In this document: positions 1-64,000 of the stretch, piece after piece | How the letters are laid out: each line of letters starts with the position of its first letter | Numbering within the stretch: position 1 is the stretch's first letter | Assembly: GCF_001677475.2 (NCBI RefSeq) | Contig: NZ_CP015229.1 | Reading direction: 5' to 3' (one strand) | DNA length: 64,000 nt | Source: Escherichia coli | GTDB lineage: Bacteria > Pseudomonadota > Gammaproteobacteria > Enterobacterales > Enterobacteriaceae | The notes under the pieces: generated by a model | Seen by the model: the letters and a program-made list of their open reading frames with translations, nothing else | Told to the model about the DNA's origin: nothing | Database searches by the model: none | Program-made: the position numbers and the translations under genes

Positions 1-24
1 TGCGTTGACACAAGGGGAAGTTAA

Positions 25-1029
25 ATGAAAACAGAACGTATTCTCGGTGCTCTTTATGGGCAGGCGTTAGGGGATGCGATGGGGATGCCCTCCGAGCTTT
101 GGCCACGCAGCCGCGTTAAAGCACACTTTGGCTGGATTGACCGTTTTCTGCCTGGACCAAAAGAGAATAACGCGGCCTGTTATTTTAACCGCGCCGAATT
201 CACCGACGATACCTCGATGGCACTGTGTCTGGCGGATGCGTTACTGGAACGTGAAGGCAAGATCGATCCGAATCTGATTGGGCGTAATATTCTCGACTGG
301 GCGCTGCGTTTCGACGCCTTTAACAAAAACGTACTAGGTCCGACCTCGAAGATTGCTCTCAACGCCATTCGCGACGGTAAACCCGTTGCTGAACTGGAAA
401 ACAACGGCGTGACCAACGGCGCAGCGATGCGCGTCTCGCCATTAGGCTGTTTGCTTCCGGCGCGTGATGTTGATTCCTTTATTGATGATGTGGCGCTGGC
501 GTCCAGCCCGACCCATAAATCCGATCTGGCAGTTGCAGGTGCGGTAGTCATCGCATGGGCGATTTCTCGTGCCATTGACGGAGAAAGCTGGTCAGCGATT
601 GTTGATTCACTGCCTTCAATTGCGCGACATGCACAGCAAAAACGCATCACTACCTTCAGCGCATCACTGGCAGCACGTCTGGAGATTGCGCTGAAAATTG
701 TGCGCAATGCCGACGGCACTGAATCCGCCAGCGAACAGCTTTACCAGGTCGTTGGCGCAGGTACCAGCACTATTGAGTCCGTTCCGTGCGCCATTGCGCT
801 GGTTGAACTGGCACAAACCGACCCGAATCGCTGCGCCGTCCTGTGCGCTAACCTTGGCGGCGACACAGACACCATCGGTGCTATGGCGACGGCGATTTGC
901 GGCGCGTTGCATGGCGTTAAGGCTATCGATCCTACGTTAAAGGCGGAACTGGATGCGGTAAATCAGCTTGATTTCAACCGCTATGCCACAGCGTTGGCGA
1001 AATATCGTCAACAACGGGAGGCGGTATGA
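25..1029 (+). CDS. yegU: ADP-ribosylglycohydrolase family protein
   Basis: 334-aa ORF; translation recognised as E. coli YegU-like ADP-ribosylglycohydrolase; stop overlaps start of next gene (ATGA at 1026-1029). Confidence 0.85.
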   Translation: MKTERILGALYGQALGDAMGMPSELWPRSRVKAHFGWIDRFLPGPKENNAACYFNRAEFTDDTSMALCLADALLEREGKIDPNLIGRNILDWALRFDAFNKNVLGPTSKIALNAIRDGKPVAELENNGVTNGAAMRVSPLGCLLPARDVDSFIDDVALASSPTHKSDLAVAGAVVIAWAISRAIDGESWSAIVDSLPSIARHAQQKRITTFSASLAARLEIALKIVRNADGTESASEQLYQVVGAGTSTIESVPCAIALVELAQTDPNRCAVLCANLGGDTDTIGAMATAICGALHGVKAIDPTLKAELDAVNQLDFNRYATALAKYRQQREAV

Positions 1030-1991
1030 GCGGCGCTCGATTACACACGCTGCTGCCTGAATTAACCACGCGTCAGCCAGTTATGGTGATTGGCGCGGCG
1101 GTCATTGATGTGATCGCCGACGCTTATGCCCTCCCCTGGCGTGGGTGCGATATCGAACTGAAACAGCAGAGCGTTAACGTTGGCGGCTGCGCCCTGAATA
1201 TTGCCGTGGCGTTAAAACGCCTCGGCATCGAAGCGGGTAACGCCTTGCCGCTCGGTCAGGGCGTGTGGGCGGAGATTATTCGCAACCGGATGGCAAAAGA
1301 GGGCTTAATCAGCCTGATCGATAACGCCGAAGGTGATAACGGCTGGTGTCTGGCGCTGGTTGAGCCGGATGGCGAACGCACTTTTATGTCATTCAGCGGT
1401 GTGGAAAATCAGTGGAATCTCCAGTGGCTGGCGCGATTAACCGTTGCGCCTGGCAGCCTGCTCTATTTTTCCGGTTATCAACTGGCCTCGCCCTGCGGCG
1501 AATTGTTAGTGGAATGGCTGGAAGAGCTGCAAGACGTGACGCTGTTTATCGATTTTGGCCCACGTATTGGCGATATCCCGGATGCATTACTGGCGCGGCT
1601 CATGGCCTGTCGACCTTTAGTGTCACTTAATCGTCAGGAGGCTGAGATTGCCGCCGAACGTTTTGCTTTATCCGCAGAGATAACAACACTTGGCAAGCAA
1701 TGGCAGGAGAAATTTGCCGCGCCGTTGATCGTTCGTCTCGATAAAGAAGGCGCATGGTATTTCAGCAACGACGCTTCTGGCTGCATTCCGGCATTTCCAA
1801 CGCAAGTTGTAGACACCATTGGGGCGGGCGACAGTCATGCAGGTGGCGTACTTGCCGGGCTGGCCTCTGGTCTGCCACTGGCGGATGCCGTATTACTGGG
1901 CAATGCAGTGGCGTCGTGGGTTGTCGGGCATCGGGGCGGTGATTGTGCGCCAACGCGCGAGGAACTACTCCTCGCACACAAAAACGTATAG
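1026..1991 (+). CDS. yegV: PfkB-family sugar/nucleoside kinase
   Basis: 321-aa ORF with PfkB-type C-terminal motif (GAGDSHAGG); translationally coupled to yegU. Confidence 0.85.
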   Translation: MSGARLHTLLPELTTRQPVMVIGAAVIDVIADAYALPWRGCDIELKQQSVNVGGCALNIAVALKRLGIEAGNALPLGQGVWAEIIRNRMAKEGLISLIDNAEGDNGWCLALVEPDGERTFMSFSGVENQWNLQWLARLTVAPGSLLYFSGYQLASPCGELLVEWLEELQDVTLFIDFGPRIGDIPDALLARLMACRPLVSLNRQEAEIAAERFALSAEITTLGKQWQEKFAAPLIVRLDKEGAWYFSNDASGCIPAFPTQVVDTIGAGDSHAGGVLAGLASGLPLADAVLLGNAVASWVVGHRGGDCAPTREELLLAHKNV

Positions 1992-2711
1992 ATCGCTGCG
2001 ACAGTGGCTAATGCTGTACTCAATAGGCCGTTGCTGTTGGTCAAGCGCCACTTGCTTGATCACCAGCACCGGTATTTTGCTATCTAACTGAATATGTGAC
2101 TGAAACTCGGCATCCGGCATCCGGGCGCTAACGCGGGAACGCGTACGTTGTGGGTAAATGTGCTGGCTGCGGAAATAGTCATAAAGAGAAATTCCGATGG
2201 CATCAACATCATGAATTAAATGCGCCGGAACCCACGATTCCTCAATCGATACCGCTTCTTCATCGACATAGCGAATACGCTTAAGCAAAAAGACATCACT
2301 TCCCGCTTCGACCGCCAGCTGCTGCGCGACTTCTTCGGGACATTTCACGACACGCTTGTTAACCCATAACGTATCGGGCTTTTTCCCGCGCAATACCACC
2401 TGCTGAGAAAAACCTCGCGCTTCTTTCAACGAGTATTCGAAGATGTTGTTGATCTGCGTGCCGTAACCACGCGAACGCGTCACCACACCCTCTTCTTCCA
2501 GCACCTGCATCGCCTTGCGCACCGTAATGCGCGAAACGCCGGTTAACTGACTTAAATCACGCTCACCGGGCAAAATATTGCCATGCTCCAGCACCCCGCT
2601 GCGCACGGCATTTTTTACCGTTTCGGCAAACTTGATATAAAGCGGCGTGTTATCCGTCGCTAAAATACGCTCGTTCAGTTGGGCAATCAGCTGGGTATGC
2701 GCTTGTTCCAT
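1965..2711 (-). CDS. yegW: GntR-family (HutC-like) transcriptional regulator
   Basis: 248-aa ORF; N-terminal GntR HTH (RDLSQLTGVSRITVRKA) plus effector-binding domain; 3' end overlaps yegV 3' end by 27 bp. Confidence 0.85.
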   Translation of the reverse strand: MEQAHTQLIAQLNERILATDNTPLYIKFAETVKNAVRSGVLEHGNILPGERDLSQLTGVSRITVRKAMQVLEEEGVVTRSRGYGTQINNIFEYSLKEARGFSQQVVLRGKKPDTLWVNKRVVKCPEEVAQQLAVEAGSDVFLLKRIRYVDEEAVSIEESWVPAHLIHDVDAIGISLYDYFRSQHIYPQRTRSRVSARMPDAEFQSHIQLDSKIPVLVIKQVALDQQQRPIEYSISHCRSDLYVFVCEE

Positions 2712-2762
2712 TTGTCTTTTTCCTGCCGGGGAGTCTGGTGGGAGTATATCACTGCTTCTTAT

Positions 2763-3590
2763 TTAAGGCGTTTCTTTAATCCCATCAACGAATGCCTGCA
2801 ACTCCTCCGCCGTGCCATTAAACACATTAAAATCCACCGGACCATTGATGCCATCTACCTGTCCACGGTCGGAATGCTGCCAGAAGCGCCAGGCCATTCC
2901 GTCATTGTCCGGACGACGTTGATAATAGTGAGCCACCCACCACGGATATTCATTGAAATAGCCCGCCAGATTCGAGTGATAAAAAACGGCTCCTGAGTAA
3001 ATAATCGGCTTTTTTCCCGTGCGTTTTTCGACCATTTTTAGCCACTGACTTACCCGCTTGCGTAATTCTTTTGCCGATAATTTTCCCCGTTCTTCTACGT
3101 CCAGCACGGCAGGGAGATCGCCGTGGGCAAAATCCACCGTTTGCAGAAATAATCGCGCCTGAACTGAAGCGGATACCGACGGGGACAAATAATGATACGC
3201 CCCGCGCAGCAGGCCATTTTCGCGGCTTAGTTGCCAGTTACGCGAAAAATAGGGGTCCACCAGCTTTTCGCCTTCCGTCGCCTTGATAAAGGCAAACTGC
3301 AAGCGAATACCGTTATCGCGCATTTTTGCCACCCGCTGCCAGTCGATTCGCTCCTGCCAGCGTGAAACATCAATACCATGAATGGTGTAACTGGCAGGAA
3401 TGCGAATAGCAAAAGATTTGACCGGACGATAACCGTAGAAGTGGATGTAGTCTTTAATCTGAATTGCTGTCGAGTAGAAAAAATTCACCGTCTGACGCGG
3501 ATAAATTGCAACGATGGAAATTAGCCCAAGAGCGCATAATAAAGCGGTGAATTTTTTTCGACTGGTGATTCTTAGCTGCATTGGTTTCAT
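2763..3590 (-). CDS. yegX: glycoside hydrolase family 25 (lysozyme-like) protein
   Basis: 275-aa ORF with hydrophobic N-terminus; recognised as YegX-like GH25 muramidase; true start may be the internal Met at 3581. Confidence 0.8.
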   Translation of the reverse strand: MKPMQLRITSRKKFTALLCALGLISIVAIYPRQTVNFFYSTAIQIKDYIHFYGYRPVKSFAIRIPASYTIHGIDVSRWQERIDWQRVAKMRDNGIRLQFAFIKATEGEKLVDPYFSRNWQLSRENGLLRGAYHYLSPSVSASVQARLFLQTVDFAHGDLPAVLDVEERGKLSAKELRKRVSQWLKMVEKRTGKKPIIYSGAVFYHSNLAGYFNEYPWWVAHYYQRRPDNDGMAWRFWQHSDRGQVDGINGPVDFNVFNGTAEELQAFVDGIKETP

Positions 3591-3645
3591 CCCTGAATGT
3601 CAGCGCCAAAGACTGACAATAACCAAAGCAGCTATAGTAAGGTGC

Positions 3646-4446
3646 TCACCACCACGCGTGGAAGTGGTGAACCGGACCAATACCGTGACCAACTTCCAGC
3701 GTGTCGGCCTGGGCTAACGCCGATGAAAGCCAGCTTTTTGCCTCCTGTACGGTGTCAGCCCAGTTTGTATGGCGCGGGCGTAGTGCAGCCAACGCCGCAG
3801 AGAGCGTACAACCAGTGCCGTGGGTGTTTTTGGTCATAATGCGCGGTGCAGTAAATCGTTGTTCCCCCTCACGAGTAAACAGCCAGTCCGGGCTTTGCTC
3901 ATCATCCAGATGACCACCTTTCATTAGCACTGCGCCACAGCCCATCGCCAACAGCGATCGCCCTTGTTCCAGCATTTCCTGTTCGGTGCGCGCGTGTGGC
4001 GCGTCGAGCAAGGCGGCAGCTTCGGGCAAGTTTGGCGTTATTAATGAAACCTGTGGCAATAATCGACTGCGCAGCGTAGCAACCGCCGAAGGTGAAAGCA
4101 GCGGGTCGCCGCTTTTTGCCAGCATAACGGTATCAAGTACCACGTTTTTGATCTGATAACGTTGCAACCTTTCTGCCACCGCTTCAACAATATCGGTTTC
4201 CGCCAACATACCGATTTTAGTGGTGTCGATTCGCACATCGCTGAACACCGAATCGAGCTGGGCGGCGACAAAATCAGGCTCAATGCGATACACCGACTGT
4301 ACGCCACGGGTATTTTGCGCCACTAGTGCAGTAATAACTGAGCAACCATAAGCGCCAAGTGCCGAGAAGGTTTTAAGATCGGCCTGAATCCCCGCACCAC
4401 CACTCGGATCAGTACCGGCAATCGTCAGAGCGTTAATTCGTTTCAT
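3646..4446 (-). CDS. thiD: hydroxymethylpyrimidine/phosphomethylpyrimidine kinase
   Basis: 266-aa ORF, recognised as ThiD ([19 protein letters not shown] motif). Confidence 0.95.
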
Positions 4447-5231
4447 GCCTGCACCTCCGGCGTCAATTGCCAGAGCGCATCAAGGAAATGTGGAACAAAA
4501 CTGCCTGGCCCCTCGCTTCTGGCGACTGCGCGTTCTCCGGCTTGTTTCATCCAGTGACAGGCAGATGCGGCATTTCCCAGCGTATCGCCTGGTAACGCAC
4601 TACAGGCAGCGACAACCGCCGATAATGCACAGCCAGTTCCCACCACTTTGGTCATTAACGGATCGCCGCCGTGAATGCCAACGGTGCGACGACCATCGGT
4701 AACATAATCCACCTCGCCAGTGACCACGACGATTGCGCCAGTTTCCCGTGCCAGTGTTTGTGCAGCGGGTATCGCATTAGCTACGGCGTCAGTGGTATCC
4801 ACTCCCCGTCCACCATTAGCAACGCCAGCTAATGCCATGATTTCCGAAGCATTACCACGTATGGCGGTTGGCTTATGAGACAGAAGTTCCAGACAAAAAC
4901 GGCGGCGATAGTCGAGTGCACCAACCGCAACCGGATCAAGCGTCCAGGGTGTTTGAGAGCTTTTTGCTTGCTCAACGGCGGCACGCATCGCCTGTGCGCG
5001 TGGCTGCGTCAGTGTGCCAACGTTAATCAGCAACGCACTGGCGATGGCCGCAAACTGACTGGCCTCTTCGGTTTCGATAACCATCGCTGGCGATGCACCA
5101 AGCGCCAGCAAGGTATTAGCAGTAAAGGTTTGCACCACATCGTTGGTCATGCAGTGCACAAGAGGGGAATGTTGGTGAAAAAGGTGTAACGTGTGCGCAG
5201 ATTGCGCGGAACTCAGCAGGTCGACTTGCAT
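4443..5231 (-). CDS. thiM: hydroxyethylthiazole kinase
   Basis: 262-aa ORF recognised as ThiM; 4-bp overlap with thiD. Confidence 0.95.
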
Positions 5232-5365
5232 AGTTTGCTCCTGCCATAACGTGAAGAAGCAATGACCTGGTGGTCCGTGACTTCCCTACGCTGGCATTAT
5301 CCAGATCAGGTGATACGGGTATTTCTCAGCCTTCACGCAGAAGGGCACCCCGAGTCGTTTGGTTG
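5232..5365 (-). promoter_or_regulatory. TPP (thiamine pyrophosphate) riboswitch in thiM leader
   Basis: Minus-strand sequence reads ...GGGGTGCCCTTCTGCGTGAAGGCTGAGAAATACCCGTATCACCTGATCTGGATAATGCCAGCGTAGGGAA..., the classical thi-box aptamer, immediately upstream of thiM. Confidence 0.9.
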
Positions 5366-5453
5366 CGATGATAAATCGCAGAGGAGGATGGTAATGTCCA
5401 GCGCACGCGTTGTAAACGAGGAAAAACCGCAGTTTTACAATCGCGTTAATAAA

Positions 5454-5726
5454 TTATTTGATATATGAATCCAGCACCTTCAGAACGACATCCAGATCTT
5501 CTTCACGTTTTAGCTCATCCCCCTGGTGAACGATGTGTTCCGTCAGATGACCTTTAATCACTTCCCGCATCAGACCGTTTACCGCGCCACGGATAGCTGC
5601 AATCTGTTGTAAAACTGCAGCGCATTCGTGCGGCTCGTCGAGCATTTTCTTGAGCGCCACGACCTGGCCCTGAATCTTACTGGCACGCGCTTTCAGTTTC
5701 TGTTTATCACGGATTGTATGAGACAT
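5454..5726 (-). CDS. rcnR: Ni/Co-responsive transcriptional repressor (CsoR/RcnR family)
   Basis: 90-aa ORF recognised as RcnR; divergent from rcnA. Confidence 0.95.
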
Positions 5727-5774
5727 GGCAACACCTGGTTAACAAGAACATGAAAAATCATAGCACTATTAATC

Positions 5775-5809
5775 TACTGGGGGGTAGTATCAGGTACTGG
5801 GGGGGAGTA
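5775..5809. promoter_or_regulatory. two RcnR operator dyads (TACT-G6/7-AGTA) in rcnR-rcnA intergenic region
   Basis: TACTGGGGGGTAGTA at 5775-5789 and TACTGGGGGGGAGTA at 5795-5809; G-tract flanked by TACT/AGTA inverted repeats as described for RcnR operators. Confidence 0.8.
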
Positions 5810-5846
5810 GAATCAGATTGCCGAATTAATACTAAGAATTATTATC

Positions 5847-6683
5847 ATGACCGAATTTACAACTCTTCTTCAGCAAGGAAACGCCTGGTTCTTCATCCCC
5901 AGCGCCATCTTACTTGGTGCGCTTCATGGCCTGGAACCAGGGCACTCAAAAACGATGATGGCGGCGTTTATCATCGCCATCAAAGGCACCATTAAACAGG
6001 CGGTGATGCTCGGACTGGCAGCAACTATTTCGCATACCGCAGTGGTCTGGTTGATTGCCTTTGGCGGGATGGTGATCAGCAAGCGTTTTACTGCTCAATC
6101 AGCAGAACCGTGGCTTCAGTTGATTTCCGCGGTGATCATTATTAGCACCGCGTTCTGGATGTTCTGGCGTACCTGGCGCGGCGAACGCAACTGGCTGGAG
6201 AATATGCACGGGCATGATCATGAGCATCATCACCATCATCACGAACATCATCAAGACCACGAACATCACCACGACCATGGACACCATCACGAACATGGCG
6301 AGTATCAGGATGCCCATGCACGAGCCCATGCCAATGACATTAAACGACGCTTTGATGGTAGAGAGGTCACCAACTGGCAAATTTTGTTATTTGGCTTAAC
6401 CGGTGGCCTTATCCCCTGCCCGGCAGCAATTACCGTGCTGTTGATTTGCATTCAGTTGAAAGCCCTGACACTGGGCGCAACACTGGTCGTCAGTTTCAGC
6501 ATTGGCCTGGCGTTAACGCTGGTCACCGTAGGCGTTGGCGCAGCAATCAGCGTTCAGCAGGTCGCAAAACGCTGGAGCGGATTTAACACTCTCGCTAAAC
6601 GCGCCCCCTATTTTTCCAGTCTGTTGATTGGCTTAGTTGGTGTGTATATGGGCGTACATGGCTTCATGGGCATAATGCGATAA
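5847..6683 (+). CDS. rcnA: nickel/cobalt efflux membrane protein with histidine-rich loop
   Basis: 278-aa ORF; N-terminal TM segments, central HxH/HHHHHH tract (about 6207-6335), recognised as RcnA. Confidence 0.95.
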   Translation: MTEFTTLLQQGNAWFFIPSAILLGALHGLEPGHSKTMMAAFIIAIKGTIKQAVMLGLAATISHTAVVWLIAFGGMVISKRFTAQSAEPWLQLISAVIIISTAFWMFWRTWRGERNWLENMHGHDHEHHHHHHEHHQDHEHHHDHGHHHEHGEYQDAHARAHANDIKRRFDGREVTNWQILLFGLTGGLIPCPAAITVLLICIQLKALTLGATLVVSFSIGLALTLVTVGVGAAISVQQVAKRWSGFNTLAKRAPYFSSLLIGLVGVYMGVHGFMGIMR

Positions 6684-6901
6684 CTCAATCCTTTAGGCTT
6701 GCATGTTATCTTCAGCCCAGGATGATTCTTAAATCAGCTATTTCCGCTGACTCTCTGCTCGCTAAGGATGCTTTTAGGGCATCCTTTCATTTACACTTTT
6801 TACGAAATCATGGGATCACTAACAAAATATCGCTTGTCAGTTATATTGTATGGCAGGAAAGATATGCGACTGATATTACAGATCCCCAAAGTGGAGAGTT
6901 T

Positions 6902-7240
6902 ATGACCATTAAAAATAAGATGTTGCTGGGTGCGCTTTTGCTGGTTACCAGTGCCGCCTGGGCCGCACCAGCCACCGCGGGTTCGACCAATACCTCGGGA
7001 ATTTCTAAGTATGAGTTAAGCAGTTTCATTGCTGACTTTAAGCATTTCAAACCAGGCGATACCGTCCCAGAGATGTACCGCACCGATGAGTACAACATTA
7101 AGCAGTGGCAGTTACGTAACCTGCCCGCGCCTGATGCCGGGACGCACTGGACCTATATGGGTGGCGCGTACGTGTTGATCAGCGACACCGACGGTAAAAT
7201 CATTAAAGCCTACGACGGTGAGATTTTTTATCATCGCTAA
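6902..7240 (+). CDS. rcnB: periplasmic Ni/Co homeostasis protein
   Basis: 112-aa product from ATG 6902 (GGAGAG SD upstream) with signal peptide; recognised as RcnB/YohN; the longer ORF from 6722 lacks support. Confidence 0.85.
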   Translation: MTIKNKMLLGALLLVTSAAWAAPATAGSTNTSGISKYELSSFIADFKHFKPGDTVPEMYRTDEYNIKQWQLRNLPAPDAGTHWTYMGGAYVLISDTDGKIIKAYDGEIFYHR

Positions 7241-7246
7241 AAAAAG

Positions 7247-7265
7247 CCCCCTCATCATGAGGGGG
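7247..7265 (-). terminator. intrinsic terminator downstream of yehA (also abuts rcnB 3' end)
   Basis: 8-bp GC stem CCCCCTCA/TGAGGGGG with 3-nt loop; followed by T-run on minus strand. Confidence 0.7.
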
Positions 7266-7321
7266 AAATGCAGACACCTTGTTATTTTTTATTATTAGCC
7301 ACTTGCTCGTCTTGCTTGTTA

Positions 7322-8356
7322 TTAGTCGTATTTCACGTTGATTAATGCGGTTGCCTCCAGTGCGCCAGATTTAACTTTGTTTGTATCGTAGACGTAGTAA
7401 CTGGCTGTTATCGGAATTGAAACCGTTGTATCTGTAAGTTTTGACTTTGCCGCAATTTCTTTTAAATTTGTGTATCCTTTACTGCTGTTAGTGATATTTA
7501 AAAGTGTGACTGGCGAACCATTACTTTCAAGAATAAATCCTACGCCATTATCTTCCGCACCTTTCAGTATTGTGTTGCTGTTGGTTAACAAGTCAGAACT
7601 TGATAAATACACCTGCATTTTCCGTGATGTTTGATTTTGTTGACCTAATAAATTTTTACAACGCAGAATAATATCCCCTTTTTTACTATTTATTGTTGCT
7701 TTGTTACCTGTGGCTGGTAATTGTGAAACGGGAATACTGTCTAAAGTAATTAATAAATCGTCCGGTTTGCAGGTTGTGGTTATCGGGTTGTATGACAATG
7801 TCAGATTAAAGGAATAGACACCTGCATTTTGTGCCAATGCATTTCTGTAGCTATTTACACATGCATCCCATGACTTGCCACCTAATAAACACAGTAGAAA
7901 TTGTACTGCGGCACTCCCGCGTGTCGATGATGAAGCACTGGATAATGTCGCAACTCCATTAATCATCACTGAACCGCCGCCTCCCGCAGAAACATTTACT
8001 TTTGCATTACTGGACGCAGGTGTCACCGTTACCGAATAACCACTGGTGAAACTGGTCTGATTATTTGACAACGTGATGTTGTTTTTATTGGTCCATTCAA
8101 AATGTAAATTTAATTTAATGGTATCGTTATAAAGTCCAACAATAATATCCGACGGGCTCATAGGGGTGATAGTATTTGTACTCACGCATGACGAATCATT
8201 AAAATTATGCTCATAGGTCGCCATTTGTGTTTGAGTAAGTGCAAAATCCCCCTGAACAACCAAATTGTGCTGAACAGATAACTCACTATAACATGCCGCA
8301 TAGCTCACAGGCATAACCATCATCATTAATATAAATAGCATTATGCGAATTTCCAT
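7322..8356 (-). CDS. yehA: fimbrial adhesin-like protein (chaperone-usher system)
   Basis: 344-aa ORF with signal peptide; last gene of AT-rich fimbrial operon. Confidence 0.85.
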   Translation of the reverse strand: MEIRIMLFILMMMVMPVSYAACYSELSVQHNLVVQGDFALTQTQMATYEHNFNDSSCVSTNTITPMSPSDIIVGLYNDTIKLNLHFEWTNKNNITLSNNQTSFTSGYSVTVTPASSNAKVNVSAGGGGSVMINGVATLSSASSSTRGSAAVQFLLCLLGGKSWDACVNSYRNALAQNAGVYSFNLTLSYNPITTTCKPDDLLITLDSIPVSQLPATGNKATINSKKGDIILRCKNLLGQQNQTSRKMQVYLSSSDLLTNSNTILKGAEDNGVGFILESNGSPVTLLNITNSSKGYTNLKEIAAKSKLTDTTVSIPITASYYVYDTNKVKSGALEATALINVKYD

Positions 8357-8371
8357 AGAACCACCTGACTA

Positions 8372-10852
8372 TTACTGGCAAATATAATTTCTACTTTCAT
8401 CAATCTCTTTACCGAAGGTGATTGTGCATGAAAGTCCTTGTTGCTTATCAATTGCTACATTAACCGATGGCGGTACTTCATTGGTGCGAATAAATAACTG
8501 GCTTCCCTGGCCGACAACGCCAATATTATGACCATGGATATCATTGACTTCATAACCAAACGTTAATGGTTGACCATCCGCTCTTAACGCTTTTATAAAC
8601 CAGGGCTTGCGCTGATCGGTATCAAAATTAACCAGTACAACCGCGCCGCGAAAAGGGGCGGCAATTTTCCGGTTGCCACGTAATTCTGCTTCGCTATCGC
8701 TTTGCGACACATCCAGCATCAGGTGATTTTCCCGATAAGGTGTCATTCCGTCGTATACCACCACTCCATTATGGTTTGTTGTGCGATATTTTTGCCCATT
8801 GACATAAGCATCTTTAATTCCTGGCGCATTCATCACAGCAAACGTTTCGGAAAGACGGTTCGCCAGATTAACGCCACCCGACCAGGCGACAATGCCCCCT
8901 GAAACACTGGCTCCAGCCTGTCGATAAGTACTCGACTGACTATAACTGCCATTCACCGTTGCCACCGGCGCGTTCCAGGTTAAATTCGCTCCAGCTGTCG
9001 TTTCATTTCCCTGATGCTGATGACTCAGGTTGACCCCATAGTTAAATTGATCCCGGCTTCCAACGGTTCCCGATAATCCCGTATTATTTGAGGCAAAACC
9101 CTGATCATCAAACGTCGTTGAGTTAGACATATATATTTGCCGACGAGGCGTCGTAACGTCATCACCCCAATCAAAGGGAATCGATATAAAAATATTAAAA
9201 CGTTTCTCTTCATGATGATTCTCGTCATAAGCCTGGCTTGCCGCGAGGGTATAGCTTATCCGTCGCAGGTTGTTGGAATAACTCAACTGATAATCCTTAC
9301 TGCTGCCGCTACGCCCCCAGTAATCTCGCCATAACGTACTTAAGGACACAGAACCCCAGCCTTCTGGCAATGACTGGCTCATATTGGCAGAAAAGCTATT
9401 TTTACGGCCAAAATCGTTCTGGTAATAATCGGCAATGTCATAGATATCGTTTTCATCACGGCGATAATTATCTTTATTGTTTGCCCAAACGTGATCGTTA
9501 AATGTCCGGTAATCACGCGACGAATAACGCCAGGCCGCCAGACCAAAACGCGTCGACGTTTGGCTCACAAATTTGTTGTAGGCAATTTGATAACTTTGCC
9601 CGTCAAACACATCGCCGTTGTCTTGTTTACTATGCGACTTCGTGGCATCGACGGAAATGGCACCAATGCGTGTATTCCAGCCAGTCCCCAAAGTGAACGC
9701 GTAATAATTATTCGCGACCATCGATCCGCCATACAGCGTCAATAAGTTATTAAAACCATACTGATAACCCGCCTGGACAAAATCACTTTGTTTGCTCGCC
9801 CCTTCAATATGGCTACGACCCGCCGCAAAATCATATTTCGACACGCCAGGTTGCAGCATATTCGGCACCGCTGAATAAGGCACCAGATAGGTGGTTACCG
9901 AACCGTCCGCCTCTTTCACGCTGACATCAAGATCTGCTCCACCACCGGCCAACTGCAAATCTGTAATCGCAAACGGGCCAGGAGGAACCTCTTTCTGATA
10001 AACGACAAAACCATTCTGTTCAATAGTTACCAACGCGTTACTCTGAGCAATCCCCTGCACCCGTGGCGTAAAATTTTGTTTCGAGTTAGGCAACATCTGC
10101 ATATCACGAAACAACCGCACACCTCTGAAGCGAACAGAATCAAAAATATCGCTTGATGTATACATATCACCCACGCGAAGCGTGCCGAGAAGTTGGACAA
10201 ATCCACGTTCCAGATACAGGGTATTGCTTTTCCACACCCCTGGATTGTTATTTGTTTTACTGAAACTTGCATCAGAATGCAGTTGCCACCCCAGTAAATT
10301 TAACCCGCTGTTAAAACGTACATATGTACTCTTACTGTTACCCGACGCTTTATAGTCACTGTAATACTGACTCACATAATAAGAGGTATAAACCGCATTA
10401 ATACCCCGCTCCCAGTTTTCCGGTGGAACATAGCCACTTTCCAGTTCTTCCACCCAGGCCTGCGGGACACTGAAATCGAGACGAAAAACCCCGATATCCC
10501 AGGTATAGCTCCCACCCTGAACAAGTTGCTCAAATGTTAAACATTGCTTACCGCTGGCGAAGTTATCGCTATTAATGCCTAACCGCTTGATAACTTCTCT
10601 TGATAAACATGTTTCTTGCGGGTTGTCTTTAACAATAATCTCATATTTCCCGCGCCATTGCTTATTGACATAAATATCGATGTCATACTGCCCCGGCAAG
10701 GGTTGATTATCATCAAGACGAATATTTGCAACCTGCTGGTCTTTCATTCCACCTATCATAAAATGGGTATCAAAGGTTTCTTCAGCTGCATAAGCTTCAA
10801 TGCCGAGCAATAACGCTACGATTGCTGATGCAAGTGGGGTCATTCTCAACAT
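8372..10852 (-). CDS. yehB: fimbrial outer-membrane usher
   Basis: ~826-aa usher-family protein (start at Met 10852; ORF extends to 10867). Confidence 0.9.
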   Translation of the reverse strand: MLRMTPLASAIVALLLGIEAYAAEETFDTHFMIGGMKDQQVANIRLDDNQPLPGQYDIDIYVNKQWRGKYEIIVKDNPQETCLSREVIKRLGINSDNFASGKQCLTFEQLVQGGSYTWDIGVFRLDFSVPQAWVEELESGYVPPENWERGINAVYTSYYVSQYYSDYKASGNSKSTYVRFNSGLNLLGWQLHSDASFSKTNNNPGVWKSNTLYLERGFVQLLGTLRVGDMYTSSDIFDSVRFRGVRLFRDMQMLPNSKQNFTPRVQGIAQSNALVTIEQNGFVVYQKEVPPGPFAITDLQLAGGGADLDVSVKEADGSVTTYLVPYSAVPNMLQPGVSKYDFAAGRSHIEGASKQSDFVQAGYQYGFNNLLTLYGGSMVANNYYAFTLGTGWNTRIGAISVDATKSHSKQDNGDVFDGQSYQIAYNKFVSQTSTRFGLAAWRYSSRDYRTFNDHVWANNKDNYRRDENDIYDIADYYQNDFGRKNSFSANMSQSLPEGWGSVSLSTLWRDYWGRSGSSKDYQLSYSNNLRRISYTLAASQAYDENHHEEKRFNIFISIPFDWGDDVTTPRRQIYMSNSTTFDDQGFASNNTGLSGTVGSRDQFNYGVNLSHQHQGNETTAGANLTWNAPVATVNGSYSQSSTYRQAGASVSGGIVAWSGGVNLANRLSETFAVMNAPGIKDAYVNGQKYRTTNHNGVVVYDGMTPYRENHLMLDVSQSDSEAELRGNRKIAAPFRGAVVLVNFDTDQRKPWFIKALRADGQPLTFGYEVNDIHGHNIGVVGQGSQLFIRTNEVPPSVNVAIDKQQGLSCTITFGKEIDESRNYICQ

Positions 10853-10867
10853 AGGCAGCTCCTGCAA

Positions 10868-11542
10868 TTAAATTTTGTCACTAATATAGTTGCCGTGGTC
10901 ATCGATAATGGTCAGATACCAGTTATTTGCATTATTACTTTTGACATTAACACTCTGACTTTCTAAGGGGGCAATCATAATAGTTTCATAATTGACTTTG
11001 ATATTATTCGCTTTTACATCGGAAATCGTCACCCAGTTCGGCGAATCATTTTTTATCACCAGCCCATTGCCGCTACGATTTACCAGCAATTTCTTAAACG
11101 TTGCTTTATTAACCGGAGCAATACCCGCCGGTCGGTAAAACAATTTGATTCTGTTTTGCATCGCAAACTTCAGTGCATTCTTGCCTTCTTGTTCTGGACT
11201 ATTTGGTGGAATATCCAGAACATTAAGATAAAAAATGCTCTCTTTATTACTGGGCAACTTATTCGGCATGATTTTAATTTTTACTTGCTGTCCGGAGTTA
11301 GCCCCTATTTTTGCCACTGGTGGCGTTAGCATGAAAGGAACCTGAATCTTTTCCGGCGGCAGTGATGTGTCGCCATCATCAATCCACGCCTGAAGTAATG
11401 AAGATCGGTTTCCCTGATTCATCAACTGCACCATAACTTCTTTATTTTCTGCCGGGTAAATAATGCGCGTCCCGTAGATAACAATTCCGGCATGTGCAGG
11501 AAGGACTATAGAAAAAATGAGTAAAGATAATAATCCTTTCAT
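10868..11542 (-). CDS. yehC: periplasmic fimbrial chaperone (PapD-like)
   Basis: 224-aa ORF with signal peptide, chaperone family; directly upstream of usher. Confidence 0.85.
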   Translation of the reverse strand: MKGLLSLLIFSIVLPAHAGIVIYGTRIIYPAENKEVMVQLMNQGNRSSLLQAWIDDGDTSLPPEKIQVPFMLTPPVAKIGANSGQQVKIKIMPNKLPSNKESIFYLNVLDIPPNSPEQEGKNALKFAMQNRIKLFYRPAGIAPVNKATFKKLLVNRSGNGLVIKNDSPNWVTISDVKANNIKVNYETIMIAPLESQSVNVKSNNANNWYLTIIDDHGNYISDKI

Positions 11543-11622
11543 CTTAATGCCTCTTAAATTAAAAAGCCGCCATGGGGATAGCGGCCATGTTTATTACCTG
11601 GAGAAACTTGCAATTTTATTTA

Positions 11623-12165
11623 TTAATCCTGCGCCACACGCATAACCAGAGAAGATAACACATCACCTGATTGCACTGAGTTATCTGTCAGTTTCAGGTA
11701 TTTTGCTTTAAACGGAATAGCATATTGACCTTCCGCTGTTTTATAACTCTCAATGTTAAAAGGTGCAGAAACATCCAGGACATCGCTGTTATCACCTAAA
11801 TAGAGATAGTACCCCACGGTATCGTTGCTACTGGCTATCGCCTTATCGTTTCCGGTTATTTTATCGTTGGTAATCAACGAGAGTTTCACACCAGCAACTT
11901 CTTTCGGACAGCTAATTTTTAACATGCTGCTGGTTACACCGACTGCATCATCATAGGTCGAGTATTTAGCTTTACCTTCAAAGACAGTGGTTGGTACAGT
12001 TGGCATATTAATACTTACTGAATCACCACCCGCTTCGAATTTACACGGAGATTCTGCAATATTCCCTTTAATAGTTAATGTTCCGGTATCAACGTCTGCA
12101 GCAAATACTCCAGCGCTCATAAAAAAAGAAGAAAAGACAGCGGCAGCAATAATTGAACGTTTCAT
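11623..12165 (-). CDS. yehD: fimbrial major subunit-like protein
   Basis: 180-aa ORF with signal peptide and fimbrial subunit character. Confidence 0.85.
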   Translation of the reverse strand: MKRSIIAAAVFSSFFMSAGVFAADVDTGTLTIKGNIAESPCKFEAGGDSVSINMPTVPTTVFEGKAKYSTYDDAVGVTSSMLKISCPKEVAGVKLSLITNDKITGNDKAIASSNDTVGYYLYLGDNSDVLDVSAPFNIESYKTAEGQYAIPFKAKYLKLTDNSVQSGDVLSSLVMRVAQD

Positions 12166-12395
12166 AATATGTTCCTTAATAAAATTTATTTTTGGTTGTT
12201 AAGAGTCTGTATCTCTTGGAAACAAATTTCTCACATCAAAAAAGTTGCCGCAATGTAAACATATTGTTTTATTGATTTAAAACAAATTAACCATTGCAAT
12301 ATAAATACAACAAATACTTAAGAGTATTAAATATTTATCGCATCTATTAATTAATGTAGATTTATGTAAATGGTATTGTTGATATCAATAAAAAA

Positions 12396-12428
12396 AGCCG
12401 AAATCATTTATATAAATGATTTCGGCTT
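12396..12428 (-). terminator. intrinsic terminator downstream of yehE
   Basis: Inverted repeat AGCCGAAATCATTTA/TAAATGATTTCGGCT followed on minus strand by a T7 run. Confidence 0.7.
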
Positions 12429-12458
12429 TCTAAATGCAATTAAAACCAGGGTGGCAAA

Positions 12459-12740
12459 TTAATCGTAGCGATTTAACACGATTCGACGTTTGCTATCGCT
12501 ACCTGCAACAACCACTTCTGTCGTCACACCTTTGACTGGCGAAGAAACCTGATGACGGGTATCAACATCATACGTTAACTGACCACAATGCTGTTGAGGT
12601 TGACCATTAACCATAGCCATACTGCATGTTGGGGGACTGATCCTGCCATTAATCGTTAATGTGGCAGTCTGTGAAGAGAACGCGGGAGAAGCCATTCCAT
12701 AGGCAAGAAAAATAATTCCTGACAGCCAGTACTTATTCAT
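12459..12740 (-). CDS. yehE: small secreted protein of unknown function
   Basis: 93-aa ORF with signal peptide; recognised as YehE. Confidence 0.75.
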   Translation of the reverse strand: MNKYWLSGIIFLAYGMASPAFSSQTATLTINGRISPPTCSMAMVNGQPQQHCGQLTYDVDTRHQVSSPVKGVTTEVVVAGSDSKRRIVLNRYD

Positions 12741-12941
12741 TGAACGTTATCCCTGTAGTAAAGGTTATGCCTGGATAGAATGAGTGCATAACAAACTATA
12801 GCTGTACATCCACTACACAGCCACGAAGGATGATAATGAAGCATTGCCTGTACGATCAATCGACTTTATAGAGTTTCGGACGAAGGTCCGCAGAATATTC
12901 GCAGCATTAAATAAGTGTTCATTAATGCGGCAAAAACAAAT

Positions 12942-12972
12942 ACACCGCATCAATGTTACATCTCTGCGGTGT
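12942..12972 (-). terminator. intrinsic terminator downstream of mrp
   Basis: Stem ACACCGCA/TGCGGTGT followed on minus strand by T-rich run. Confidence 0.6.
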
Positions 12973-13002
12973 ATGAAAAACAACCAAAAAGGTTAATGCG
13001 CG

Positions 13003-14112
13003 TTAGACCGCGCGGAAGGAAATCTCGCCAGGAATGACTTCACCCTGCCAATAAAGCTGGGCAGCAACGCGGTCAGCCAGCTGGCGGTAGATAGCGGTAA
13101 ATTCGCTCTCCGGACGGCTGATAACCGTTGGCGTGCCTTTATCGAGATCTTCACGTAAGGAGATGTGTAACGGCATCTGCCCCAGCAACTGCGTGTGGTA
13201 TTTCTCGGCCAGTTTCTCTGCACCACCGGTACCGAAAATCGGTTCATGGTGACCACAGTTACTGCAAATGTGCACACTCATGTTCTCGACAATACCGAGC
13301 ACCGGAACCTCGACTTTCTCGAACATCACAATGCCTTTTTTCGCATCGATCAACGCGATGTCCTGCGGGGTGGTGACCACGACCGCACCAGTTACTGGAA
13401 TGTTTTGTGCCAGTGTCAATTGAATGTCACCGGTGCCTGGCGGCATATCAAGCACCAGATAGTCGAGATCCGGCCACAAGGTTTCCTGCAACATCTGCAT
13501 TAACGCCTTGCTCGCCATCGGACCACGCCACACCATCGCATTGTCGTCAGTGACCAGATAACCAATTGAATTGGTTGCCAGTCCATGAGACATAATCGGT
13601 GCCATATGGGTACCGTCCGGCGAAGTTGGACGCTGATTTTCTGCGCCCAGCATGGTGGGAATTGATGGGCCGTAGATATCGGCGTCCAGAATGCCGACTT
13701 TCGCCCCTTCCGCCGCCAGTGCCAGCGCCAGGTTTACCGCCGTGGAGGATTTACCCACGCCGCCTTTACCTGAGCTGACCGCAATGATGTTCTTCACGCC
13801 GTTAATTCCCGGCTGATTCTTCACGCGTTTTAAGGTGGCGATATTATGCGACAGTTTCCAGTCAATAGCTTTCGCCCCGGTGATACGCAGCAGTTCGGCG
13901 CTACATTGCTCTTTTAACTCTTCGAACGCGCTATGCCAGACGAATGGCATAACCAGTTCCACATGCAACGTGTCGTCCATCCAGGCGACATGGTGCAACG
14001 CTTTCAGCGTGGTGAGGTTATGCTTCAGGGTTGGGTGCTGAAAATTGGCCAGTGTCCCGGCGACCATTGCGCGCAAGGCTTCTGGTGATTTGGCCTGGGA
14101 TTGTTCGTTCAT
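13003..14112 (-). CDS. mrp: Fe-S cluster carrier ATPase (Mrp/ApbC/NBP35 family)
   Basis: 369-aa product from Met at 14112 (ORF extends to 14142); P-loop SGKGGVGKS and CxxC motif. Confidence 0.95.
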   Translation of the reverse strand: MNEQSQAKSPEALRAMVAGTLANFQHPTLKHNLTTLKALHHVAWMDDTLHVELVMPFVWHSAFEELKEQCSAELLRITGAKAIDWKLSHNIATLKRVKNQPGINGVKNIIAVSSGKGGVGKSSTAVNLALALAAEGAKVGILDADIYGPSIPTMLGAENQRPTSPDGTHMAPIMSHGLATNSIGYLVTDDNAMVWRGPMASKALMQMLQETLWPDLDYLVLDMPPGTGDIQLTLAQNIPVTGAVVVTTPQDIALIDAKKGIVMFEKVEVPVLGIVENMSVHICSNCGHHEPIFGTGGAEKLAEKYHTQLLGQMPLHISLREDLDKGTPTVISRPESEFTAIYRQLADRVAAQLYWQGEVIPGEISFRAV

Positions 14113-14243
14113 CCCGACTCCTTTTTTGTATAGATAAACCATCAGCTGATAGTTTACCTGAAGAATATAGAGAAGTACTTACTTAACATTTTCCCATTTG
14201 GTACTATCTAACCCCTTTTCACTATTAAGAAGTAATGCCTACT

Positions 14244-16277
14244 ATGACTCAAGTCGCGAAGAAAATTCTGGTGACGTGCGCACTGCCGTACGCTAACGGC
14301 TCAATCCACCTCGGCCATATGCTGGAGCACATCCAGGCTGATGTCTGGGTCCGTTACCAGCGAATGCGCGGCCACGAGGTCAACTTCATCTGCGCCGACG
14401 ATGCCCACGGCACACCGATCATGCTGAAAGCTCAGCAGCTTGGTATCACTCCGGAGCAGATGATTGGCGAAATGAGTCAGGAGCATCAGACTGATTTCGC
14501 AGGCTTTAACATCAGCTATGACAACTATCACTCAACGCACAGCGAAGAGAACCGCCAGTTGTCAGAACTTATTTATTCTCGCCTGAAAGAAAACGGTTTT
14601 ATTAAAAACCGCACCATCTCTCAGCTGTACGATCCGGAAAAAGGCATGTTCCTGCCGGACCGTTTTGTGAAAGGCACCTGCCCGAAATGTAAATCCCCGG
14701 ATCAATACGGCGATAACTGTGAAGTCTGCGGCGCGACCTACAGCCCGACTGAGCTGATCGAGCCTAAATCGGTGGTTTCTGGTGCTACGCCGGTAATGCG
14801 TGATTCTGAACACTTCTTCTTTGATCTGCCCTCTTTCAGCGAAATGCTGCAGGCATGGACCCGCAGCGGCGCGTTGCAGGAGCAAGTGGCAAACAAAATG
14901 CAGGAGTGGTTTGAATCTGGCCTGCAACAGTGGGATATCTCCCGCGATGCGCCGTACTTCGGTTTTGAAATTCCGAACGCACCGGGCAAATATTTCTACG
15001 TCTGGCTGGATGCGCCGATTGGCTACATGGGTTCTTTCAAGAATCTGTGCGACAAACGCGGCGACACCACCAGCTTCGATGAATACTGGAAGAAAGATTC
15101 CACCGCCGAGCTGTACCACTTCATCGGTAAAGATATCGTTTACTTCCACAGCCTGTTCTGGCCTGCCATGCTGGAAGGCAGCAACTTCCGCAAGCCGACC
15201 AACCTGTTTGTTCATGGCTATGTGACGGTGAACGGCGCGAAGATGTCCAAGTCTCGCGGCACCTTTATTAAAGCCAGCACCTGGCTGAATCATTTTGACG
15301 CTGACAGCCTGCGTTACTACTACACTGCGAAACTCTCTTCGCGCATTGATGATATCGATCTCAACCTGGAAGATTTCGTTCAGCGTGTGAATGCCGATAT
15401 CGTGAATAAAGTGGTTAACCTGGCCTCCCGTAACGCTGGCTTTATCAACAAGCGTTTTGACGGCGTGCTGGCAAGCGAACTGGCTGACCCGCAGTTGTAC
15501 AAAACCTTCACGGATGCCGCTGAAGTGATTGGTGAAGCATGGGAAAGCCGCGAATTTGGTAAAGCAGTGCGCGAAATTATGGCGCTGGCTGATCTGGCTA
15601 ACCGCTATGTCGATGAACAGGCTCCGTGGGTGGTGGCGAAACAGGAAGGCCGCGATGCCGACCTGCAGGCAATTTGTTCGATGGGCATCAACCTGTTCCG
15701 CGTGCTGATGACTTACCTGAAGCCGGTACTGCCGAAACTGACCGAGCGTGCAGAAGCATTCCTCAATACAGAACTGACCTGGCATGGTATCCAGCAACCG
15801 CTGCTGGCGCATAAAGTGAATCCGTTCAAGGCACTGTATAACCGTATCGATATGAAACAGGTGGAAGCACTGGTGGAAGCATCCAAAGAAGAAGTGAAAG
15901 CCACAGCCGCACCGGTAACTGGCCCACTGGCTGACGACCCGATTCAGGAAACCATCACCTTTGACGACTTCGCCAAAGTTGACCTGCGTGTGGCGCTGAT
16001 TGAAAACGCGGAGTTTGTTGAAGGCTCTGACAAACTGCTGCGTCTGACACTGGATCTCGGTGGTGAAAAGCGTAATGTCTTCTCAGGCATCCGTTCTGCT
16101 TATCCAGACCCACAGGCACTGATTGGTCGTCACACCATTATGGTGGCCAACCTGGCACCACGTAAAATGCGCTTCGGTATCTCCGAAGGCATGGTGATGG
16201 CTGCCGGTCCTGGCGGGAAAGATATCTTCCTGCTAAGCCCGGATGCCGGTGCTAAACCGGGTCATCAGGTGAAATAA
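14244..16277 (+). CDS. metG: methionyl-tRNA synthetase
   Basis: 677-aa product; HIGH motif (SIHLGH) and KMSKS motif present. Confidence 0.98.
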
Positions 16278-16286
16278 TCTCCTTTC

Positions 16287-16316
16287 AAGGCGCTGTATCG
16301 ACAGCGCCTTTTCTTT
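16287..16316 (+). terminator. intrinsic terminator after metG
   Basis: Stem AAGGCGCTGT/ACAGCGCCTT with 4-nt loop followed by TTCTTT. Confidence 0.85.
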
Positions 16317-16417
16317 ATAAATTCCTAAAGTTGTTTTCTTGCGATTTTGTCTCTCTCTAACCCGCATAAATACTGGTAGCATCTGCATTCAACTGGATAA
16401 AATTACAGGGATGCAGA

Positions 16418-19400
16418 ATGAGACACTTTATCTTTCAGGACGAAAAATCACATAAATTCTGGGCGGTGGAGCAGCAGGGAAACGAGCTGCATATCAACTG
16501 GGGAAAAGTCGGCACCAACGGGCAAAGTCAGGTAAAAAGCTTTGCTGATGCTGCGGCGGCGGAAAAAGCGGAACTGAAGTTGATTGCGGAGAAGATTAAG
16601 AAGGGGTATGTGGATGATGGTTCGCCAGAAACCATCATAAACTCTCCGATATCAAGCACAGTTTCAGTACAAGAGTTAGCAATATCAACAGGAAACTTCA
16701 CAACGACTGAAACGGCACAGCCACAAGCGATGCCCACGTTGGAAACGCCGCCCTGGCTGAAGAACGGTGAGTCAATTGTTATTTTTGCCAATGCTGAACC
16801 CGCGCCGTTTAGCCATCGTCACTTGATTAATGATCCTCTGGACATTGTTGATAAAGATGGCTTCTTCTGGATACAACTAAAAGAGTACCCATATTGGGCA
16901 GCATTTTACCTTGCCTGTCTGCAAAAGTTCGATGTCAGCCAATGCCAGTCAGAATGGCAATTGGCGTTACAGGAAACTATTTCGCGCATCCAGAAATTAC
17001 AGCAAGACGGATCGTTGCTTTCCGACGTCATATTGACACTGACAAGATTAATTATCGGCCGCCCCGGTCGCCCTCATACATGGCTGGATAGCATAGTGCA
17101 ACTGCGAGGCCTTGAGTATGCCACTGAGTTAGTTATCGCTATGCAGCATGTACAAATGACTGACGACGCAAATACCGATCCTACAAAAAATGCCACTTTA
17201 AAACTTCATTACAATAGTCTTTTTAGTGCGCTGAGAAGAGGGGAAATGGCAGACAATTATTATCTACCTGTAGTAAGCCTTAGCCACGATATTTCCGACA
17301 TGCGCTACAAATATGGATTCAGCGACGAAATAGAGTTACGTTTACGAGAACACCTTTCGCACACAGATGAGGAAACCTGGCAACGCTGTGCTAATAAACT
17401 CATAGATGCTCTCCCTTCACTGCCTCCCCGCAAACGCCCATTAATTGCTTTTTTGCTACCAGAAAAACCAGATATTGCCAATCAGATAGCCCTGGAAATT
17501 GCCCCTATGCATGATTACCCAGAGATTGAGTGGCTTTCCCTTGTCACAACTGACCCGCAAGCAACGTGTCTGCTGAAGAATTTCCATCAACTTGAACTCA
17601 CAACGGGATGGGGAGGCGATATGACGAATCGTTGTATTAAAACCCTACTGCGTGAACAAGGTCTTAATGCCCTGTCACGTCTGCAAGAGGGAGTTAACGA
17701 TAGTTATCCTGTCAGACACGCACTTCAGGAAATTAACCATCCTGATGTCGTTACGTTGTTTATCAAAGAGGAATGTGCCATAGGTGTCGAAATTTCGGCT
17801 TCGAAGTACCCAGAATCGGCGCTTTATGCCCTTACTGCAGCTTTGCTTAGTGCTAAAAATCTGAGGTATTCTCGCCTGATGGAACGAATTGTATTAGGTA
17901 ATGCTCAAACCTTGCGTAATACAATGCCCTGGTTGAGTGAGGAACAGAAACAACTTTTATTCAGTTATTTTCCTCAACTTCATGCTAAAGAAGAGATAGC
18001 CAATGCTTGTGAGTTACCCGGTATATTAACTAATCCAATTTGGCTGAAGAAAAAGAATAAATCCGCCACGACGATATTTACATTACCCGTATTGCCTCTG
18101 GAGTCCATTGGCCCCAACCCTCAGCCACAACCCGAAGCAGAAATACCTTCTACTGCTGAAGTCTTACGCCACCTGGGATTCAGTAGTGGAGCATTTGAAG
18201 AGAATAATCCTGATCCAGAAAGATTCGATATTAAATGGGGCGTAACCAAAACGGCCATTCGTCTTCTGGAAACGGAAGATTATGAATCGTTGTTAAATAC
18301 CCGACCAAAGTATGATTATGAAGGTTTTATTACCTTTTATGTATCCATACTCACTCGTCTACCAGCAGAGAAAGCGCTCTCAATCTGGAATGGACTCTCA
18401 CACATGCACCTCGTGGGTGCTGAGAAAGTGGTTGAGCGATTTGGTCTATCTACGGTACCGGGTCTGTTGCGTTATGCCCTGGTAAACCCTAAGGAGGCGG
18501 TTCCCCTGGCAGCACAATTCGGTGCAACTGAAGTTGCCCTGCTGATGGCCCGCGCATTTTGCCAGTTAAAATCCGTACGAGATGTCGCCGAATATTGGCT
18601 CACCACCTACCCGGAACATGCCATTACCGGGCTGCTGCCTATTGCGCTGGGTAAACCAGTTAAAGAACAACAAGATGCCCGGATGACATTACGCTACCTG
18701 GTCAATAATGGTCATCTCGCGTTGCTGAAAAAAATTGCCAGCCGTTACCAACAACCTGAGGTAATAACTGCACTTACCGACTTTTTAGCAGCAGATCCGC
18801 TGGAAAACTATCCACAGAAAATCGCCAAACTCCCTGGGTGGTGTTCACCAGAAGTATGGCACCGCCCGCTTCTGCGCAGTAACGGCAAGGCACTTTCAGA
18901 TTCAGCCATCCTGCACCTGTGCACCATGCTCTCTTTTCCCCGCGAAGCCACCCTTTACCCAGGGATAACACAGGTAATCAAGGCCTGTACTCCGCAATCT
19001 CTTGCCGATTTCGCCTGGGATCTCTTCCTCAGTTGGGAATCTGCCAGTGGCTCCGCTAAAGATAACTGGGCATTTACCGCACTGGGGATTCTGGGCAACG
19101 ATGACACCGCCCGCAAACTCACCCCGCTCATCCGCGCCTGGCCGGGGGAATCTCAGCATAAACGCGCCACTGTCGGGCTGGATATTCTTGCTGCTATCGG
19201 CAGCGATATCGCCCTGATGCAGCTTAACGGCATCGCGCAAAAGCTAAAATTTAAAGCCTTGCAGGATCAGGCAAGAGTTAAAATCGCCCAGATTGCCGAA
19301 AGCCGCCAACTCACCGTCGCAGAAATGGAAGACCGGTTAGCGCCGGATCTCGGACTGGATGATAACGGCTCACTACTGCTGGATTTCGGCCCACGCCAGT

Positions 19401-20254
19401 TCACCGTCAGCTTTGATGAATCCTTAAAACCGTTTGTGCGCGATGCTTCCGGCAGCCGCCTGAAAGACCTGCCCAAACCGAACAAAAGCGATGATGAAAC
19501 ACTGGCTGAGGAAGCGGTAAATCGCTACAAGTTGTTGAAAAAAGATGTCCGCACGGTGGCAGCGCAACAAATTTCGCGTCTGGAAGCCGCCATGTGTCAG
19601 CGTCGCCGCTGGACAGCAGAACAGTTCCGCCTGTTTCTGGTTGAGCATCCCCTGGTACGTCATATCACCCAACGTCTGATGTGGGGCGTATACGATGCAG
19701 ATAATCAGCTTATCACCTGTTTTCGCGTGGCGGAGGATGGCAGTTTTAGCGACGGTCAGGATAACCCGTTAACCCCTGCGCAGGGTAGCATCGGTATCCC
19801 GCATGTGCTGGAAATCCCGGCCCCGCAGGCGGCTGAATTTGCTCAACTGTTTTCTGACTACGAACTCCTGCCACCGTTCCGTCAACTCGATCGCCCCTGG
19901 TCTCAGCTCTCTGATTCAGAAAAAAACAGCAACGATTTGCAGCGCTGGGCTGGTCGCCAGGCACCAAGTGGGCGCGTCGCCGGGCTGATGAATAAAGGCT
20001 GGCAACGGGGCGATGTGCTGGATGGTGGCGGCTATTACTCATTTTATAAAGCTGTGGATGATGGCTACGTCGAACTGAGTGTGACACCCGGCTTCAGTGT
20101 TGGATTACCCGTCACCGAAATCAGCGCCAGCCAAAAAATTGAGCACATTCAGTTGTGCAAACTGACGCCGCACAAATCGGTTTATCCCTTCTCCGTGCTC
20201 GACGACATCACCGCCAGCGAACTCATTAACGATATTGAATCACTGTTTGATTAA
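16418..20254 (+). CDS. molR: giant WGR-domain protein with DUF4132-like C-terminal region, paralog 1
   Basis: 1278-aa ORF; N-terminal ~65 aa with FQDEKSHKFWAVEQ...WGKVG (WGR-type) motif; first of three tandem paralogs; positional equivalent of K-12 molR (symbol assigned by position and recollection). Confidence 0.8.
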   Translation: MRHFIFQDEKSHKFWAVEQQGNELHINWGKVGTNGQSQVKSFADAAAAEKAELKLIAEKIKKGYVDDGSPETIINSPISSTVSVQELAISTGNFTTTETAQPQAMPTLETPPWLKNGESIVIFANAEPAPFSHRHLINDPLDIVDKDGFFWIQLKEYPYWAAFYLACLQKFDVSQCQSEWQLALQETISRIQKLQQDGSLLSDVILTLTRLIIGRPGRPHTWLDSIVQLRGLEYATELVIAMQHVQMTDDANTDPTKNATLKLHYNSLFSALRRGEMADNYYLPVVSLSHDISDMRYKYGFSDEIELRLREHLSHTDEETWQRCANKLIDALPSLPPRKRPLIAFLLPEKPDIANQIALEIAPMHDYPEIEWLSLVTTDPQATCLLKNFHQLELTTGWGGDMTNRCIKTLLREQGLNALSRLQEGVNDSYPVRHALQEINHPDVVTLFIKEECAIGVEISASKYPESALYALTAALLSAKNLRYSRLMERIVLGNAQTLRNTMPWLSEEQKQLLFSYFPQLHAKEEIANACELPGILTNPIWLKKKNKSATTIFTLPVLPLESIGPNPQPQPEAEIPSTAEVLRHLGFSSGAFEENNPDPERFDIKWGVTKTAIRLLETEDYESLLNTRPKYDYEGFITFYVSILTRLPAEKALSIWNGLSHMHLVGAEKVVERFGLSTVPGLLRYALVNPKEAVPLAAQFGATEVALLMARAFCQLKSVRDVAEYWLTTYPEHAITGLLPIALGKPVKEQQDARMTLRYLVNNGHLALLKKIASRYQQPEVITALTDFLAADPLENYPQKIAKLPGWCSPEVWHRPLLRSNGKALSDSAILHLCTMLSFPREATLYPGITQVIKACTPQSLADFAWDLFLSWESASGSAKDNWAFTALGILGNDDTARKLTPLIRAWPGESQHKRATVGLDILAAIGSDIALMQLNGIAQKLKFKALQDQARVKIAQIAESRQLTVAEMEDRLAPDLGLDDNGSLLLDFGPRQFTVSFDESLKPFVRDASGSRLKDLPKPNKSDDETLAEEAVNRYKLLKKDVRTVAAQQISRLEAAMCQRRRWTAEQFRLFLVEHPLVRHITQRLMWGVYDADNQLITCFRVAEDGSFSDGQDNPLTPAQGSIGIPHVLEIPAPQAAEFAQLFSDYELLPPFRQLDRPWSQLSDSEKNSNDLQRWAGRQAPSGRVAGLMNKGWQRGDVLDGGGYYSFYKAVDDGYVELSVTPGFSVGLPVTEISASQKIEHIQLCKLTPHKSVYPFSVLDDITASELINDIESLFD

Positions 20255-20266
20255 AAGGATTTAGCA

Positions 20267-23200
20267 ATGAAAACCTATATTTATCAGGACGAAAAATCAC
20301 ATAAATTCTGGGCGGTGGAGCAGCAAGACAACGAGCTGCATATTAGCTGGGGTAAAGTCGGTACTAACGGGCAAAGTCAGGTAAAAAGCTTTGCTGATGC
20401 TGCGGCGGCGGAAAAAGCGGAACTGAAGTTGATTGCGGAGAAAACAAAAAAGGGCTACGTAGAAGAAGTATCCGTGATAACACCGACATCTGTCCCCGTC
20501 CAGGTTATCGAATGCCCCGAAATAGCCCCTTTGCCACAAGACAAACCAGTATTTGTTGGAGACAACCTCCCCTGGCTGGCAGACGACGCCCAAATCATTT
20601 TACCGACAGAGGTTGCGCCAACCACACTAAGTCATCGACGCTGGCCTGGCGATCCTGTGCCACAGGAGAATGAATTAACTCTGCTACGCTCCGTCGCCGC
20701 GAATACTCACCGACGTTTTAAAAAGGTGATCACCTTCGATTACAGCACCTGTTCACTGGACTGGCAGCAGGCGATAACACAAGCAGTGGGCCTTATCGAC
20801 TCGCCGATTAGCACCACGCTACCACCGATGGTTCTGGCGGTACTGGTTGCGCTGGAACAAGGCTTCAATCGTAACGATCACGAAGAGTTAATGGATCAAA
20901 TTGTCCAGGAAGGTGGTCTGGAATATGCCACTGAGGTTGTCATTGCACTACAATTCATCCGCTTCGACTGGGATTATGATGCCCATCTTATTACGTTCAC
21001 CCCGGATGACAGGCAGCCTGGCTATCTGTTGCGCTTTGCCTCGGTTGAAATGCGCCTGCGCAAGCATTTCTCACTTGCAAATGACGATGTATGGCAGCGC
21101 TGCGCCGACAAACTGATTGCCGCTCTCGGAAACATGCCCGCCTGGCACCAGCCGCTGGTTGCACTATTGTTGCCGGAAAAACCAGAAGTAGCTCATGAGA
21201 TTGCCAGACATTTTTGCGGGCAAAAAGGGTTATATGCGCTGGAATGGCTAAAACTGACGGTCACCGATGCTCAGGTATTAGCAGACCTGGAAAAATACTA
21301 TCCAGGACAGCCTGGGCAGGTATTTGATGATTACTATGGCGGTAACATCTGGTGTGCGACAGCACTCCAGGAGCAAGGAGTCACTGCGCTGGCCCGTTTT
21401 GCCCATTACGCTACTGGTGACACATGTGGTGAAGTGTTGATGCATATCAACCACCCGCAGGCACTTACACTACTTATCCATGCAAGCGAGCAAGGAAAGC
21501 GTTGCCACGATCGCATGACAAAGGCTTTCGTTCGCTTCCCACACGCAGCGCTGGCGGCATTAGCAGAACTTCTGGCACAAAAAGATGAAAAGCGCTGGCG
21601 CATGATGCTAATGACGATGCTTATCTCGCAACCGGCACTAGCAGAACAGGTCACTCCCTGGCTCTCAACCCCCGCAGTTGCAGTGCTGAAATCATGCCAG
21701 CAACAACTGACACAGCCCTCAAACCATGCCAGCGCCGATCTACTGCCAGCCATATTAGTCTCACCGCCCTGGCTTTCGAAAAAGAAAAAATCTGTAATGC
21801 CGGTATTGGATTTAACGCCATTACCGCTGGAGTCATGCTGCACATTGACCGAGACGGCAGAAAAAGAGATTCATGCAAGGCATCGCTGGCACGCACATCA
21901 AATAGACGTCGGCCAAAAAGAGGATATTCAGAACTACCTGACACGTCTGGGTTTCAATCGCTGGAATAATGGCCAGTATATGAAAGCGTCTGATGCTGTT
22001 GTAGAACTCTGGCAGAGGGGAGATTATTCTGCGCTAATCAGCGAATTTAAAACCTTCTGGCACTCCTATCAACGGGAATGGCAGCTTTACATGTTAGCCG
22101 CCCTGCCTATCGAAAAAACAGCGCAGGCGTGGAATGTCCTCAGTAAAGAGCCACACGTCGGTGTCGAGTTTGTCATGACGCACCTGCAACTCGCTGGGTT
22201 ACAGGGTTTTATTCACTCCTTTTCACGCTATCCACAAGAAGCTCTGCCTGTAGCACAATATTTTGCGGCTATCGAATTAGCGCCACTGATCGCCCGCGCC
22301 TTCAACAAACTCAAAACCCTACGACAAGACGCCCGCACCTGGCTGCTGAAATACCCGGAACACGCCATTACCGGCCTGCTACCTTCGGCGCTCGGCAAAG
22401 CCGGTGAAGCACAGGATAACGCCCGCGCTGCCTTGCGTATGCTTACCGAAAACGGTCATCAGCCATTACTGCAAGAAATCGCCCGGCGTTATAACCAGCC
22501 GGAAGTAACAGATGCGGTGAACGCTCTGCTTGCGCTCGATCCCTTAGATAATCACCCGACAAAAATCCCCACTCTTCCGGCCTTTTATCAGCCATCGCTC
22601 TGGACGCGCCCGGTATTAAAAGCAAATGCCCAATCACTGCCAGATAGCGCCCTCCTACGCCTCGGCGAAATGCTCCGCTTCCCTCAGGAAGAGGCACTGT
22701 ATCCGGGATTATTGCAGGTGAAAGCCGCCTGTACCGCCGACTCACTGGCTGAATTTGCCTGGGATCTGTTTACCGCCTGGCAGACCGCTGGCGCACCGTC
22801 GAAAGAAAGCTGGGCGTTCACTGCGTTAGGTGTTCTCGGCAACGATGACACCGCCCGCAAACTGACGCCTTTGATTCGCGCCTGGCCTGGTGAATCCCAG
22901 CATAAACGCGCCACCGTCGGGCTGGATATTCTCGCTGCTATCGGTAGTGATATCGCCCTGATGCAGCTTAACGGGATCGCCCAGAAACTGAAATTCAAAG
23001 CATTACAGGAGCGGGCAAAAGAAAAAATTGCCGACATTGCCGAGAGTCGCGAACTGACGGTAGCGGAGCTTGAAGATCGGTTAGCACCGGATCTCGGTCT
23101 GGATGATAACGGTTCGCTGCTGCTGGATTTTGGCCCACGGCAGTTCGCCGTCAGCTTTGATGAAACCTTAAAACCGTTTGTGCGCGATGTTTCCGGCAGC

Positions 23201-24028
23201 CGCCTGAAAGACTTACCTAAACCCAATAAAAGCGATGATGAATCACAGGCGAACGATGCTGTTAACCGCTACAAATTGCTGAAAAAAGATGCGCGTACCG
23301 TCGCCGCCCAGCAGGTAGCAAGGCTGGAATCCGCCATGTGCCTGCGCCGCCGCTGGTCGCCGGAAAACTTTCAGCTCTTCCTGGTTGAGCATCCGCTGGT
23401 TCGTCACTTAACCCGCCGTCTGATTTGGGGCGTTTATAGCGCCGAAAACGAGCTACTGGCTTGCTTTCGCGTGGCGGAAGATAACAGCTACAGCACCACA
23501 GACGATGATCTTTTCACCCTGCCGGAAGGCGATATCTCTGTTGGTATTCCTCACGTTCTGGAAATATCACCCACGGATGCCGCTGCCTTTGGTCAGCTTT
23601 TTGCCGACTACGAACTGTTACCGCCGTTCCGCCAGCTTGACCGCAACAGTTACGCGCTGACAGAAGCCGAACGCAACGCCAGTGAACTGTCCCGCTGGGC
23701 CGGCAGAAAATGTCCGAGCGGTCGAGTAATGGGGCTGGCGAATAAAGGCTGGATGCGTGGTGAACCGCAGGACGGTGGCTGGATCAGCTGGATGATCAAA
23801 CCTCTGGGCCGCTGGTCGTTAATTATGGAAATCGATGAAGGTTTTGCGGTCGGCATGTCGCCAGCCGAACTGAGTGCCGAGCAACTCTTAAGCAAGGTGT
23901 GGCTATGGAAAGGCAAAGCAGAAAACTATGGCTGGAGGAGTTATTCAACACAGGAAGCGCAGTTCTCCGTACTCGATGACATCACCGCCAGCGAGCTGAT
24001 TAGCGATATTGAATCTCTGTTTGAATAA
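20267..24028 (+). CDS. giant WGR-domain / DUF4132-like protein, paralog 2
   Basis: 1253-aa ORF 12 bp after paralog 1 (AAGGA SD); N-terminal WGR region and C-terminal ~450 aa highly similar to paralog 1, central region divergent. Confidence 0.85.
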   Translation: MKTYIYQDEKSHKFWAVEQQDNELHISWGKVGTNGQSQVKSFADAAAAEKAELKLIAEKTKKGYVEEVSVITPTSVPVQVIECPEIAPLPQDKPVFVGDNLPWLADDAQIILPTEVAPTTLSHRRWPGDPVPQENELTLLRSVAANTHRRFKKVITFDYSTCSLDWQQAITQAVGLIDSPISTTLPPMVLAVLVALEQGFNRNDHEELMDQIVQEGGLEYATEVVIALQFIRFDWDYDAHLITFTPDDRQPGYLLRFASVEMRLRKHFSLANDDVWQRCADKLIAALGNMPAWHQPLVALLLPEKPEVAHEIARHFCGQKGLYALEWLKLTVTDAQVLADLEKYYPGQPGQVFDDYYGGNIWCATALQEQGVTALARFAHYATGDTCGEVLMHINHPQALTLLIHASEQGKRCHDRMTKAFVRFPHAALAALAELLAQKDEKRWRMMLMTMLISQPALAEQVTPWLSTPAVAVLKSCQQQLTQPSNHASADLLPAILVSPPWLSKKKKSVMPVLDLTPLPLESCCTLTETAEKEIHARHRWHAHQIDVGQKEDIQNYLTRLGFNRWNNGQYMKASDAVVELWQRGDYSALISEFKTFWHSYQREWQLYMLAALPIEKTAQAWNVLSKEPHVGVEFVMTHLQLAGLQGFIHSFSRYPQEALPVAQYFAAIELAPLIARAFNKLKTLRQDARTWLLKYPEHAITGLLPSALGKAGEAQDNARAALRMLTENGHQPLLQEIARRYNQPEVTDAVNALLALDPLDNHPTKIPTLPAFYQPSLWTRPVLKANAQSLPDSALLRLGEMLRFPQEEALYPGLLQVKAACTADSLAEFAWDLFTAWQTAGAPSKESWAFTALGVLGNDDTARKLTPLIRAWPGESQHKRATVGLDILAAIGSDIALMQLNGIAQKLKFKALQERAKEKIADIAESRELTVAELEDRLAPDLGLDDNGSLLLDFGPRQFAVSFDETLKPFVRDVSGSRLKDLPKPNKSDDESQANDAVNRYKLLKKDARTVAAQQVARLESAMCLRRRWSPENFQLFLVEHPLVRHLTRRLIWGVYSAENELLACFRVAEDNSYSTTDDDLFTLPEGDISVGIPHVLEISPTDAAAFGQLFADYELLPPFRQLDRNSYALTEAERNASELSRWAGRKCPSGRVMGLANKGWMRGEPQDGGWISWMIKPLGRWSLIMEIDEGFAVGMSPAELSAEQLLSKVWLWKGKAENYGWRSYSTQEAQFSVLDDITASELISDIESLFE

Positions 24029-24037
24029 GGAAATAAC

Positions 24038-27000
24038 ATGAACAAGGAATTACCGTGGCTGGCGGATAACGCACAACTGGAACTGAAATATAAAAAAGGC
24101 AAAACGCCGCTCAGCCATCGCAGTTGGCCGGGCGAACCGGTGCCTGTTATTACTGAAAGCCTCATCCAGACACTGGGTGATGAATTGCTACAAAAAGCTG
24201 AGAAGAAAAAAAACATTATCTGGCGTTATGAAAATTTTTCACTGGAGTAGCAGTCCGCCATCACGGAAGCCATCAACTTGATTGGCGAACACAAACCCTC
24301 AATTCCGGCACGGACAATGGCGGCGCTAGTCTGTATCGCGCAAAAGGACAGCCAACAGTTGCTCGACGAAATCGTCCAACAAGAGGGACTGGAATATGCG
24401 ACTGAGGTGGTGATTGCACGCCAGTTTATTACACGATGTTATGAGAGTGATCCTCTGCTAGTGACATTGCAGTATCAGAACGAGGACTATGGCTATGGTT
24501 ATCGCTCAGAAACCTATAACGAATTCGATCTGCGACTGCGTAAGCATCTCTCTCTGGCAGAGGAAAGCTGCTGGCAGCGTTGCGCCGACAAACTCATTGC
24601 CGCACTGCCAGGAATACCCAAAATTCGCCGTCCTTTTATTGCGCTGGTCCTCCCGGAAAAACCAGAAATAGCCAATGAGTTGGTAGGTCTTGAATGCCCG
24701 CGGACTCATTTTCATTCTAAGGAGTGGTTAAAAGCTGTTGCTACTGCCCCCCGGGCGGTGAGAAAACTCGAACACTACTGGAGCCAGGATATATTTAGCG
24801 ATCGCGAAGCCAGCTACATGTCGCATGAAAACCGCTTCGGGTACGCGGCCTGCGCCGCCCTTTTGCGTGAACAAGGACTGGCAGCCGTTCCGCGCCTGGC
24901 AATGTATGCCCATAGAGAGGATTGCGGAAGCCTGCTGGTACAAATTAACCATCCGCAGGTCATCCGCACCTTGCTGTTAGTTGCTGATAAAAACAAACCC
25001 AGCCTGCAACGTGTGGCTAAATACAGTAAAAATTTCCCCCACGCGACACTCGCCGCACTGGCAGAACTGCTGGCGCTAAAAGAACCACCTGCGCGTCCTG
25101 GTTATCCAATCATCGAAGACAAAAAGCTGCCTGCACAGCAAAAAGCACGTGATGAATACTGGCGTACGCTGTTACAAACGCTGATGGCATCGCAGCCACA
25201 ACTGGCAGAAGAGGTGATGCCGTGGTTAAGTACTCAAGCCCGGTCAGTGCTGAATAGTTATTTATCGGCACCGCCTAAAACGGTTATTGATAGCACCGAT
25301 AACAGCCAAATGCCTGAAATCCTCGTTTCACCACCGTGGCGTAGTAAGAAAAAAATGACAGTTCCACGTCTTGATTTGGCACCGTTCGAATTAACGCCGC
25401 AAGTTTACTGGAAACCAGGCGAACGAGAGAGGCTTGCCGCCACTGAGTCTGCCCGTTATTTCAGTACGGAATCTCTTGCGGAACGCATGGAACATAAAAG
25501 TGGACGAGTTGTACTACAGGAGCTGGGTTTTGGAGATGATGTATGGCTGTTTTTGAATTATATACTCCCCGGAAAACTGGATGCTGCACGCAATTCACTC
25601 ATTGTTCAGTGGCATTACTACCCAGGGCGGGTTGAAGAGATCATGAATGGCTGGAGCTCCCCGGAAGCTCAATTAGCAGAACAGGCGCTTCGCAGCGGTC
25701 ACGTAGAAGTGTTAATTAACATATGGGAAAATGACAGCTACTCACGCTATCGTCGGGAAAAGAGTATCTGGAACCTGTATTTATTGGCGCAGTTGCCGCG
25801 TGAGATGGCTTTGACTTTCTGGCTACGTATCAATGAGAAAAAGCATCTGTCTGCGGGTGAGGACTATTTTCTCAGTATCTTCGGATTGGATGCTCTACTA
25901 GGTCTGCTGTTGGCTTTTTCACATCGTCCAAAAGAAACATTTCCGTTAATTTTAAATTTCGGCGCAACCGAACTAGCCCTGCCCGTTGCCCGCGTCTGGC
26001 GACGTTTCGCGGCGCAGCGTGATCTGGCCCGCCAGTGGATTTTACAATGGCCGGAACATACGGCTACTGCACTTATCCCTCTTGTCTTCACCAAATCCAG
26101 CGATAATAGCGAAGCTGCATTACTTGCCCTGCGTTTACTTTACGAACAGGGACATGGCGAGTTACTGCAAACCGTGGCAAACCGCTGGCAGCGTACAGAT
26201 GTATGGCCTGCCCTGGAGCAATTACTTAAACAGAGTCCAATAGAGATTTACCCGACACGCATTCCAAAAGCCCCTGATTTCTGGCAGCCGGCAATGTGGT
26301 CCAGGCCGCGCCTTATCACGAATAATCAACCTGTTACTGATGACGCTCTGGAAATTATCGGCGAAATGCTGCGCTTTACCCAGGGCGGACGTTTTTATAG
26401 CGGACTGGAACAGCTGAAAACGTTTTGCCAGCCGCAAACGCTGGCAGCCTTTGCCTGGGATCTTTTCACCGCGTGGCAACAAGCTGGTGCTCCCGCAAAA
26501 GACAACTGGGCATTTCTGGCGTTAAGTCTCTTTGGCGACGAAAGCACGGCACGGGATCTGACGACACAGATCCTTGCCTGGCCACAGGAAGGCAAATCTG
26601 CCCGTGCTGTCAGTGGTCTGAATATACTTACTCAGATGAATAATGATATGGCACTGATACAGTTGCATCATATATCGCAACGGGCGAAATCCCGCCCCTT
26701 ACGTGATAACGCGGCGGAATTTCTTCAGGTGGTCGCAGAAAATCGCGGGCTAAGCCAGGAACAGTTAGCGGACAGATTAGTCCCAACACTGGGTCTTGAT
26801 GATCCGCAGGCGTTGATTTTTGATTTTGGTCCACGGCAATTTACCGTTCGCTTCGATGAAAACCTTAACCCGGTTATCTTTGATCAGCAAAACGTTCGCC
26901 AGAAAAGCGTTCCCCGGTTGCGCGCCGATGACGATCAACTGAAAGCACCCGAGGCACTGGCCCGACTAAAAGGGCTAAAAAAAGATGCCACTCAGGTGAG

Positions 27001-27670
27001 CAAAAACCTGCTCCCGCGTCTTGAAACTGCCCTGCGCACCACCCGACGCTGGTCGCTGGCAGATTTTCATTCTCTGTTTGTTAATCATCCCTTTACCCGC
27101 CTGGTTACTCGGCGATTGATATGGGGTGTTTATCCGGCAAATGAACCGCGTCGTTTACTCAACGCCTTTCGTGTGGCCGCTGAGGGGGAGTTCTGCAATG
27201 CGCAAGATGAGCCAATTGACCTGCCTGCCGATGCTCTGATTGGCATTGCCCACCCGTTAGAAATGGCAGCAGAAATGCGCAGTGAATTTGCACAGCTTTT
27301 TGCCGATTACGAAATTATGCCGCCTTTTCGCCAGTTGGCACGGCGCACAGTGCTGCTCACGCCTGACGAGTCAGCCAGTAATAGTTTGAATCGCTGGGAA
27401 GGTAAATCTGCTACCGTTGGGCAACTTATGGGAATGCGATACAAAGGCTGGGAGTCAGGCTATGAGAACGCATTTGTCTATGACCTGGGCGAGTACCGGC
27501 TGGTCCTTAAGTTTTCATCCGGTTTTAACCACTACAATGTTGATAGCAAAGCGCTAATGAGCTTCCGTTCTCTTCATGTATACCGTGAGAATAAATCTGT
27601 CACTTTTGCCGAACTTGATGTGTTTGATTTGAGTGAAGCGTTAAGCGCACCCGACGTTATTTTCCATTAA
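24038..27670 (+). pseudogene. yehI: third paralog (YehI-like, lacks WGR N-terminus) interrupted by in-frame amber codon
   Basis: ORFs 24038-24250 and 24278-27670 are in the same frame, separated only by TAG at 24248-24250, which aligns with a Trp codon in paralog 2; read-through length would be 1210 aa. Confidence 0.75.
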
Positions 27671-27730
27671 AACACAGCGGGCAGTGATGCGACTGCCCGT
27701 TATTAACACGACCTGCCACCGGGAAAAGCG

Positions 27731-28051
27731 ATGATCGTGCAAAAAGAGCTGGTCACTATTTACGATTATGAGGCCCCTGTACCTGAAGAGCCGTTTTCCT
27801 TCAGGCTTGAGATCCATAAACGCTCTGAATTATTTACAGGTTCCGTCTATCGACTGGAACGATTCCGGCTACGTCCAACATTTCATCAACGTGATCGAGA
27901 AGATGTCGACCCGCTAATAAATGATGCGTTGATTTATATAAGAGATGAGTTTATTGATGAGCGAAAATTACGAGGTGAATCACCTGAAACTGTAATAGCA
28001 ATTTTTAATCGCGAACTACAAAATATATTCAACCAACAAATAGAAAAATAG
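27731..28051 (+). CDS. yehK: small acidic protein of unknown function
   Basis: 106-aa ORF 60 bp downstream of paralog array; recognised as YehK. Confidence 0.8.
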   Translation: MIVQKELVTIYDYEAPVPEEPFSFRLEIHKRSELFTGSVYRLERFRLRPTFHQRDREDVDPLINDALIYIRDEFIDERKLRGESPETVIAIFNRELQNIFNQQIEK

Positions 28052-28061
28052 CTTTATTAAA

Positions 28062-28081
28062 GGGGGAAACGGTATTCCCCC
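28062..28081. terminator. bidirectional intrinsic terminator (yehK / small toxin ORF)
   Basis: Stem GGGGGAA/TTCCCCC with 6-nt loop between convergent yehK (+) and the 29-codon ORF (-). Confidence 0.6.
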
Positions 28082-28104
28082 TTAGATGCGTTTCAATTTG
28101 CCCG

Positions 28105-28194
28105 TTACTTCAACAAATCAATCAACCGTAACAGAGCCACTAATAGCTCCAGTACAGCAATGAGCACGGTTAACTTTTGTGTCAGCGTGTCCAT
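28105..28194 (-). CDS. zorO: 29-aa hydrophobic peptide, type I toxin-like (ZorO-like)
   Basis: ATG 28194 preceded by AAGGAG SD; translation MDTLTQKLTVLIAVLELLVALLRLIDLLK; ~175-nt leader from a consensus promoter; leader contains a 19-nt site complementary to the divergent sRNA. Symbol is from recollection of the ZorO-OrzO architecture. Confidence 0.6.
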   Translation of the reverse strand: MDTLTQKLTVLIAVLELLVALLRLIDLLK

Positions 28195-28375
28195 CCGCTC
28201 TCCTTATTAAGGAGCGCAATACCAGCACCTTACCCTTACACTGCCTGTCGATACTGGTTTACGTATGTTGGACCACGATGTTGCACTCCGGATCAGGGCA
28301 CCACCTGCAGCACCACCCGTCCGGTAGCCAGGACTTAAAATTGGTCCGATCCGGCGCAACGTCCCAACCGTCTGG

Positions 28376-28426
28376 ATTATAAATCTCATTATCTTAATTG
28401 CAACGGGGTCCACCGATGGTTATAAT
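28376..28426. promoter_or_regulatory. divergent sigma70 promoters sharing a palindromic -35 hexamer
   Basis: Plus strand: TTGCAA (28398-28403), 17-bp spacer, TATAAT (28421-28426). Minus strand: same TTGCAA, 16-bp spacer, TATAAT (complement of 28376-28381). Confidence 0.7.
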
Positions 28427-28432
28427 TCGTTC

Positions 28433-28515
28433 GTTGGAACACGATGTTGCACAGGCTGCGGTGTTGGGCCTGAAAATAGTAAATAAAAGAACCTGCCTCA
28501 CCAGCAGGTTTTTTT
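28433..28515 (+). ncRNA. orzO: small RNA, candidate type I antitoxin (OrzO-like)
   Basis: Consensus promoter directly upstream; 5' end UUGGAACACGAUGUUGCAC is complementary (18 of 19) to toxin leader site at 28267-28285; ends at strong terminator CCTGC-N7-GCAGG plus T7 (28492-28515). Confidence 0.55.
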
Positions 28516-28626
28516 ATTTACTGTGATCTGCTTTCCAGATATTTTTCGCTCAAACAACTAATGCGCAAAACATTTATTGCGCGTAAAATATCGTTTATTT
28601 CATTAATACATTTCAGGGATGAATAT

Positions 28627-29715
28627 ATGTCACCGCAGAATAATCATCTGCAGCGTCCGCCTGCCGCTGTGTTATACGCCGATGAACTGGCAAAATTAAA
28701 ACAAAATGATAACGCACCTTGCCCGCCAGGTTGGCAGTTAAGTTTGCCTGCGGCCCGCGCTTTTATCCTTGGCGACGAAGCGCAAAATATTAGCCGTAAA
28801 GTCGTGATCAGTCCCTCCGCTGTCGAACGCATGTTAGTCACTCTCGCTACCGGGCGCGGTTTGATGTTGGTGGGGGAACCTGGCACCGCAAAATCTCTCC
28901 TGTCTGAATTACTGGCGACCGCTATTAGCGGCGATGCCGGGTTAACCATCCAGGGCGGCGCATCTACCACCGAAGATCAAATCAAGTACGGCTGGAACTA
29001 CGCCCTGCTTATCAACCATGGTCCGTCAACGGAAGCGCTGGTCCCTGCCCCGCTTTACCAGGGAATGCGCGACGGCAAAATTGTCCGTTTTGAAGAGATA
29101 ACGCGTACACCGCTGGAAGTACAAGACTGTCTGTTAGGTATGCTTTCTGACAGGGTAATGACGGTGCCGGAACTCACTGGTGAAGCCAGTCAGCTCTATG
29201 CGCGGGAAGGCTTTAATATTATTGCCACTGCCAATACCCGCGATCGCGGCGTCAATGAAATGAGTGCTGCGCTAAAGCGTCGCTTCGATTTTGAAACTGT
29301 CTTTCCGATTATGGATTTCGCCCAGGAGCTGGAACTGGTCGCCAGTGCTTCCGCGCGTTTGCTGGCCCATAGCGGTATTCCGCATAAAGTGCCTGACGCG
29401 GTACTGGAATTACTGGTGCGCACGTTCCGCGATCTGCGTGCCAACGGCGAAAAGAAAACGTCAATGGATACACTGACAGCGATTATGTCCACCGCTGAAG
29501 CCGTTAACGTGGCCCATGCTGTGGGTGTCCGCGCCTGGTTTTTAGCGAATCGCGCGGGGGAGCCTGCCGACCTGGTGGATTGTATTGCCGGAACCATCGT
29601 CAAAGATAACGAAGAAGATCGCGCGCGTCTGCGCCGTTACTTCGAACAGCGCGTCGCCACACATAAAGAAGCTCACTGGCAGGCTTATTATCAAGCTCGC
29701 CACCGCCTGCCGTGA
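28627..29715 (+). CDS. yehL: MoxR-like AAA+ ATPase (AAA_5 type)
   Basis: 362-aa product from ATG 28627; Walker A LVGEPGTAKS, Walker B-like VRFEEIT; ORF N-terminal extension from 28561 rejected. Confidence 0.85.
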   Translation: MSPQNNHLQRPPAAVLYADELAKLKQNDNAPCPPGWQLSLPAARAFILGDEAQNISRKVVISPSAVERMLVTLATGRGLMLVGEPGTAKSLLSELLATAISGDAGLTIQGGASTTEDQIKYGWNYALLINHGPSTEALVPAPLYQGMRDGKIVRFEEITRTPLEVQDCLLGMLSDRVMTVPELTGEASQLYAREGFNIIATANTRDRGVNEMSAALKRRFDFETVFPIMDFAQELELVASASARLLAHSGIPHKVPDAVLELLVRTFRDLRANGEKKTSMDTLTAIMSTAEAVNVAHAVGVRAWFLANRAGEPADLVDCIAGTIVKDNEEDRARLRRYFEQRVATHKEAHWQAYYQARHRLP

Positions 29716-29725
29716 GGAAAGATGC

Positions 29726-32005
29726 ATGAGCGAGCCGTTAATTGTCGGCATCCGGCATCATAGTCCGGCCTGCGCCCGGCTGGTGAAATCGTTAATCGAA
29801 AGCCAGCGGCCACGATACGTGTTGATTGAAGGCCCGGCTGATTTTAATGACCGGGTAGACGAACTGTTGTTAGCCCACCAGCTTCCGGTAGCTATTTACA
29901 GTTATTGCCAGTATCAGGACGGTGCGGCCCCCGGGTGTGGTGCCTGGACGCCATTTGCTGAATTTTCGCCAGAGTGGCAGGCGCTACAAGCCGCACGTCG
30001 TATTCAGGCACAAACTTACTTCATCGATTTGCCTTGCTGGGCACAGAGTGAAGAAGAGGACGATTCGCCTGATACGCAAGAGGAAAGCCAGACCTTGCTG
30101 CTGCGTGCCACCCGCATGGATAACAGCGATACCCTGTGGGATCACTTGTTCGAAGATGAAAGCCAGCAAACTGCATTACCCTCTGCGCTGGTGCACTATT
30201 TTGCCCAACTGCGGGGCGACTCCCCCGGAGATGCTCTCAATCGTCAGCGTGAAGCCTTTATGGCCCGCTGGATTTCATGGGCGATGCAGCAAAATAATGG
30301 CGACGTGTTAGTTGTCTGCGGAGGCTGGCACGCTCCGGCACTGGCAAAAATGTGGCGCGAATGCCCGCAGGAAATTAACACGCCAGAATTGCCCTCGCTG
30401 GCAGATGCCGTTACAGGTTGTTATCTCACACCCTACAGTGAAAAGCGCCTTGATGTGCTGGCAGGATACCTTTCAGGAATGCCTGCCCCGGTCTGGCAAA
30501 ACTGGTGCTGGCGGTGGGGCTTGCAGCAGGCAGGTGAACAACTGCTGAAAACGGTTCTTACCCATTTGCGCCAGCACCACTTGCCTGCTTCAACAGCGGA
30601 TATGGCTGCCGCTCATCTACATGCGATGGCACTGGCACAGTTGCGTGGTCATACACTACCGTTACGCACTGACTGGCTGGATGCCATAGCAGGCTCGCTG
30701 ATTAAAGAAGCCCTGAATGCGCCGTTGCCGTGGAGCTATCGCGGCGTTATTCATCCCGATACCGATCCGATTCTGCTAACGTTGATAGACACATTAGCGG
30801 GTGACGGATTCGGTAAACTTGCCCCTTCTACGCCACAACCGCCTCTGCCAAAAGATGTCACCTGCGAACTGGAACGTACAGGAATCTCTTTTCCGGCGGA
30901 GCTTACCTTAAATCGCTTTACCCCCGATGGACTGGCGCAAAGTCAGGTGTTACATCGGCTGGCAATACTGGAGATCCCAGGGATTGTGCGCCAGCAGGGA
31001 AGTACACTGACACTTGCAGGCAACGGTGAAGAACACTGGAAATTAACCCGCCCGCTTAGCCAGCATGCGGCATTGATTGAGGCCGCATGCTTTGGTGCCA
31101 CACTCCAGGAAGCCGCACGCCATAAATTAGAAGCCGATATGCTGGACGCGGGTGGAATCGGCAGTATCACCACATGTCTTAGCCAGGCGGCGTTAGCGGG
31201 TCTGGCGTCCTTCAGTCAACAATTACTGGAGCAACTCACATTATTAATCGCCCAGGAAAATCAATTTGCCGAAATGGGCCAGGCGCTGGAAGTGCTATAT
31301 GCCTTATGGCGGCTGGATGAAATTAGCGGTATGCAAGGCGCGCAGATATTACAAACGACGTTATGCGCGGCTATCGATCGCACGCTGTGGCTGTGTGAAT
31401 CTAACGGCAGACCAGATGAAAAGGAGTTTCACGCTCACCTGCATAGCTGGCAGGCGCTTTGCCATATCCTGCGCGATCTACATAGCGGCGTTAATTTACC
31501 CGGCGTTTCTCTTTCTGCGGCGGTAGCCTTACTGGAGCGCCGCAGTCAGGCGATTCATGCCCCGGCGCTGGATCGCGGCGCGGCTCTTGGCGCACTGATG
31601 CGTCTGGAACATCCCAACGCCAGTGCCGAAGCGGCGCTGACGATGCTGGCGCAGTTATCCCCGACACAGTCCGGCGAGGCGCTGCACGGTTTGCTGGCAT
31701 TAGCCCGTCATCAACTGGCCTGTCAGCCGGCATTTATCGCCGGTTTCAGTAGTCATTTAAATCAACGGAGTGACGACGATTTTATTAACGCCCTGCCCGA
31801 TTTACGCGCGGCGATGGCCTGGCTACCACCACGAGAACGCGGGACGCTGGCGCATCAGGTGCTTGAGCATTACCAGCTCGCACAGCTTCCCGTTTCAGCG
31901 CTGCAAATGCCGTTGCATTGTCCACCGCAAGCCATTGCACATCATCAACAACTCGAACAGCAGGCACTGGCATCGCTGCAACACTGGGGAGTTTTCCATG
32001 TCTGA
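29726..32005 (+). CDS. yehM: large protein of unknown function
   Basis: 759-aa product from ATG 29726 (GAGGAAAG SD; 10 bp after yehL stop); no recognisable catalytic motif. Confidence 0.8.
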   Translation: MSEPLIVGIRHHSPACARLVKSLIESQRPRYVLIEGPADFNDRVDELLLAHQLPVAIYSYCQYQDGAAPGCGAWTPFAEFSPEWQALQAARRIQAQTYFIDLPCWAQSEEEDDSPDTQEESQTLLLRATRMDNSDTLWDHLFEDESQQTALPSALVHYFAQLRGDSPGDALNRQREAFMARWISWAMQQNNGDVLVVCGGWHAPALAKMWRECPQEINTPELPSLADAVTGCYLTPYSEKRLDVLAGYLSGMPAPVWQNWCWRWGLQQAGEQLLKTVLTHLRQHHLPASTADMAAAHLHAMALAQLRGHTLPLRTDWLDAIAGSLIKEALNAPLPWSYRGVIHPDTDPILLTLIDTLAGDGFGKLAPSTPQPPLPKDVTCELERTGISFPAELTLNRFTPDGLAQSQVLHRLAILEIPGIVRQQGSTLTLAGNGEEHWKLTRPLSQHAALIEAACFGATLQEAARHKLEADMLDAGGIGSITTCLSQAALAGLASFSQQLLEQLTLLIAQENQFAEMGQALEVLYALWRLDEISGMQGAQILQTTLCAAIDRTLWLCESNGRPDEKEFHAHLHSWQALCHILRDLHSGVNLPGVSLSAAVALLERRSQAIHAPALDRGAALGALMRLEHPNASAEAALTMLAQLSPTQSGEALHGLLALARHQLACQPAFIAGFSSHLNQRSDDDFINALPDLRAAMAWLPPRERGTLAHQVLEHYQLAQLPVSALQMPLHCPPQAIAHHQQLEQQALASLQHWGVFHV

Positions 32006-33134
32006 ACTGAACGATCTTCTGACCACCCGTGAGCTACAACGCTGGCGATTAATTCTTGGAGAAGCGGCAGAAACGACGCTTTGTGGGCTGGATGACAACG
32101 CCCGGCAGATAGACCACGCGCTGGAGTGGCTGTATGGGCGCGATCCTGAACGGCTCCAGCGTGGTGAACGTTCCGGTGGATTAGGTAGCTCAAATCTCAC
32201 CACCCCTGAGTGGATCAACAGTATTCACACGCTGTTTCCGCAACAGGTGATTGAGCGGCTGGAAAGCGATGCCGTACTGCGCTACGGCATTGAAGATGTG
32301 GTGACGAATCTCGACGTGCTGGAACGTATGCAGCCTTCTGAAAGCCTGCTACGCGCCGTTTTGCACACCAAACATCTGATGAATCCCGAAGTACTGGCTG
32401 CCGCCCGCCGGATAGTGCGCCAGGTTGTTGAAGAAATTATGGCTCGACTGGCAAAGGAAGTTCGTCAGGCTTTTTCTGGTGTCCGCGATCGCCGTCGCCG
32501 CTCATTTATTCCACTGGCGCGAAACTTTGATTTCAAAAGTACTCTGCGCGCCAACCTGCAACACTGGCACCCGCAACACGGCAAGTTGTATATCGAATCC
32601 CCCCGCTTTAACAGCCGCATTAAACGCCAAAGCGAACAATGGCAACTGGTCTTACTGGTTGATCAAAGCGGCTCGATGGTTGACTCGGTGATCCACTCAG
32701 CGGTGATGGCGGCCTGTTTGTGGCAGTTACCCGGCATTCGTACCCATCTGGTGGCGTTTGACACAAGCGTCGTTGATCTCACGGCAGACGTTGCCGATCC
32801 GGTAGAACTATTAATGAAAGTACAACTGGGCGGCGGAACCAATATCGCCAGTGCCGTGGAGTATGGTCGGCAACTTATTGAACAACCAGCAAAAAGCGTC
32901 ATTATCCTCGTGAGCGATTTTTATGAAGGAGGTTCATCATCATTGCTGACGCATCAGGTGAAAAAATGTGTCCAGAGCGGCATCAAAGTGCTGGGACTGG
33001 CGGCGCTCGATAGCACCGCAACACCTTGCTATGACCGCGATATGGCCCAGGCACTGGTTAATGTCGGTGCACAAATAGCCGCCATGACGCCGGGCGAACT
33101 GGCATCATGGCTGGCGGAGAATCTTCAGTCATGA
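31998..33134 (+). CDS. yehP: von Willebrand factor A (VWA) domain protein with MIDAS motif
   Basis: 378-aa product; start ATG overlaps yehM stop (ATGTCTGA); MIDAS-like LVLLVDQSGSM. Confidence 0.85.
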   Translation: MSELNDLLTTRELQRWRLILGEAAETTLCGLDDNARQIDHALEWLYGRDPERLQRGERSGGLGSSNLTTPEWINSIHTLFPQQVIERLESDAVLRYGIEDVVTNLDVLERMQPSESLLRAVLHTKHLMNPEVLAAARRIVRQVVEEIMARLAKEVRQAFSGVRDRRRRSFIPLARNFDFKSTLRANLQHWHPQHGKLYIESPRFNSRIKRQSEQWQLVLLVDQSGSMVDSVIHSAVMAACLWQLPGIRTHLVAFDTSVVDLTADVADPVELLMKVQLGGGTNIASAVEYGRQLIEQPAKSVIILVSDFYEGGSSSLLTHQVKKCVQSGIKVLGLAALDSTATPCYDRDMAQALVNVGAQIAAMTPGELASWLAENLQS

Positions 33135-35131
33135 ATTCACTACGTCCGGAATTATTAGAACTGACACCGCAGGCGCTGACGGCGTTAAGCAATGCCGGTT
33201 TTGTGAAGCGCAGTCTTAAGGAACTGGAAAATGGCAACGTCCCGGAAATCAGCCATGAGAACGGTGTTTTACTCGCCACGTTCAGTGACGGTGTCCGTAC
33301 CCAACTGGCGAACGGTCAGGCACTGAAAGAGGCTCAGTGCAACTGCGGGGCCAGCGGCATGTGCCGTCATCGCGTGATGCTGGTGTTAAGTTATCAACGA
33401 CTTTGCGCTACCGCCCAGCCCACGGAAAAAGAAGAAGAGTGGGATCCAGCAATCTGGCTGGGAGAGCTGGCAACCCTACCCGATGTCACCCGTAAACGTG
33501 CACAAGCTCTTGTCGCTAAAGGCATCACCATTGAGTTGTTCTGTGCGCCGGGCGAAATTCCCTCTGCCCGCTTACCGATGAGTGATGTGCGTTTTTATTC
33601 CCGCAGCAGCATTCGTTTCGCACGCTGTGATTGTATTGAAGGCACGCTGTGTGAACATGTAGCACTGGCTGTGCAGGCCTTCGTCGAGGCCAAAACTCAG
33701 CAAGCGGAATTTAACCATTTGATCTGGCAGATGCGCAGCGAACACGCCGCATCATCTGACGATCCATTTGCCAGCGAAGAAGGCAAAACGTGTCGTCAAT
33801 ATGTTCAGCAATTAAGTCAGGCATTATGGCTGGGCGGCATCAGCCAGCCGCTTATTCATTACGAGGCTGCTTTCAGCCGCGCGCAGCAAGCGGCGGAACG
33901 CTGCAACTGGCGCTGGGTAAGTGAATCACTACGACAGCTACGGGCAAGCGTTGATGCCTTCCACGCCCGCGCCAGCCACTACCATGCCGGAGAATGCTTA
34001 CGTCAGCTTGCGGCATTAAACAGTCGATTAAATTGCGCACAAGAGATGGCCCGGCGCGACAGTGTTGGTGAAGTTCCTCCCATGCCGTGGCGCACGGTCG
34101 TTGGCGCTGGCATTGCCGGAGAAGCAAAGCTTGATCATCTGCGGCTGGTGTCTTTAGGTATGCGTTGCTGGCAGGATATTGAGCAGTATGGTTTACGCAT
34201 CTGGTTTACCGATCCCGACACCGGCAGTATTTTGCATCTTTCGCGTAGTTGGCCGAGAAGCGAACAGGAAAACTCACCGGCAACGACGCGTCGGCTGTTT
34301 AGTTTTCAGGCTGGCGCACTGGCTGGTGGGCAAATTGTTTCACAAGCAGCAAAACGCAGTGCCGATGGCGAGCTGCTGTTAGCTACCCGCAACCGCTTAA
34401 GCAGCGTTGTGCCGCTGTCGCCAGACGCCTGGCAAATGTTGAGCGCGCCATTGCGCCAGCCGGGCATTGTGGCTTTGCGGGAATATTTACGCCAGCGTCC
34501 CCCCGCCTGCATACGGCCTCTTAATCAGGTGGATAACTTATTTATTCTGCCAGTCGCTGAGTGTATTTCACTCGGTTGGGATAGCAGCCGCCAGACGCTG
34601 GATGCGCAGGTAATCAGCGGCGAAGGTGAAGATAATCTGCTGACGTTATCACTGCCAGCCTCAGCCAGTACGCCTTATGCCGTTGAACGTATGGCGGCGC
34701 TTTTGCAACAAACAGAGGACCCCGTGTGTCTGGTTTCTGGCTTTGTCAGTTTTGTAGAGGGGCAATTGACACTGGAACCACGGGTGATGATGACAAAAAC
34801 CCGCGCCTGGGCGCTGGACGCAGAAACTGCGCCTGTGGCACCGCTACCTTCTGCCAGCGTTTTGCCTGTGCCGTCTACCGCTCATCAGTTGCTGATGCGC
34901 TGCCAGGCGTTACTTATTCAACTGCTCCATAACGGTTGGCGCTATCAGGAACAGAGTGCTATTGGTCAGGCAGAGTTGCTGGCGAATGACCTCACCGCGG
35001 TGGGTTTTTATCGGCTGGCACATGTGTTGGCACAATTTCGTAATACAGAAAGCGAGGCATGGGTAGAAGCAATGAATAACGGTGTTTTACTTTGCGAACA
35101 ATTATTCCCCATGCTTCAGCAACAAGGATGA
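33131..35131 (+). CDS. yehQ: protein with two SWIM-type zinc-finger motifs
   Basis: Start ATG overlaps yehP stop (ATGA); two CxCx5CxH motifs (CNCGASGMCRH from 33338; CDCIEGTLCEH). Confidence 0.8.
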   Translation: MNSLRPELLELTPQALTALSNAGFVKRSLKELENGNVPEISHENGVLLATFSDGVRTQLANGQALKEAQCNCGASGMCRHRVMLVLSYQRLCATAQPTEKEEEWDPAIWLGELATLPDVTRKRAQALVAKGITIELFCAPGEIPSARLPMSDVRFYSRSSIRFARCDCIEGTLCEHVALAVQAFVEAKTQQAEFNHLIWQMRSEHAASSDDPFASEEGKTCRQYVQQLSQALWLGGISQPLIHYEAAFSRAQQAAERCNWRWVSESLRQLRASVDAFHARASHYHAGECLRQLAALNSRLNCAQEMARRDSVGEVPPMPWRTVVGAGIAGEAKLDHLRLVSLGMRCWQDIEQYGLRIWFTDPDTGSILHLSRSWPRSEQENSPATTRRLFSFQAGALAGGQIVSQAAKRSADGELLLATRNRLSSVVPLSPDAWQMLSAPLRQPGIVALREYLRQRPPACIRPLNQVDNLFILPVAECISLGWDSSRQTLDAQVISGEGEDNLLTLSLPASASTPYAVERMAALLQQTEDPVCLVSGFVSFVEGQLTLEPRVMMTKTRAWALDAETAPVAPLPSASVLPVPSTAHQLLMRCQALLIQLLHNGWRYQEQSAIGQAELLANDLTAVGFYRLAHVLAQFRNTESEAWVEAMNNGVLLCEQLFPMLQQQG

Positions 35132-35255
35132 AATAGTGCTTTTTACTAAGAGTTCTACTCCAGTTCCGGACTGCTCACGCCACGGCATTAGGCATATCCT
35201 ATATAGCCCCTGGTGAGAGTCACCAGTTTCTTGATTAAATAAAATGGAGTTTTAC

Positions 35256-35717
35256 ATGAAGGCTTTCAATAAGCTGTTTTCCCTCGTTGTTGCATCTGTT
35301 CTGGTTTTCTCTCTTGCTGGCTGCGGTGACAAAGAAGAATCGAAGAAATTCAGCGCCAATCTGAACGGCACTGAAATTGCCATTACCTATGTCTACAAAG
35401 GTGACAAGGTGCTTAAGCAATCTTCTGAAACCAAAATTCAATTTGCCTCCATAGGTGCTACCACCAAAGAAGATGCTGCCAGGGCACTTGAGCCGTTAAG
35501 CGCCAAATACAAAAACATCGCGGGTGTTGAAGAAAAATTAACCTATACCGATACCTACGCGCAGGAAAACGTGACTATCGATATGGAAAAAGTGGATTTT
35601 AAAGCCCTGCAGGGTATTTCAGGAATCAACGTTTCTGCTGAAGATGCCAAAAAAGGTATCACTATGGCGCAAATGGAACTGGTGATGAAAGCCGCTGGTT
35701 TCAAAGAAGTGAAATAA
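35256..35717 (+). CDS. yehR: lipoprotein (DUF1307-like)
   Basis: 153-aa product from ATG 35256 (GGAG SD); lipobox LAGC. Confidence 0.85.
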   Translation: MKAFNKLFSLVVASVLVFSLAGCGDKEESKKFSANLNGTEIAITYVYKGDKVLKQSSETKIQFASIGATTKEDAARALEPLSAKYKNIAGVEEKLTYTDTYAQENVTIDMEKVDFKALQGISGINVSAEDAKKGITMAQMELVMKAAGFKEVK

Positions 35718-35723
35718 TCTGTC

Positions 35724-35748
35724 GGCGGCCATGTTTCGCATGGCCGCC
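35724..35748. terminator. hairpin between convergent yehR and yehS
   Basis: GC-rich stem GGCGGCCATG/CATGGCCGCC; weak T-tracts on both sides. Confidence 0.4.
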
Positions 35749-35757
35749 ATACCCGTC

Positions 35758-36228
35758 TTAGCTTTTCTTCACATGCTGGCGCGCTGCCAGTCCACGCAGA
35801 AAATAACGTAAAAATTGATCGCCGCATTCGCGGAAGTTTTTATGATCCGGTGCGCGCATCATCGCCGTAATTTCCGGCATCGAAACGCGGAACTGCTGTT
35901 CGGTGAGGATCGCCAGAATGTCATCGGTTTTCAGCGAAAACGCGATGCGTAATTTTTTCAGCACGATGTTGTTATTAATGCGACGTTCCGGTTCCAGTGC
36001 CGGAGCAGACTCATCCTTGCCGCGTTTTTCATAAATCAGGCCATTGAGGAATGACGACAAAACAATGTCCGGACAACGCTGAAAACCCTCTTCGTCTTCT
36101 TTACGTAGCCAGACGGCGATCTGTTCCGCGGTGGCTTCGACATTACCCAGCGCCAGAATACGAACCAGGTCATTATTATTGGCTTTCAAAATGTAGCGCA
36201 CGCTGCGCAGAATATCGTTACTTAGCAT
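35758..36228 (-). CDS. yehS: DUF1456 protein
   Basis: 156-aa product from Met at 36228; recognised as YehS. Confidence 0.8.
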   Translation of the reverse strand: MLSNDILRSVRYILKANNNDLVRILALGNVEATAEQIAVWLRKEDEEGFQRCPDIVLSSFLNGLIYEKRGKDESAPALEPERRINNNIVLKKLRIAFSLKTDDILAILTEQQFRVSMPEITAMMRAPDHKNFRECGDQFLRYFLRGLAARQHVKKS

Positions 36229-36274
36229 GAGGCCTTCAGGTGTTGATGAGGCAAAAAGCCATTTTAGCAGTCTT

Positions 36275-36994
36275 TTACAGGCCAATCGCCTCTTTTAAGC
36301 TTTTCAGATAACGGCGGCTGACCGGCACGGTTAAGCCATTACGCAAAATCAACTCGGCCTGGCCGTTATCTTCCAGACGAATCTCCTGTAAATGCGCGAG
36401 GTTAACCAGATACTGACGATGGCAGCGCAGTAGTGGTGTACGACTCTCCAGGGTACGTAATGTCAATTCGGTAAAGCCCTCTTTCCCTTCGTGGCTGGTA
36501 ACGTAGACACCGCTCATCCGACTGCTGACAAATGCCACATCTCTCATTTGCAGCAAATAAATCCGACTATGCCCCGTACAAGGGATAAATTTCAGCGCCT
36601 GTTGATTTTCCGGTAACAGCGAAACATCCTGCTTGCTGCGTTCCTGACGCAAACGCGCCAGCGTTTTCTCCAGTCGAGCTTCATCAATTGGCTTCAGCAG
36701 ATAGTCAAAGGCATGTTCTTCAAAGGCTTTAATAGCGTATTCGTCAAACGCGGTGAGAAAAACAATATACGGACGATGTTCCGGGTCGAGCATCCCCACC
36801 ATTTCCAGACCACTGATGCGCGGCATCTGGATATCGAGAAACAGCACATCCGGGCGCAGTTTATGCACCGCGCCGATCCCTTCCACGGCGTTTGAACACT
36901 CACCAACGATTTCAATATCGCTCTGCTCCTGCAAAAATACGCGCAGGTTCTCCCGTGCTAACGGTTCATCATCGACAATTAAGACTTTAATCAT
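36275..36994 (-). CDS. btsR: LytTR-family response regulator
   Basis: 239-aa product; receiver domain ([14 protein letters not shown]) plus LytTR DNA-binding domain; YehT/BtsR. Confidence 0.9.
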
Positions 36995-38676
36995 GCCTCG
37001 TCCCTCCATGGTAGTCGTAACGTTATTCGGGTGTAACTATCAGGCTCACAGGCGACGCTTATCCCATAGTCATCGCCAAACCGTTCACGTAAACGCTTAT
37101 CCACCAGATTCATCCCCAGCCCACTGGCATTGGTTACCGGTTGATACAAACCGGCATTGTCTTCGATCTCCAGCATCAAATGTTGCCCCTCACGTCGGGC
37201 GCTGATTGCCACTCGCCCTGTATCCAGCAGTTGTGATGTCCCATGTTTAATGGCGTTTTCCACTATCGGTTGCAGGGTAAACGCGGGCAATTGCTGCCGG
37301 GATAATTCCTCCGGAATAGCAATGTTGACCTGCAACCGTGACTGGAAGCGCGCCTTTTCAATTTGCAGATAAGCGTTCACATGTTCAATTTCGTCGGCGA
37401 GAGTAACAAACTCCGAAGGCCGCTTTAAGTTTTTGCGGAAAAAAGTGGAAAGATACTGCACCAGCTGGCTGGCCTGTTCGCTGTCGCGACGGATCACCGC
37501 TTTAATGGTGTTAAGCGCATTAAACAAAAAATGGGGGTTCACCTGGGCGTGAAGCAGTTTGATCTCTGACTGGGTGAGCATCGCTTTTTGCCGCTCATAT
37601 TGCCCGGCAAGGATCTGCGCCGAAAGCAGTTGCGCAATCCCCTCGCCCAGCGTGCGGTTGATTGAACTGAATAAACGGTTTTTGGCTTCATACAATTTGA
37701 TGGTGCCCATCACCCGCTGATTTTCACCACGCAACGGAATTACCAGCGTCGACCCCAGTTTGCATTGCGGATGCAAAGAGCAACGATAAGGTACTTCGTT
37801 GCCATCAGCGTAGACCACTTCACCGGTTTCAATCGCTTTTAAGGTGTAAGTCGAAGAAATCGGTTTGCCGGGTAAATGGTGATCGTCACCAATTCCGGTA
37901 AAGGCCAGCAATTTCTCTCGATCGGTAATCGCGACTGCACCAATATCCAGCTCCTGATACAGCACCTGTGCCACTTTCATGCTGTTCACTTCGTTAAACC
38001 CCTGGCGCAAAATGCCTTCCGTCGAGGCCGCCACTTTCAGCGCAGTGGCAGAAAAAGCTGAAGTGTATTTTTCAAACATCGCGCGTTTATCGAGCAATAT
38101 ACGCATAAACAGCGCCGCGCCGACGGTATTGGTGACCATCATTGGCGCAGCAATATTACTCACCAGACGCACCGCATCTTCATAAGGTCGGGCGATTGCC
38201 AGGATGATCAACATTTGCACCATTTCAGCGACGAACGTGACGGCACCGGCGGTAATGGGGTTAAAGACTTTATCAGTGCGCCCGCGACGGATCAGGATGC
38301 TGTGTACCAGGCCGCCGAGCAATCCTTCAACGATGGTCGAGATCATGCAACTTAGCGCGGTCATGCCCCCCATCGAATATCGATGTAACCCGCCGGTCAG
38401 GCCAACCAGCCCACCGACGACCGGACCGCCGAGTAAGCCGCCCATTACCGCGCCTATCGCACGGGTATTGGCAATAGAATCGTCAATGTGCAACCCAAAC
38501 CAGGTGCCCATGATGCAGAAGATGGAAAAGACGATGTAGCAGAGAAATTTATGCGGCAGACGAACCGTGACCTGCATTAACGGTATGAATAATGGCGTTT
38601 TACTCATTAACCACGCAATGACTAAAAAAACGCACATCTGCTGAAGCAGCAGCAACACCAGATTAAAATCGTACAT
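36991..38676 (-). CDS. btsS: LytS-type sensor histidine kinase (pyruvate sensing)
   Basis: 561-aa product; multi-TM N-terminus, GAF-like region, His-kinase C-terminus; 4-bp overlap with btsR. Confidence 0.9.
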
Positions 38677-38897
38677 ACCCGCAAACCACACTTCCCTTTA
38701 AAACGCGTAACATACATTGCCTGCGTTTAACTTTCTTTGAACTCTTGCAGAAAAATGAGAATTCGTGAGTACGATCACTCAAAATCGCCTGGCAAAAATA
38801 AAATCACCCTATAAATGCACAAAAAACGGGCAAAACTACCTGGTTCGCAAAACTGCGTCTAAAGTTAAACCGGGACCTCGCGAGCAAGGGTGAGACG

Positions 38898-39629
38898 ATG
38901 GCGCTTTACACAATTGGTGAAGTGGCGTTGCTTTGTGATATTAACCCTGTCACGTTACGCGCGTGGCAGAGGCGTTACGGATTGCTGAAACCGCAACGGA
39001 CAGACGGCGGTCATCGGCTGTTCAACGATGCCGATATTGACCGTATCCGCGAGATCAAACGCTGGATCGACAACGGCGTGCAGGTCAGCAAAGTTAAAAT
39101 GCTGCTCAGTAATGAAAATGTTGATGTGCAGAACGGCTGGCGCGATCAGCAAGAAACATTACTGACCTACCTGCAAAGCGGCAATCTGCATAGCCTGCGA
39201 ACGTGGATCAAAGAGCGCGGTCAGGATTACCCCGCCCAGACACTCACCACACATCTGTTTATTCCTCTGCGCCGACGGCTTCAGTGCCAACAACCGACTC
39301 TCCAGGCGCTGCTGGCGATCCTCGACGGCGTACTGATCAACTACATCGCCATTTGTCTGGCTTCGGCACGTAAAAAACAGGGTAAAGATGCGCTGGTGGT
39401 TGGCTGGAATATTCAGGATACCACCCGTCTGTGGCTGGAGGGCTGGATTGCCAGTCAACAAGGATGGCGCATTGATGTCCTCGCCCACTCGCTCAATCAA
39501 CTACGCCCTGAACTATTCGAAGGCCGTACATTGCTGGTGTGGTGCGGTGAAAATCGAACCTCCGCCCAACAGCAGCAACTCACCAGTTGGCAAGAACAAG
39601 GCCATGATATTTTCCCACTCGGCATTTAA
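38898..39629 (+). CDS. mlrA: MerR-family transcriptional regulator (curli regulator)
   Basis: 243-aa ORF with N-terminal MerR HTH (YTIGEVALLCDINPVTLRAWQRRYGLL). Confidence 0.9.
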   Translation: MALYTIGEVALLCDINPVTLRAWQRRYGLLKPQRTDGGHRLFNDADIDRIREIKRWIDNGVQVSKVKMLLSNENVDVQNGWRDQQETLLTYLQSGNLHSLRTWIKERGQDYPAQTLTTHLFIPLRRRLQCQQPTLQALLAILDGVLINYIAICLASARKKQGKDALVVGWNIQDTTRLWLEGWIASQQGWRIDVLAHSLNQLRPELFEGRTLLVWCGENRTSAQQQQLTSWQEQGHDIFPLGI

Positions 39630-39688
39630 TGATTCGTTAACAAATGCGCTTTACTGTACAATCCTTTCGTTAACATAAGGAGTGCATT

Positions 39689-39796
39689 ATGCGCATAGCT
39701 AAAATTGGGGTCATCGCCCTGTTCCTGTTTATGGCGTTAGGCGGAATTGGTGGCGTCATGCTCGCAGGTTATACCTTTATTTTGCGTGCTGGCTAA
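39689..39796 (+). CDS. yohO: 35-aa small membrane protein
   Basis: ATG 39689 preceded by AAGGAG; translation [35 protein letters not shown]; not in supplied ORF track because it is under 60 aa. Confidence 0.75.
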
Positions 39797-40508
39797 GCGC
39801 CTGCACCAGCCTTTCAAACAGGCGGTCTGCGATGATCGCCGCCAGTGCCACCAGTAACGCCCCCTGGATCACATACGCGGTATTAAATCCGCTAAGCCCG
39901 ATGATGATGGGCGTACCCAGCGTGCTGGCCCCTACCGTTGAGGCGATCGTCGCCGTACCAATGTTGATAATCACCGAAGTTCGCACGCCCGCCAGAATCA
40001 CCGGAGCCGCCAGCGGTAGCTCGACCTTACGCAGTCGCTGACCACGACTCATTCCCATACCTTTCGCAACTTCTGTCACGCTGGCATCAATCGCTCCCAG
40101 CCCGGCAAGTGTCGCCTGCAGGACGGGCAGCACACCATAAAGGATCAAGGCGATAATCGCTGGTTGCAGACCAAAGCCGATCACCGGAACAGCAATCGCC
40201 AGCACTGCGACAGGCGGAAAAGTCTGCCCAACGGCGGCAATAGTTTCCACCAGTGGGCGAAATTCCGCGCCCCACGGGCGAGTGACTGCAATTCCGGCAC
40301 CAGTGCCAATGATCACCGCAAACAAACTCGAAATTCCCACCAGCCAGAAATGAGCCAGTGCCAGAGCCGCAAAACTTTCTTGCTGATAAACGGGTCGTGG
40401 CAGTTGTGGGAACAAGGCAGCAAACAGCGGCTGGCTGTAAGGCAGCCAGAAAATCAGTGCCACAAACAAAGCAATGAGCCAGAACAGCGGATCGCGCAAC
40501 ATCTTCAT
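39777..40508 (-). CDS. yehW: ABC transporter permease (osmoprotectant uptake)
   Basis: 243-aa multi-TM permease; operon with yehX, yehY and osmF. Confidence 0.9.
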
Positions 40509-40512
40509 ACGC

Positions 40513-41439
40513 TTACGCCTCCTCCAGCAGATCCTGAAAATGCAGCGTGCCGCAAGGCTGGCCCTGCGTGTTCACCACCGGCAGCACCTCGCATCCCCGC
40601 GCGACAAACAGAGAGAGCGCATCGCGTAGCGTCATCTCTTCTGCCAGTGCCTCACCTTCTGCTCGTTCTTCGCGACGCACGTAATCCGCCACACTACGTA
40701 ACGAAAGCAGGCGCACACCCAGTTCACTACGTCCAAAAAACTGGCGGACAAAATCATTCGCCGGACGAGTCAGCATCGTCAGCGGACTGCCCTGCTGCAC
40801 CACTTCACCGCGATCCATCAACACCAGATGTTCAGCCAGCCGTAGCGCCTCATCAATATCATGAGTGACCAGCACAATAGTGCGCCCCAGCAAACGGTGA
40901 ATGCGCGTCATCTCTTGTTGCAACGCGCCGCGCGTTACCGGGTCCAGTGCGCCAAAAGGTTCATCCATCAGTAAGACTTGCGGATCGGCAGCCAGTGCGC
41001 GCGCCACTCCCACACGTTGCTGCTGACCACCGGAAAGCTGATGCGGATAACGCTCACGCAAATTTGACTCCAGCCCCAGTAGCGCCATTAATTCGTCGAT
41101 ACGATCGTCAATCCGCGCCCGCGACCATTTTTGCAATTGCGGCACGGTAGCGATGTTTTGCGCCACGCTCCAGTGGGGAAACAGGCCAATAGATTGAATG
41201 GCATAGCCCATCCGGCGGCGCAACTCCAGTACTGGCAGCGAGCGAATTTCTTCTCCGGCAAAGCGGATCACGCCGCTGTCATGCTCCACCAGGCGGTTAA
41301 TCATTTTCAGGGTGGTGGATTTGCCGGAGCCAGATGTGCCAATCAGCACCGAAAAACTCCCTTCCTGAAAATTGAGATTGAGATCGTTAACGGCTTTTTG
41401 TGCGCCGAACAGTTTGCTGACATGGCTAAATTCAATCAT
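40513..41439 (-). CDS. yehX: ABC transporter ATP-binding protein
   Basis: 308-aa; Walker [13 protein letters not shown] signature LSGGQQQR. Confidence 0.92.
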
Positions 41440-42589
41440 TACGTTTCACCTTCAGCAGTGCGATAAGCAAATCGAACAGCGCGTCGGTAAGCACCGCCAG
41501 AACAATTACCGGGATCACCCCGAGCAACACTAAATCAATGGCGCTGCTTAGCAGCCCCTGGAAAACCAGCGCACCAAAACCGCCTGCGCCGATTAACGCC
41601 GCAATCACCGCCATACCTACAGTTTGCACCATCACCACCCGCAGGCTGCGCAGAAATACCGGTAACGCCAGTGGTAACTGAACATGCAGAAAACGCTGCG
41701 CCCCGCTCATGCCCATCACTCTGGCGCTCTCCAGCACATCGCGCGGGATCTGGTTCAAACCGACTACCACGCCGCGCACCAGCGGCAGCAAGGCATAGAG
41801 CACCAGCGCAATCAGTGCGGGTGTCATTCCGGTTCCTGCTATGCCGAGCTTCCCCAGCCACGGAAAGGCCGTAACCAGCGCGGCAAGCGGCGCAATCAAC
41901 AGGCCAAAGAGCGCCACCGAAGGCACGGTCTGAATGACATTGAGCAGAGAAAAAATCGCCCCCTGCCGCGCAGTGGAAAAGTAGCACCAGATGCCCAATG
42001 GCACACCAATCACTAACGCAGGCAGCACCGCACCAAACAGCAACGTCAGATGTTGCGCCAGCGCGTCGTCAAACACATCCTGACGGTTGACGTACTCTTT
42101 CATTAGCGAGAGATCGTTAAGCGCGCCGGAGTACAGCAACCACAGCGGAATGATGGCAATCTGCATATGCAACAACCAGCGCCACAGCGGATGCGTGGAG
42201 ATTCGGCGGATGGCATCACTACAGGCCAGCAATGCCAGCGCCATAGCCAACCAGAAACCACTGCCGAGGCTGGTACGCGCCAGCGCACTACCATTTTGCG
42301 CCAGTTGTGTCGCCGCCTTTCCAGCTCCCCACACCAGCAATACGAAGACGAATTGCGCCAGAATGAGTGCAAAAATGCTGCCTTTTTTAGCGGGAATAAA
42401 ACAGGCTGTCAGCCAGGCGCAACCAACGCCCACCAGCATCCAGATCGTTTGCGGCCACAGTTGCCAGAGATGACGCCCTTCACCCGAGACTAAACGATTA
42501 GGCGCGTAACTGATAAACGGCAGCGCCGCTGCGATTGCCGTCAGCAACAGCAGCAGCGCCAGAACAGGATTAATACGTAGATAAGTCAC
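41432..42589 (-). CDS. yehY: ABC transporter permease
   Basis: 385-aa multi-TM permease; 8-bp overlap with yehX. Confidence 0.9.
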
Positions 42590-42595
42590 GGGAAA

Positions 42596-43513
42596 TTACT
42601 TCGTCCACCCTTTTTGTTTCAGGTAGTCGGCAGCCACTTTTTTGGCATCCAGTCCTTCCACTGCAATGCTGGCATTCAGTTGCTGCAATGTTTTTTCATC
42701 GAGGCTGGCGAAGACTGGCTGTAGCCACTGTGCCATTTGCGGATACTCCTTCAACACCGATTCACGCACCACTGGTGCAGGCGCGTAGATAGGTTGCACG
42801 CCTTGCGGATCGCTTAAGGTTTGCAGCCCCAGCGCCGCGACCGGACCGTCAGTGCCGTAAGCCATTGCGGCATTAACGCCAGAAGTTTGCTGGGCAGCGG
42901 CTTTAATCGTTACCGCCGTGTCGCCGCCAGCCAGTGACAGTAACTGATCCTGACCGAGCTTAAAGTCATAGGCTTTTTCAAAAGCGGGTAAGGCATCGGC
43001 GCGTTCGATAAACTCTGCCGAGGCTGCCAGTTTGAAGGTGCCGCCCTCTTTCAGATAACGACTCAGGTCGGCAAGCGAAGTGAGTTTGTTTTTCTCTGCC
43101 ACATCCTGACGCACGGCGATGGTCCAGGTGTTATTCGCAGGTGCGGGCGTCAGCCAGATTAACTTGTTTTGCTCTGCATCGAGTTTTTTGACTTTCTCGT
43201 AACCCTGTCCGGCATTTTTCCACGCTGCATCGTTTTCATCTTTAAAGAAGAAAGCGCCATTGCCGGTATATTCCGGATAGATATCCAGTTCACCGGAAGT
43301 AATCGCTCCGCGAACCACAGGAGTCGTTCCGAGTTGCACTTTATTGACCGTCGGTACGCCGTGGCTTTCGAGTACCTGCAAGATGATGTTGCCGAGTAGC
43401 GCGCCTTCGGTATCGATTTTTGAACCGACTTTAACGGGGGAAGCCGCGTGCAGCGGCAGGCTCACGGCTGCCAACAAAACCAGTGAACCTGCCCAGACCT
43501 TTGAGAGTGGCAT
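42596..43513 (-). CDS. osmF: periplasmic glycine betaine/osmoprotectant-binding protein
   Basis: 305-aa with signal peptide; OsmF/YehZ. Confidence 0.9.
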   Translation of the reverse strand: MPLSKVWAGSLVLLAAVSLPLHAASPVKVGSKIDTEGALLGNIILQVLESHGVPTVNKVQLGTTPVVRGAITSGELDIYPEYTGNGAFFFKDENDAAWKNAGQGYEKVKKLDAEQNKLIWLTPAPANNTWTIAVRQDVAEKNKLTSLADLSRYLKEGGTFKLAASAEFIERADALPAFEKAYDFKLGQDQLLSLAGGDTAVTIKAAAQQTSGVNAAMAYGTDGPVAALGLQTLSDPQGVQPIYAPAPVVRESVLKEYPQMAQWLQPVFASLDEKTLQQLNASIAVEGLDAKKVAADYLKQKGWTK

Positions 43514-43640
43514 GATGCTTTCCTCATTCTTTTACTGTTGTTTTCAGCGAATTAAGAGAAAAGCATAGTTGATAATGGCGGGGTTAGCCTGACTGGGCGG
43601 ATTCAGTTGCAGAATCAGATAAATACTTAAGAGGCATATT

Positions 43641-43690
43641 CGGTCCGGCCTTTCCTGCCGGATGCGGCGCGAGCGCCTTATCCGGCCTAC
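43641..43690. repeat. REP element
   Basis: GCCGGATGCGGCGCGAGCGCCTTATCCGGCCTAC, canonical REP palindrome. Confidence 0.8.
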
Positions 43691-43764
43691 AAAGGGCGAA
43701 AATTCAGCAAGTTAAGATATGAACATCAGGCAAAGGGCGCAGACGTCGCGCCCTTACTAAAGCA

Positions 43765-46062
43765 TTACAGCAACTCAAACTCACCTTTCTTAACGCGCGC
43801 GGAATCGGTGCCGATGAAGACGTTGAACTTGCCTGGCTCGGCGTCATATTTCATCTGTTGATTCCAGAACTTCAGCGCCTCGATATCGATCGGGAAGCTG
43901 ACGGTCTGAGTTTCGCCCGGCTTCAGGGTGATTTTCTCAAAGCCTTTTAGCTGTTTCACCGGGCGACTCATGGAAGCCGTCACATCCTGCAAGTACATCT
44001 GCACTACCGTGGCCCCTTCGCGTTTACCGGTGTTCGTCACCTGCACGCTGGCCGTCACTTTGCCGTCACGCTTCATGGTCGGCGCAGAAAGTTTCACATC
44101 AGAGACGGTGAAAGTGGTGTAGCTCAGACCATAGCCGAACGGATAAAGTGCCCCGTTAGCTTCATCAAAATAACGCGAAGTGTATTTGTTCGGCTTGTCG
44201 GCATTATACGGACGCCCGGTATTCAGATGGCTGTAGTACACCGGGATCTGCCCGACAGAACGCGGGAAGGACATTGGCAGCTTGCCGGACGGGTTGTAAT
44301 CACCAAACAACACATCGGCAATTGCATTACCGCCTTCAGTCCCCGCAAACCAGGTTTCCAGAATCGCATCAGCCTGCTGATCTTCTTTCACCAGCGCCAG
44401 CGGACGCCCGTTCATCAGCACCAGCACCAGCGGTTTACCGGTGGCTTTCAGCGCCGCAATCAAGTCACGTTGGCTTTGAGGAATAGTGATATCGGTACGG
44501 CTGGAGGCCTCGTGCGCCATCCCCTGTGCTTCACCGACCACAGCCACCACCACATCAGATTGTTTCGCGGTTTGCACCGCTTCATCAATCATCTCTTGCG
44601 GCGAGCGCGGATCGACTTTGACCGCTTCTTCATACTGATTCAGGAAATCGATAATGCCTTTGTCACTGGTAACGTTCGCCCCTTTGGCATACAGCACTTT
44701 ACCGTTTTCACCGACGGCATTTTTAATCCCGGTCAGTACGGTCACGGATTGATCGGCAACACCGGCTGCGGACCAGCTGCCCATCACGTCACGTTTACTG
44801 TCCGCCAGTGGCCCAACCACCGCAATGGTGGTCGATTTTTTCAGCGGTAACGTTTCGAGACGGTTTTTCAGCAACACCAGGCTTTCACGCGCCACTTCAC
44901 GCGCTTCTTTGCGATGCAGGCGGCTTTCAGCATTGGTATCCACCGGGTCAGACTCTTTCGGTCCCAAATGGCTGTATGGGTCGTTAAACAGCCCCATATC
45001 ATATTTAACGTTCAGTACATGACGGGCAGCGTCATCCAGCTCTTCCATCGTCACTTTGCCGGATTTGATCAACCCAGGCAGATACTTCGAGTAATACTCG
45101 TCGCTCATACTCATGTTGATGCCGGATTTCAGTGCCACGCGCACCGCATCTTCCGGGTCTGCCGCCGTGCCATGTTTAATCAGCTCTTTGATTGCACCGT
45201 GATCGGAAACGGTGATGCCTTTAAAGCCCCACTGGTCGCGCAGAACATCTTTCAGCAGCCAGGAATCGGAGGTGGCTGGCGTGCCGTTCAGCGAGTTCAA
45301 CGCCACCATCACCGCGCCGCTGCCTGCGTCCAGCCCCGCTTTATACGGCGGCATATAGTCATTAAACAGACGCTGCGGGCTCATATCGACGGTGTTGTAC
45401 TCTTTACCACCTTCTACCGCGCCGTATGCAGCAAAGTGTTTGACACTGGTCATCACCGAGTAGCGATCTGCCGGGCTTTTACCCTGCATCGCTTCCACCA
45501 TGGTTTTACCCATTATTGAGGTGAGATACGTATCTTCGCCAAAACCTTCGGAAGCACGTCCCCAGCGCGGATCGCGCGAGACATCGACCATCGGTGCCCA
45601 GGTCATATTCAGGCCATCATCTGCCGCTTCATAAGCAGAGACACGTCCGACCGTTTTCACCGCATCGAGGTTAAAAGACGAGGCCAGACCGAGGCTAATC
45701 GGGAACACCGTGCGCTGACCGTGCAGCACGTCGTAAGCAAAGAAAAGAGGAATTTTCAGGCGGCTTAATTCCATCACCTGATCCTGCATGGCGCGGATAT
45801 CCTGACGGGTTACGGTGTTGAAAATCGCCCCAACCTGCCCGTCTTTGATCATCTCGCGGATCGCCTCTTTCGGGTTATCCGGGCCGACGCTGATTAAGCG
45901 CAGCTGACCAATTTTCTCATCAACCGTCATTTTCTTAAGCAGTTCGGTGACGAACGCATCCCGTGCTTCAGGCGTTAATGGATGGTTACCGAATAAATCA
46001 TCCGCCAGTGCTGGCTGCAGGGCCAGACTCACCGCGATTCCTACTGAACATAGCCATTTCAT
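43765..46062 (-). CDS. bglX: periplasmic beta-glucosidase (GH3)
   Basis: 765-aa product from Met at 46062 with signal peptide; ORF extends to 46134. Confidence 0.93.
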   Translation of the reverse strand: MKWLCSVGIAVSLALQPALADDLFGNHPLTPEARDAFVTELLKKMTVDEKIGQLRLISVGPDNPKEAIREMIKDGQVGAIFNTVTRQDIRAMQDQVMELSRLKIPLFFAYDVLHGQRTVFPISLGLASSFNLDAVKTVGRVSAYEAADDGLNMTWAPMVDVSRDPRWGRASEGFGEDTYLTSIMGKTMVEAMQGKSPADRYSVMTSVKHFAAYGAVEGGKEYNTVDMSPQRLFNDYMPPYKAGLDAGSGAVMVALNSLNGTPATSDSWLLKDVLRDQWGFKGITVSDHGAIKELIKHGTAADPEDAVRVALKSGINMSMSDEYYSKYLPGLIKSGKVTMEELDDAARHVLNVKYDMGLFNDPYSHLGPKESDPVDTNAESRLHRKEAREVARESLVLLKNRLETLPLKKSTTIAVVGPLADSKRDVMGSWSAAGVADQSVTVLTGIKNAVGENGKVLYAKGANVTSDKGIIDFLNQYEEAVKVDPRSPQEMIDEAVQTAKQSDVVVAVVGEAQGMAHEASSRTDITIPQSQRDLIAALKATGKPLVLVLMNGRPLALVKEDQQADAILETWFAGTEGGNAIADVLFGDYNPSGKLPMSFPRSVGQIPVYYSHLNTGRPYNADKPNKYTSRYFDEANGALYPFGYGLSYTTFTVSDVKLSAPTMKRDGKVTASVQVTNTGKREGATVVQMYLQDVTASMSRPVKQLKGFEKITLKPGETQTVSFPIDIEALKFWNQQMKYDAEPGKFNVFIGTDSARVKKGEFELL

Positions 46063-46257
46063 ATGGATTTTTCTTCCTTTGTTGCCCGACGTGGCAGCGA
46101 AAATGGTGCAAAAACCGTAGTTTGCCATAAGCATGATGGAGAGAGAAAAAGAATGCTCAGTTTATTGTCTGAATTTTCAAAATATTCACTCGCTGAATTG
46201 TCATACAAGGCGCTATTCTAGTTTGTGATATTTTTTCGCCACCACAAGGAGTGGAAA

Positions 46258-47973
46258 ATGTCTTCCATGACAACAACTGATAATAAAGCCTTTTTGAATG
46301 AACTTGCCCGTCTGGTCGGTCATTCACACCTGCTCACCGATCCCGCAAAAACGGCCCGCTATCGCAAGGGCTTCCGTTCTGGTCAGGGCGACGCGCTGGC
46401 TGTCGTTTTCCCTGGCTCACTACTGGAATTGTGGCGGGTGCTGAAAGCCTGCGTCACCGCCGACAAAATTATTCTGATGCAGGCTGCCAATACCGGTCTG
46501 ACCGAAGGATCGACGCCAAACGGTAACGACTATGATCGCGATATCGTGATCATCAGCACCCTGCGTCTCGACAAGCTGCACGTTCTCGGCAAGGGCGAAC
46601 AGGTGCTGGCCTATCCGGGCACCACGCTCTATTCGCTGGAAAAAGCCCTCAAACCGCTGGGACGCGAACCGCACTCAGTGATTGGATCATCGTGTATAGG
46701 CGCATCGGTCATCGGCGGTATTTGTAACAACTCCGGCGGCTCGCTGGTGCAACGTGGCCCGGCGTATACCGAAATGTCGTTATTCGCGCGTATAAATGAA
46801 GATGGCAAACTGACGCTGGTAAACCATCTCGGGATTGATCTGGGCGAAACGCCGGAGCAGATCCTTAGCAAGCTGGATGACGATCGCATCAAAGATGACG
46901 ATGTGCGCCACGATGGTCGTCACGCCCACGATTATGACTATGTCCACCGCGTTCGTGATATTGAAGCCGACACGCCCGCACGTTATAACGCCGATCCGGA
47001 TCGGTTATTTGAATCTTCTGGTTGCGCCGGGAAGCTGGCCGTCTTTGCGGTACGTCTTGATACCTTCGAAGCGGAAAAAAATCAGCAGGTGTTTTATATC
47101 GGCACCAACCAGCCGGAAGTGCTGACCGAAATCCGCCGTCATATTCTGGCTAATTTCGAAAATCTGCCGGTTGCCGGGGAATATATGCACCGGGATATCT
47201 ACGATATTGCGGAAAAATACGGCAAAGACACCTTCCTGATGATTGATAAGTTAGGCACCGACAAGATGCCGTTCTTCTTTAATCTCAAGGGACGCACCGA
47301 TGCGATGCTGGAGAAAGTGAAATTCTTCCGTCCGCATTTTACCGACCGTGCAATGCAAAAATTCGGTCACCTGTTCCCCAGCCATTTACCGCCGCGCATG
47401 AAAAACTGGCGCGATAAATACGAGCATCATCTGCTGTTAAAAATGGCGGGCGATGGCGTCGGTGAAGCCAAATCGTGGCTGGTGGATTATTTCAAACAGG
47501 CCGAAGGCGATTTCTTTGTCTGTACGCCGGAGGAAGGCAGCAAAGCGTTTTTACACCGTTTCGCCGCTGCGGGCGCAGCAATTCGTTATCAGGCGGTGCA
47601 TTCCGATGAAGTCGAAGACATTCTGGCGCTGGATATCGCTCTGCGGCGTAACGACACCGAGTGGTATGAACATTTACCGCCGGAGATCGACAGCCAGCTG
47701 GTGCACAAGCTCTATTACGGCCATTTTATGTGCTATGTCTTCCATCAGGATTACATCGTTAAAAAAGGCGTGGATGTGCATGCGTTGAAAGAACAGATGC
47801 TGGAACTGCTACAGCAGCGCGGCGCGCAATACCCTGCCGAACATAACGTCGGTCATTTGTATAAAGCACCGGAGACGTTGCAGAAGTTTTATCGCGAGAA
47901 CGATCCGACCAACAGTATGAATCCGGGGATCGGTAAAACCAGTAAGCGGAAAAACTGGCAGGAAGTGGAGTAA
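46258..47973 (+). CDS. dld: FAD-dependent D-lactate dehydrogenase
   Basis: 571-aa product from ATG 46258 (GGAGTGG SD); recognised as Dld. Confidence 0.93.
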   Translation: MSSMTTTDNKAFLNELARLVGHSHLLTDPAKTARYRKGFRSGQGDALAVVFPGSLLELWRVLKACVTADKIILMQAANTGLTEGSTPNGNDYDRDIVIISTLRLDKLHVLGKGEQVLAYPGTTLYSLEKALKPLGREPHSVIGSSCIGASVIGGICNNSGGSLVQRGPAYTEMSLFARINEDGKLTLVNHLGIDLGETPEQILSKLDDDRIKDDDVRHDGRHAHDYDYVHRVRDIEADTPARYNADPDRLFESSGCAGKLAVFAVRLDTFEAEKNQQVFYIGTNQPEVLTEIRRHILANFENLPVAGEYMHRDIYDIAEKYGKDTFLMIDKLGTDKMPFFFNLKGRTDAMLEKVKFFRPHFTDRAMQKFGHLFPSHLPPRMKNWRDKYEHHLLLKMAGDGVGEAKSWLVDYFKQAEGDFFVCTPEEGSKAFLHRFAAAGAAIRYQAVHSDEVEDILALDIALRRNDTEWYEHLPPEIDSQLVHKLYYGHFMCYVFHQDYIVKKGVDVHALKEQMLELLQQRGAQYPAEHNVGHLYKAPETLQKFYRENDPTNSMNPGIGKTSKRKNWQEVE

Positions 47974-47975
47974 AA

Positions 47976-48008
47976 ATTACGGATGGCAGAGTATCGCCAT
48001 CCGTAATT
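47976..48008. terminator. bidirectional terminator between convergent dld and pbpG
   Basis: 12-bp stem ATTACGGATGGC/GCCATCCGTAAT with 8-nt loop. Confidence 0.7.
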
Positions 48009-48011
48009 CAC

Positions 48012-48944
48012 TTAATCGTTCTGTGCCGTCTGCCCCGCCGCCGCCATCTGAGCGGCTTTTTGTTTTTTATAGCTCAACGCCGCAGCCGGAACAGGCATCA
48101 CTTTACCGGTCTCAATCCAGGTACGCAGGCGGCTGGCATCGGCAAAATGGGTATATTTGCCAAATGCATCCATCACCACCAGCGCCACCGGTTTATTATT
48201 GATAACCGTGCGCATCACCAAGCAATGCCCTGCGGCATTGGTAAAACCGGTTTTGGTTAACTGAATATTCCAGTTATCGCGATAAACCAGATGGTTAGTA
48301 TTGCGGAACGGCAGGGTGTACGTCGGATTAGAGAAAGTCGCCATATCTTCACGGGTGGTACTCAACTGACCGATCAACGGATATTGTTTGCTGGCAATCA
48401 GCAATTTGGTCAGGTCACGGGCCGTCGAAACGTTATGCACCGACAACCCGGTCGGTTCAACAAAGCGCGTGTTGTTCATTCCGAGCGACTTCGCTTTCGC
48501 ATTCATCGCTTTAATAAAAGCGTTATAACCACCAGGATAATGGTGCGCCAGGCTTGCCGCCGCGCGGTTTTCTGAAGACATCAGCGCCAACAACAGCATA
48601 TCTTTACGGCTGATTTCGCTGTTCAGTCGCACGCGCGAATAGACCCCTTTCATCTCCGGCGTTTGGCTGATATCCACTTTTAGTTTTTCATCCAGCGGCA
48701 GTCGCGCATCCAACACGACCATCGCGGTCATTAATTTGCTGATAGACGCAATCGGACGCACCAGATCCGGGTGGTTCGAATAGATCACTTTGTTGGTATT
48801 CAGATCAACAATCATCGCGCTACCGGAGGCAATTTCCGGTTGTGAAGCGGTGGTAGCGGCTGCCGTTTTCGCAACGGTCTGCGGTGCAAAAGGCACAGCC
48901 AGCATCAGGGCCAGGCTAAATAAAGAAACTCGAAATTTCGGCAT
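48012..48944 (-). CDS. pbpG: D-alanyl-D-alanine endopeptidase (PBP7)
   Basis: 310-aa with signal peptide, SxxK motif (SISKLMT). Confidence 0.93.
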
Positions 48945-49117
48945 GATGAGCATTCAGATAGTGGTTCACGCGCACGGGTTGCGCACCGCCGGAGTAAGGA
49001 TTTACTGAGGCTAGCGACGCCATCATAACGAGCAAAAAGTGCGATCGTCAAAGGAGAATCGTGAGGAAATGCTGCATTGCTGACATTTACGCCAGCAATG
49101 CAACACAAAAGAACTTT

Positions 49118-49705
49118 CTAGAACAAACGATAACCGTAACCCCATAGTATAACGGTAAGGGCGAGCAGCACTTCCAACACCAGCACGCCTATCGCCAGCG
49201 TCGAACTGGAGAAGCTAAGTCCATCCTCTTTGTTGATATTCAGGAAGCTCGGAATACCGAGATAAAGCAGGTAGCCGGTGTAAAACAGCGCCACCGTGCC
49301 GACCAGCGCACACAACCAGACCAGCGGATAAAGCGCCACCAGACCGCTTAAAAACAGCGGAGTTGCAACGTAGCCCGCGAAGACCATGCAGTGCGCAAGT
49401 GATGGACGTTGCGGATAATTGCGCGCCATCCACCAGATGACCCGCCCCATCACCGCGACTCCAGCGAGCATAACGCCATAAAACAGGACAGCCAGCGCCA
49501 GTCCGGTAAACCAGGATAACTTCAGGATAGTGCCATCGCCAAAATTCCAGCCAATCTGTGTAGTGCCAATGAAGGCGCAAATCACCGGAATCGCCGCCAT
49601 CAGCAAAACGTGGTGGGTGTAATGGTGAGAAATCGTTTCGTTTTCGCGATTAATCACCTGCATTTCACGATCGGGATGGGAAAACAGTCCCCAGACATGG
49701 CTCAT
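49118..49705 (-). CDS. yohC: Yip1-family inner membrane protein
   Basis: 195-aa multi-TM protein; recognised as YohC. Confidence 0.8.
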   Translation of the reverse strand: MSHVWGLFSHPDREMQVINRENETISHHYTHHVLLMAAIPVICAFIGTTQIGWNFGDGTILKLSWFTGLALAVLFYGVMLAGVAVMGRVIWWMARNYPQRPSLAHCMVFAGYVATPLFLSGLVALYPLVWLCALVGTVALFYTGYLLYLGIPSFLNINKEDGLSFSSSTLAIGVLVLEVLLALTVILWGYGYRLF

Positions 49706-49874
49706 ACCGCCCCCTTGTTGTGAGTTCATGAACCTGACAGTTCAAGTATAAGTCAGCTTGTGATTATTTTTTGTTCGCTTATGTAATTTGCACCGTCTGA
49801 TGTATGTCCTTTTTCAGCGTGAACCATTCACAGGGTGTATGCTTACAGGCAACCAAAGGGAGACAGACTGGCCT

Positions 49875-50453
49875 ATGGATCTCAATACACTCATCTCACA
49901 ATATGGTTATGCCGCGCTGGTGCTCGGCAGTCTGGCAGAGGGTGAAACCGTGACTTTGCTGGGAGGCGTTGCGGCACATCAGGGATTATTAAAATTCCCG
50001 CTGGTGGTTCTTTCTGTGGCGCTTGGCGGCATGATTGGCGACCAGGTGCTTTATCTGTGCGGACGGCGGTTTGGCGGCAAGCTGTTGCGTCGTATCTCAA
50101 AGCATCAGGATAAAATTGAGCGGGCGCAGAAACTGATCCAGCGCCATCCGTATCTGTTTGTTATTGGCACGCGTTTTATGTATGGCTTTCGGGTCATTGG
50201 CCCGACGCTGATTGGTGCCAGCCAGTTGCCACCGAAAATCTTTCTGCCGCTGAATATTCTCGGCGCATTTGCCTGGGCGTTGATTTTTACCACTATCGGT
50301 TACGCCGGTGGTCAGGTGATTGCGCCGTGGTTGCACAGTCTTGATCAGCATCTGAAACACTGGGTCTGGTTGATTCTGGTCGTGGTTCTGGTGGTTGGCG
50401 TGCGCTGGTGGCTGAAACGGCGCGGGAAGAAAAAGCCGGATAATCAGGCGTAA
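49875..50453 (+). CDS. yohD: DedA-family inner membrane protein
   Basis: 192-aa product from Met 49875; DedA-like. Confidence 0.85.
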   Translation: MDLNTLISQYGYAALVLGSLAEGETVTLLGGVAAHQGLLKFPLVVLSVALGGMIGDQVLYLCGRRFGGKLLRRISKHQDKIERAQKLIQRHPYLFVIGTRFMYGFRVIGPTLIGASQLPPKIFLPLNILGAFAWALIFTTIGYAGGQVIAPWLHSLDQHLKHWVWLILVVVLVVGVRWWLKRRGKKKPDNQA

Positions 50454-50461
50454 AACCATTG

Positions 50462-50529
50462 CCCTGGATAAGGCGTGACATCCGGGGCACCATGCCTGAT
50501 GCGACGCTGGCGCGTCTTATCATGCCTAC
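50462..50529. repeat. REP/BIME element
   Basis: GCCTGATGCGACGCTGGCGCGTCTTATCATGCCTAC and adjacent GGATAAGGCG...CATCCGG palindromic units. Confidence 0.7.
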
Positions 50530-50565
50530 AACATACCCATTGAAATATCCACATATCCCATTGCG

Positions 50566-51327
50566 CTACTCCGGTTTAAACTGCGGATTCGCCAGCATAA
50601 AACCGCCATCGACAATCAACGACTGCCCGGTGGTGTAATTTGCGCCTTCGGAACATAGCCAGACCACCAGACTGGCAATCTCATGCGTTGCGCCGAAACG
50701 CCGCAGGGGAATTGATGGCTCTGCATCGGGCTTCACGTCGCCGTCATCCATGCCGTTCATCGGCGTGGCGATGGCTCCTGGCGCGACCGCATTCACCAGA
50801 ATCTTATGCCTGACCAGTTCGAGCGCCATCGCTTTGGTTAACCCGCCGAGTGCATGTTTAGCGGCGGTGTAGGCGCTGGCATCCGGCAGCGGCGTATGTT
50901 CATGTACCGATGTAATGTTGATGATGCGACCACCTTGCCCCTGTTTCACCATCTGGCGGGCGGCAATTTGCGAGCATAAAAAAGCACCATCGACATCAAC
51001 GGTAAAAATCTTGCGCCACTCATCAAAAGCCATATAAAGAAACGGCGCTTTGGTCATGGCGCCCGCATTATTCACCAGCACATCAATACGCCCCAGTCGT
51101 TGAATGAGTTTCTCCAGCGCCTGCGCACCTTCTGGCAGTTTACCGAGATCCAACTGCACGATCTCCGCACGGACGCCGTGGCTGATTACCTCACGCGCGG
51201 TTTCTTTTGCCCCTTCTTCATCAGAGTGCCACGTAATGCCAATATCAAAACCCTGCTGCGCCAGTAATAACGCGCATTCTTTGCCGATCCCCGAATCGGA
51301 GGCGGTAATTATCGCGACCTGTGCCAT
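50566..51327 (-). CDS. yohF: short-chain dehydrogenase/reductase
   Basis: 253-aa; TASDSGIG Rossmann motif, YTAAK catalytic motif. Confidence 0.9.
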   Translation of the reverse strand: MAQVAIITASDSGIGKECALLLAQQGFDIGITWHSDEEGAKETAREVISHGVRAEIVQLDLGKLPEGAQALEKLIQRLGRIDVLVNNAGAMTKAPFLYMAFDEWRKIFTVDVDGAFLCSQIAARQMVKQGQGGRIINITSVHEHTPLPDASAYTAAKHALGGLTKAMALELVRHKILVNAVAPGAIATPMNGMDDGDVKPDAEPSIPLRRFGATHEIASLVVWLCSEGANYTTGQSLIVDGGFMLANPQFKPE

Positions 51328-51379
51328 CGAGATCTCCACTTAACGCTGAATAAACGTTAAGTATAGAAGGCGCATATCA

Positions 51380-52816
51380 TCAGCGTTTGTAGCCCCCACC
51401 CAGCGCGCCGGTGAGTTGAATGGAGGCATCCAGCCACTGCCCCTGCAAGAGCAGACCGTTCGCCCGTTCACGCAGCGCCGGGATTCTGGCTTCGCTGACG
51501 CGGGAACCAGCAATGATGCCCGCGTTAAAGCGTGCCTGCGCAAGACCTACCACACGCAAGGCATCGCGCTCAATTTGCGCCTGATGCTGGTTTTTCTCCG
51601 CAAGTGTCTGAACCTGACTGGCTGCCCGCGCCACGTCATTCACCGCTTCAACCACCGCTTTGTTGTAGCTGGCGATAGACAAGTTGCTTTCGGCTTTTGC
51701 GATATCGAGGTTGGCGTTAAGACGACCACTATCGAAAATGGGTAGCGTCAGGCCTGCCGTAACGCCCATTTGCTGCGCGGAATGACGGAACAGATCGCTT
51801 AAGTGCAACGCATCCTGTTGCAGGAAGGCCATCAGGTTGATGTCAGGATAAAATGCCGCTTTTGCCGCATCAATAGTGCTTAACGATGACTCAACGTACC
51901 AGTGCGCCGCCTGCAAATCTGCCCGACGGGCCAGTAAGGAGTACCCCAGTTCATCAGGAAGCTGACTTGCCACTTTCGGCAACACGACCGGATTAAGCTT
52001 CAATACCTTTGTCTGGTGATTTGTAAGTGCGCTTAACCGTGCCTCAATAATTTTCATTTTCCCCGCGACATCGTTGAGCTGCTGCAGGGTTTTGCTGGCA
52101 TTAATATCGGTTTCCACACCTTCAACTGAAGAAGTAATCCCGTTCTGATATAGCTGGCGATCGGTGGCGATAATGGTGTTCTGCTCTTTTTCGATTTGCT
52201 GTAAGACAGTGTTTAACGCCGCCTGGGTTTGCCACTCCCAGTACAGGCGGGCTACGCTGCCAGCCAGCAATTGGCGGGTTTGCTCGCGTTCCGCCGCTCG
52301 TGCTTTAACCGTACCCAGGCGAGCAGTTACCTCCGCCCGATTCTTTCCCCAGATATCAAGATGCCAGCCCGCCGTTAAGCCAAAAGTACCGTTGGTGTAC
52401 CACGGACCGGTCGTACCTGCGGCAGGATCGTTCAGAGCAAACGGCCCCATTAACCCTTCTGCAGACATTTTTTGCCGCTCCATATCCGCAGAAAAGTCGA
52501 TCTGCGGACCATCCTGAGTGGCAACTGCCTTCGCCTGGGCTTCAGCCAGCTGAATGCGCTGTTCAGCCACCTGCATATCCGGTGCGTTCTGTAGTGCGTT
52601 ATTAATTAAGGAAGTGAGTTGATTATCGTGATACTCCAGCCACCATTGGCTGTCTGGCCAACCATTTTTCAGCGCCGTGGGTAATGCGGTGTCAACTTGT
52701 GCAGCGGGCGTTTGCTGGCTTAACGCCTGGCGGGTTTCATGCATAGGCGCACACCCGGCCAGCATCAGTAACAGCGGAAAACAGGCGATGGCTGGATAAA
52801 AGGAATCACGATTCAT
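51380..52816 (-). CDS. mdtQ: outer-membrane efflux channel (OprM/NodT family lipoprotein), intact
   Basis: 478-aa product from Met 52816 with lipobox LLMLAGC; uninterrupted here (I recall the K-12 copy as a pseudogene). Confidence 0.8.
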   Translation of the reverse strand: MNRDSFYPAIACFPLLLMLAGCAPMHETRQALSQQTPAAQVDTALPTALKNGWPDSQWWLEYHDNQLTSLINNALQNAPDMQVAEQRIQLAEAQAKAVATQDGPQIDFSADMERQKMSAEGLMGPFALNDPAAGTTGPWYTNGTFGLTAGWHLDIWGKNRAEVTARLGTVKARAAEREQTRQLLAGSVARLYWEWQTQAALNTVLQQIEKEQNTIIATDRQLYQNGITSSVEGVETDINASKTLQQLNDVAGKMKIIEARLSALTNHQTKVLKLNPVVLPKVASQLPDELGYSLLARRADLQAAHWYVESSLSTIDAAKAAFYPDINLMAFLQQDALHLSDLFRHSAQQMGVTAGLTLPIFDSGRLNANLDIAKAESNLSIASYNKAVVEAVNDVARAASQVQTLAEKNQHQAQIERDALRVVGLAQARFNAGIIAGSRVSEARIPALRERANGLLLQGQWLDASIQLTGALGGGYKR

Positions 52817-53039
52817 GGGGGAATAATCAGGTAAGAAAAGGTGCGCGGAGATTACCGTGTGTTGCGATATATTTTTTAGTTTCGCGTGGCAATACATCAG
52901 TGGCAATAAAACGACATATCCAGAAAAATATACACTAAGTGAATGATATCTTCCGATTTATCTTAATAGTTTATGGATAACGGCAAAGGGCTTCGTTTTT
53001 TCCTATACTTATTCAGCACTCACAAATAAAGGAACGCCA

Positions 53040-53123
53040 ATGAAAATTATACTCTGGGCTGTATTGATTATTTTCCTGATTGGGCTACTGGTGGTGACTG
53101 GCGTATTTAAGATGATATTTTAA
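53040..53123 (+). CDS. yohP: 27-aa small membrane protein
   Basis: ATG 53040; translation MKIILWAVLIIFLIGLLVVTGVFKMIF; not in supplied ORF track because it is under 60 aa. Confidence 0.7.
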   Translation: MKIILWAVLIIFLIGLLVVTGVFKMIF

Positions 53124-53149
53124 AATTAATTAATGTCATCAGATCCGAA

Positions 53150-54800
53150 AATAACGAGAATATTTCAGTCTCTCATCCTGTTGCGCTCCTGTCATGTGCA
53201 TTGCTTCATATAATCACTGGCGCAAGGAACGCGCAGGGGGCGGCCAATCGCCGCCGCCCCCTGCACCCCCGGGCTCTGGCGAACAAAATCGCCGCTGCGC
53301 GGTGCCCTCGGCTTATCCCTTGCGGCTACCGGGTCGGGCGCGAGGTAACATATATGGACGCTCCCGGAATGCAATGCTTTCTTCAGTTATGTAATAAAAC
53401 GGGTAGGTGCAGCCATATATCCGGTTTCTGATGGGATTTTTATCCCGAACCATGATGAAATCCGCCAGGCAGGTACCAATCATCCTCTGCGGGCTAACTT
53501 GCCCTTGTTACCTCTCGGTGTATCCTGCCTGCGGTCTTACCTGTTTTGCCATCTTCTGAAGTCACCTGCACCTACCAGGACGTTAACTTTTTTTCAGCAC
53601 CTCGTCAGATTGACTGACCTTGTGTCAGGCGAGCTGCCGAGGTTGATATTCAGTATTGTGTGACAATATTGACCACATGATCCTCGCTGTTTTTGCCGCC
53701 ATGGCGACAACAGCTACATTGTAGTGCTTCCGCTCAAGGAGTCCCTGAAGCCAGGAATTCTCCTCAACCGCGCCGTTTCGGTTGACCCAGGCGGTAAGTG
53801 CGCGTGCGCCGTGAACCAGCAGGTATCGGAAATATCCATCTCCACGTTTGCTGATCCCTCCCAGTTGTGTTTCCCGCCGCTGGAATGTTCCTTTGGTGTC
53901 AGCCCCAGCCATGAAGCGAACTGCTTTGCGGTACTGAATTGTCGGGCATTACCCACTGCTGCTACCACATAAGTGGCCGTTAGCATGCCAACCCCCGGGA
54001 TCTTGGCCATTCTCTGGCAGGCTTCCTGCGTTCTATACCAGGAGGCCAGAGCTTCTTCTACCTGTTTAACTTGTTCTTCAAGTTCCCGGATATGTTTAGA
54101 CTGTCTGTAGATGCTGGTTCTGACAAAGGGAGATAAACCATTTTCGCCATCCTCCAGAATGGCTGGCAGCTCACGGGTTAAATGGTTTTGTCCGGCCGCA
54201 ATCGTAATACCAAACTCAGCAAGTGTGGCTCTTAAACTATTGGCACAGGCAATCCGCTCACGGATAAGTATTCCCCGTTCAGTGTGTAACGCTAAAACGG
54301 CCTGCTGCTCTTCGGTTTTTATCTGAACAAAACGCATATTCGGACGGGTTACCGCTTCGCAGATTGCTTCAGCATCTGCTGCATCCGTCTTGTTCGTTTT
54401 CACATAAGGCTTCACATACTGCGGAGGTATGAGTTTTACCTCATGACCATAGCGGGTGAATAATCGCGCAAAATAATGACTGGATGAGCAGGCTTCCATG
54501 CCAATCAGACAAGGTTCCAGTTGAATCACAAACTGAACAAACTTAGCCCGGGTGAGCTTTTTACGCAAAATAGTATGGCCTTCATGATCGACACCATGAA
54601 GCTGAAAAACGTTCTTTGCCAGGTCGATACCAAGAGTTGATACTTTCATGTGGACGCTCCTAATTTTTCAGGACGTATTGCAACGATCCAGTCTGGTACT
54701 TTGATACCGTAAAATCTGGAGCGTCCATCTCATTATCCCTGTAAAACGCGCCCTCAGCCCACATCCATGTGGGCTGCCCCGGCCTCCAGGGAACGCCTCG
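53150..54800 (-). mobile_element. IS110-family insertion sequence (boundaries approximate)
   Basis: Contains DEDD-type IS110-family recombinase reading frame (53625-54649) flanked by ~120 bp upstream and ~450 bp GC-rich structured sequence downstream; as far as I recall, not present at this position in K-12. Confidence 0.6.
53625..54649 (-). pseudogene. IS110-family transposase/recombinase with frameshift
   Basis: N-terminal 311-aa ORF (53714-54649) carries conserved ...GLTPKEHSSGGK then goes out of frame; C-terminal motifs (LGGISKRGDGYFRYLLVHGA...) continue in the overlapping ORF 53625-53912; frameshift near 53867. Confidence 0.7.
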
Positions 54801-54879
54801 GCGATTTTGGCGCCACCAAACAACCGTGCGGCCTATTGATAAAGAGTTAACACATTGTCAAAAAACATCACTATGGTTT

Positions 54880-55827
54880 TTAGAGTTTCTCGATATCAAT
54901 TACCTGAATAGCCCTTGCAATATCAGGGGAATTATTCAACACCCGAACATGCTGAAATAATTCCGTTGCTTCATCGTATTCTTTACGCAAATAACTCAAC
55001 CACTGTTTAATCCGCGCAACGTGATATAACCCGGTATCGCCCTGCTTTTCCAGACGGGTATATTTTTGCAGCAAAGCAACCACCTCCGGCCACGGCATTC
55101 GCGGTTCGTTATATTTTACCACCCGGCTCAGGTTGGGAATATTGAGTGCCCCGCGACCAATCATCACTGCGTCACAGCCGCTGATCGCCATGCATTGTTG
55201 CGCACTCTGCCAGTCCCAGATTTCACCGTTGGCAATCACCGGAATATTCAGCCGCTGGCGAATCTCGCCAATCGCCTGCCAGTCAATATGCTCCGCGCGG
55301 TAACCCTGCTCTTTTGTCCGCCCATGTACTACCAGCTCCGTAGCGCCAGCCTGTTGCACCGCATCGGCGATTTCAAATTTCTTCTCACCGCTGTCCCAGC
55401 CCAGACGCACTTTTACGCTGACGGGCAAATGCGCTGGTACAGCTTCACGCATCGCTTTGGCACCCTGGTAGATGAGTTCAGGATCTTTGAGTAACGTCGC
55501 GCCGCCGCCGCTACCGTTAACCGTTTTCGACGGGCAGCCGCAATTGAGATCCACGCCCCAGGAACCTAACTCCACCGCACGGGCGGCGTTCTCTGCCAGC
55601 CATTGAGGGAACTGACCTAACAACTGCACGCGCACTAGCGTACCGGAAGGTGTCCGGCTGGCGTTTTGTAGCTCAGGGCAAATGCGATGAAAGACTTTTA
55701 CCGGCAGCAGTTGATCCACCACGCGGACAAACTCGGTGATGCACAGATCGTAGTCGTTAACTTCGGTCAGCAATTCACGCACCAGAGAGTCGAGTACACC
55801 CTCCATCGGTGCCAGTAACACACGCAT
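54880..55827 (-). CDS. dusC: tRNA-dihydrouridine synthase C
   Basis: 315-aa product from Met 55827; DUS-family TIM-barrel motifs. Confidence 0.93.
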
Positions 55828-56029
55828 ATCATCACCCGCAAAAAAATGAGGCGCTATGTTAGCGCCTATGGTCAGCGGATTAAAGGTCTGCAAAGAGGGA
55901 TTGCTGCAAACTGCATTCCCTCTCTATGCTTGATGTATGCCTGAGTTCGCTGCTCATTGCGTAATGCCCGGGAGCGAAAAAATAAGCGCTGATTTCTTAA
56001 TGTGATCGGTAGCACGTTTTACGAATTAA

Positions 56030-57156
<1,127 letters not shown>

Positions 57157-57158
57157 AA

Positions 57159-57230
57159 TTTGCGATGCGTCGCGCATTTTTGATGTAAGTTTCACGCGTT
57201 GCATAATTAATGAGATTCAGATCACATATA
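57159..57230 (+). promoter_or_regulatory. cdd promoter region with CRP-like sites
   Basis: TGCGATGCGTCGCGCA and TGATGTAAGTTTCACG resemble CRP half-site dyads (TGTGA-N6-TCACA) upstream of cdd, consistent with known CRP/CytR control. Confidence 0.5.
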
Positions 57231-57285
57231 AAGCCATAACGGGTTCGTAAACTGTTATCCCATTACATGATTATGAGGCAACGCC

Positions 57286-59281
<1,996 letters not shown>

Positions 59282-59439
59282 TATTTTCTCTTTTCTGTTA
59301 ATTATTGAGAATAATTATTACTTCACTCAATAAGCTGCGGATATAACATTCTGAACCGCAGCTATTTGTGAATCCTTTCACAGTTTAAATTTCCCCACAT
59401 GCTTAGCCTTAATATCAGCACGCAATATTTATACTCTAA

Positions 59440-59560
59440 ATAATTCGAGTTGCAGGAAGGCGACAAGTGAGTGAGTCCCCAGGAGCTTACATAAGTAAGT
59501 GACTGGGGTGAGCGAACGCAGACGCAGCACATGCAACTTGAAGTATGACGAGTATATTTA
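59440..59560. repeat. ERIC (IRU) element
   Basis: Core GAGTGAGTCCCCAGGAGCTTACATAAGTAAGTGACTGGGGTGAGCG with flanking imperfect inverted arms (CGAGTTGCAGGAAGG... / ...CTTGAAGTATGACGAG). Confidence 0.8.
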
Positions 59561-59599
59561 GCGTTCGCCTTAATTACTCATAGCATTAAGGAAGATCAC

Positions 59600-60838
59600 A
59601 TGCCGCAACAAAATTATCTGGATGAACTCACTCCGGCTTTTACGCCTTTACTGGCGATTAAAGAAGCCTCTCGCTGCTTATTATGTCATGACGCTCCCTG
59701 TAGTCAGGCTTGCCCGGCACAGACCGATCCGGGGAAATTTATTCGCTCAATCTACTTTCGTAATTTTAAAGGCGCTGCCGAGACAATTCGTGAAAATAAT
59801 GCCCTCGGTGCCGTTTGTGCCAGAGTGTGCCCGACGGAGAAATTATGCCAAAGCGGTTGTACCCGTGCCGGTGTTGATACTCCCATTGATATCGGTCGCT
59901 TACAGCGTTTTGTTACTGATTTTGAACAACAAACTGGGATGGAAATTTATCAGCCCGGTACTAAAACGCTCGGCAAAGTCGCCATTATTGGCGCGGGTCC
60001 TGCCGGATTGCAGGCCAGTGTGACACTGACAAACCAGGGTTATGACGTCACGATCTATGAGAAAGAAGCACAACCCGGTGGCTGGTTGCGTAACGGCATT
60101 CCGCAATTCCGGTTACCGCAATCAGTACTGGATGCAGAAATCGCCCGTATTGAAAAAATGGGCGTGACCATTAAGTGCAATAACGAAATCGGTAAAACAC
60201 TCACCCTGGAGCAGCTGAAAGCGGAAAACCGCGCGGTACTGGTCACTGTGGGGTTATCGAGCGGTTCGGGGCTACCACTGTTTGAGCATAGCGACGTTGA
60301 GATTGCCGTCGACTTCTTGCAACGTGCACAACAGGCGCAAGGCGATATCAGCATTCCACAAAGCGCATTAATTATCGGCGGCGGTGATGTCGCGATGGAC
60401 GTAGCCAGCACGCTGAAAGTTCTCGGCTGTCAGGCAGTAACTTGCGTAGCGCGTGAAGAGTTAGATGAGTTTCCGGCAAGCGAAAAAGAGTTTGCCAGCG
60501 CCCGGGAGCTGGGCGTTTCGATCATTGATGGATTCACGCCAGTAGCCGTGGAAGGCAATAAAGTCACGTTTAAGCATGTACGGTTACCGGGCGAACTGAC
60601 GATGGCGGCAGATAAAATTATTCTCGCCGTCGGTCAGCATGCCAGACTGGATGCCTTTGCGGAGTTAGAGCCACAGCGTAACACCATCAATACACAAAAT
60701 TACCAGACCCGCGATCCGCAAGTCTTTGCTGCTGGCGATATTGTTGAGGGGGACAAAACCGTGGTCTATGCCGTGAAAACCGGGAAAGAAGCCGCCGAGG
60801 CGATTCATCACTATTTAGAGGGAGCTTGCTCATGTTAA
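59600..60838 (+). CDS. preT: NAD-dependent dihydropyrimidine dehydrogenase subunit PreT
   Basis: 412-aa; Fe-S cysteine clusters and FAD/NAD Rossmann motif (IIGAGPAG). Confidence 0.93.
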
Positions 60839-62067
60839 CGAAAGATCTTTCGATTACTTTTTGCGGCGTGAAGTTTCCCAACCCGTTCTGCCTCTCTTCT
60901 TCGCCGGTAGGCAACTGCTATGAGATGTGTGCCAAAGCCTACGACACTGGCTGGGGCGGCGTGGTGTTTAAAACGATCGGCTTTTTTATCGCCAACGAAG
61001 TCTCGCCGCGTTTTGATCATCTGATGAAAGAAGATACCGGTTTTATCGGCTTCAAAAATATGGAGCAGATTGCCGAGCATCCGCTGGAGGAGAATCTGGC
61101 CGCCCTGCGTCGGCTGAAAGAAGATTACCCGGACAAAGTATTGATAGCTTCAATCATGGGCGAAAATGAGCAGCAGTGGGAAGAGCTGGCGCGTCTGGTG
61201 CAAGAAGCTGGCGCCGATATGATCGAGTGTAACTTCTCCTGTCCGCAAATGACATCTCATGCGATGGGTAGCGATGTCGGGCAAAGCCCGGAGCTGGTAG
61301 AAAAATATTGTCGGGCAGTAAAACGTGGTTCCACGCTGCCAATGCTGGCGAAGATGACGCCGAATATCGGTGATATGTGCGAAGTGGCGCTGGCGGCGAA
61401 GCGCGGCGGCGCAGATGGCATTGCGGCGATTAACACCGTTAAATCCATCACCAATATCGATCTTAATCAGAAAATCGGTATGCCGATCGTTAACGGTAAA
61501 TCGAGTATTTCCGGATATTCCGGTAAAGCGGTAAAACCGATCGCCCTGCGCTTCATTCAGCAAATGCGCACCCATCCAGAGCTGCGCGATTTCCCGATCA
61601 GCGGTATCGGCGGCATTGAAACCTGGGAGGATGCGGCGGAGTTTTTATTGCTCGGCGCAGCGACGTTGCAGGTGACCACCGGCATCATGCAGTACGGGTA
61701 TCGGATAGTGGAAGATATGGCGAGCGGGTTGTCGCATTATCTTGCCGATCAGGGATTTGATTCGTTGCAGGAGATGGTAGGTCTGGCGAATAACAATATT
61801 GTCCCGGCGGAAGATTTAGACCGCAGTTATATTGTCTATCCCCATATCAATCTCGATAAATGTGTTGGCTGTGGACGCTGTTATATTTCCTGTTACGACG
61901 GCGGTCACCAGGCGATGGAATGGAGTGAGAAAACCCGTACACCGCATTGTAATACCGAGAAATGTGTTGGTTGCCTGCTTTGTGGACACGTCTGCCCGGT
62001 GGGTTGTATTGATCTCGGAGAAGTGAAGTTTAAGAAGGGAGAGAAAGAACACCCGGTAACGTTGTAA
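60832..62067 (+). CDS. preA: NAD-dependent dihydropyrimidine dehydrogenase subunit PreA
   Basis: 411-aa product from Met 60832; DHODH-like TIM barrel and C-terminal 4Fe-4S ferredoxin motifs (CVGCGRC, CVGCLLC); overlaps preT 3' end. Confidence 0.93.
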
Positions 62068-62073
62068 AACCAG

Positions 62074-62122
62074 AGACGCATCCGGCATTTGGCACCGATT
62101 GCCGGATGCAGCGCATCCGGCA
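62074..62122. repeat. REP/BIME element
   Basis: GCATCCGGCATTTGGCACCGATTGCCGGATGCAGCGCATCCGGC between convergent preA and mglC. Confidence 0.7.
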
Positions 62123-62137
62123 ATATCCACAATCACA

Positions 62138-63148
62138 TCACTTCTTACGCGCGTATTTCAGTGAATCCAGCGCTACGGCGAAGATAATAATCGCCCCTTT
62201 GATGATGTACTGCCAGTATGGGTTTACGCCGATATACGTCAGGCCATAGTTGATGACGGTAAAAATAATTACCCCGGTCACCACGCCAATCACCGTCCCT
62301 ACACCACCGCTGAACGATACACCGCCTACCACACACGCCGCGATAGCATCCAGCTCATACATAAAGCCGAGGTTGTTGGTGGCAGAGCCGATACGTCCGG
62401 CTTCTAACATCCCGCCAAAGGCATAGAACACACCAGACAACGCGTAGATCATCAGCAGATTCAGGCCGACGTTGACACCAGATACTTTTGCCGCTTCCGG
62501 GTTACCGCCAATGGCAAAAATGTTCTTACCGAAGCGGGTTTTGTTCCACAACACCCAGACGAACGCCACCGCAATCAACGCGTAGAAGGTGATGTAAGAG
62601 AGACGGAAACTCCCCAGCGCGACAAAGCCCTGAGCAAAGGTAGAGAAGCCACTGTCAAAACCAGAAATTGGCGACGCCCCGACAAAGTCGTAATAGAGCG
62701 AGTTGATGCCATAGACGATGATCATCGTGCCGAGCGTGGTAATGAACGGCGTCACGTTGAGATAGGCGATAATCAGACCGTTGATCAAACCGATCACCGC
62801 ACCAATGGCACAGACAATCAGAATAACCAGCGCAATCGGCATCGTCGCCATTTCCGGGAACACTTTGTTAGCGTTATCCATGGACTGCAATAACGTCGCT
62901 GCCACCACGGCCGCCAGCCCCACCTGGCGACCTGCAGAAAGGTCGGTCCCCTGGGTGACAATTAACCCTGCCACACCGAGCGCGATAATAATACGCACCG
63001 ATGACTGGGTGAGAATATTACTTAAGTTCAACAGACTTAAAAATGTTGGGTCCTGGAAAATAATAATTGCCAGCAAAACTAAAAGAACGACGTAAATACC
63101 GCCCTCTTTCAGGTAAGTAAGAAAACTTTTCTTATTTAACGCACTCAT
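62138..63148 (-). CDS. mglC: galactose/methyl-galactoside ABC transporter permease
   Basis: 336-aa multi-TM permease. Confidence 0.93.
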   Translation of the reverse strand: MSALNKKSFLTYLKEGGIYVVLLVLLAIIIFQDPTFLSLLNLSNILTQSSVRIIIALGVAGLIVTQGTDLSAGRQVGLAAVVAATLLQSMDNANKVFPEMATMPIALVILIVCAIGAVIGLINGLIIAYLNVTPFITTLGTMIIVYGINSLYYDFVGASPISGFDSGFSTFAQGFVALGSFRLSYITFYALIAVAFVWVLWNKTRFGKNIFAIGGNPEAAKVSGVNVGLNLLMIYALSGVFYAFGGMLEAGRIGSATNNLGFMYELDAIAACVVGGVSFSGGVGTVIGVVTGVIIFTVINYGLTYIGVNPYWQYIIKGAIIIFAVALDSLKYARKK

Positions 63149-63163
63149 GGGAAGCCCCTAATC

Positions 63164-64000
63164 TTAAAGGTGCAAAGACGCAAGACGCAGAATTTCGTTT
63201 TGCGTTGTTGTTTTTGTATCGACAATTCCGGAAACGAGACCATTGCTCATAACCAGAATACGGTCTGTTATCCCTAACAACTCAGGCATTTCAGAGGAGA
63301 TAATAATAATCCCTTTGCCTTTCTTCGCCAGCTCGGCAATTAACTGATAGATCTCAAACTTCGCTCCGACATCAATACCGCGCGTCGGTTCATCGAGCAT
63401 TAATATTTCTGGTTGCGTTAGTAGCCAGCGACCAATAATCACCTTTTGCTGATTACCGCCGGAGAGCGAACCAATTTGCGTCCGATGCCCCGGTGTTTTT
63501 ACCCGCATCGAATCAATCACCCACTGGGTATCGCTTTTCATCCGCGAGTTATCCAGTAAACCAACTTTATTTTTGTAGTTGCGAATATTGGAAATTAACG
63601 AGTTAAAACCGATATCCAGATAGGCATAAATTCCCGTTGAGCGGCGCTCTTCAGTTACCAGTGCAAATCCGTGGTTTATGGCTTCGTTGGCATTATGGTT
63701 ATTGATCTTTTTGCCGTGCAACGTAATGGTGCCAGCCGATTTCTCGCGAATACCAAATAACGTCTCAACAATATCGGTACGTTTCGCCCCCACCAGACCG
63801 GCAATACCGAGGATCTCCCCTTTATGCAGATCAAACGAGACATCGCGAATCGACGGCTGGCGCAGCGACGTCAGGTTACGCACTTCAAGAATCACTTCGC
63901 CCGGCTTGTTTTCTTTGTCAGGGAAACGTTGGTTAAGAGAACGCCCAACCATCATGGCGATGATCTTGTCCATCGTCAGCCCTGCCAGCGGTTCGGTAGC
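63164..64000 (-). CDS. mglA: galactose ABC transporter ATP-binding protein (3' portion; gene continues past window end)
   Basis: C-terminal ABC domain (LSGGNQQK signature, Walker B ILMLDEPT); N-terminus lies beyond position 64000. Confidence 0.9.

Follow-up and report, generated by a model that had tools for sequence, protein, structure and literature searches.

Two diverged paralogs share an identical block of 58 residues

How can two neighboring genes whose proteins have drifted far apart keep a stretch of identical residues that is encoded by different DNA? This question is raised by a tandem gene pair in the window analyzed here, a 64,000-nucleotide stretch of Escherichia coli contig NZ_CP015229.1. 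Paralog A (16418..20254, plus strand) is an ORF for a 1278-residue protein in which a Pfam scan, done in two halves, detected a WGR domain (PF05406) at residues 5-68 (E 4.6e-18) and DUF4132 (PF13569) at residues 1012-1195 (E 1.4e-48). Paralog B (20267..24028, plus strand), recognized by its ORF, by alignments and by the RefSeq annotation of homologous loci, encodes a 1253-residue protein that likewise has both domains with strong E-values; in its C-terminal part it belongs to the molR type that is common in Escherichia. The homologous genes of E. coli are molR (yehH) and yehI, listed in RefSeq as 'WGR and DUF4132 domain-containing protein' and 'YehI'. The third paralog of the window, yehI (24038..27670, plus strand; name from RefSeq), is broken by an amber codon (24248-24250), lacks a WGR domain and shows only 45% identity in the block.

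Over most of their length the proteins A and B are 17-60% identical. In the block, corresponding to residues 892-949 of A, the amino acid sequence of both copies is [58 protein letters not shown]. The first-pass annotation gave the position in B correctly (22835..23008, plus strand), but that in A was one base too low: 19090-19263 translates out of frame, and the in-frame block is 19091..19264 (plus strand). Its statement that the DNA differs by about 13%, at about 22 positions that are all synonymous, was confirmed by a recount, which gave 22 of 174 nucleotides (12.6%), spread over 21 codons and none of them nonsynonymous. Twenty codons carry a single third-position change, and one Leu codon (CTC/TTG) differs at two positions. 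Since roughly three in four random nucleotide substitutions lead to a different protein, the chance of 21 silent codon changes without a replacement is of the order of 1e-13.

Purifying selection on the block is very strong, as had been proposed from the sequence. Its dN/dS between A and B is about 0.01, and it ranked third among the 522 windows of 58 residues in the C-terminal 579 residues when these were sorted by family-wide conservation, the top window being a one-residue shift of it. Across 24 distant homologs from other orders and phyla the mean identity of the block to A was 73%. The invariant residues of the block are W908, R916, A917, G920, L924, D930 and K944. Both A and B are intact ORFs, in agreement with the earlier view that the two copies are selected rather than decaying.

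Three helices of a HEAT-like repeat are the predicted structure of the block

Contrary to its assignment to the interior of the DUF4132-like region, the block ends 63 residues upstream of the Pfam match (residues 892-949 versus 1012-1195 of A). Mapping onto a predicted structure, a check suggested along with that assignment, showed the block as three helices of a helical repeat. In the AlphaFold model of A residues 700-1278 (pLDDT 87.6) these are H196-212, H215-228 and H231-243 (model numbering). The best fold matches were helical-repeat/HEAT-like or designed repeat proteins, with Foldseek E-values all >0.03. They included HEAT-like/PBS-lyase-type proteins such as deoxyhypusine hydroxylase (4d4z), a bilin lyase (7mc4) and Integrator IntS4 (7sn8) as well as designed alphaRep and DHR proteins, with a sequence identity of 7-15%. 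The Pfam profiles HEAT, HEAT_2 and HEAT_PBS had no match in A residues 600-1278 even at E ≤ 10, a PDB sequence search returned only noise (E ≥ 0.09), and NCBIfam yielded only a match of the WGR region, well short of the cutoff, to a 'fibronectin-binding' equivalog that is not related. Neither Pfam, NCBIfam, the PDB sequence search nor the fold search assigned the block region to an enzyme family. These results give no indication of a catalytic core, one of the roles originally considered for the block; a putative interaction or scaffold surface is plausible.

Silent divergence between A and B is low within a tract of 405 bp

A maximum chi-square scan identified the best low-dS segment at 19094..19498 (plus strand; residues 893-1027 of A). 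This tract of 405 bp begins one codon after the block does, and the block makes up its 5′ 43%. We interpret it as an old conversion tract of B (P2) type. The counterpart in B, which the tract tree indicates as the probable donor lineage, is 22838..23242 (plus strand) and aligns without gaps. Inside the tract 83 of 123 codons were the same, compared to 172 of 412 outside (chi2 25.1, a value reached in no more than 1 of 200 permutations), and the silent differences between A and B were clustered (runs test P = 1e-4). The same-codon frequency at identical residues was 0.62 in the block, where 0.37 is expected at saturation (z 4.1), and 0.62 in the 130 codons following it (z 5.1), whereas the center of the gene showed 0.36 versus an expected 0.35; overall, values of 0.62-0.67 in the tract contrast with 0.36-0.42 elsewhere. 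The dS between A and B was 0.65 in the tract and 1.8-3.0 or saturated in the flanks. For the same tract, the orthologs B and Klebsiella p2 gave a dS of 1.72 and unconverted P1/P2 pairs gave values from 2.7 to saturated. The 5′ breakpoint is sharp, as all six multi-codon conserved residues directly upstream (WAFTALG) use different codons and 26 identical nucleotides run from 19094 on. The 3′ end is diffuse, from 19498 to about 19570.

These data change the meaning of the comparison between the block and its surroundings. The contrast to a background rich in replacements is real, as the 17-60% identity shows, but this background differs in age from the block. The recommended comparison of block and flanks gave the low dN/dS stated above for the block; the silent sites of the immediate flanks and the center are saturated. 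Within the tract itself, 10 of 135 codons carry replacements, and a replacement-free run of 57 codons is unusual (scan P = 0.035). The block has no replacement between A and B, compared to seven between the p1 and p2 copies of E. whittamii and nine between those of K. oxytoca.

For the Klebsiella p1/p2 pair no same-codon excess was found in the block region, which argues against an intrinsic constraint on silent sites. The block dS between B and K. oxytoca p2 was unexpectedly low (0.85 versus about 1.8 in the flanks), which may point to silent evolution being somewhat slower locally, or to further exchange. In tandem arrays of Massilia the same-codon analysis was noisy, with a generally positive excess, and uninformative.

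The phylogeny of the tract conflicts with that of its flanks

Trees were calculated by neighbor joining (NJ) with 200 bootstraps, and quartets were evaluated at parsimony informative sites. In the tract, A grouped with B of Escherichia with bootstrap values of 100% (nucleotides) and 75% (amino acids), and a grouping of A with P1 received 0% and under 5%, respectively. In the flanks the tree switched, and A was placed with the P1 clade for residues 700-892 (84-87%) and 1051-1278 (97-100%), a placement that relies on parsimony quartets and on NJ with rate correction and that may involve long-branch effects; by raw flank distances A is about equidistant from all clades. The informative quartet sites favored (B,Kp2|A,P1) in the flanks, whereas those of the tract favored (A,B|Kp2,P1), a switch with a Fisher P of 1e-5 to 3e-5. 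When Erwinia served as outgroup, P was 7e-4 for the tract and 0.016 for the block only (10:2:4). The block alone contains few informative sites and does not separate (A,B) from (B,Klebsiella p2) (bootstraps 21-38%), so that the timing of the conversion rests on the whole tract. The conflict extends to the protein level, as A carries [13 protein letters not shown] and MQLNG, which are residues of the P2 type. The block DNA of different strains falls into an A-type and a B-type group, so there was no recent homogenization.

The first-pass annotation had read the diverged DNA of the block as a sign of selection rather than conversion. This reading is not supported, because the silent sites of the block are about half-saturated next to saturated flanks and center, the trees of tract and flanks conflict, and unconverted pairs have accumulated 7-9 replacements in the block.

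The paralogs are mosaic and adjoin the yehLMPQ operon

A second region of low silent divergence, lower than that of the tract, is the WGR-coding 5′ end of A (16418..16591, plus strand; partner 20267-20440 in B). It has a pS of 0.20 and 44 of 55 same codons (z 5.8), and it is a second, younger conversion patch. The quartet counts for (A,B) were 15:2:1 with Klebsiella p1 and 5:6:0 with E. whittamii p1, a signal that depends on the reference. In E. coli MB53 the first 40 codons of the two copies are 99% identical. Between the window and MB53 the center of A shows 99-100% identity, and the C-terminal third is 4-9% diverged. A-type centers are rare (4 of 5426 complete E. coli genomes), and K-12-type molR consists of a B-type C-terminus joined to a third type of center; in K-12 molR is a pseudogene. 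The arrays comprise two to four copies in Escherichia and at least six in Massilia.

Downstream of the array lies yehL-yehM-yehP-yehQ (28561..35131, plus strand), assigned by Pfam and RefSeq annotation and regarded as the partner operon of the WGR-DUF4132 family. Its products matched AAA_5 (YehL, E 3e-34, with a weak bpMoxR match), DUF5682, VWA_CoxE (YehP, E 5e-72) and, weakly, SWIM. Among loci of Gamma-, Beta- and Deltaproteobacteria and Actinobacteria that reach far enough downstream, most keep this adjacency. The molR-type WGR-DUF4132 genes and the yehLMPQ homologs constitute an uncharacterized five-gene system. Literature searches found no functional study of DUF4132, DUF5682, molR, yehI or yehLMPQ; one apparent match for yehL was an author's surname.

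An old conversion followed by purifying selection probably explains the block

The identity of the block is probably best explained by a conversion of about 400 bp from B to A and subsequent purifying selection. The duplication leading to A and B would predate the Escherichia-Klebsiella split, most of their length being now saturated at silent sites. After this split, B-type sequence of about 400 bp would have overwritten positions 19094-19498 of A by gene conversion between the tandem repeats, a direction that we infer, and would have reset protein and DNA of the tract to identity. Since then, silent divergence would have risen to a dS of about 0.65-0.8, and selection would have purged all amino acid changes in the first 58 codons and most of those in the rest of the tract. 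The perfect identity would thus be a consequence of both the old conversion and the purifying selection that followed. In a WGR, helical-repeat and DUF4132 protein (molR/yehH type), the block would be the start of the best-conserved module and form its first three helices. Its HEAT-like surface might be kept because all paralogs work with a single shared set of YehL, YehM, YehP and YehQ, and the hypervariable center might supply specificity; docking to this set of YehL (AAA+), YehM, YehP (VWA) and YehQ as the cause of the constraint is a conjecture on our part.

A single ancient duplication of uniform age, in which selection without conversion forbade replacements in the block, would agree with the exclusively synonymous differences, with the nearly maximal conservation of the block in the family and with the separate grouping of A-type and B-type DNA across strains. 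It would not explain why the silent sites of the block are far from saturation when the center and the adjacent flank are saturated, why same-age paralog pairs elsewhere have 7-9 replacements in the block, or why trees and quartets of tract and flanks conflict. In addition, a tract dS of 0.65 between A and B, below the 1.72 of B and its Klebsiella p2 orthologs, is impossible for the older split, given a rough clock. We consider this explanation largely refuted and very unlikely. A variant with a fast-evolving center was rejected, since the same-codon frequency of the center is that of saturation and would roughly be 0.56 if dS were about 0.8. A young appearance could also arise without conversion if codon preference at critical residues, mRNA structure or an overlapping antisense gene constrained the silent sites of the block. 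The clustering of the silent differences, the somewhat low block dS of B and K. oxytoca p2 and mechanical antisense ORFs over both blocks would fit such a constraint, which we nevertheless regard as very improbable: the p1/p2 pairs of Klebsiella and E. whittamii reach saturation in the block (same-codon frequency 0.40-0.45) and rule out an intrinsic constraint, and the incongruence is also seen in the protein. The mechanical antisense ORFs differ in extent between A and B, and an overlapping antisense gene was discarded, as none of the antisense frames is open over the block in A as well as B: stops occur in A and B alike in two of them, and in A in the third.

The events could also have occurred in reverse order, A being a duplicate of B that subsequently received a new center and new flanks, either imported or of P1 type. 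What remains of the original B-like copy in A would then be the block region and the WGR end. Such a chimeric origin would be in line with the strong mosaicism of the gene, that is, the nearly identical centers and diverged C-terminal thirds of the window and MB53, the hybrid K-12-type molR, the rarity of A-type centers and the variable copy number. It requires at least two replacements, one on each side of the tract, and a single patch of 400 bp is simpler; we judge it unlikely. The main conclusion is the same for the chimera and for the conversion from B to A, since in either case the identity of the block reflects shared recent ancestry together with constraint.

Implications and comparison with known systems

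Conversion between tandem paralogs followed by purifying selection is a textbook process, and the locus shows an ordinary pattern in an unstudied family. It also calls for caution, as identical protein encoded by diverged DNA is compatible with conversion, and flanks of different age can inflate the apparent constraint. Residues 892-949 represent the best-conserved surface of a widespread uncharacterized family, and the molR/yehI array, mosaic and cassette-like in its population structure and linked to yehLMPQ, could guide work on the function of the five-gene system.

A more speculative reading, which we consider rather improbable, is that the two conserved ends of the genes, which are the 5′ end coding for WGR and, at the 3′ side, the HEAT-like/DUF4132 module starting with the block, serve as recombination anchors around the hypervariable center that determines specificity. 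The arrays would shuffle center cassettes, and the WGR-DUF4132 proteins would be diversifying sensors of an AAA+/VWA/SWIM system, with the block as both docking surface and exchange patch. If so, tandem arrays of two to at least six copies would exchange these cassettes in the same genome and across genomes, both docking and the resolution of exchanges at a homology patch would keep the block conserved, and the five-gene, phylum-spanning system might act in conflict or defense.

The adjoining genes for an AAA_5 ATPase and a VWA_CoxE protein resemble MoxR-type AAA+/VWA systems such as RavA-ViaA and the vWA-MoxR ternary systems, A and B being linked to the YehL/YehP pair here by gene adjacency. 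Helical-repeat proteins are common partners in vWA-MoxR 'ternary' conflict systems (Kaur et al., 2020; PMC7159879). That study does not mention WGR, SWIM, YehL, YehM or DUF4132, and PADLOC-DB v2 gave no match for A, B, YehI, YehK, YehL, YehM, YehP or YehQ, so that a conflict or defense role of the yehLMPQ/WGR-DUF4132 system is suggested by analogy only.

With respect to the exchange itself, the closest likeness is to the tuf genes. For duplicated genes of bacteria, the tufA/tufB pair of Salmonella and E. coli is the classic example of concerted evolution by segmental gene conversion, and the two tuf genes have been homogenized repeatedly and along most of their length. A and B would share with this pair a homologous recombination between paralogs in one genome that makes a stretch identical again, and they show its signature, a locally low silent divergence and a conflict between the trees of tract and flanks. 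They differ from it in that the putative exchange involved about 400 bp of a 3.8-kb gene and took place long ago, with a dS of about 0.65-0.8 accumulated since, and its tract is set in saturated, hypervariable sequence, where it mimics pure purifying selection at first sight.

A tract of reduced silent divergence between the two paralogues

The tandem WGR-DUF4132 paralogues of the molR type, A (16418-20254, 1278 aa) and B (20267-24028, 1253 aa), are large ORFs and both are intact. They share a block of 58 residues, which is encoded as quoted in the first-pass annotation in both genes. The copy in B lies exactly at 22835-23008, and the copy in A, reported at 19090-19263, was one base off, the in-frame block being 19091-19264. 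The reported count of about 22 exclusively synonymous differences was reproduced: 22 of 174 nt (12.6%) differ over 21 codons, every change is silent, and a Leu codon (CTC/TTG) contributes two of the 22. This silent-only pattern is far beyond chance.

The A/B alignment is a mosaic. Protein identity is ~90% over the first ~58 residues (the WGR N-terminus), 13-45% in the centre and 86-91% from residue ~880 to 1040, and falls thereafter towards the C-terminus. Sliding Nei-Gojobori estimates of pS were 0.7-1.0 (saturated) from the centre through to the codons immediately ahead of the block, 0.40-0.58 from the block to ~130 codons downstream, and 0.20 at the WGR end. A same-codon test, which uses only residues identical in A and B and is independent of replacement load, was compared with the expectation at saturation from the genes' own codon usage. 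The same codon was found at a frequency of 0.36 in the centre (expected 0.35, z 0.1), 0.62 in the block (0.37, z 4.1), 0.62 in the next ~130 codons (0.39, z 5.1) and 0.80 at the WGR end (0.43, z 5.8). Block and background differ in age.

By a maximum chi-square scan, the best low-dS segment comprises A residues 893-1027 (19094-19498, hereafter the tract) and begins at block codon 2. Within it 83 of 123 codons are the same, compared with 172 of 412 outside, a score that no more than 1 of 200 permutations matched. The 5′ edge is sharp: directly upstream, the identical residues WAFTALG are encoded by differing codons at 6 of 6 multi-codon positions, and from 19094 on 26 nt are identical. The 3′ boundary is diffuse. 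Silent differences are clustered (runs test P = 1e-4, alignment columns 906-1100).

The WGR-coding 5′ ends (A 16418-16591, B 20267-20440), with their low pS and 80% same codons, are silently diverged well below the level of the block, and the E. coli MB53 copies share 99% identity over their first 40 codons. These values suggest another patch of conversion, younger than the tract and apparently recurrent.

Phylogenetic evidence for a probable gene conversion

For the phylogenetic analysis, arrays from E. coli MB53 and 98219 were combined with sequences from a one-genome-per-species scan (Escherichia sp. MOD1-EC7003, E. whittamii, Escherichia sp. E1V33, three Klebsiella species, Erwinia, Edaphovirga and Serratia). 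Two old paralogue clades, P1 and P2, are present in Escherichia and Klebsiella alike (their members in a given genome are termed p1 and p2). P1 includes E. whittamii p1, E1V33 p1 and Klebsiella p1, and P2 includes Klebsiella p2 and the Escherichia B-type genes, K-12-type molR among them. In NJ trees with 200 bootstraps, A-type genes grouped with P1 in the flanks, at 84-87% for residues 700-892 and 97-100% for residues 1051-1278, a placement that long branches could affect. In the tract, A joined the Escherichia B clade to the exclusion of Klebsiella p2 and any P1 (100% nt, 75% aa), and the A+P1 grouping received 0% (nt) and <5% (aa).

Quartets of parsimony-informative sites switched in the same way. 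With E. whittamii p1 as P1 reference, the flanks favoured (B, Klebsiella p2|A, P1) by 37:12:12 and 44:14:10 and the tract (A, B|Klebsiella p2, P1) by 16:5:4 (Fisher P 1e-5 to 3e-5). With Erwinia as outgroup, the block alone, in which informative sites are few, gave 10:2:4 for (A, P2|P1, outgroup) versus 34:39:64 in the flanks (P = 0.016), and the whole tract P = 7e-4. The distances agree with this switch: tract dS was 0.65 for A/B with no block replacement, 1.72 for the orthologues B and K. oxytoca p2 with three, 2.7 for the unconverted pair E. whittamii p1/p2 with seven, and saturated for the likewise unconverted K. oxytoca p1/p2 with nine.

The DNA divergence of the block had been taken to rule out conversion. 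This does not hold, since the A/B tract is unsaturated whereas the centre is saturated, and the trees of tract and flanks conflict. We propose that ~400 bp of P2/B-type sequence overwrote the matching part of an A-type gene, later than the Escherichia-Klebsiella split and earlier than the diversification of the sampled A-type and B-type alleles. Exchange in the reverse direction could yield the same mosaic. Intrinsic silent-site constraint on the block, which would equally keep codons alike, is rejected on the basis of the Klebsiella p1/p2 pair, which lacks a same-codon excess in the block region. The pair shows such an excess in the WGR end and the last ~250 codons, and thus different segments were converted in different lineages.

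Between B of the window and its cross-genus orthologue K. oxytoca p2, block dS was 0.85 (64% same codons) and that of the flanks ~1.8. Chance (z ~2.4) could account for this, as could exchange between the genera or a mild, local constraint on silent sites.

Constraint on the block and its position in the protein

The proposed purifying selection on the block was confirmed: since the exchange, 21 codons changed silently and none by replacement. All 10 replacements of the tract lie past the block, in its later part (scan P = 0.035), and B differs from its orthologue Klebsiella p2 by 3/58 replacements in the block versus 15/77 in the remaining tract. In a set of 24 homologues that covers Beta-, Gamma- and Deltaproteobacteria as well as Actinobacteria, mean block identity to A is 73%. 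The block ranks third among 522 windows of the C-terminal 579 residues, the top window being one residue away, and L901, W908, R916, A917, G920, L924, D930 and K944 (A numbering) are invariant in a 30-sequence alignment. The exception is YehI, the window's third paralogue, with 45% identity in the block.

Pfam places WGR at A residues 5-68 and DUF4132 at 1012-1195, so that the block (892-949) lies upstream of, and not within, DUF4132 as first assumed. A catalytic core is likewise unsupported, as Pfam, NCBIfam and PDB sequence searches gave no enzyme similarity; a scaffold or interaction surface is a reasonable reading.

Variable centres

The Escherichia centres are hypervariable and cassette-like. 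The window and E. coli MB53 share an almost unchanged centre of A (99-100% identity; 99.7% over 16700-18400), whereas the 3′ third of the gene differs by 4-9% between them and the flanking housekeeping genes of the window show ~2% divergence from E. coli. Centres of the A type are rare, being present in 4 of the 5426 complete E. coli genomes. Together these observations suggest that the centre segment of A was exchanged horizontally in the recent past. K-12-type molR carries a third centre type joined to a B-type 3′ end. The B/molR centre likewise varies among E. coli genomes, as a polymorphism of discrete allele classes: the full-length B-type centre (20560-22250) is present in 666 complete genomes, and most others match it partially or only at 60-90%. 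Conceivably, though this is rather unlikely, the conserved ends act as anchors for recombination that shuffles variable sensor cassettes of an uncharacterised AAA+/VWA system.

Genomic context and partner genes

The region corresponds to Escherichia apbC-metG-molR-yehI-yehKLMPQ. At metG/apbC the best-matching complete E. coli genomes are 97.7-97.9% identical, and in most genomes the molR region matches at 90-95%. In yehI (24038-27670), an in-frame amber codon at 24248-24250 (TGG to TAG, codon 71, relative to E. coli 98219) probably makes the gene a pseudogene; many E. coli show the opposite state, with yehI intact and molR broken. Between yehK and yehL, the Rfam model of the OrzO-P antitoxin sRNA matches at 28440-28515 (+ strand; 101 bits, gathering score 60). 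The match marks the antitoxin part of zor-orz, a type I toxin-antitoxin locus that has been reported between yehI and yehL of E. coli O157:H7 (PMC2887945). Gathering-level matches to a TPP riboswitch (5266-5362, - strand) and a Peptidase-S11 RNA motif (48949-49029, - strand) are unrelated to the block.

At most species-scan loci reaching far enough downstream, the WGR-DUF4132 gene or genes are directly followed by homologues of yehL (AAA_5, MoxR-like ATPase), yehM (DUF5682), yehP (VWA_CoxE) and yehQ (weak SWIM match), an adjacency spanning Proteobacteria and two actinobacterial loci. Four to at least six copies stand in tandem in some Betaproteobacteria, namely Massilia spp. (L041, L049, L055, L051/L067/L068; up to at least 6) and Duganella (L019), indicating that array expansion is a family trait and not peculiar to Escherichia; in some of these arrays, yehL-Q homologues are absent from the fetched 10-kb flanks. 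One YehLMPQ set is common to several paralogues. The predicted helical surface with which the conserved module begins is most simply explained as invariant if it contacts these common partners or DUF4132; specificity would then come from the centre.

No defence-system model matched, and literature searches found no functional work on WGR-DUF4132/yehLMPQ genes. The family is unstudied; the type of event is a known one, namely old segmental gene conversion combined with constraint.

Follow-up and report, generated by a model that had tools for sequence, protein, structure and literature searches.

In early-amber alleles of lacI, an amber codon lies early in a long open reading frame and in-frame ATG or TTG codons follow tens of nucleotides downstream; translational restarts at such alleles have reportedly been shown experimentally. 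The yehI allele described here has the same layout. It also recalls contingency-type alleles, which arise by homopolymer frameshift, in that an A8 tract precedes its amber codon by 35 nt; however, the lesion is a base substitution rather than tract slippage and so does not revert easily, and for true phase variation a tract of A8 would be short. Within the same tandem gene family and at the same locus, DUF4132 paralogs are broken in O157:H7, O141:H4, GN04592 and O121, as is the molR (yehF/G/H) pseudogene of K-12, which has been described as 'disrupted in K12' (PMC3950696). As at the present locus, the neighbouring genes remain intact. The lesions in those strains are point lesions or IS elements that hit the WGR paralogs and leave yehI intact, whereas here the reverse is found. 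In strain BS-01 (NZ_CP172816.1, ACIA67_RS10535), yehI is itself annotated by PGAP as a pseudogene with an 'internal stop'.

The allele lies in a 64,000-nucleotide stretch of the Escherichia coli contig NZ_CP015229.1 (hereafter the window), where all the features considered here are on the plus strand. Paralog 1 (16418..20254; 1278 aa) is the first array gene after the metG terminator and paralog 2 (20267..24028; 1253 aa) is separated from the yehI start by 9 nt; both encode WGR and DUF4132 domains and both are intact. Downstream of yehI (24038-27670, DUF4132 family) follow an intact yehK (27731..28051; 106 aa) at a distance of 60 nt and then yehL (AAA_5/MoxR-like), yehM (DUF5682), yehP (VWA) and yehQ (SWIM), all open within 28627..35131. 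As a module, the yehLMPQ genes are the conserved partner of the DUF4132 array, and the order metG, WGR-DUF4132 paralog(s), yehI, yehK, yehLMPQ is that of annotated E. coli records. The window yehI shares 91.7-98.2% identity with annotated yehI, and the reconstructed protein matches PF13569 with 162.9 bits (cut-off 27) over residues 954-1138. The original prediction took the array to be diversifying. The array paralogs are only 35-50% identical to one another and tandem arrays of three to four such genes are conserved in distant bacteria, which marks them as old duplicates and does not support that description. A PDB sequence search with YehI and YehM returned no matches, and fold searches with two confident AF2 models (N-terminal, residues 1-466; C-terminal, residues 840-1210) gave generic helical-repeat matches only, none of them significant for DUF4132. 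Literature searches for yehI, DUF4132 and DUF5682 found no functional study of YehI.

The lesion is a premature amber codon at 24248-24250; counted from the ATG at 24038, whose frame it shares, it is codon 71 of the yehI ortholog (W71*). The translation across the stop reads ...ENFSLE*QSAITEAINLIGEH..., while the aligned stretch is ...CSLDWQQAITQAVGLIDSP... in paralog 2 and EWQ in paralog 1. Both paralogs thus carry Trp at this position, as do the sampled orthologs and 12 of the 23 distant family members. In the three E. coli orthologs compared, the codon differs by one base only, a G that makes it TGG, in agreement with the single TGG-to-TAG change originally proposed and pointing to a G-to-A transition at 24249. 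The stop divides the gene into a 5′ fragment (24038..24250) of 70 sense codons plus the amber, called as a separate 70-aa hypothetical protein (ANO89892.1), and a remainder (24251..27670) that contains the DUF4132 domain and stays open, as predicted, for 1139 sense codons up to the natural stop at 27668-27670. Gene callers give this remainder as an open reading frame of 1117 aa from ATG 24317 or of 1130 aa from TTG 24278. The TAG is an internal stop, lying inside a region of yehI that aligns to full-length orthologs with a sense codon at that place. In the AF2 model, residues 11-150 belong to the N-terminal helical domain and are ordered, and W71 sits in helix 69-81; upstream of the stop, P6, W7 and R28 are each at least 90% conserved across 44 family members.

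The allele is real and is not confined to one assembly. By exact look-up, the 70-aa fragment is present on 26 contigs, which come from independent assemblies (NCBI, ENA, SRA), and the 1117-aa remainder on 21 contigs (assemblies of NCBI, ENA and Logan). The TAG was read directly in 13 loci, whose sources are NCBI isolates, several unrelated SRA runs and an ENA metagenome. A sequencing or assembly error at 24248-24250 is next to impossible in the face of the same fragment and the same TAG in at least 13 loci from unrelated samples, and of the fragment on 26 contigs overall. The split yehI was found in all 24 contigs that bear the window's exact paralog 2 and the TAG in every examined member of the source lineage; no version of the window's exact YehI protein with W71 is on record. 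Over 24 kb, none of 5426 RefSeq complete E. coli genomes exceeds 97.4% identity to this lineage, and the only GTDB representatives to match were E. whittamii and two Escherichia sp., at 86-88%; judged by these identities, the lineage is divergent and lies inside E. coli sensu lato. To map the distribution of the allele, 55-mers centred on codon 71 were searched in the same 5426 genomes, with the TGG version as control. The TGG version was present in 4812 of them, whereas strain BS-01 alone had the TAG version, so that fixation of the TAG across the species is ruled out. W71* is fixed in all sampled members of its lineage and absent from almost all other E. coli, and the loss-of-function or strain polymorphism that had been suggested holds at the level of the lineage.

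The BS-01 allele has in common with that of the window its TGG-to-TAG change at W71, its metG-DUF4132-yehK-yehLMPQ position and its intact downstream frame, and the BS-01 version of the 70-aa fragment is itself found on 26 contigs. Between the two haplotypes 217 of 3633 nt differ, some of them less than 18 nt from the stop on both its sides, indicating that the mutation arose in BS-01 independently. The BS-01 locus also has two paralogs where the window has three.

Ordinarily, yehI is under purifying selection (dN/dS 0.15-0.25). The substitutions private to the window comprise seven non-synonymous and seven synonymous changes, a ratio equal to that of private changes in intact alleles, and long neutral decay is thus not demonstrated. 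No second disabling lesion was found among the 1139 downstream codons in any carrier. Together with the private ratio, this agrees with the original prediction of a recent lesion, in the sense of a relatively young one. Because yehI is identical in eight carriers and in two further loci, dN/dS among TAG carriers has no power, and the 69 differences of another carrier are uninformative in this respect since they cluster in recombination tracts imported from other alleles. The only point changes within the lineage are P739L, M753T and P1109L (three non-synonymous, none synonymous, a sample too small for significance), at codons that do not vary among 11 other alleles, that of E. whittamii included. 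The idea that yehI is hyperdiverse was rejected as a property specific to this gene, as the neighbouring metG has a dS of 0.09-0.22 between the same strains.

Several in-frame codons past the amber could in principle serve as restart sites. TTG codon 81 (Leu81; 24278..24280) is the first potential restart codon and has weak Shine-Dalgarno (SD) pairing (-3.5 kcal/mol); ATG codon 94 (24317..24319), the first in-frame ATG and the start of the 1117-aa frame, has very weak pairing (-2.1 kcal/mol); and TTG codon 108 (24359..24361) has the best SD-like pairing of the downstream candidates, AAGGA-like at -5.3 kcal/mol. On a rival reading, restart at one of these would yield a YehI lacking its first 80-107 residues that keeps a useful function, making the gene remodelled rather than dead. 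The short distances of 28, 67 and 109 nt past the stop favour such a product, as do the wholeness of the downstream frame in all TAG carriers, its retention as a 1117/1130-aa frame in other lineages with separate early lesions (A7, A9, Q77*, E84*), and its listing as a protein by gene callers and PGAP. Nevertheless, the TAG lineage has gained or strengthened none of these starts, the flanks being common to the TGG allele of strain WP4-S18, and the pairing at all three sites is below the -6.2 kcal/mol of the native yehI start. Three nearly invariant residues (P6, W7, R28) would be missing from the product, as would a portion of a domain modelled with confidence (helix 69-81); the carriers are too closely related for the intactness of their frames to be informative, and the few later changes are all non-synonymous and at invariant codons. 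The reinitiation once proposed at 'Met 24278' fares no better, since this codon is TTG and is subject to the same deficits of pairing and of N-terminal residues. Whereas restarts in lacI were reportedly shown by experiment, in yehI they are only possible, with weak SD sequences and family-invariant residues in the lost N-terminus, and we regard a functional restart product as distinctly unlikely.

Readthrough of the amber, by a suppressor tRNA of the lineage or by leaky termination at UAG-C, would instead give full-length YehI at a lower and possibly regulated level. The frame is open past the stop and the next base is C; UAG followed by C is a comparatively weak termination context in E. coli. 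Against this, the stop is not conserved, given the TGG of 4812 genomes and a single TAG match of separate origin. Amber suppressors are rare in natural isolates, and the 64-kb window contains no tRNA gene. Neither a stimulatory RNA structure nor a known recoding element was detected at the site (fold of 24230-24340 ordinary, z = -0.96; Rfam). The suggestion of expression through amber suppression thus finds no support here, and we consider readthrough to full-length protein highly improbable. At a low level, ribosomes may nonetheless restart at TTG81, ATG94 or TTG108, or UAG may be read by near-cognate tRNAs.

The window yehI is, very probably, an ordinary nonsense pseudogene allele that is lineage-fixed and fairly young, in which no recoding or restart signal was found. 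According to this model, a G-to-A change at 24249, ancestral to one divergent E. coli lineage, converted Trp71 (TGG) to an amber codon (TAG), at which RF1 would terminate translation and release a fragment of 70 residues that lacks the DUF4132 domain. The 3.4 kb beyond the stop would be at most weakly translated, through leaky readthrough or unspecialised restarts, and would probably be subject to Rho-dependent polarity, to which yehK may also be exposed. With termination at codon 71 and little translation downstream, YehI function would be lost or severely reduced and the gene would be an early-stage pseudogene, with both upstream WGR-DUF4132 paralogs and the downstream yehK-yehLMPQ genes staying intact.

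Disruption of this gene and its neighbours is recurrent. The A8 homopolymer at codons 57-59 (24206..24213) is intact in the window, but in several independent haplotypes it is A7 or A9, giving separate yehI frameshifts. Other lineages carry further independent early lesions (Q77* and E84* besides A7 and A9), IS insertions and deletions. The 55-mer for Q77* had matches at 100% identity in 11 genomes, exact matches alone being counted because the query was off-centre, and the matches of a word-indexed homolog search were nearly all truncated Escherichia fragments. Members of the cluster are thus broken independently, by many kinds of lesion and in many lineages, the window allele being one case. 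Repeated inactivation in nature fits dispensability or cost, as anticipated by the proposal that the array has a costly function; the sequence data are compatible with either a neutral or a selected loss of yehI and do not decide between them.

A link to the SOS response is suggested by a predicted LexA-box-like sequence, CTGGATAAAATTACAG (16393..16408), just upstream of paralog 1. It has one mismatch to CTGT-N8-ACAG, a pattern that by itself is not enriched in the window. In the literature, molR is listed in the LexA regulon, its SOS box being known (PMC6590174), and the sequence ahead of the array's first gene is a putative SOS box. Membership of an anti-phage defence system known to PADLOC was rejected, as PADLOC-DB 2.0 gave zero matches for seven locus proteins at E ≤ 0.01. 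The 'conflict-related' function raised in the original prediction is therefore speculative, the literature placing molR in the LexA regulon instead. A bolder reading is that the yehI 5′ end (A8, W71, Q77, E84) is a site where mutation repeatedly turns one module on or off in an SOS-regulated WGR/DUF4132 plus MoxR-AAA/VWA/SWIM system, with lineages selected to switch off different paralogs; alternatively, the N-truncated restart product may be a functional form of YehI in the lesion-bearing lineages. We hold this reading to be quite improbable. If true, it would mean a complementary loss of sensor/adaptor subunits, as expected of a costly DNA-damage or conflict surveillance machine.

For annotation, the 70-aa and 1117/1130-aa 'hypothetical proteins' of the TAG lineage are to be read as two pieces of one yehI pseudogene. 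The allele itself is of little weight, and the surrounding SOS-linked WGR/DUF4132 and YehLMPQ system is the more interesting subject. The metG-proximal array, whose WGR/DUF4132 proteins are large, and its YehLMPQ partners are conserved from Escherichia to distant bacteria; the DUF4132 proteins of the array have neither a solved structure nor a PADLOC match, and different members are often independently inactivated from lineage to lineage. Natural yehI knock-outs such as the one described here are ready material for learning the role of the system.

The 1210-codon gene that starts at an ATG with a good Shine-Dalgarno sequence (24038) and ends with the stop codon at 27668-27670 is orthologous to E. 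coli yehI: identity to annotated yehI genes is 91.7-98.2%, the reconstructed protein has a DUF4132 (Pfam) match at residues 954-1138, and the gene order is the usual one (metG, large DUF4132 paralog(s), yehI, yehK, yehL, yehM, yehP, yehQ). The TAG at 24248-24250 (codon 71; W71*) is in frame with the ATG, and the frame beyond it is uninterrupted as originally predicted, over 1139 further codons rather than 1140. The aligned place reads CSLDWQQAITQAV in paralog 2 and EWQ in paralog 1; three E. coli orthologs have TGG, one base away from the window, and Trp is also found there in E. whittamii and Escherichia sp. MOD1-EC7003. These observations bear out the prediction of an amber codon splitting the third paralog at a Trp position. 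Across 20 distant homologs and the three window paralogs, 12 of 23 have Trp in this column, the others having L, Y, F, D or Q.

The suggestion that the stop might be an assembly error is contradicted by public records, in which the exact 70-residue product occurs on 26 contigs and the TAG in independent assemblies. Records of the 1117-residue remainder, which begins at ATG 24317, come from 21 contigs, and GenBank lists both pieces as 'hypothetical proteins' (ANO89892.1, 70-residue; ANO89893.1, 1117-residue) of a 5,498,453 bp E. coli chromosome. Ten carrier loci were compared with the window: three are from NCBI isolate assemblies, one is from an ENA metagenome and six are from assemblies of SRA runs. 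Over 14-20 kb their identity to it is 98.2-99.99%, and in 8 of them yehI is the same as in the window; in three further loci the TAG was read directly. A split yehI was present on all 24 of the contigs encoding the window's exact paralog 2, and no W71 version of the window's exact YehI protein is on record. W71* is therefore a real allele, fixed in the lineage as sampled. Carrier differences from the window form clustered tracts in yehL, yehM and yehP, a pattern typical of recombination. In one carrier locus, L007, the TAG-bearing yehI shows 69 differences; they cluster at codons 275-338, 684-767 and 909-1124 and are again imported tracts.

Codon 71 was compared across E. coli genomes using a 55-mer centred on base 24249, such that each 28-base megablast word includes that base. 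The TGG version matched 4812 of 5426 RefSeq genomes and the TAG version one, strain BS-01, which excludes fixation of the stop throughout the species. The window lineage itself is not ordinary E. coli: identity to the 5426 E. coli RefSeq complete genomes is at most 97.2% in metG and 97.4% over 24 kb. However, metG dS to E. coli strains is 0.15-0.22, approximately the distance between E. coli phylogroups, and no separate GTDB species representative matching the window was found. The lineage is without a representative among RefSeq complete genomes, and its proteins are labelled E. coli in GenBank. In BS-01, yehI (NZ_CP172816.1, 8817-12449) is annotated by PGAP as a pseudogene with an 'internal stop', which is codon 71. 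It differs from the window yehI at 217 of 3633 nt, including sites 17 nt either side of the stop, its locus has two paralogs versus three in the window, and its own 70-aa fragment is found on 26 contigs. Because this haplotype is different, the same mutation arose at least twice, independently, with BS-01 representing a second, ordinary E. coli lineage. Since 142 transition-type nonsense changes are possible in yehI and other nonsense alleles exist, the double origin is a mild coincidence and needs no special mechanism to explain it.

The original prediction offered a loss-of-function allele or strain polymorphism, reinitiation at a Met at 24278, or amber suppression. Position 24278 is a TTG (codon 81), and the first in-frame ATG lies at 24317 (codon 94). 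Anti-SD pairing is -3.5 kcal/mol at TTG81, -2.1 at ATG94 and -5.3 at TTG108, compared with -6.2 at the native start, which argues against the proposed restart at 24278. The TGG allele of strain WP4-S18 has the same sequence around these three codons, so restart sites were not adapted after the stop arose. Suppression is likewise disfavoured: the 64-kb window contains no tRNA genes, the fold of RNA 24230-24340 is no more stable than that of shuffled sequences (z = -0.96), and Rfam has no match around the yehI stop. SD pairing, RNA fold, Rfam and tRNA genes in the window thus offer no hint of recoding or of a restart site made for the purpose, and restart or suppression is possible at most at a low, unspecialised level. 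P6, W7 and R28, at least 90% conserved in a 44-member family alignment, all lie upstream of the stop; the AF2 model covering residues 1-466 (pLDDT 83.7, pTM 0.80) places residues 11-150, in ordered form, within a helical solenoid, and W71 in helix 69-81. Any restart product would lack these residues and helical elements. The evidence supports reading W71* as a loss-of-function lineage polymorphism. It is an ordinary nonsense pseudogene allele.

Between intact alleles, yehI dN/dS is 0.15-0.25, compared with 0.01-0.04 for metG, 0.02-0.09 for yehL and 0.12-0.17 for yehM; yehI is clearly constrained, more weakly than metG or yehL and similarly to or somewhat more weakly than yehM. Apart from the stop, yehI has 7 non-synonymous and 7 synonymous window-private substitutions, a ratio equal to that for private changes of intact alleles, and therefore long neutral decay is not visible. 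The only point changes found within the TAG lineage are P739L, M753T and P1109L (3 non-synonymous, 0 synonymous), at codons invariant in 11 other alleles, two other Escherichia species included; this points to relaxed constraint, but three events prove nothing. W71* is best described as young, although several of its clade's recombinations and substitutions came after it.

yehI was found in 5330 of 5426 RefSeq genomes, with at least 80% of the gene in 5222, yet independent early lesions of it are readily encountered. At least three distinct yehI 5′ haplotypes, one of which occurs in 9 RefSeq complete genomes, have A7 in place of the A8 tract at 24206-24213 (examined in loci L014-L020, L036 and L038). 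Escherichia sp. E2593 has A9, as does a 64-aa fragment on 85 contigs; the E. whittamii and MOD1-EC7003 orthologs lack the tract. The tract is thus a recurrent frameshift hotspot. Q77* (CAG to TAG) leaves a 76-aa fragment, found on 287 contigs, and 11 of 5426 RefSeq genomes match exactly (H199-H209); further lesions include E84*, frameshifts near codons 73 and 100, IS600 and IS1 insertions and a yehI-yehM deletion. Fusion products of YehI with YehL, YehM or YehP exist in public assemblies and indicate that the locus has undergone internal deletion several times independently; the chimeras (P0037, P0039, P0046, P0051, P0066, P0079) join the YehI N-terminus to YehL (AAA_5), YehM (DUF5682) or YehP (VWA). 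Both WGR paralogs are broken in O157:H7, and broken WGR paralogs also occur in O141:H4, GN04592 and O121; molR, a family member at this locus, is described as 'disrupted in K12' (PMC3950696), and ST131 sublineage L1a has a resistance transposon in this region (PMC9334617). The window amber is one more of these inactivations.

Paralog 1 (16418-20254, 1278 aa) and paralog 2 (20267-24028, 1253 aa), both WGR + DUF4132, and yehI are spaced by only 12 and 9 nt. They are only 35-50% identical and are therefore old duplicates, which does not fit the 'diversifying array' of the original prediction. The number of such paralogs upstream of yehI is 1 to 2 (window 16418-24028 versus L001, L002, L024-L029 and L039). 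Of the single WP4-S18 paralog, the 5′ end resembles paralog 1 and the 3′ two-thirds resemble paralog 2, which suggests deletion through recombination between tandem paralogs. Between yehK and yehL lies a zorO-orzO type I toxin-antitoxin module (28105-28194, minus strand; 28440-28515, plus strand), with a 29-aa toxin ORF (MDTLTQKLTVLIAVLELLVALLRLIDLLK), an OrzO RNA match (RF02083, 101 bits) and divergent promoter-like sites near 28400; about 600 additional bases in this spacer of L007 are possibly a second copy. Rfam also matches a TPP riboswitch (5266-5362, minus strand, 71 bits) and a Peptidase-S11 RNA motif (48949-49029, minus strand, 73 bits).

No PADLOC model matches any locus protein, neither YehI nor YehM has a sequence relative in the PDB, and the DUF4132 region, modelled very confidently (pLDDT 94.7), has no significant structural match. 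YehL resembles midasin/MoxR/McrB-type AAA+ proteins. In distant bacteria, tandem arrays of 3-4 DUF4132 paralogs are followed by AAA_5, DUF5682, VWA and SWIM genes, and because array and partner genes recur in this way the whole architecture is conserved far beyond Escherichia. Metagenome locus L033 (3049-20617), where these partner genes follow the array, and locus L035 (812-14681) each hold 3-4 tandem homologs of ~1250 aa with about 25-33% identity. lexA adjoins the homologous array in one case, L033. molR is listed as LexA-regulated, its SOS box being known (PMC6590174), and the LexA-box-like sequence CTGGATAAAATTACAG (16393-16408), which lies upstream of paralog 1 at a distance of 10 nt from its start, is consistent with that listing. 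The DdrO/IrrE response of Deinococcus induces WGR and DUF4132 proteins (PMC8533742), and the genes for these are induced by DNA damage. Given the LexA/SOS box, the lexA neighbour and the Deinococcus induction, a putative DNA-damage-linked role for this system is at least as well supported as a putative 'conflict' role.

What the first reader, a model, noticed from the sequence alone, without database searches (positions are those of the whole stretch)
27731..28051. yehK: small acidic protein apparently co-transcribed with the giant paralog array
A 106-aa protein rich in Glu/Asp/Arg follows the third paralog after 60 bp with no intervening terminator; a terminator follows yehK instead. A small acidic protein encoded directly downstream of large polymorphic proteins is reminiscent of immunity or regulatory partners, though there is no direct evidence here.
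Basis: inference. Interest (0 to 1): 0.3.

Follow-up and report, generated by a model that had tools for sequence, protein, structure and literature searches.

The report
yehK: likely orphan Rhs-toxin immunity gene
yehK is a real small gene that looks like a stray antidote ("immunity") gene against a so far undescribed bacterial contact-weapon toxin, and it was inserted next to the giant WGR/DUF4132 genes in Escherichia rather than being their partner.

Summary
The ORF is real: 27731-28051, 106 aa, pI 5.1, 60 nt after yehI. It is E. coli yehK (b4541) and is under purifying selection (dN/dS about 0.2).

A full HMMER profile search found distant relatives (23-48% identity). In seven independent loci these lie directly downstream of one particular ~62-aa Cys/His-rich domain (W.C.ASCNV…RVTG…AKR.ATQ…RHC.C.C). 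That domain sits at the C-terminal tip of Rhs/YD-repeat toxins or occurs as a small protein with a signal-peptide-like N-terminus. Other relatives sit in immunity-gene arrays, for example next to Imm9. Neither family matches Pfam, NCBIfam or PDB sequences.

The WGR/DUF4132-AAA-DUF5682-VWA-SWIM cassette of four other genera has no yehK. In Escherichia, yehK is an AT-rich insert (39% versus 50-55% GC) beside the zorO/orzO toxin-antitoxin module.

About 16% of complete E. coli genomes carry a frameshifted yehK. A conserved GC-rich hairpin lies between yehI and yehK. The hairpin after yehK belongs to zorO.

Best reading: yehK is an orphan immunity gene. This is inferred and untested.

The parts
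27731..28051 (+). yehK coding sequence: 106 aa, soluble, with no predicted transmembrane segment. It is a member of an unannotated family of about 100-120-aa proteins with the motif F.FRLEI…G.VYRLE.YRLQPTFPQ…DDALIYV.D…G.S.EEV.
   Evidence: Searches give the ORF and composition. Searches give the identity with yehK/b4541. Searches show purifying selection. define the family. One search gives the AF2 model: pLDDT 86.7, four long antiparallel strands plus a C-terminal helix.
27676..27701 (.). Conserved G+C-rich hairpin in the 60-nt yehI-yehK spacer. It may be a leaky terminator or stabiliser for yehI on the + strand. On the - strand it looks like a terminator (tail CTGTGTTTTA).
   Evidence: flags it on the - strand. 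One search gives the fold. One search shows the stem conserved in 11 Escherichia loci, with a different loop in E. whittamii and a G-U-compatible change in strain SC418.
28060..28083 (.). Hairpin GGGGGAA-N6-TTCCCCC, 8 nt after the yehK stop and 21 nt after the convergent zorO stop. It is shared as a bidirectional 3' hairpin and travels with the zorO module.
   Evidence: One search gives the fold. One search shows it present where zorO abuts yehK, displaced together with zorO in L026, and absent after yehK in K-12.
28105..28194 (-). zorO type I toxin gene (29 aa, MDTLTQKLTVLIAVLELLVALLRLIDLLK), convergent with yehK. It is a neighbour, not part of yehK.
   Evidence: Searches give the peptide and its position. 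(Fozo et al. 2010, PMC2887945) reports two tandem 29-aa toxin genes (z3289, z3290) with sRNA partners between yehI and yehL in O157:H7. Calling these zorO/zorP is from my own knowledge.
28440..28515 (+). OrzO antitoxin sRNA gene. It is a neighbour.
   Evidence: Rfam RF02083, 101 bits against a gathering score of 60, E = 4e-17.
24038..27670 (+). yehI, the third WGR/DUF4132 paralog immediately upstream. In this window it is interrupted by an in-frame TAG at codon 71.
   Evidence: DUF4132 domain; W71* compared with K-12.
28627..29715 (+). yehL, the AAA_5/MoxR-type ATPase gene. In other genera it directly follows the DUF4132 gene. yehK plus zor-orz occupy the gap here.
   Evidence: searches show DUF4132-to-AAA gaps of 61 nt, a 4-nt overlap and 15 nt in Iodobacter, Streptomyces and Bacillus.

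Best explanation
YehK is a cytoplasmic immunity-type protein. Its family neutralises, most likely by direct binding, a small (~62 aa) Cys/His-rich toxin domain. That domain is delivered at the C-terminal tip of Rhs/YD-repeat polymorphic toxins, or occurs as a small protein with a signal-peptide-like N-terminus.

In Escherichia the gene has no toxin partner. It is an orphan immunity gene: an AT-rich module that was inserted in the genus ancestor between yehI and yehL of the WGR/DUF4132-MoxR-DUF5682-VWA-SWIM cassette, beside the zorO/orzO module. It has since been kept by moderate purifying selection, presumably because it protects against that toxin when competitors deliver it.

Shown: the gene is real and constrained, the family exists, the family is linked to the toxin domain, and it is absent from DUF4132 cassettes elsewhere.

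Inferred: binding and neutralisation, present-day protective function in E. coli, and how yehK is transcribed (probably read-through from yehI across a leaky hairpin).
For: 1. Family. A profile search of 1.84 billion representatives finds 52 proteins. These include about 100-120-aa relatives at 23-48% identity that share a clear motif. A second profile search adds more.

2. Pairing. A YehK-family gene follows the same toxin domain on the same strand in seven independent loci:
- L003, 8-nt gap
- L004/5, 14 nt
- L008, 242 nt, tandem double immunity
- L010/11, 14 nt
- L018/19, about 5 nt; this immunity protein is 48% identical to YehK
- Ca. Thiodictyon plasmid L032, 8 nt, found prospectively by starting from the toxin
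- L033, 9 nt, a stand-alone toxin with a signal-peptide-like N-terminus

3. Specificity. Where the Rhs tip is different (L006, L009), other small ORFs come first and the YehK-like gene lies further down an array.

4. Immunity arrays. Neighbours include Imm9 and DUF4265. Such polyimmunity loci, and toxin-less polyimmunity operons, are described in PMC3482391.

5. Not a cassette part. Complete DUF4132-AAA-DUF5682-VWA-SWIM cassettes in Iodobacter, Streptomyces, Agrobacterium and Bacillus, and a solitary DUF4132 locus in Rhodococcus, have no YehK-family ORF.

6. Foreign composition. yehK is 38.9% GC (GC3 30.8%) against 49-56% for its neighbours. The toxin-immunity contigs L018 and L033 are 39.5% and 38.1% GC.

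7. Different evolutionary rate. YehK is 78% identical between this window and E. whittamii, against 95% for the YehI C-terminus and 99% for YehL.

8. Selection. dN/dS is about 0.2 overall and 0.09 in the C-terminal half.

Against: - Nothing here shows binding or protection.
- No toxin of this family was found in Escherichia. The word-indexed search returned 23 proteins and none is named Escherichia. No E. coli genome matches the L018 toxin/immunity DNA. The threat YehK would answer is therefore hypothetical.
- About 16% of complete E. coli genomes carry a frameshifted allele and 3.5% lack the gene. It is therefore dispensable.
- YehK shares only 23-48% identity with the toxin-linked relatives, so its specificity may have drifted.
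- The toxin domain's activity is unknown, and it is very small.
- Its fixed position and orientation behind yehI throughout the genus would also fit recruitment by the neighbouring system.
- The structural similarity to TriX lies within the noise band. Foldseek against PDB finds nothing.
Confidence: 0.6

Rival explanations
1. YehK is a partner of the WGR/DUF4132 paralogs or of the YehLMPQ MoxR-VWA machinery, as an immunity, regulatory or adaptor subunit. It is co-transcribed with them, either as originally proposed or through later recruitment of an imported immunity protein.
For: yehK lies 60 nt downstream of yehI on the same strand, at the same place in every Escherichia locus read. No sigma-70-like promoter was detected just upstream on the + strand. 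The gene is retained across the genus under purifying selection.
Against: No YehK-family ORF is present in the four complete DUF4132 cassettes or the solitary DUF4132 locus read from four other phyla or classes. Family members elsewhere sit behind Rhs toxin tips or in immunity arrays, never beside WGR/DUF4132 genes. GC content and evolutionary rate differ from the neighbours. A conserved strong hairpin separates yehI from yehK. yehK is intact where yehI is broken (this window; strain SC418). Conversely, yehK is frameshifted where yehI is intact.
Confidence: 0.12
2. yehK is a decaying relic of an old Rhs tip/immunity cassette. It has no present function and survives only because loss is slow.
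For: There is no cognate toxin nearby or elsewhere in Escherichia. A 1-nt-deletion frameshift allele occurs in about 856 of 5426 genomes. An in-frame 15-nt deletion allele and an IS1-associated loss also exist. The N-terminal half is relaxed (pN/pS 0.35). The SD sequence is weak (sequence).
Against: The ORF has stayed open across the genus, from E. coli to E. whittamii, E. albertii, E. fergusonii and E. marmotae. dN/dS is well below 1, at 0.09 in the C-terminal half. The in-frame deletion falls in the family's length-variable loop.
Confidence: 0.2
3. yehK belongs functionally to the adjacent zorO/orzO type I toxin-antitoxin module, with which it shares a 3' hairpin.
For: yehK and zorO are convergent and share the hairpin at 28060-28083. 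Both lie in the Escherichia-specific gap between yehI and yehL.
Against: K-12 keeps yehK but has lost zorO. Insertions separate the two in several strains. No YehK relative elsewhere lies next to a zor-like gene.
Confidence: 0.03

Closest known systems
Rhs C-terminal toxin / cognate immunity gene pairs (for example E. coli and Dickeya RhsA/RhsI; structurally, Xenorhabdus TreX-TriX, PDB 8s2m)
   Different: The Escherichia gene has no Rhs gene upstream. Neither the toxin domain nor the immunity family matches any Pfam, NCBIfam or PDB entry. The toxin domain is unusually small and Cys/His-rich, and also occurs as a stand-alone small protein with a signal-peptide-like N-terminus. The similarity to TriX is too weak to claim homology.
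Orphan immunity genes and polyimmunity loci of polymorphic toxin systems (Zhang et al. 2012, PMC3482391; orphan cdiI/rhsI modules and acquired interbacterial defence clusters, from my own knowledge)
   Same: An immunity-family gene is kept without its toxin, presumably as pre-emptive protection. Relatives of YehK occur in mixed arrays with Imm9, Sel1/TPR and DUF4265 genes.
   Different: yehK is a single gene at a fixed core-genome position inside another operon-like cassette. It is conserved genus-wide rather than strain-variable, and it does not belong to any described Imm family.
WGR/DUF4132 (MolR/YehI) + MoxR-type AAA (YehL) + DUF5682 (YehM) + VWA_CoxE (YehP) + SWIM (YehQ) cassette
   Same: It is the physical neighbour and is possibly co-transcribed with yehK in Escherichia.
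   Different: The cassette is complete without yehK in Betaproteobacteria, Alphaproteobacteria, Actinomycetota and Bacillota. yehK differs from it in composition and evolutionary rate.

Membership tests
Immunity protein of an Rhs/polymorphic toxin (functional class) | Gene lies immediately downstream, on the same strand, of the toxin's variable C-terminal domain | tested here: met
   Met for the family in seven independent loci, with gaps of 5-242 nt. NOT met for the Escherichia gene itself: its upstream gene is yehI (DUF4132), and no toxin-domain ORF is found in the window. Hence 'orphan'.
Immunity protein of an Rhs/polymorphic toxin (functional class) | Immunity family co-varies with the toxin-tip family | tested here: met
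   Seven of eight loci with the CNV…RHC domain are followed by a YehK-family gene. The exception is L034. Rhs genes with other tips (L006, L009) are followed first by unrelated ORFs.
Immunity protein of an Rhs/polymorphic toxin (functional class) | Occurs in arrays with other immunity genes or orphan toxin tips | tested here: met
   L018/19 has a second Rhs tip plus Imm9. L017 has DUF4265. L009 has Sel1/TPR genes. L010 has a downstream orphan Rhs fragment.
Immunity protein of an Rhs/polymorphic toxin (functional class) | Binds and neutralises the cognate toxin | not testable with these tools
   This needs co-expression rescue, pull-down or a complex structure.
Described Imm/SUKH/other immunity families in Pfam | Sequence match to a curated model | tested here: not met
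   None of the 74 family members matches any Pfam-A model at a meaningful E-value. YehK gives no NCBIfam or PADLOC hit. YehK is not mentioned in PMC3482391.
TriX-like immunity fold (PDB 8s2m) | Significant structural superposition | tested here: inconclusive
Component of the WGR/DUF4132-MoxR-DUF5682-VWA-SWIM cassette | Co-occurs with the cassette across taxa | tested here: not met
   Four complete cassettes and one solitary DUF4132 locus outside Escherichia contain no YehK-family ORF by HMM search of six-frame translations. YehK relatives elsewhere have no DUF4132 or WGR neighbour.
Component of the WGR/DUF4132-MoxR-DUF5682-VWA-SWIM cassette | Co-transcription with yehI | not testable with these tools
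   Sequence alone gives a 60-nt gap, no + strand promoter match and a conserved hairpin with a weak T tail.
zor-orz type I toxin-antitoxin module | Always present together with zorO/orzO | tested here: not met
   K-12 has yehK and an OrzO-like sequence but no zorO. Insertions separate yehK from zorO in L014, L015 and L025.

The most novel reading that the evidence does not exclude
yehK marks a previously undescribed toxin-immunity pair. The toxin would be a roughly 62-aa Cys/His-rich (possibly zinc-binding) mini-toxin, used both as an Rhs tip and as a small protein with a signal-peptide-like N-terminus. Its beta-sheet-plus-helix immunity protein would have been fixed in the core genome of the whole genus Escherichia, K-12 included. 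That would give the genus innate resistance to a weapon of low-GC competitors. A more speculative extension is that the neighbouring MoxR-VWA/DUF4132 system has co-opted it.
Probability: 0.35. Interest if true: 0.6.

Novelty: new member of a known kind. Interest (0 to 1): 0.45.

Why it matters
yehK (b4541) is one of the E. coli K-12 genes with no known function and almost no literature. These results give it a concrete hypothesis that can be tested cheaply: does it protect against a defined small toxin domain?

They also define two protein families, the toxin and its immunity protein, that are absent from Pfam, NCBIfam and the PDB.

They show as well that yehK should not be counted as part of the unexplained WGR/DUF4132-MoxR-VWA-SWIM cassette. 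That matters for anyone trying to work out that system.

If YehK protects, it would be an example of an immunity gene fixed genus-wide in a core-genome position rather than in a variable island.

Tried and rejected
- The word-indexed homolog search with YehK alone returned only Escherichia and Shigella proteins. That wrongly suggested a genus-restricted orphan. The full HMMER scan corrected this.
- AF2 with the shallow Escherichia-only alignment was useless (pLDDT 41). The 74-sequence alignment gave pLDDT 86.7.
- Two high-scoring hits of the profile search (P0071 at 2094 aa, P0092 at 556 aa) are repetitive artefacts and were discarded.
- The genome-contig scan failed with the diverse alignment. 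With the narrower one it returned only three Escherichia species, so named isolates for the closest non-Escherichia relatives were not obtained.
- Several context look-ups landed on contigs too short to be informative (L002, L017).
- The afdb50 fold library was not available. Foldseek against PDB and against viral structures gave nothing.
- Pfam, NCBIfam and PDB searches with the toxin domain gave nothing.
- I looked for a remnant of the toxin domain upstream of yehK in the window and in E. coli loci, using regular expressions and an HMM on six-frame translations. There was none.
- I considered that YehI could be a polymorphic toxin with a variable tip. I rejected this because its C-terminus is conserved within the genus and aligns with homologs in other phyla.
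- Literature searches for yehK, b4541 and DUF5682 found no functional study.

Full report
**1. What is in the window**

The window is Escherichia DNA, up to 98.4% identical to E. coli strain SC418. The gene order is:
- metG
- three WGR/DUF4132 paralogs: 16418-20254, 20267-24028 and 24038-27670
- yehK
- a zorO/orzO module
- yehL-yehM-yehP-yehQ, which encode AAA_5/MoxR, DUF5682, VWA_CoxE and SWIM proteins

The reported ORF is exactly at 27731-28051 (+) and encodes 106 aa with 21 D/E, 16 K/R and pI 5.1. It begins 60 nt after the yehI stop. It is the annotated yehK, which is b4541 and 105 aa in K-12.

**2. It is a real gene**

- yehK is single-copy in 5234 of 5426 complete E. coli genomes.
- It is also found in E. 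fergusonii, E. albertii, E. marmotae, E. whittamii and two unnamed Escherichia species.
- In every Escherichia locus whose flanks were read (E. coli strains, E. whittamii and the two unnamed species) it lies between yehI and yehL.
- Pairwise dN/dS among nine intact alleles is 0.05-0.5, mostly about 0.2.
- For window versus E. whittamii there are 26 synonymous and 28 non-synonymous differences, Fisher p = 3e-6.
- Constraint is strongest in the C-terminal half (pN/pS 0.09, against 0.35 in the N-terminal half).
- The start codon matches the N-termini of distant relatives.
- The protein has no hydrophobic segment.

**3. The gene is dispensable in part of the species**

- A 1-nt deletion at about codon 60 makes yehK a pseudogene in L025 and L026.
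- The exact 60-mer of that allele occurs in 856 of the 5426 complete genomes, about 16%.
- A 15-nt in-frame deletion allele removes part of a loop that varies in length across the family.
- One strain lost the gene together with the end of yehI at an IS1 element.

**4.

The yehI-yehK spacer is not free of structure. A 10-bp G+C-rich hairpin lies at 27676-27701. An 81-nt stretch containing it folds at -24.9 kcal/mol. Its stem is conserved in all 11 Escherichia loci read. In E. whittamii the loop and flanks differ but the stem is intact, and SC418 has a G-U-compatible change. Its + strand tail (TTATTAAC) is a poor U tract. The consensus scan flags it only on the - strand.

The hairpin after yehK (28060-28083) lies between yehK and the convergent zorO gene. 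It stays with zorO when insertions separate the two genes, and it is missing after yehK in K-12, which lacks zorO. It is therefore better described as the zorO 3' hairpin, possibly bidirectional.

No sigma-70-like promoter was found just upstream of yehK on the + strand. Read-through from yehI remains plausible but unproven.

In this window yehI itself has a TGG->TAG stop at codon 71. In SC418, yehI is frameshifted.

**5. YehK is not part of the DUF4132 cassette**

tblastn with the YehI C-terminus found DUF4132 genes on plasmids of other phyla.
- In Iodobacter (Betaproteobacteria), Streptomyces (Actinomycetota) and Bacillus mycoides (Bacillota), the DUF4132 gene is followed at once by the AAA, DUF5682, VWA and SWIM-position genes. 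The DUF4132-to-AAA gaps are 61 nt, a 4-nt overlap and 15 nt.
- In Agrobacterium vitis (Alphaproteobacteria) the same five genes are contiguous in another order.
- A Rhodococcus plasmid has a solitary DUF4132 gene.

An HMM of the YehK family finds nothing in any of these loci, while it recovers every positive control.

yehK also differs from its neighbours in composition: 38.9% GC (GC3 30.8%) against 49-56%. It differs in rate as well: 78% identity between the window and E. whittamii, against 95% for the YehI C-terminus and 99% for YehL.

Together with zor-orz, yehK fills an Escherichia-specific gap between yehI and yehL.

**6. The family outside Escherichia**

The word-indexed search saw only Escherichia and Shigella. 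No Pfam, NCBIfam or PADLOC model matches YehK.

The exhaustive HMMER profile search found about 100-120-aa relatives at 23-48% identity. They share the pattern F.FRLEI … G.VYRLE.YRLQPTFPQ … DDALIYV.D … G.S.EEV. Some are tandem doubles of 210-260 aa.

None of 74 members matches Pfam, and the profile matches no PDB sequence.

With the 74-sequence alignment AF2 gives a confident model (pLDDT 86.7, pTM 0.76). It has four long antiparallel strands and a C-terminal helix.

**7. Genomic context of the relatives**

Loci where the YehK-like gene directly follows a giant Rhs/YD-repeat gene:
- L004/5, 14-nt gap
- L008, 242 nt
- L010/11, 14 nt
- L003, where it follows the 3' end of such a gene by 8 nt

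In all four loci the extreme C-terminus of the Rhs protein carries the same ~62-75-aa domain: W.C.(A/V)(S/R)CNV … (CPD/VP.R).(T/S)G…G … A…AKR.ATQ.AP.G.Y.RHC.C.C.

The subfamily closest to YehK (P0073, 48% identical) shows the same pairing. The Rhs core end (DPLGL) is followed by a linker and the toxin domain. The immunity ATG comes about 5 nt after the toxin stop. A second Rhs tip with Imm9 follows.

As a prospective test I started from the toxin domain instead.
- tblastn against plasmids gave a single hit, an Rhs protein of Ca. Thiodictyon syntrophicum. The 116-aa 'hypothetical protein' 8 nt downstream matches the YehK HMM at E = 5e-17.
- A stand-alone 90-aa version of the domain, with an N-terminus that reads as a signal peptide, is followed 9 nt later by a YehK-family gene at 98 bits.
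- One toxin-domain gene (L034) is followed by an unrelated 94-aa ORF.

The pairing therefore holds in seven of eight loci.

Where the Rhs tip is different (L006, L009), other small ORFs come first and the YehK-like gene lies further along. That is the pattern of immunity arrays described by Zhang et al. 2012 (PMC3482391).

Two relatives are orphans in housekeeping contexts (L002, L012), as in Escherichia.

**8. The toxin domain**

- It matches nothing in Pfam, NCBIfam or PDB sequences.
- It is usually preceded in Rhs proteins by a hydrophobic or glycine-rich segment.
- Its conserved Cys/His pattern could bind a metal or form disulfides.
- Its activity is unknown.
- Because the immunity proteins lack N-terminal leader sequences, I infer a cytoplasmic site of action or of neutralisation.
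- No member was found in Escherichia.
- No E. coli genome matches the L018 toxin/immunity DNA beyond the Rhs core end.

**9. Interpretation**

The best-supported reading is that the YehK family is the cognate immunity family of this toxin domain. I put confidence in that family-level statement at about 0.8. Escherichia yehK would then be an orphan copy, imported as an AT-rich module and kept under selection. A present-day protective role is inferred; overall confidence is 0.6.

Rivals:
- A partner of the DUF4132/MoxR system, perhaps by later recruitment (0.12).
- A slowly decaying relic (0.2).
- A link to zor-orz (0.03).

**10. Novelty and score**

Orphan immunity genes and Rhs toxin-immunity pairs are well known. 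What is new is:
- the assignment of an uncharacterised K-12 gene to that class
- the definition of an unannotated toxin family and its immunity family
- the separation of yehK from the DUF4132 cassette

This is a new member of a known kind, with interest 0.45. The hypothesis is directly testable by toxicity and rescue experiments in K-12 with and without yehK.

Noticed in passing
window 28105-28194 (-) and 28440-28515 (+): A complete zorO/orzO type I toxin-antitoxin module lies between yehK and yehL. It comprises a 29-aa toxin (MDTLTQKLTVLIAVLELLVALLRLIDLLK) and the OrzO sRNA (Rfam RF02083, 101 bits). A promoter-like site on the - strand at 28403-28376 could drive zorO. This agrees with Fozo et al. 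2010 (PMC2887945), who placed the locus between yehI and yehL in O157:H7.
   Followed up: partly
L020 (E. coli K-12 MG1655) 9410-9485, i.e. the yehK-yehL spacer: K-12 is reported to lack the zor-orz locus, and tblastn finds no zorO there. It still carries a 76-nt sequence 97% identical to OrzO. This is an apparently orphan antitoxin sRNA gene or remnant.
   Followed up: partly
window 24038-27670 (codon 71, 24248-24250): yehI, the paralog just upstream of yehK, has a TGG->TAG nonsense change relative to K-12. Otherwise it has the full K-12 length (3633 nt). The closest E. coli genome (SC418) has yehI frameshifted instead.
   Followed up: partly
window 16418-24028 compared with L020 and L001: The number and state of WGR/DUF4132 paralogs varies between strains. 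This window has two intact upstream paralogs (1278 and 1253 aa). K-12 has yehF plus a yehH pseudogene. SC418 has one intact paralog plus a frameshifted yehI.
   Followed up: no
window 27676-27701: The hairpin in the yehI-yehK spacer has a stem conserved across the genus while its loop and flanks change. It looks terminator-like on the minus strand. An in vitro sigma-S transcription study reported antisense signal from this 'intergenic' region in K-12 (PMC3141248).
   Followed up: partly
L014, L015, L020, L025, L026 just after the yehK stop (aligned to window ~28049-28060): There are two classes of yehK 3' end. In one, the stop is followed directly by the zorO hairpin. In the other, the last codons change (…IE* instead of …IEK*) and unrelated sequence is inserted (TATACTCTAAATAATTCAAG…). 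The yehK stop is therefore a recurrent rearrangement junction.
   Followed up: no
L003, L004, L008, L010, L018, L032, L033 (toxin tips); proteins P0175-P0194: An unannotated ~62-aa Cys/His-rich domain (W.C.ASCNV…RVTG…EAC..AKR.ATQ.AP.G.Y.RHC.C.C) occurs at Rhs C-termini and as small stand-alone proteins, several with N-termini that read as signal peptides. It has no Pfam, NCBIfam or PDB match and its activity is unknown.
   Followed up: partly
L027 (Iodobacter fluviatilis plasmid pl1) 6586-24000: The DUF4132-AAA-DUF5682-VWA-SWIM cassette sits on a mobilizable plasmid, flanked by IS elements and directly next to a type I restriction-modification system. That context hints at a defence role for the cassette. 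PADLOC has no model for any of its proteins.
   Followed up: no
window 27911-28045 (codons 61-105 of yehK): The AT-rich 3' half of yehK (about 33% GC) is much more conserved than the 5' half, also at synonymous sites. For window versus E. whittamii, pS is 0.25 against 0.46. This could reflect extra constraint at the nucleotide level, for example antisense transcription from the zorO side, or recombination.
   Followed up: partly

Follow-up and report, generated by a model that had tools for sequence, protein, structure and literature searches.

What is encoded in the spacer between yehK and yehL of this Escherichia coli strain, and does the single mismatch between its small RNA (sRNA) and the transcript that the sRNA would target weaken repression? 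An earlier note on this DNA had proposed a type I toxin–antitoxin module like ZorO/OrzO at this place, and peptide identity, an Rfam match and the flanking genes all agree with that proposal. The window, by which we mean the whole 64,000-nucleotide stretch analysed, encodes a 29-residue peptide, MDTLTQKLTVLIAVLELLVALLRLIDLLK, on the minus strand at 28105-28194, exactly as the earlier note had quoted it. The peptide is identical to the ZorO toxin sequence, both in the published comparison (PMC11264685) and in our alignment of module copies. A scan of all Rfam families placed OrzO-P (RF02083) on the plus strand at 28440-28515, where the full-length model matched with 101.3 bits (gathering score 60 bits), and this was the one copy above the gathering score in the 64-kb window. 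In the RefSeq annotation of seven homologous loci, yehI-yehK lie on one side and yehL-yehM on the other. The locus is very probably a single-copy zor/orz type I toxin–antitoxin module of the P nucleotide type that carries the ZorO peptide, and by analogy it would function as zorO/OrzO does. Its parts are listed in Table 1.

Table 1. Features of the zor/orz module and their positions in the window.
Feature	Position	Strand	Remarks
Probable toxin-mRNA terminator hairpin	28062-28081	-	GGGGGAAUACCGUUUCCCCC followed by UUUAAU; presumed 3' end
zor toxin ORF, 29 codons and stop	28105-28194	-	peptide identical to ZorO
Shine-Dalgarno (SD) sequence AAGGAG	28205-28200	-	5 nt before ATG; mRNA +164 to +169
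SD-sequestering hairpin (predicted)	28197-28217	-	inverted repeat; agrees with published occluded ribosome-binding site (RBS) (PMC5397157)
sRNA target	28267-28286	-	mRNA +83 to +102; overlaps GGAGUG
Conserved GGAGUG standby-like motif	28289-28284	-	three-base overlap with target
First 28 nt of toxin mRNA, +1 = 28368	28341-28368	-	putative cis-inhibitory segment, lost in the delta-28 form; by homology to zorO (PMC3919570, PMC5397157)
Toxin promoter -10 TATAAT	28376-28381	-	promoter scan and module comparison
Palindromic -35 TTGCAA	28398-28403	both	common to both divergent promoters
orz promoter -10 TATAAT	28421-28426	+	promoter scan and module comparison
Orz sRNA, OrzP type, ~83 nt	28433-28515	+	Rfam; +1 from V1 numbering (PMC3919570)
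sRNA seed	28433-28452	+	within Orz sRNA
Intrinsic terminator of Orz	28490-28515	+	stem 28490-28496 / 28504-28510, then T-run (seven T) to 28515

Modules of this kind are already known, and single-copy and orz-only configurations have been catalogued across E. coli. The zor/orz family was reportedly predicted by Fozo and colleagues in 2010. It was validated in 2014 (Wen et al., PMC3919570), the zorO leader was dissected in 2017 (PMC5397157), and a 2024 survey of more than 2,000 E. coli genomes included single-copy strains and the orz-only remnant of K-12 (Shore et al., PMC11264685). The value of the present locus is mainly for annotation, since both toxin ORF and sRNA readily escape notice. PGAP annotates nothing in the yehK-yehL spacer in any of seven RefSeq records (O157:H7, K-12 MFDpir, WP4-S18 and four others), and scans of the 29-residue peptide against NCBIfam and PADLOC, libraries that cover very short type I toxins poorly, returned no family. 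For the P-type pair with its conserved internal mismatch, repression is judged in the papers searched by rules derived from the O-type pair.

The window module is a P-type copy in its nucleotides and an O-type copy in its product. Over 411 nt it is 96.8% identical to the yehL-proximal copy of O157 and 88.3% identical to the yehK-proximal copy (zorO/orzO). The V1 triplet at sRNA +9 to +11 reads ACG (28441-28443), V1 being GAA in OrzO and ACG in OrzP (Wen et al. 2014, PMC3919570). Judged by sequence, the leader target, the sRNA seed and V1 are of the zorP/orzP type, and the peptide has the ZorO sequence. Relative to ZorO, ZorP carries T3S and ZorQ carries A20S; the ZorO sequence is the commonest, accounting for 72.5% of zor ORFs (PMC11264685). 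In O157 it is the yehK-proximal copy that encodes ZorO, and the yehL-proximal copy encodes the T3S variant, i.e. ZorP.

The toxin ORF varies little. Fourteen module copies from ten sources include seven distinct ORF sequences that encode four peptides, and MDTLTQKLTVLIAVLELLVALLRLIDLLK is unchanged in ten of the fourteen. Seven codons vary; five of these differ by synonymous changes only, and the two nonsynonymous ones are both conservative (codon 3, T/S; codon 6, Q/K/R). On this codon variation, the peptide is under strong purifying selection.

The pairing between sRNA and leader shows on the plus strand as a 20-nt direct repeat (28433-28452 vs 28267-28286) with one difference, at 28439/28273. 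The predicted duplex of seed and toxin mRNA had -32.7 kcal/mol; none of 1000 shuffled seeds was as strong, the best reaching -25.6 kcal/mol. The pairing is real and far above chance. Its pattern is 6(1)13, with 19 of the 20 nt paired and an A (sRNA +7) facing a G (mRNA +96) at the mismatch. The earlier note had described 19 paired nucleotides with one mismatch. That complementarity holds, with ranges that were one base out of register (28434-28452 pairs with 28268-28286, not with 28267-28285), and the ~83-nt sRNA holds as well, with a start that homology places at 28433 rather than 28434, hence twenty paired positions. An RNAduplex run of the whole sRNA against the whole mRNA gave -65.7 kcal/mol with large loops and was disregarded because it ignores intramolecular structure.

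According to the published pairing rule, repression takes at least 15 continuous nucleotides or at least 17 discontinuous ones with one internal mismatch (Wen et al. 2014, PMC3919570). The 17-nt variants 6(1)11 and 5(1)12 repress zorO fully and 16 nt do not (PMC3919570). With 19 paired nucleotides, the window pair lies above the discontinuous minimum of 17. Predicted cognate duplexes are similar in strength for all three locus types, at -30.8 (P), -29.6 (O) and -30.0 kcal/mol (third type), and non-cognate duplexes fall between -14.0 and -21.2 kcal/mol, with OrzP/zorO-type cross-duplexes at -17 to -21 kcal/mol. These weak non-cognate energies agree with the published failure of OrzP to repress zorO (PMC3919570). 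Comparison of the three types also identified two-sided compensatory changes that keep Watson-Crick pairing at seed positions +5, +6, +9, +10 and +11, which argues that the interaction and its specificity are both under selection.

Position +7 is A in all of the sRNAs and is mismatched in two of the three types. The A:G mismatch was found in every P-type copy examined (O157, WP4-S18, S65EC, CB8671 copy 2, E. whittamii copy 2 and Escherichia sp. MOD1-EC7003), so that by sequence it is a fixed property of the P type and not specific to one strain, and it is not predicted to abolish repression. We also considered the mismatch as the mark of an O/P recombinant with non-cognate parts and rejected this, since leader and sRNA are each P-type and all P-type loci have this pair.

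A different view of the mismatch is that it makes repression leaky or defective, so that the P-type copy would be a weakly controlled or decaying toxin gene. The mismatch does lie inside the seed, single positions near V1 can be critical for OrzO (PMC3919570), and the searched literature yielded no direct test of OrzP against zorP, the only tests of OrzP there being against zorO. A mismatch present in every P-type copy examined is, however, one that has been maintained rather than a recent lesion, and the third type is likewise mismatched at +7. The window pair has two more paired nucleotides than variants published as fully repressing, its predicted duplex energy (-30.8 kcal/mol) is on a par with the proven O pair, and 99.8% of full loci were scored as repression-competent (PMC11264685). 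We regard leaky repression as very unlikely. The mismatch that the earlier note had pointed out is there; its suggestion that the mismatch tunes or weakens repression finds nothing here to support it, given the duplex energy and the pairing rule. The reading that we retain is a P-type pair in which the sRNA would still repress its toxin.

Two divergent promoters had been described as consensus. Both sites are present, each near-consensus with 10 of 12 matching positions: a toxin site, TTGCAA-16-TATAAT, at 28403..28376 on the minus strand, and an orz site, TTGCAA-17-TATAAT, at 28398..28426 on the plus strand. The scan alone does not exceed chance, with two promoter-like sites observed in the region and 2.7 expected from shuffles. 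The reality of both promoters rests on conservation together with published start-site mapping. All 15 modules compared, from eleven sources, have the geometry TATAAT-16-TTGCAA-17-TATAAT, and the spacer sequences vary between types. The toxin -10 TATAAT shows 100% conservation in the published survey (PMC11264685 Table 3).

Could the ORF and the short RNA have arisen in the spacer by chance? Promoter-like sites are no more frequent in the region than in shuffled sequence, seven RefSeq records leave the spacer blank, and the peptide has neither an NCBIfam nor a PADLOC match. Against this stand the Rfam match far above threshold, a peptide that is identical across species despite synonymous changes, the invariant promoter geometry of the 15 modules, a pairing far beyond chance, and an extensive experimental literature on the zor/orz family. 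Conservation and the published experiments refute a chance origin, to which we assign practically no probability, and we continue with the locus as a zor/orz module.

Because the two promoters have a single -35 hexamer, RNA polymerase might occupy only one of them at a time, in which case initiation would be mutually exclusive and the module would behave as a stochastic switch between toxin and antitoxin; we consider this speculative and on balance unlikely.

A separate observation is that the 5' end of the toxin mRNA (GUUGGGAC-GUUGC, 28341-28368, minus strand) resembles the sRNA seed (GUUGGAAC-ACGAU-GUUGC, 28433-28452, plus strand). In local alignment the two have blocks GUUGG...GUUGC in common, with a shuffle p of about 0.012, and the resemblance is partly forced because +83 to +102 is the pairing partner of both segments. 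It would fit a history in which the toxin promoter and its cis-inhibitory leader were duplicated in inverted orientation and gave rise to the antitoxin. In the zor/orz literature that we searched, we found no discussion of the shared -35 hexamer or of the resemblance between leader and seed.

With its start set by homology at 28368, eight bases downstream of the last -10 base, the toxin transcript has a 174-nt untranslated region (UTR), in which the RBS occupies +164 to +169 and the sRNA target spans +83 to +102. The published values for zorO are a 174-nt UTR, an RBS at +164 to +169 and an EAP at +73 to +102, at whose 3' end OrzO binds (PMC5397157). The leader anatomy of the window thus maps exactly onto that of zorO, given the start site by homology. 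The long leader of about 175 nt in the earlier note becomes 174 nt on this numbering, and the strong SD sequence AAGGAG that it had described stands (Table 1). The EAP and the GGAGUG standby-like motif have both been described for zor (PMC5397157, PMC11264685). Position 28220 is T in the window and C in each of the 13 other module copies (A instead of G at mRNA +149); it sits just upstream of the anti-SD stem.

In the predicted fold, +73 to +102 is base-paired to nucleotides 1-23 of the primary transcript, with pair probabilities of up to 1.0 between nucleotides 9-21 and +75 to +89. The SD sequence has a predicted unpaired probability of 0.07-0.08 in both RNA forms. Removal of the first 28 nt (delta-28) raised the mean unpaired probability of the target from 0.33 to 0.43 in the window and from 0.31 to 0.56 in the O157 zorO control, a predicted gain in accessibility that goes in the right direction but is weak. 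Compared with shuffled controls, the leader folds have no extra stability (z = -1.6 and -0.5).

At the other end of the transcript, a GGGGGAA/UUCCCCC hairpin (-16 kcal/mol in a fold of the 3' region) lies just past the yehK stop codon and is duplicated with each module copy in tandem arrays. The toxin mRNA probably ends at this hairpin, which would make it about 311 nt long and not the ~270 nt proposed before.

The short plus-strand RNA with a strong intrinsic terminator was recovered as first described, with a stem followed by a T-run. The terminator region, 28478-28522, consists of an inverted repeat whose 19-nt arms match almost perfectly, flanked on either side by A-runs and T-runs, and from its sequence the terminator looks bidirectional. 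A terminator scan reported it in the minus-strand orientation only. Near-symmetry of the terminator accounts both for that minus-strand call and for a weak minus-strand OrzO-P match; this match and the Thr/Trp-leader matches fell below threshold and were set aside as terminator look-alikes. Elsewhere in the window, two further Rfam matches exceed their gathering score, a TPP riboswitch (5266-5362, minus strand, 71.2 bits) and a Peptidase-S11 RNA motif (48949-49029, minus strand, 72.8 bits).

These parts suggest the following course of events. From the minus-strand promoter, a toxin mRNA of ~311 nt with a 174-nt leader would be made, and this primary transcript would be poorly translated, its first ~28 nt being paired with +73 to +102 and its SD sequence held in a hairpin. 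Processing at the 5' end (delta-28) would then free the EAP at +73 to +102, a ribosome standby or loading site, and the 29-residue inner-membrane peptide could be made; if overproduced, it would depolarise the membrane and deplete ATP. The divergent Orz RNA of ~83 nt would pair by its first 20 nt, in the 6(1)13 pattern, with +83 to +102, the 3' part of the EAP, and by blocking the standby site would stop translation and bring about RNase III-dependent decay of the mRNA. For the P-type copy, we infer toxicity, rescue by the sRNA, RNase III dependence, processing and the EAP from publications on zorO/OrzO, and the anatomy, family membership, conservation, pairing strength and covariation are observations made at the present locus and its relatives. 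In the published work, overproduction of the toxin arrests growth and the cognate sRNA rescues it in an RNase III-dependent manner (PMC3919570), and the delta-28 form, the EAP and the translational block were established by experiment (PMC5397157). ZorO inserts in the inner membrane, and its overproduction leads to depolarisation and a fall in ATP (PMC9860968). In aminoglycosides, cells with zor-orz in multicopy grow better, an effect that does not depend on toxicity, and no aminoglycoside phenotype was seen with a single chromosomal copy (PMC9860968).

We then considered how widely the module occurs. Of 5,426 complete E. coli genomes, 5,232 matched the spacer in a megablast search and 3,392 did so over at least 80% of the query, many of them at two places. 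A single full pair is what 25% of E. coli assemblies contain. A scan of one genome per bacterial and archaeal species with a codon-degenerate pattern for the toxin N-terminus gave hits only in sp. E1V33, E. whittamii and sp. MOD1-EC7003, all of them Escherichia. The records of these three are unannotated; by sequence, yehL flanks the module in E1V33 and MOD1-EC7003, and the 3' end of yehK flanks it in E. whittamii. The earlier note had held that its reading would fall if ORF and sRNA were not conserved as a unit in other genomes; 3392 of 5426 E. coli genomes, and three further species of Escherichia, carry the whole module.

The spacer between yehK and yehL measures 1,240 bp with two tandem modules (O157:H7), 576 bp with one (the window) and 306 bp in the K-12 derivative. 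The order of the arrays varies (O-P, third-P, third-O, O alone, P alone). The third seed and target type occurs in CB8671 copy 1 and GF4-3 copy 1 (seed GTTGAGATGCC, leader site GTTGAGTCGCC, plus strand), is mismatched at +7, pairs G with U at +8, and is probably zorQ/orzQ; its seed is clearly distinct from the P-type seed. Some strains (GF4-3 763-900 and another strain) have, between yehK and the first module, a putative ERIC-like repeat (…GTGAATTCCCAGGAGCTTACTAAAGTAAGTGACCGGGGTGAACG…). Only the end of this repeat is found at the start of the O157 spacer and none of it in the window, where the yehK stop codon adjoins the module. The neighbouring genes vary as well. yehK (window 27731-28051) has an indel in some strains, HQRDRED vs a shorter ND stretch (5 residues net), a frameshift in S65EC and one extra C-terminal residue (…QQIEK) in the window copy; yehM is annotated as a pseudogene with an internal stop in O157:H7 MB41-1 and SCU-387 and is intact in the window.

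In the K-12 derivative MFDpir (1487-1792 of its locus), orz is intact and, of zor, there remain the -10, roughly 40 nt of leader and the -35 common to both promoters; target site and toxin ORF are both missing. The zor promoter that is left is directed into the 3' end of yehK. The orphan antitoxin of K-12 has been named OrzPmg and is expressed in MG1655, and about 30% of E. coli genomes are orz-only (PMC11264685). The belief that zorO-orzO is absent from K-12 therefore needs to be divided: the toxin ORF is indeed absent, and orzP and the zor promoter have been kept, as seen in the MFDpir sequence and from OrzPmg (PMC11264685).

Remnants of this kind lend some weight to the idea that the locus serves the cell mainly by its sRNA (e.g. 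acting on further targets in trans) or by something non-toxic that the RNA or the peptide does, with toxin–antitoxin behaviour appearing only on overexpression. Besides the K-12 derivative and the other orz-only genomes with their expressed example in MG1655, the spacer query was matched in 5232 genomes and most of it in only 3392, and the non-toxic R23L variant still gives the aminoglycoside protection seen with multicopy zorO-orzO (PMC9860968). The strong purifying selection on the peptide speaks against this idea, as does the coevolution of seed and target, which argues that the interaction between toxin and sRNA is itself selected; an alternative target is not known. We treat such a role as a minority possibility and prefer the toxin–antitoxin reading.

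Among known type I systems, hok/sok, ldr/rdl and ibs/sib also have a small hydrophobic toxin repressed by an sRNA. These are cis-antisense pairs, whereas the window transcripts have no base in common and are complementary over 20 nt rather than at least 60. Transcription at the locus would start at 28368 (minus) and 28433 (plus), 65 bp from one another, and proceed outward in opposite directions, and with non-overlapping transcripts the locus is not placed in the cis-antisense class. It is closer in layout to tisB/istR-1, shoB/ohsC and dinQ/agrB, which have divergent non-overlapping genes, ~20 nt of pairing in a long 5' UTR far upstream of the RBS, a sequestered RBS, and 5' processing that exposes a standby region contested by the sRNA (PMC5397157). 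Unlike in these systems, both window promoters use one palindromic -35, and the peptide has no sequence relation to theirs. A search of 28052-28560 for a LexA box (CTGT-N8-ACAG, one mismatch allowed) found none, in contrast to the SOS-controlled tisB and dinQ, and we rejected membership of the SOS-regulated divergent group (tisB/istR-1, dinQ/agrB) on that ground.

Within its own family, the module resembles the characterised zorO/orzO pair of O157:H7 in the identical 29-residue toxin, the same Rfam family and a divergent sRNA that acts through its 5' end; it differs in overall sequence (88.3% identity) and in seed and target, at +6 and +9 to +11 among other positions. It differs from zorP/orzP of O157:H7 in having T3, the ZorO residue, where ZorP has S3, and from OrzP of O157 and K-12 by two sRNA substitutions (28458, C for T; 28465, G for A). 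In O157:H7 there is a second copy, whereas the window strain has one only, directly adjoining the yehK stop codon. With zorP/orzP of O157:H7 EDL933 (z3290 locus) it shares 96.8% identity over 411 nt, the same seed and target including the +7 A:G and V1 = ACG, the yehL-proximal position and the same promoter geometry.

Follow-up and report, generated by a model that had tools for sequence, protein, structure and literature searches.

What task unites a MoxR-class AAA+ ATPase, a VWA protein and two large partner proteins in a single operon of Escherichia coli, and is it a task of defence or conflict? The original prediction regarded yehLMPQ as having no established function, and a literature search indeed found no paper assigning one. 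The operon was analysed within a window of 64,000 nucleotides of contig NZ_CP015229.1, in which it comprises four tightly packed real genes on the + strand (28627-35131).

Organisation of the yehLMPQ operon

The operon and its immediate surroundings contain the following features.

yehK, 27731-28051, + strand: small Escherichia-specific gene between the DUF4132 array and yehL, outside the conserved cassette
yehL, 28627-29715, + strand: 362 aa, MoxR-class AAA+ ATPase of the YehL subfamily; Walker A at 28873-28896
yehM, 29726-32005, + strand: 759 aa, starting 10 bp past the yehL stop
yehM N-terminal domain (approximately residues 1-240), 29726-30445, + strand: predicted TIKI/TraB/ChaN-fold hydrolase-like domain
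yehM C-terminal region, 30446-32005, + strand: alpha-helical solenoid with a single small alpha/beta insert
yehP, 31998-33134, + strand: 378 aa, CoxE-type VWA protein; MIDAS DxSxS at 32661-32675
yehQ, 33131-35131, + strand: 666 aa; SWIM1 at 33338-33370 and SWIM2 at 33626-33658
yehQ, after SWIM2, + strand: helical bundle, tandem OB-fold module (approximately 34121-34813) and C-terminal helical bundle
terminator-like hairpin in the yehQ-yehR gap, 35210-35226, + strand: from a consensus scan only

The predicted packing was confirmed from the ORF coordinates, with a 10-bp gap between yehL and yehM, a ATGTCTGA overlap at the yehM-yehP junction and an ATGA overlap at the yehP-yehQ junction. All the motifs named beforehand were located as well: GEPGTAKS corresponds to YehL residues 83-90, DQSGS to YehP residues 222-226, and the two CxCx5CxH motifs of YehQ are CNCGASGMCRH (residues 70-80) and CDCIEGTLCEH (residues 166-176). 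Both predicted neighbours are present, namely an upstream paralogue array of three DUF4132 genes and the zorO/orzO type I toxin-antitoxin module within the yehK-yehL gap. The OrzO-P antisense RNA matches Rfam RF02083 with 101.3 bits (gathering score 60), and ZorO is a divergent 29-aa hydrophobic ORF beside this OrzO-type RNA, between yehI and yehL, which agrees with the location reported by Fozo et al. 2010. The GC content is 0.53-0.56 within the operon as opposed to 0.45-0.47 at its edges, a trait that we count as conflict- or stress-like.

A conserved five-family cassette

yehLMPQ would form the motor-and-enzyme half of a self-contained cassette of five families: the WGR/DUF4132 solenoid proteins, YehL, YehM, YehP and YehQ. 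All five lie on one strand and in the same order in 73 of the 80 loci surveyed in Proteobacteria, Myxococcota and Actinobacteria, where one to four tandem WGR/DUF4132 genes join yehL-M-P-Q. The exceptions fall at contig ends, which lie just upstream of yehL in the five L-M-P-Q loci without a DUF4132 gene and before yehP or yehQ in the other two. The linkage to WGR/DUF4132 genes, which the original prediction had proposed to check, is essentially obligate. As these genes are part of the unit, the interval 28627-35131 covers too little. In other genomes the DUF4132 gene and yehL are separated by a median of about 40 bp, a yehK homologue was found in none of the 80 other loci, and their 10-kb flanks contain no sixth conserved family. 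The three DUF4132 paralogues of the window (16418-27670) lie upstream of yehK and yehL:

DUF4132 paralogue A (positional molR/yehH), 16418-20254, + strand: 1278 aa, WGR-like N-terminus
DUF4132 paralogue B, 20267-24028, + strand: 1253 aa, WGR, solenoid and DUF4132
yehI (DUF4132 paralogue C), 24038-27670, + strand: 1210 codons, in-frame stop at codon 71 (24248-24250)

Paralogue A shares its upstream region and start with K-12 molR and is 53% identical to paralogue B, the N-terminal 65 or so residues being nearly identical. Paralogue B (Pfam WGR, 5.6e-18, residues 7-67; DUF4132, 2.6e-51), which PDB entry 2ra8 matches in the WGR region only, is an extra copy that is rare in E. coli, the array being covered to 80% or more in just 2 of 5426 genomes. 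YehI carries DUF4132 (2.1e-47) without a WGR domain. The WGR domain borne by the upstream paralogues is of the PARP type, in which it serves as a DNA-break-binding module. Loci hold between 1 and 4 DUF4132 copies, with 41-53% identity between paralogues, which is again counted as a conflict- or stress-like trait.

A 4-nt overlap recurs at the M-P junction in 58 of 79 related loci and at the P-Q junction in 60 of 78, and the L-M distance is within about 15 bp in 73 of 80; for these counts each gene was taken to begin at the in-frame start codon closest to the preceding stop, a choice that favours short distances. Four independent YehM-YehP fusion proteins occur in distant taxa. From the conserved order, the coupling and these fusions a multi-subunit complex is plausible, which is how far we follow the earlier suggestion of an obligate stoichiometric complex.

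The cassette is found in hundreds of bacterial species, with a patchy spread over Gamma- and Betaproteobacteria, Myxococcota and Actinobacteria in differing contexts. Orthologue identity falls from YehL (60-85%) and YehP (53-79%) to YehM (29-88%) and YehQ (23-89%): the motor pair is very strongly conserved and the putative recognition parts diverge fast. Both the spread and this gradient are counted as conflict- or stress-like.

The motor pair YehL and YehP

Judged by its sequence, YehL is a MoxR AAA+ protein with the full ATPase motif set: it matches Pfam AAA_5 (2.6e-34), and 41 orthologues show no variation in the Walker A, the Walker B (FEE), TAN or KRRF. Its best PDB sequence matches are the Midasin AAA modules (AAA_5). 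In the Pfam scan the match to bpMoxR is marginal and partial (E 0.0024). One of the seven MoxR subfamilies is named after YehL as its type (PMC3893208). YehP matches VWA_CoxE (PF05762, 3.2e-72) over model positions 1-222 of 222 and, with D222, S224, S226, T281 and D307 invariant in 40 orthologues, has a complete MIDAS; its N-terminal 150-aa region is also conserved. Of 80 loci, 78 have yehP in one operon with yehL, and the remaining two are truncated by a contig end.

YehM as a putative hydrolase

YehM had been described as a 759-aa protein with no recognisable motifs, which proved wrong: it matches Pfam DUF5682 (3.5e-96), and a high-confidence model contains an N-terminal TIKI/TraB/ChaN-fold hydrolase-like domain followed by an alpha-solenoid. 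The Pfam scan returned DUF5682 alone, with no match to TraB, and a PDB profile search gave no relevant match. In the predicted structure, the N-domain has the parallel beta-sheet alpha/beta core common to ChaN, HopBA1 and Bcr135, and its modelled fold is that of the TIKI/TraB/ChaN/erythromycin-esterase superfamily. The top structural match is ChaN, which binds haem and is no enzyme; this counts against a hydrolase. Invariant His, Glu, Asp and Arg residues cluster at the ends of the core strands of the model. The superfamily is defined by structures of the ChaN (2G5G), HopBA1 (5T09) and Bcr135 type together with a His/Glu/Arg active site, the catalytic set consisting of 2His/2Glu and a conserved basic residue (PMC6254334). 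H11, E35, R175 and H202 of YehM are invariant and, judged by residue order, arranged as expected; E83, D101 and E176 are invariant as well. The first Glu of the set is not evident, as the position two residues ahead of His11 holds no Glu.

YehQ and possible nucleic-acid-type recognition

Pfam SWIM matches YehQ twice and weakly. The first motif, a SWIM zinc knuckle (E 0.0055), has C70, C72, C78 and H80 invariant in 50/50, the second (E 0.24) is intact in 31/50. Two consecutive OB barrels follow that are superposable on the RPA70 DBD-A/B, HIN-200 and POT1 modules. This tandem OB-fold module thus resembles RPA70 and HIN domains, and DNA binding by it is putative. OB and SWIM folds bind proteins too, which is counted against a recognition of nucleic acids.

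Distribution, selection and regulation in Escherichia coli

The locus occupies one chromosomal site in 5202 of 5426 complete E. coli genomes (approximately 96%). Purifying selection acts on all genes (dN/dS 0.017-0.167), with 0.017 for yehL, 0.036 for yehP and 0.167 for yehI against K-12 yehI, compared with 0.029 for metG; the pairwise values give no sign of positive selection. The cassette is rare on plasmids, and none was found in phages. In K-12, molR is frameshifted and yehQ has a stop at codon 615. Truncated YehM and YehQ clusters also exist, but full-length forms dominate, with 14,594 and 4,681 members for YehM of 759 aa and 11,049 and 4,644 for YehQ of 666/667 aa.

Two aspects of regulation are counted as conflict- or stress-like. 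Expression of yehL and yehM rises in hns/stpA mutants (PMC3686432), and molR is listed among the LexA-box genes with a known SOS box (PMC6590174). A CTG-N10-CAG element lies at 16393-16408, in upstream sequence conserved between K-12 and the window; it deviates from the canonical form, and a perfect LexA box (CTGT-N8-ACAG) occurs nowhere in the window. yehL has an H-NS-bound upstream region of its own, yehK and the toxin-antitoxin module lying between it and the array.

The neighbourhood had been taken as typical of a defence island, for which the evidence is weak. No model of PADLOC (PADLOC-DB v2) matched any of 8 local proteins or of 6 proteins from the flanks in other taxa, and the flanks in other genera, which differ by genus, hold housekeeping genes (ftsE, rpoH, accD and a cystathionine gamma-synthase family gene); the carriage in E. 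coli and the purifying selection point the same way. The paper defining MoxR-vWA conflict systems mentions neither SWIM, WGR, DUF4132 nor YehL (PMC7159879). A conflict role for the cassette is possible rather than established.

Proposed function and alternative explanations

We favour, with a probability of about 40%, the reading of the cassette as an ATP- and MIDAS-gated hydrolase machine whose recognition subunits are of nucleic-acid type. A nucleic-acid-associated ligand would be recognised by YehQ and the WGR/DUF4132 proteins, which the MIDAS of YehP would tether, together with YehM, to the YehL ring. ATP hydrolysis would then remodel the assembly and thereby either activate the YehM hydrolase, a peptidase or esterase, or supply it with its substrate; the sequence of these steps is conjecture. 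Its role would most likely be a response to foreign or damaged DNA, in a conflict- or stress-type cassette presumably obtained through horizontal transfer and silenced by H-NS. The lack of a PADLOC match, the near-core fixed site, the rarity on plasmids and absence from phages, and the lack of positive selection count against it. A bolder version is doubtful: a DNA-sensing machine of an unrecognised class, in which WGR and the RPA/HIN-like OB folds detect foreign, broken or protein-blocked DNA and the MoxR AAA+/MIDAS motor gates a TIKI-family protease. If true, the cassette would amount to a new innate-immune system or else to a bacterial DNA-protein-crosslink protease pathway, carried by almost all E. 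coli and by hundreds of further species.

Less likely than a response to foreign or damaged DNA, and on the whole improbable, is a chaperone dedicated to maturation or cofactor insertion, of the kind seen in CoxD/CoxE, NorQ/NorD, CbbQ/CbbO or chelatases. YehL and YehP would remodel an unlinked client enzyme, and YehM (ChaN-like, possibly metal- or haem-binding) and YehQ would be adaptors or cofactor carriers. The full-length match of YehP to VWA_CoxE as its best Pfam family and haem-binding ChaN as the top match of YehM fit such a chaperone, as do the housekeeping flanks and the strong conservation and low dN/dS of YehL and YehP, which suit a housekeeping machine. However, a client enzyme gene is linked in 0 of 80 loci, the WGR, SWIM and tandem OB partners typify nucleic-acid recognition and not cofactor handling, and a dedicated chaperone would not usually have tandem paralogues that vary in copy number and diverge fast. 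Molybdate use by K-12 is normal, although molR is a pseudogene there. The old gene name molR, which would favour a chaperone, goes back to a phenotype in molybdate utilisation (Lee et al. 1990, cited by PMC7824862), and apart from predicted conflict systems the characterised MoxR-VWA pairs work in maturation or metal insertion (PMC3893208).

Somewhat less probable still is a nucleoprotein-processing machine linked to DNA damage, for example one that clears proteins trapped on DNA: WGR and OB domains would find breaks or ssDNA, and the trapped protein would be pulled out by the AAA+/VWA pair for degradation by the YehM peptidase, comparable to a eukaryotic protease with Cdc48. The PARP-type break-binding module, the RPA70/POT1-like tandem OB module beside a TIKI-type putative peptidase, and a near-core locus under purifying selection agree with this. 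Its patchy distribution is odd for repair, with no Salmonella genome among the matches listed, and K-12 tolerates two pseudogenes in the set. The listing of molR among LexA-box genes (PMC6590174) and the conserved upstream element also speak for it, but that element departs from the canonical box, and the H-NS-bound region of yehL is separate from the array.

That the cassette is a functionless, decaying remnant of horizontal acquisition in Escherichia, as the interrupted molR and yehQ of K-12, the yehI stop in the window, the truncated clusters and the silencing by H-NS might suggest, is very improbable given the low dN/dS, with yehL constrained like metG, the dominance of full-length forms and the retention in 96% of complete genomes.

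Comparison with known systems

Adjacent MoxR and VWA genes with an intact MIDAS are shared by yehL/yehP and the pairs RavA-ViaA, NorQ-NorD, CbbQ-CbbO and CoxD-CoxE. In contrast to the characterised pairs, the yeh cassette has no linked client enzyme, and its three further obligate partner families (TIKI-fold/solenoid, SWIM/tandem-OB and WGR/DUF4132) occur in none of them. Membership in the CoxD/CoxE/CoxF system of CO-dehydrogenase maturation was rejected, as cox genes or a client metalloenzyme are not linked in the 10-kb flanks of 80 loci.

The vWA-MoxR-VMAP ternary systems (Kaur et al. 2020, PMC7159879) share the MoxR and vWA core, fast-evolving putative sensors and a peptidase-type output. 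As with the yeh cassette, soil bacteria with large genomes, Actinobacteria and Myxococcota are overrepresented among their carriers. The peptidase-like domain of the cassette, however, resides on a separate protein and is not fused to vWA. Membership in these systems was also rejected, since Pfam scans of the four Yeh proteins detected no VMAP, iSTAND or beta-propeller component.

The modelled YehM N-domain has the parallel-sheet alpha/beta fold of the TIKI/TraB/PrgY/ChaN/erythromycin-esterase superfamily (RRSP, HopBA1, Tiki1), and its invariant residues (a His following strand 1, a Glu following strand 2, an Arg, and a His behind a later GGxH strand) come in the order of the catalytic residues of RRSP (PMC6254334). 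It differs in being joined to a solenoid of about 500 residues inside a MoxR-VWA operon, and its activity is putative. Finally, Midasin/Rea1 of eukaryotic ribosome assembly, in which an AAA_5 ring and a MIDAS domain grip and pull a ligand, shares its logic with YehL/YehP, although Midasin unites its parts in one giant polypeptide and acts on pre-ribosomes, whereas the Yeh parts are separate proteins with other partners. The cassette extends the MoxR-VWA theme to partner families outside any characterised pair, with a mechanism that is now testable.

The yehLMPQ operon and its wider cassette

The ORF coordinates, junctions and motifs of yehLMPQ (28627-35131) in the original prediction all proved exact when re-checked on the window sequence. 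The junctions are, in order, a 10-bp gap, ATGTCTGA and ATGA; YehL carries the motif GEPGTAKS, YehP the motif DQSGS, and YehQ the pair CNCGASGMCRH and CDCIEGTLCEH. In Pfam, YehL matched AAA_5 (2.6e-34), YehP the full VWA_CoxE model (3.2e-72), YehM DUF5682 (3.5e-96) and YehQ the SWIM model twice, both matches being weak. GC content is 0.53-0.56 inside the operon as opposed to 0.45-0.47 at its edges, and the map order in K-12 is metG, molR (pseudogene), yehI, yehK, yehL, yehM, yehP, yehQ (pseudogene), yehR, yehS and btsRS. Three further elements were located in the window:

35210-35226: terminator-like hairpin 3' of yehQ
48949-49029, minus strand: Peptidase-S11 RNA motif (Rfam, 72.8 bits), presumably the pbpG leader
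5266-5362, minus strand: TPP riboswitch (Rfam, 71.2 bits) upstream of thiM

The yehLMPQ genes have an obligate partner in the WGR/DUF4132 array, and the real unit is larger than four genes. Clustered at 50% identity, the relatives of YehM fall into 2242 groups, and when each species was represented by a single genome, at least 555 genomes from three phyla contained one. We retained 80 loci, which come from Enterobacterales, Oxalobacteraceae, Comamonadaceae, Burkholderia, Xanthomonadales, Myxococcota and many actinomycetes. The co-occurrence with WGR/DUF4132 genes, which had been put forward as a check, was borne out by a phmmer census of all ORFs: DUF4132, YehL, YehM, YehP and YehQ lie on one strand in 73 of the 80 loci. 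Five others have L, M, P and Q and no DUF4132 gene, with the contig ending just upstream of yehL, and the remaining two are cut by contig ends before yehP or yehQ. The cassette order is DUF4132(x1-4)-L-M-P-Q, except that the DUF4132 gene lies 3' of yehQ in three Burkholderia loci. Some loci, listed here, have an extra copy downstream of yehQ besides the upstream ones, so that the motor genes can have parts of the array on either side:

L018 16012-18912, minus strand: extra DUF4132 gene downstream of yehQ
L021 15501-18353, plus strand: extra DUF4132 gene downstream of yehQ
L049 10180-13245, plus strand: extra DUF4132 gene downstream of yehQ

Since the median distance between the last DUF4132 gene and yehL is about 40 bp, the insertion of yehK and zor-orz marks the arrangement in Escherichia as derived; yehK and yehR fall outside the set conserved in the 80 loci. 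Four-nucleotide start/stop overlaps were counted at 58 of 79 M-P and 60 of 78 P-Q junctions, using the start codon nearest the stop, which biases these counts toward short distances. In four cluster representatives (P0292, P0355, P0380 and P0388; 1120-1180 aa), all from distant taxa, complete YehM and YehP sequences are fused, and in P0344 YehM is joined to part of YehQ; these joined proteins could be real or could be frameshift artefacts at the overlapping junctions.

Components and proposed mechanism

The motor pair is exceptionally well conserved: YehL of the window is 60-85% and YehP 53-79% identical to the actinobacterial and myxobacterial orthologues. Walker A, the FEE Walker B, TAN and KRRF are invariant in YehL, which is the namesake of a MoxR subfamily in the classification of the Houry laboratory (PMC3893208), as are the MIDAS residues D222, S224, S226, T281 and D307 in YehP. 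In PDB sequence searches, the nearest solved relatives of YehL were Midasin AAA_5 modules, no solved homologue of YehM, YehP or YehQ was found, and the DUF4132 protein was matched in its WGR region alone.

YehM, 759 residues long, had been taken as an unknown protein free of motifs; its predicted structure instead contains a TIKI/TraB-type hydrolase-like domain. Eleven residues are unchanged in all 68 sequences compared (R10, H11, E35, H51, E83, D101, R163, R175, E176, G199 and H202), each standing after a core strand, in the order to be expected. No clear counterpart of the canonical first Glu was seen, and Pfam reports no TraB match. The model thus assigns YehM to the TIKI/TraB type by fold and makes it a candidate hydrolase with a putative catalytic role. 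YehQ is predicted to carry an RPA/HIN-like tandem OB module, for which DNA-type recognition is putative. YehQ also varies in length within E. coli: rare forms of 605-709 aa, all single-member clusters, have gained or lost 23-43 residues in frame within the first helical bundle (residues ~250-340; window ~33880-34150).

The proposed mechanism builds on what was shown: the linkage of the five families, ATPase and MIDAS sites that are intact, a modelled TIKI-type fold whose polar cluster is invariant, and modules of the SWIM, tandem OB and WGR types. YehQ and the WGR/DUF4132 proteins would serve as recognition subunits for a nucleic-acid-associated ligand, with the YehP MIDAS coupling these subunits and YehM to the YehL ring; ATP hydrolysis would then turn on the YehM hydrolase or supply its substrate. 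We give this mechanism as a whole a probability of about 0.4. A maturation chaperone of the CoxDE/NorQD type, acting on an unlinked client, is unlikely: all-against-all clustering of 2717 flanking ORFs revealed no sixth component, no linked client enzyme and no further family beyond genus-level synteny.

Regulation

Both yehL and yehM are upregulated in hns/stpA mutants (PMC3686432), and molR is activated by BglJ-RcsB (PMC3950696). A role in the processing of DNA damage or of proteins on DNA draws on a review of the SOS response that lists molR among the genes with a known SOS box (PMC6590174), and on the sequence just before the molR start codon, where a CTG-N10-CAG element (16393-16408) is identical in K-12, the K-12 molR upstream sequence being kept in the window. 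However, this element departs from the canonical CTGT-N8-ACAG, and the whole window contains neither that canonical LexA box nor a close match to the 20-mer consensus. We rate such a role as rather improbable.

Variation and selection in E. coli

The neighbours described earlier, three DUF4132 paralogues and a type I toxin-antitoxin module, are present upstream of the operon:

16418-20254: DUF4132 paralogue A (positional molR/yehH)
20267-24028: DUF4132 paralogue B, a third WGR/DUF4132 copy between molR and yehI
24038-27670: DUF4132 paralogue C (yehI)
28105-28194, minus strand: ZorO ORF, 29 aa
28376-28426: divergent promoter-like sites of zor-orz
28440-28515, plus strand: OrzO RNA (Rfam, 101 bits)
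28490-28510: OrzO terminator hairpin

The upstream paralogues combine a WGR domain (5.6e-18) with a C-terminal DUF4132 (2.6e-51), and WGR is absent from YehI. The paralogues are 41-53% identical to one another. A and B, 53% identical over their whole length, hardly differ in their first ~65 residues (WGR), a pattern suggestive of gene conversion or of a strongly constrained WGR. The zor-orz module lies in a single copy between yehK and yehL, the location reported previously; it is missing from K-12 and tandemly duplicated in O157:H7 (Fozo et al., 2010).

The array is the variable part of the cassette. Of 5426 complete E. coli genomes, just 2 cover at least 80% of its 12.3 kb, at ~91-93% identity as opposed to 96% for yehLMPQ, while the 6.9-kb stretch around yehLMPQ matches 5413 of them and is covered to at least 80% in 5202, always annotated yehL, yehM, yehP, yehQ and yehR. 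The best full-length identity over yehLMPQ is just 96.9% and metG (14235-16277) has a dS of 0.17 against K-12, so the window comes from a divergent lineage, which on this sequence comparison may be a deep-branching Escherichia.

All measured genes are under purifying selection, with dN/dS against K-12 of 0.017 (yehL), 0.036 (yehP), 0.109 (yehQ), 0.145 (yehM) and 0.167 (yehI, 93.5% protein identity), compared with 0.029 for metG. Neither whole-gene nor 60-codon sliding dN/dS against K-12 gave a sign of positive selection; a single yehI value of 1.09 stems from 11 versus 3 changes and is not meaningful. Broken components occur in single strains. In K-12 these are molR and yehQ, the latter with a stop at codon 615; in the window it is yehI, where an in-frame stop at codon 71 (24248-24250) precedes an otherwise full-length gene of 1210 codons and may reflect recent inactivation or a sequencing error. 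These lesions would fit a decaying remnant, but the purifying selection on every gene and the coverage in 5202 of 5426 genomes make that very improbable.

Relation to defence and conflict systems

The neighbourhood had been likened to a defence island, which our analysis did not uphold. No component or sampled neighbour matched a catalogued defence system in PADLOC, and the flanks in other genera hold housekeeping-type genes (ftsE, rpoH, accD and one of the cystathionine gamma-synthase family) as well as MFS transporters. Cargo of mobile elements was likewise rejected: only 38 plasmid records match, several being mislabelled chromosomes or very large replicons, and with one weak match in the phage collection the cassette is effectively absent from phages. 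Conflict-like traits are its patchy, transfer-prone distribution, the copy-variable paralogue array, H-NS silencing, and an architecture in which putative recognition parts evolve fast beside a motor that is conserved; in such a role the predicted peptidase-type domain could be the output.

The operon itself is already known, its genes being annotated and YehL a named MoxR subfamily. In line with the original prediction, the literature, checked mostly outside subscription journals, yielded no paper assigning a function and no description of the domain content found here, an absence that is no proof. The yehLMPQ genes are among the larger uncharacterised ones left in E. coli, the best-studied bacterium, and through the predicted YehM hydrolase domain, the YehQ OB module and the DUF4132 partnership, a hitherto obscure set of four genes now has a model that can be tested. 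If this model is true, MoxR-VWA modules would gain a TIKI-family hydrolase as a new output and WGR/SWIM/OB recognition as a new input, and a function might be found for DUF4132 and DUF5682. The paper defining the MoxR-vWA conflict systems mentions neither SWIM, WGR and DUF4132 nor YehL, and we rejected an assignment to the Kaur/Aravind ternary systems, which have VMAP-type parts, whereas the yehLMPQ cassette is built without them.
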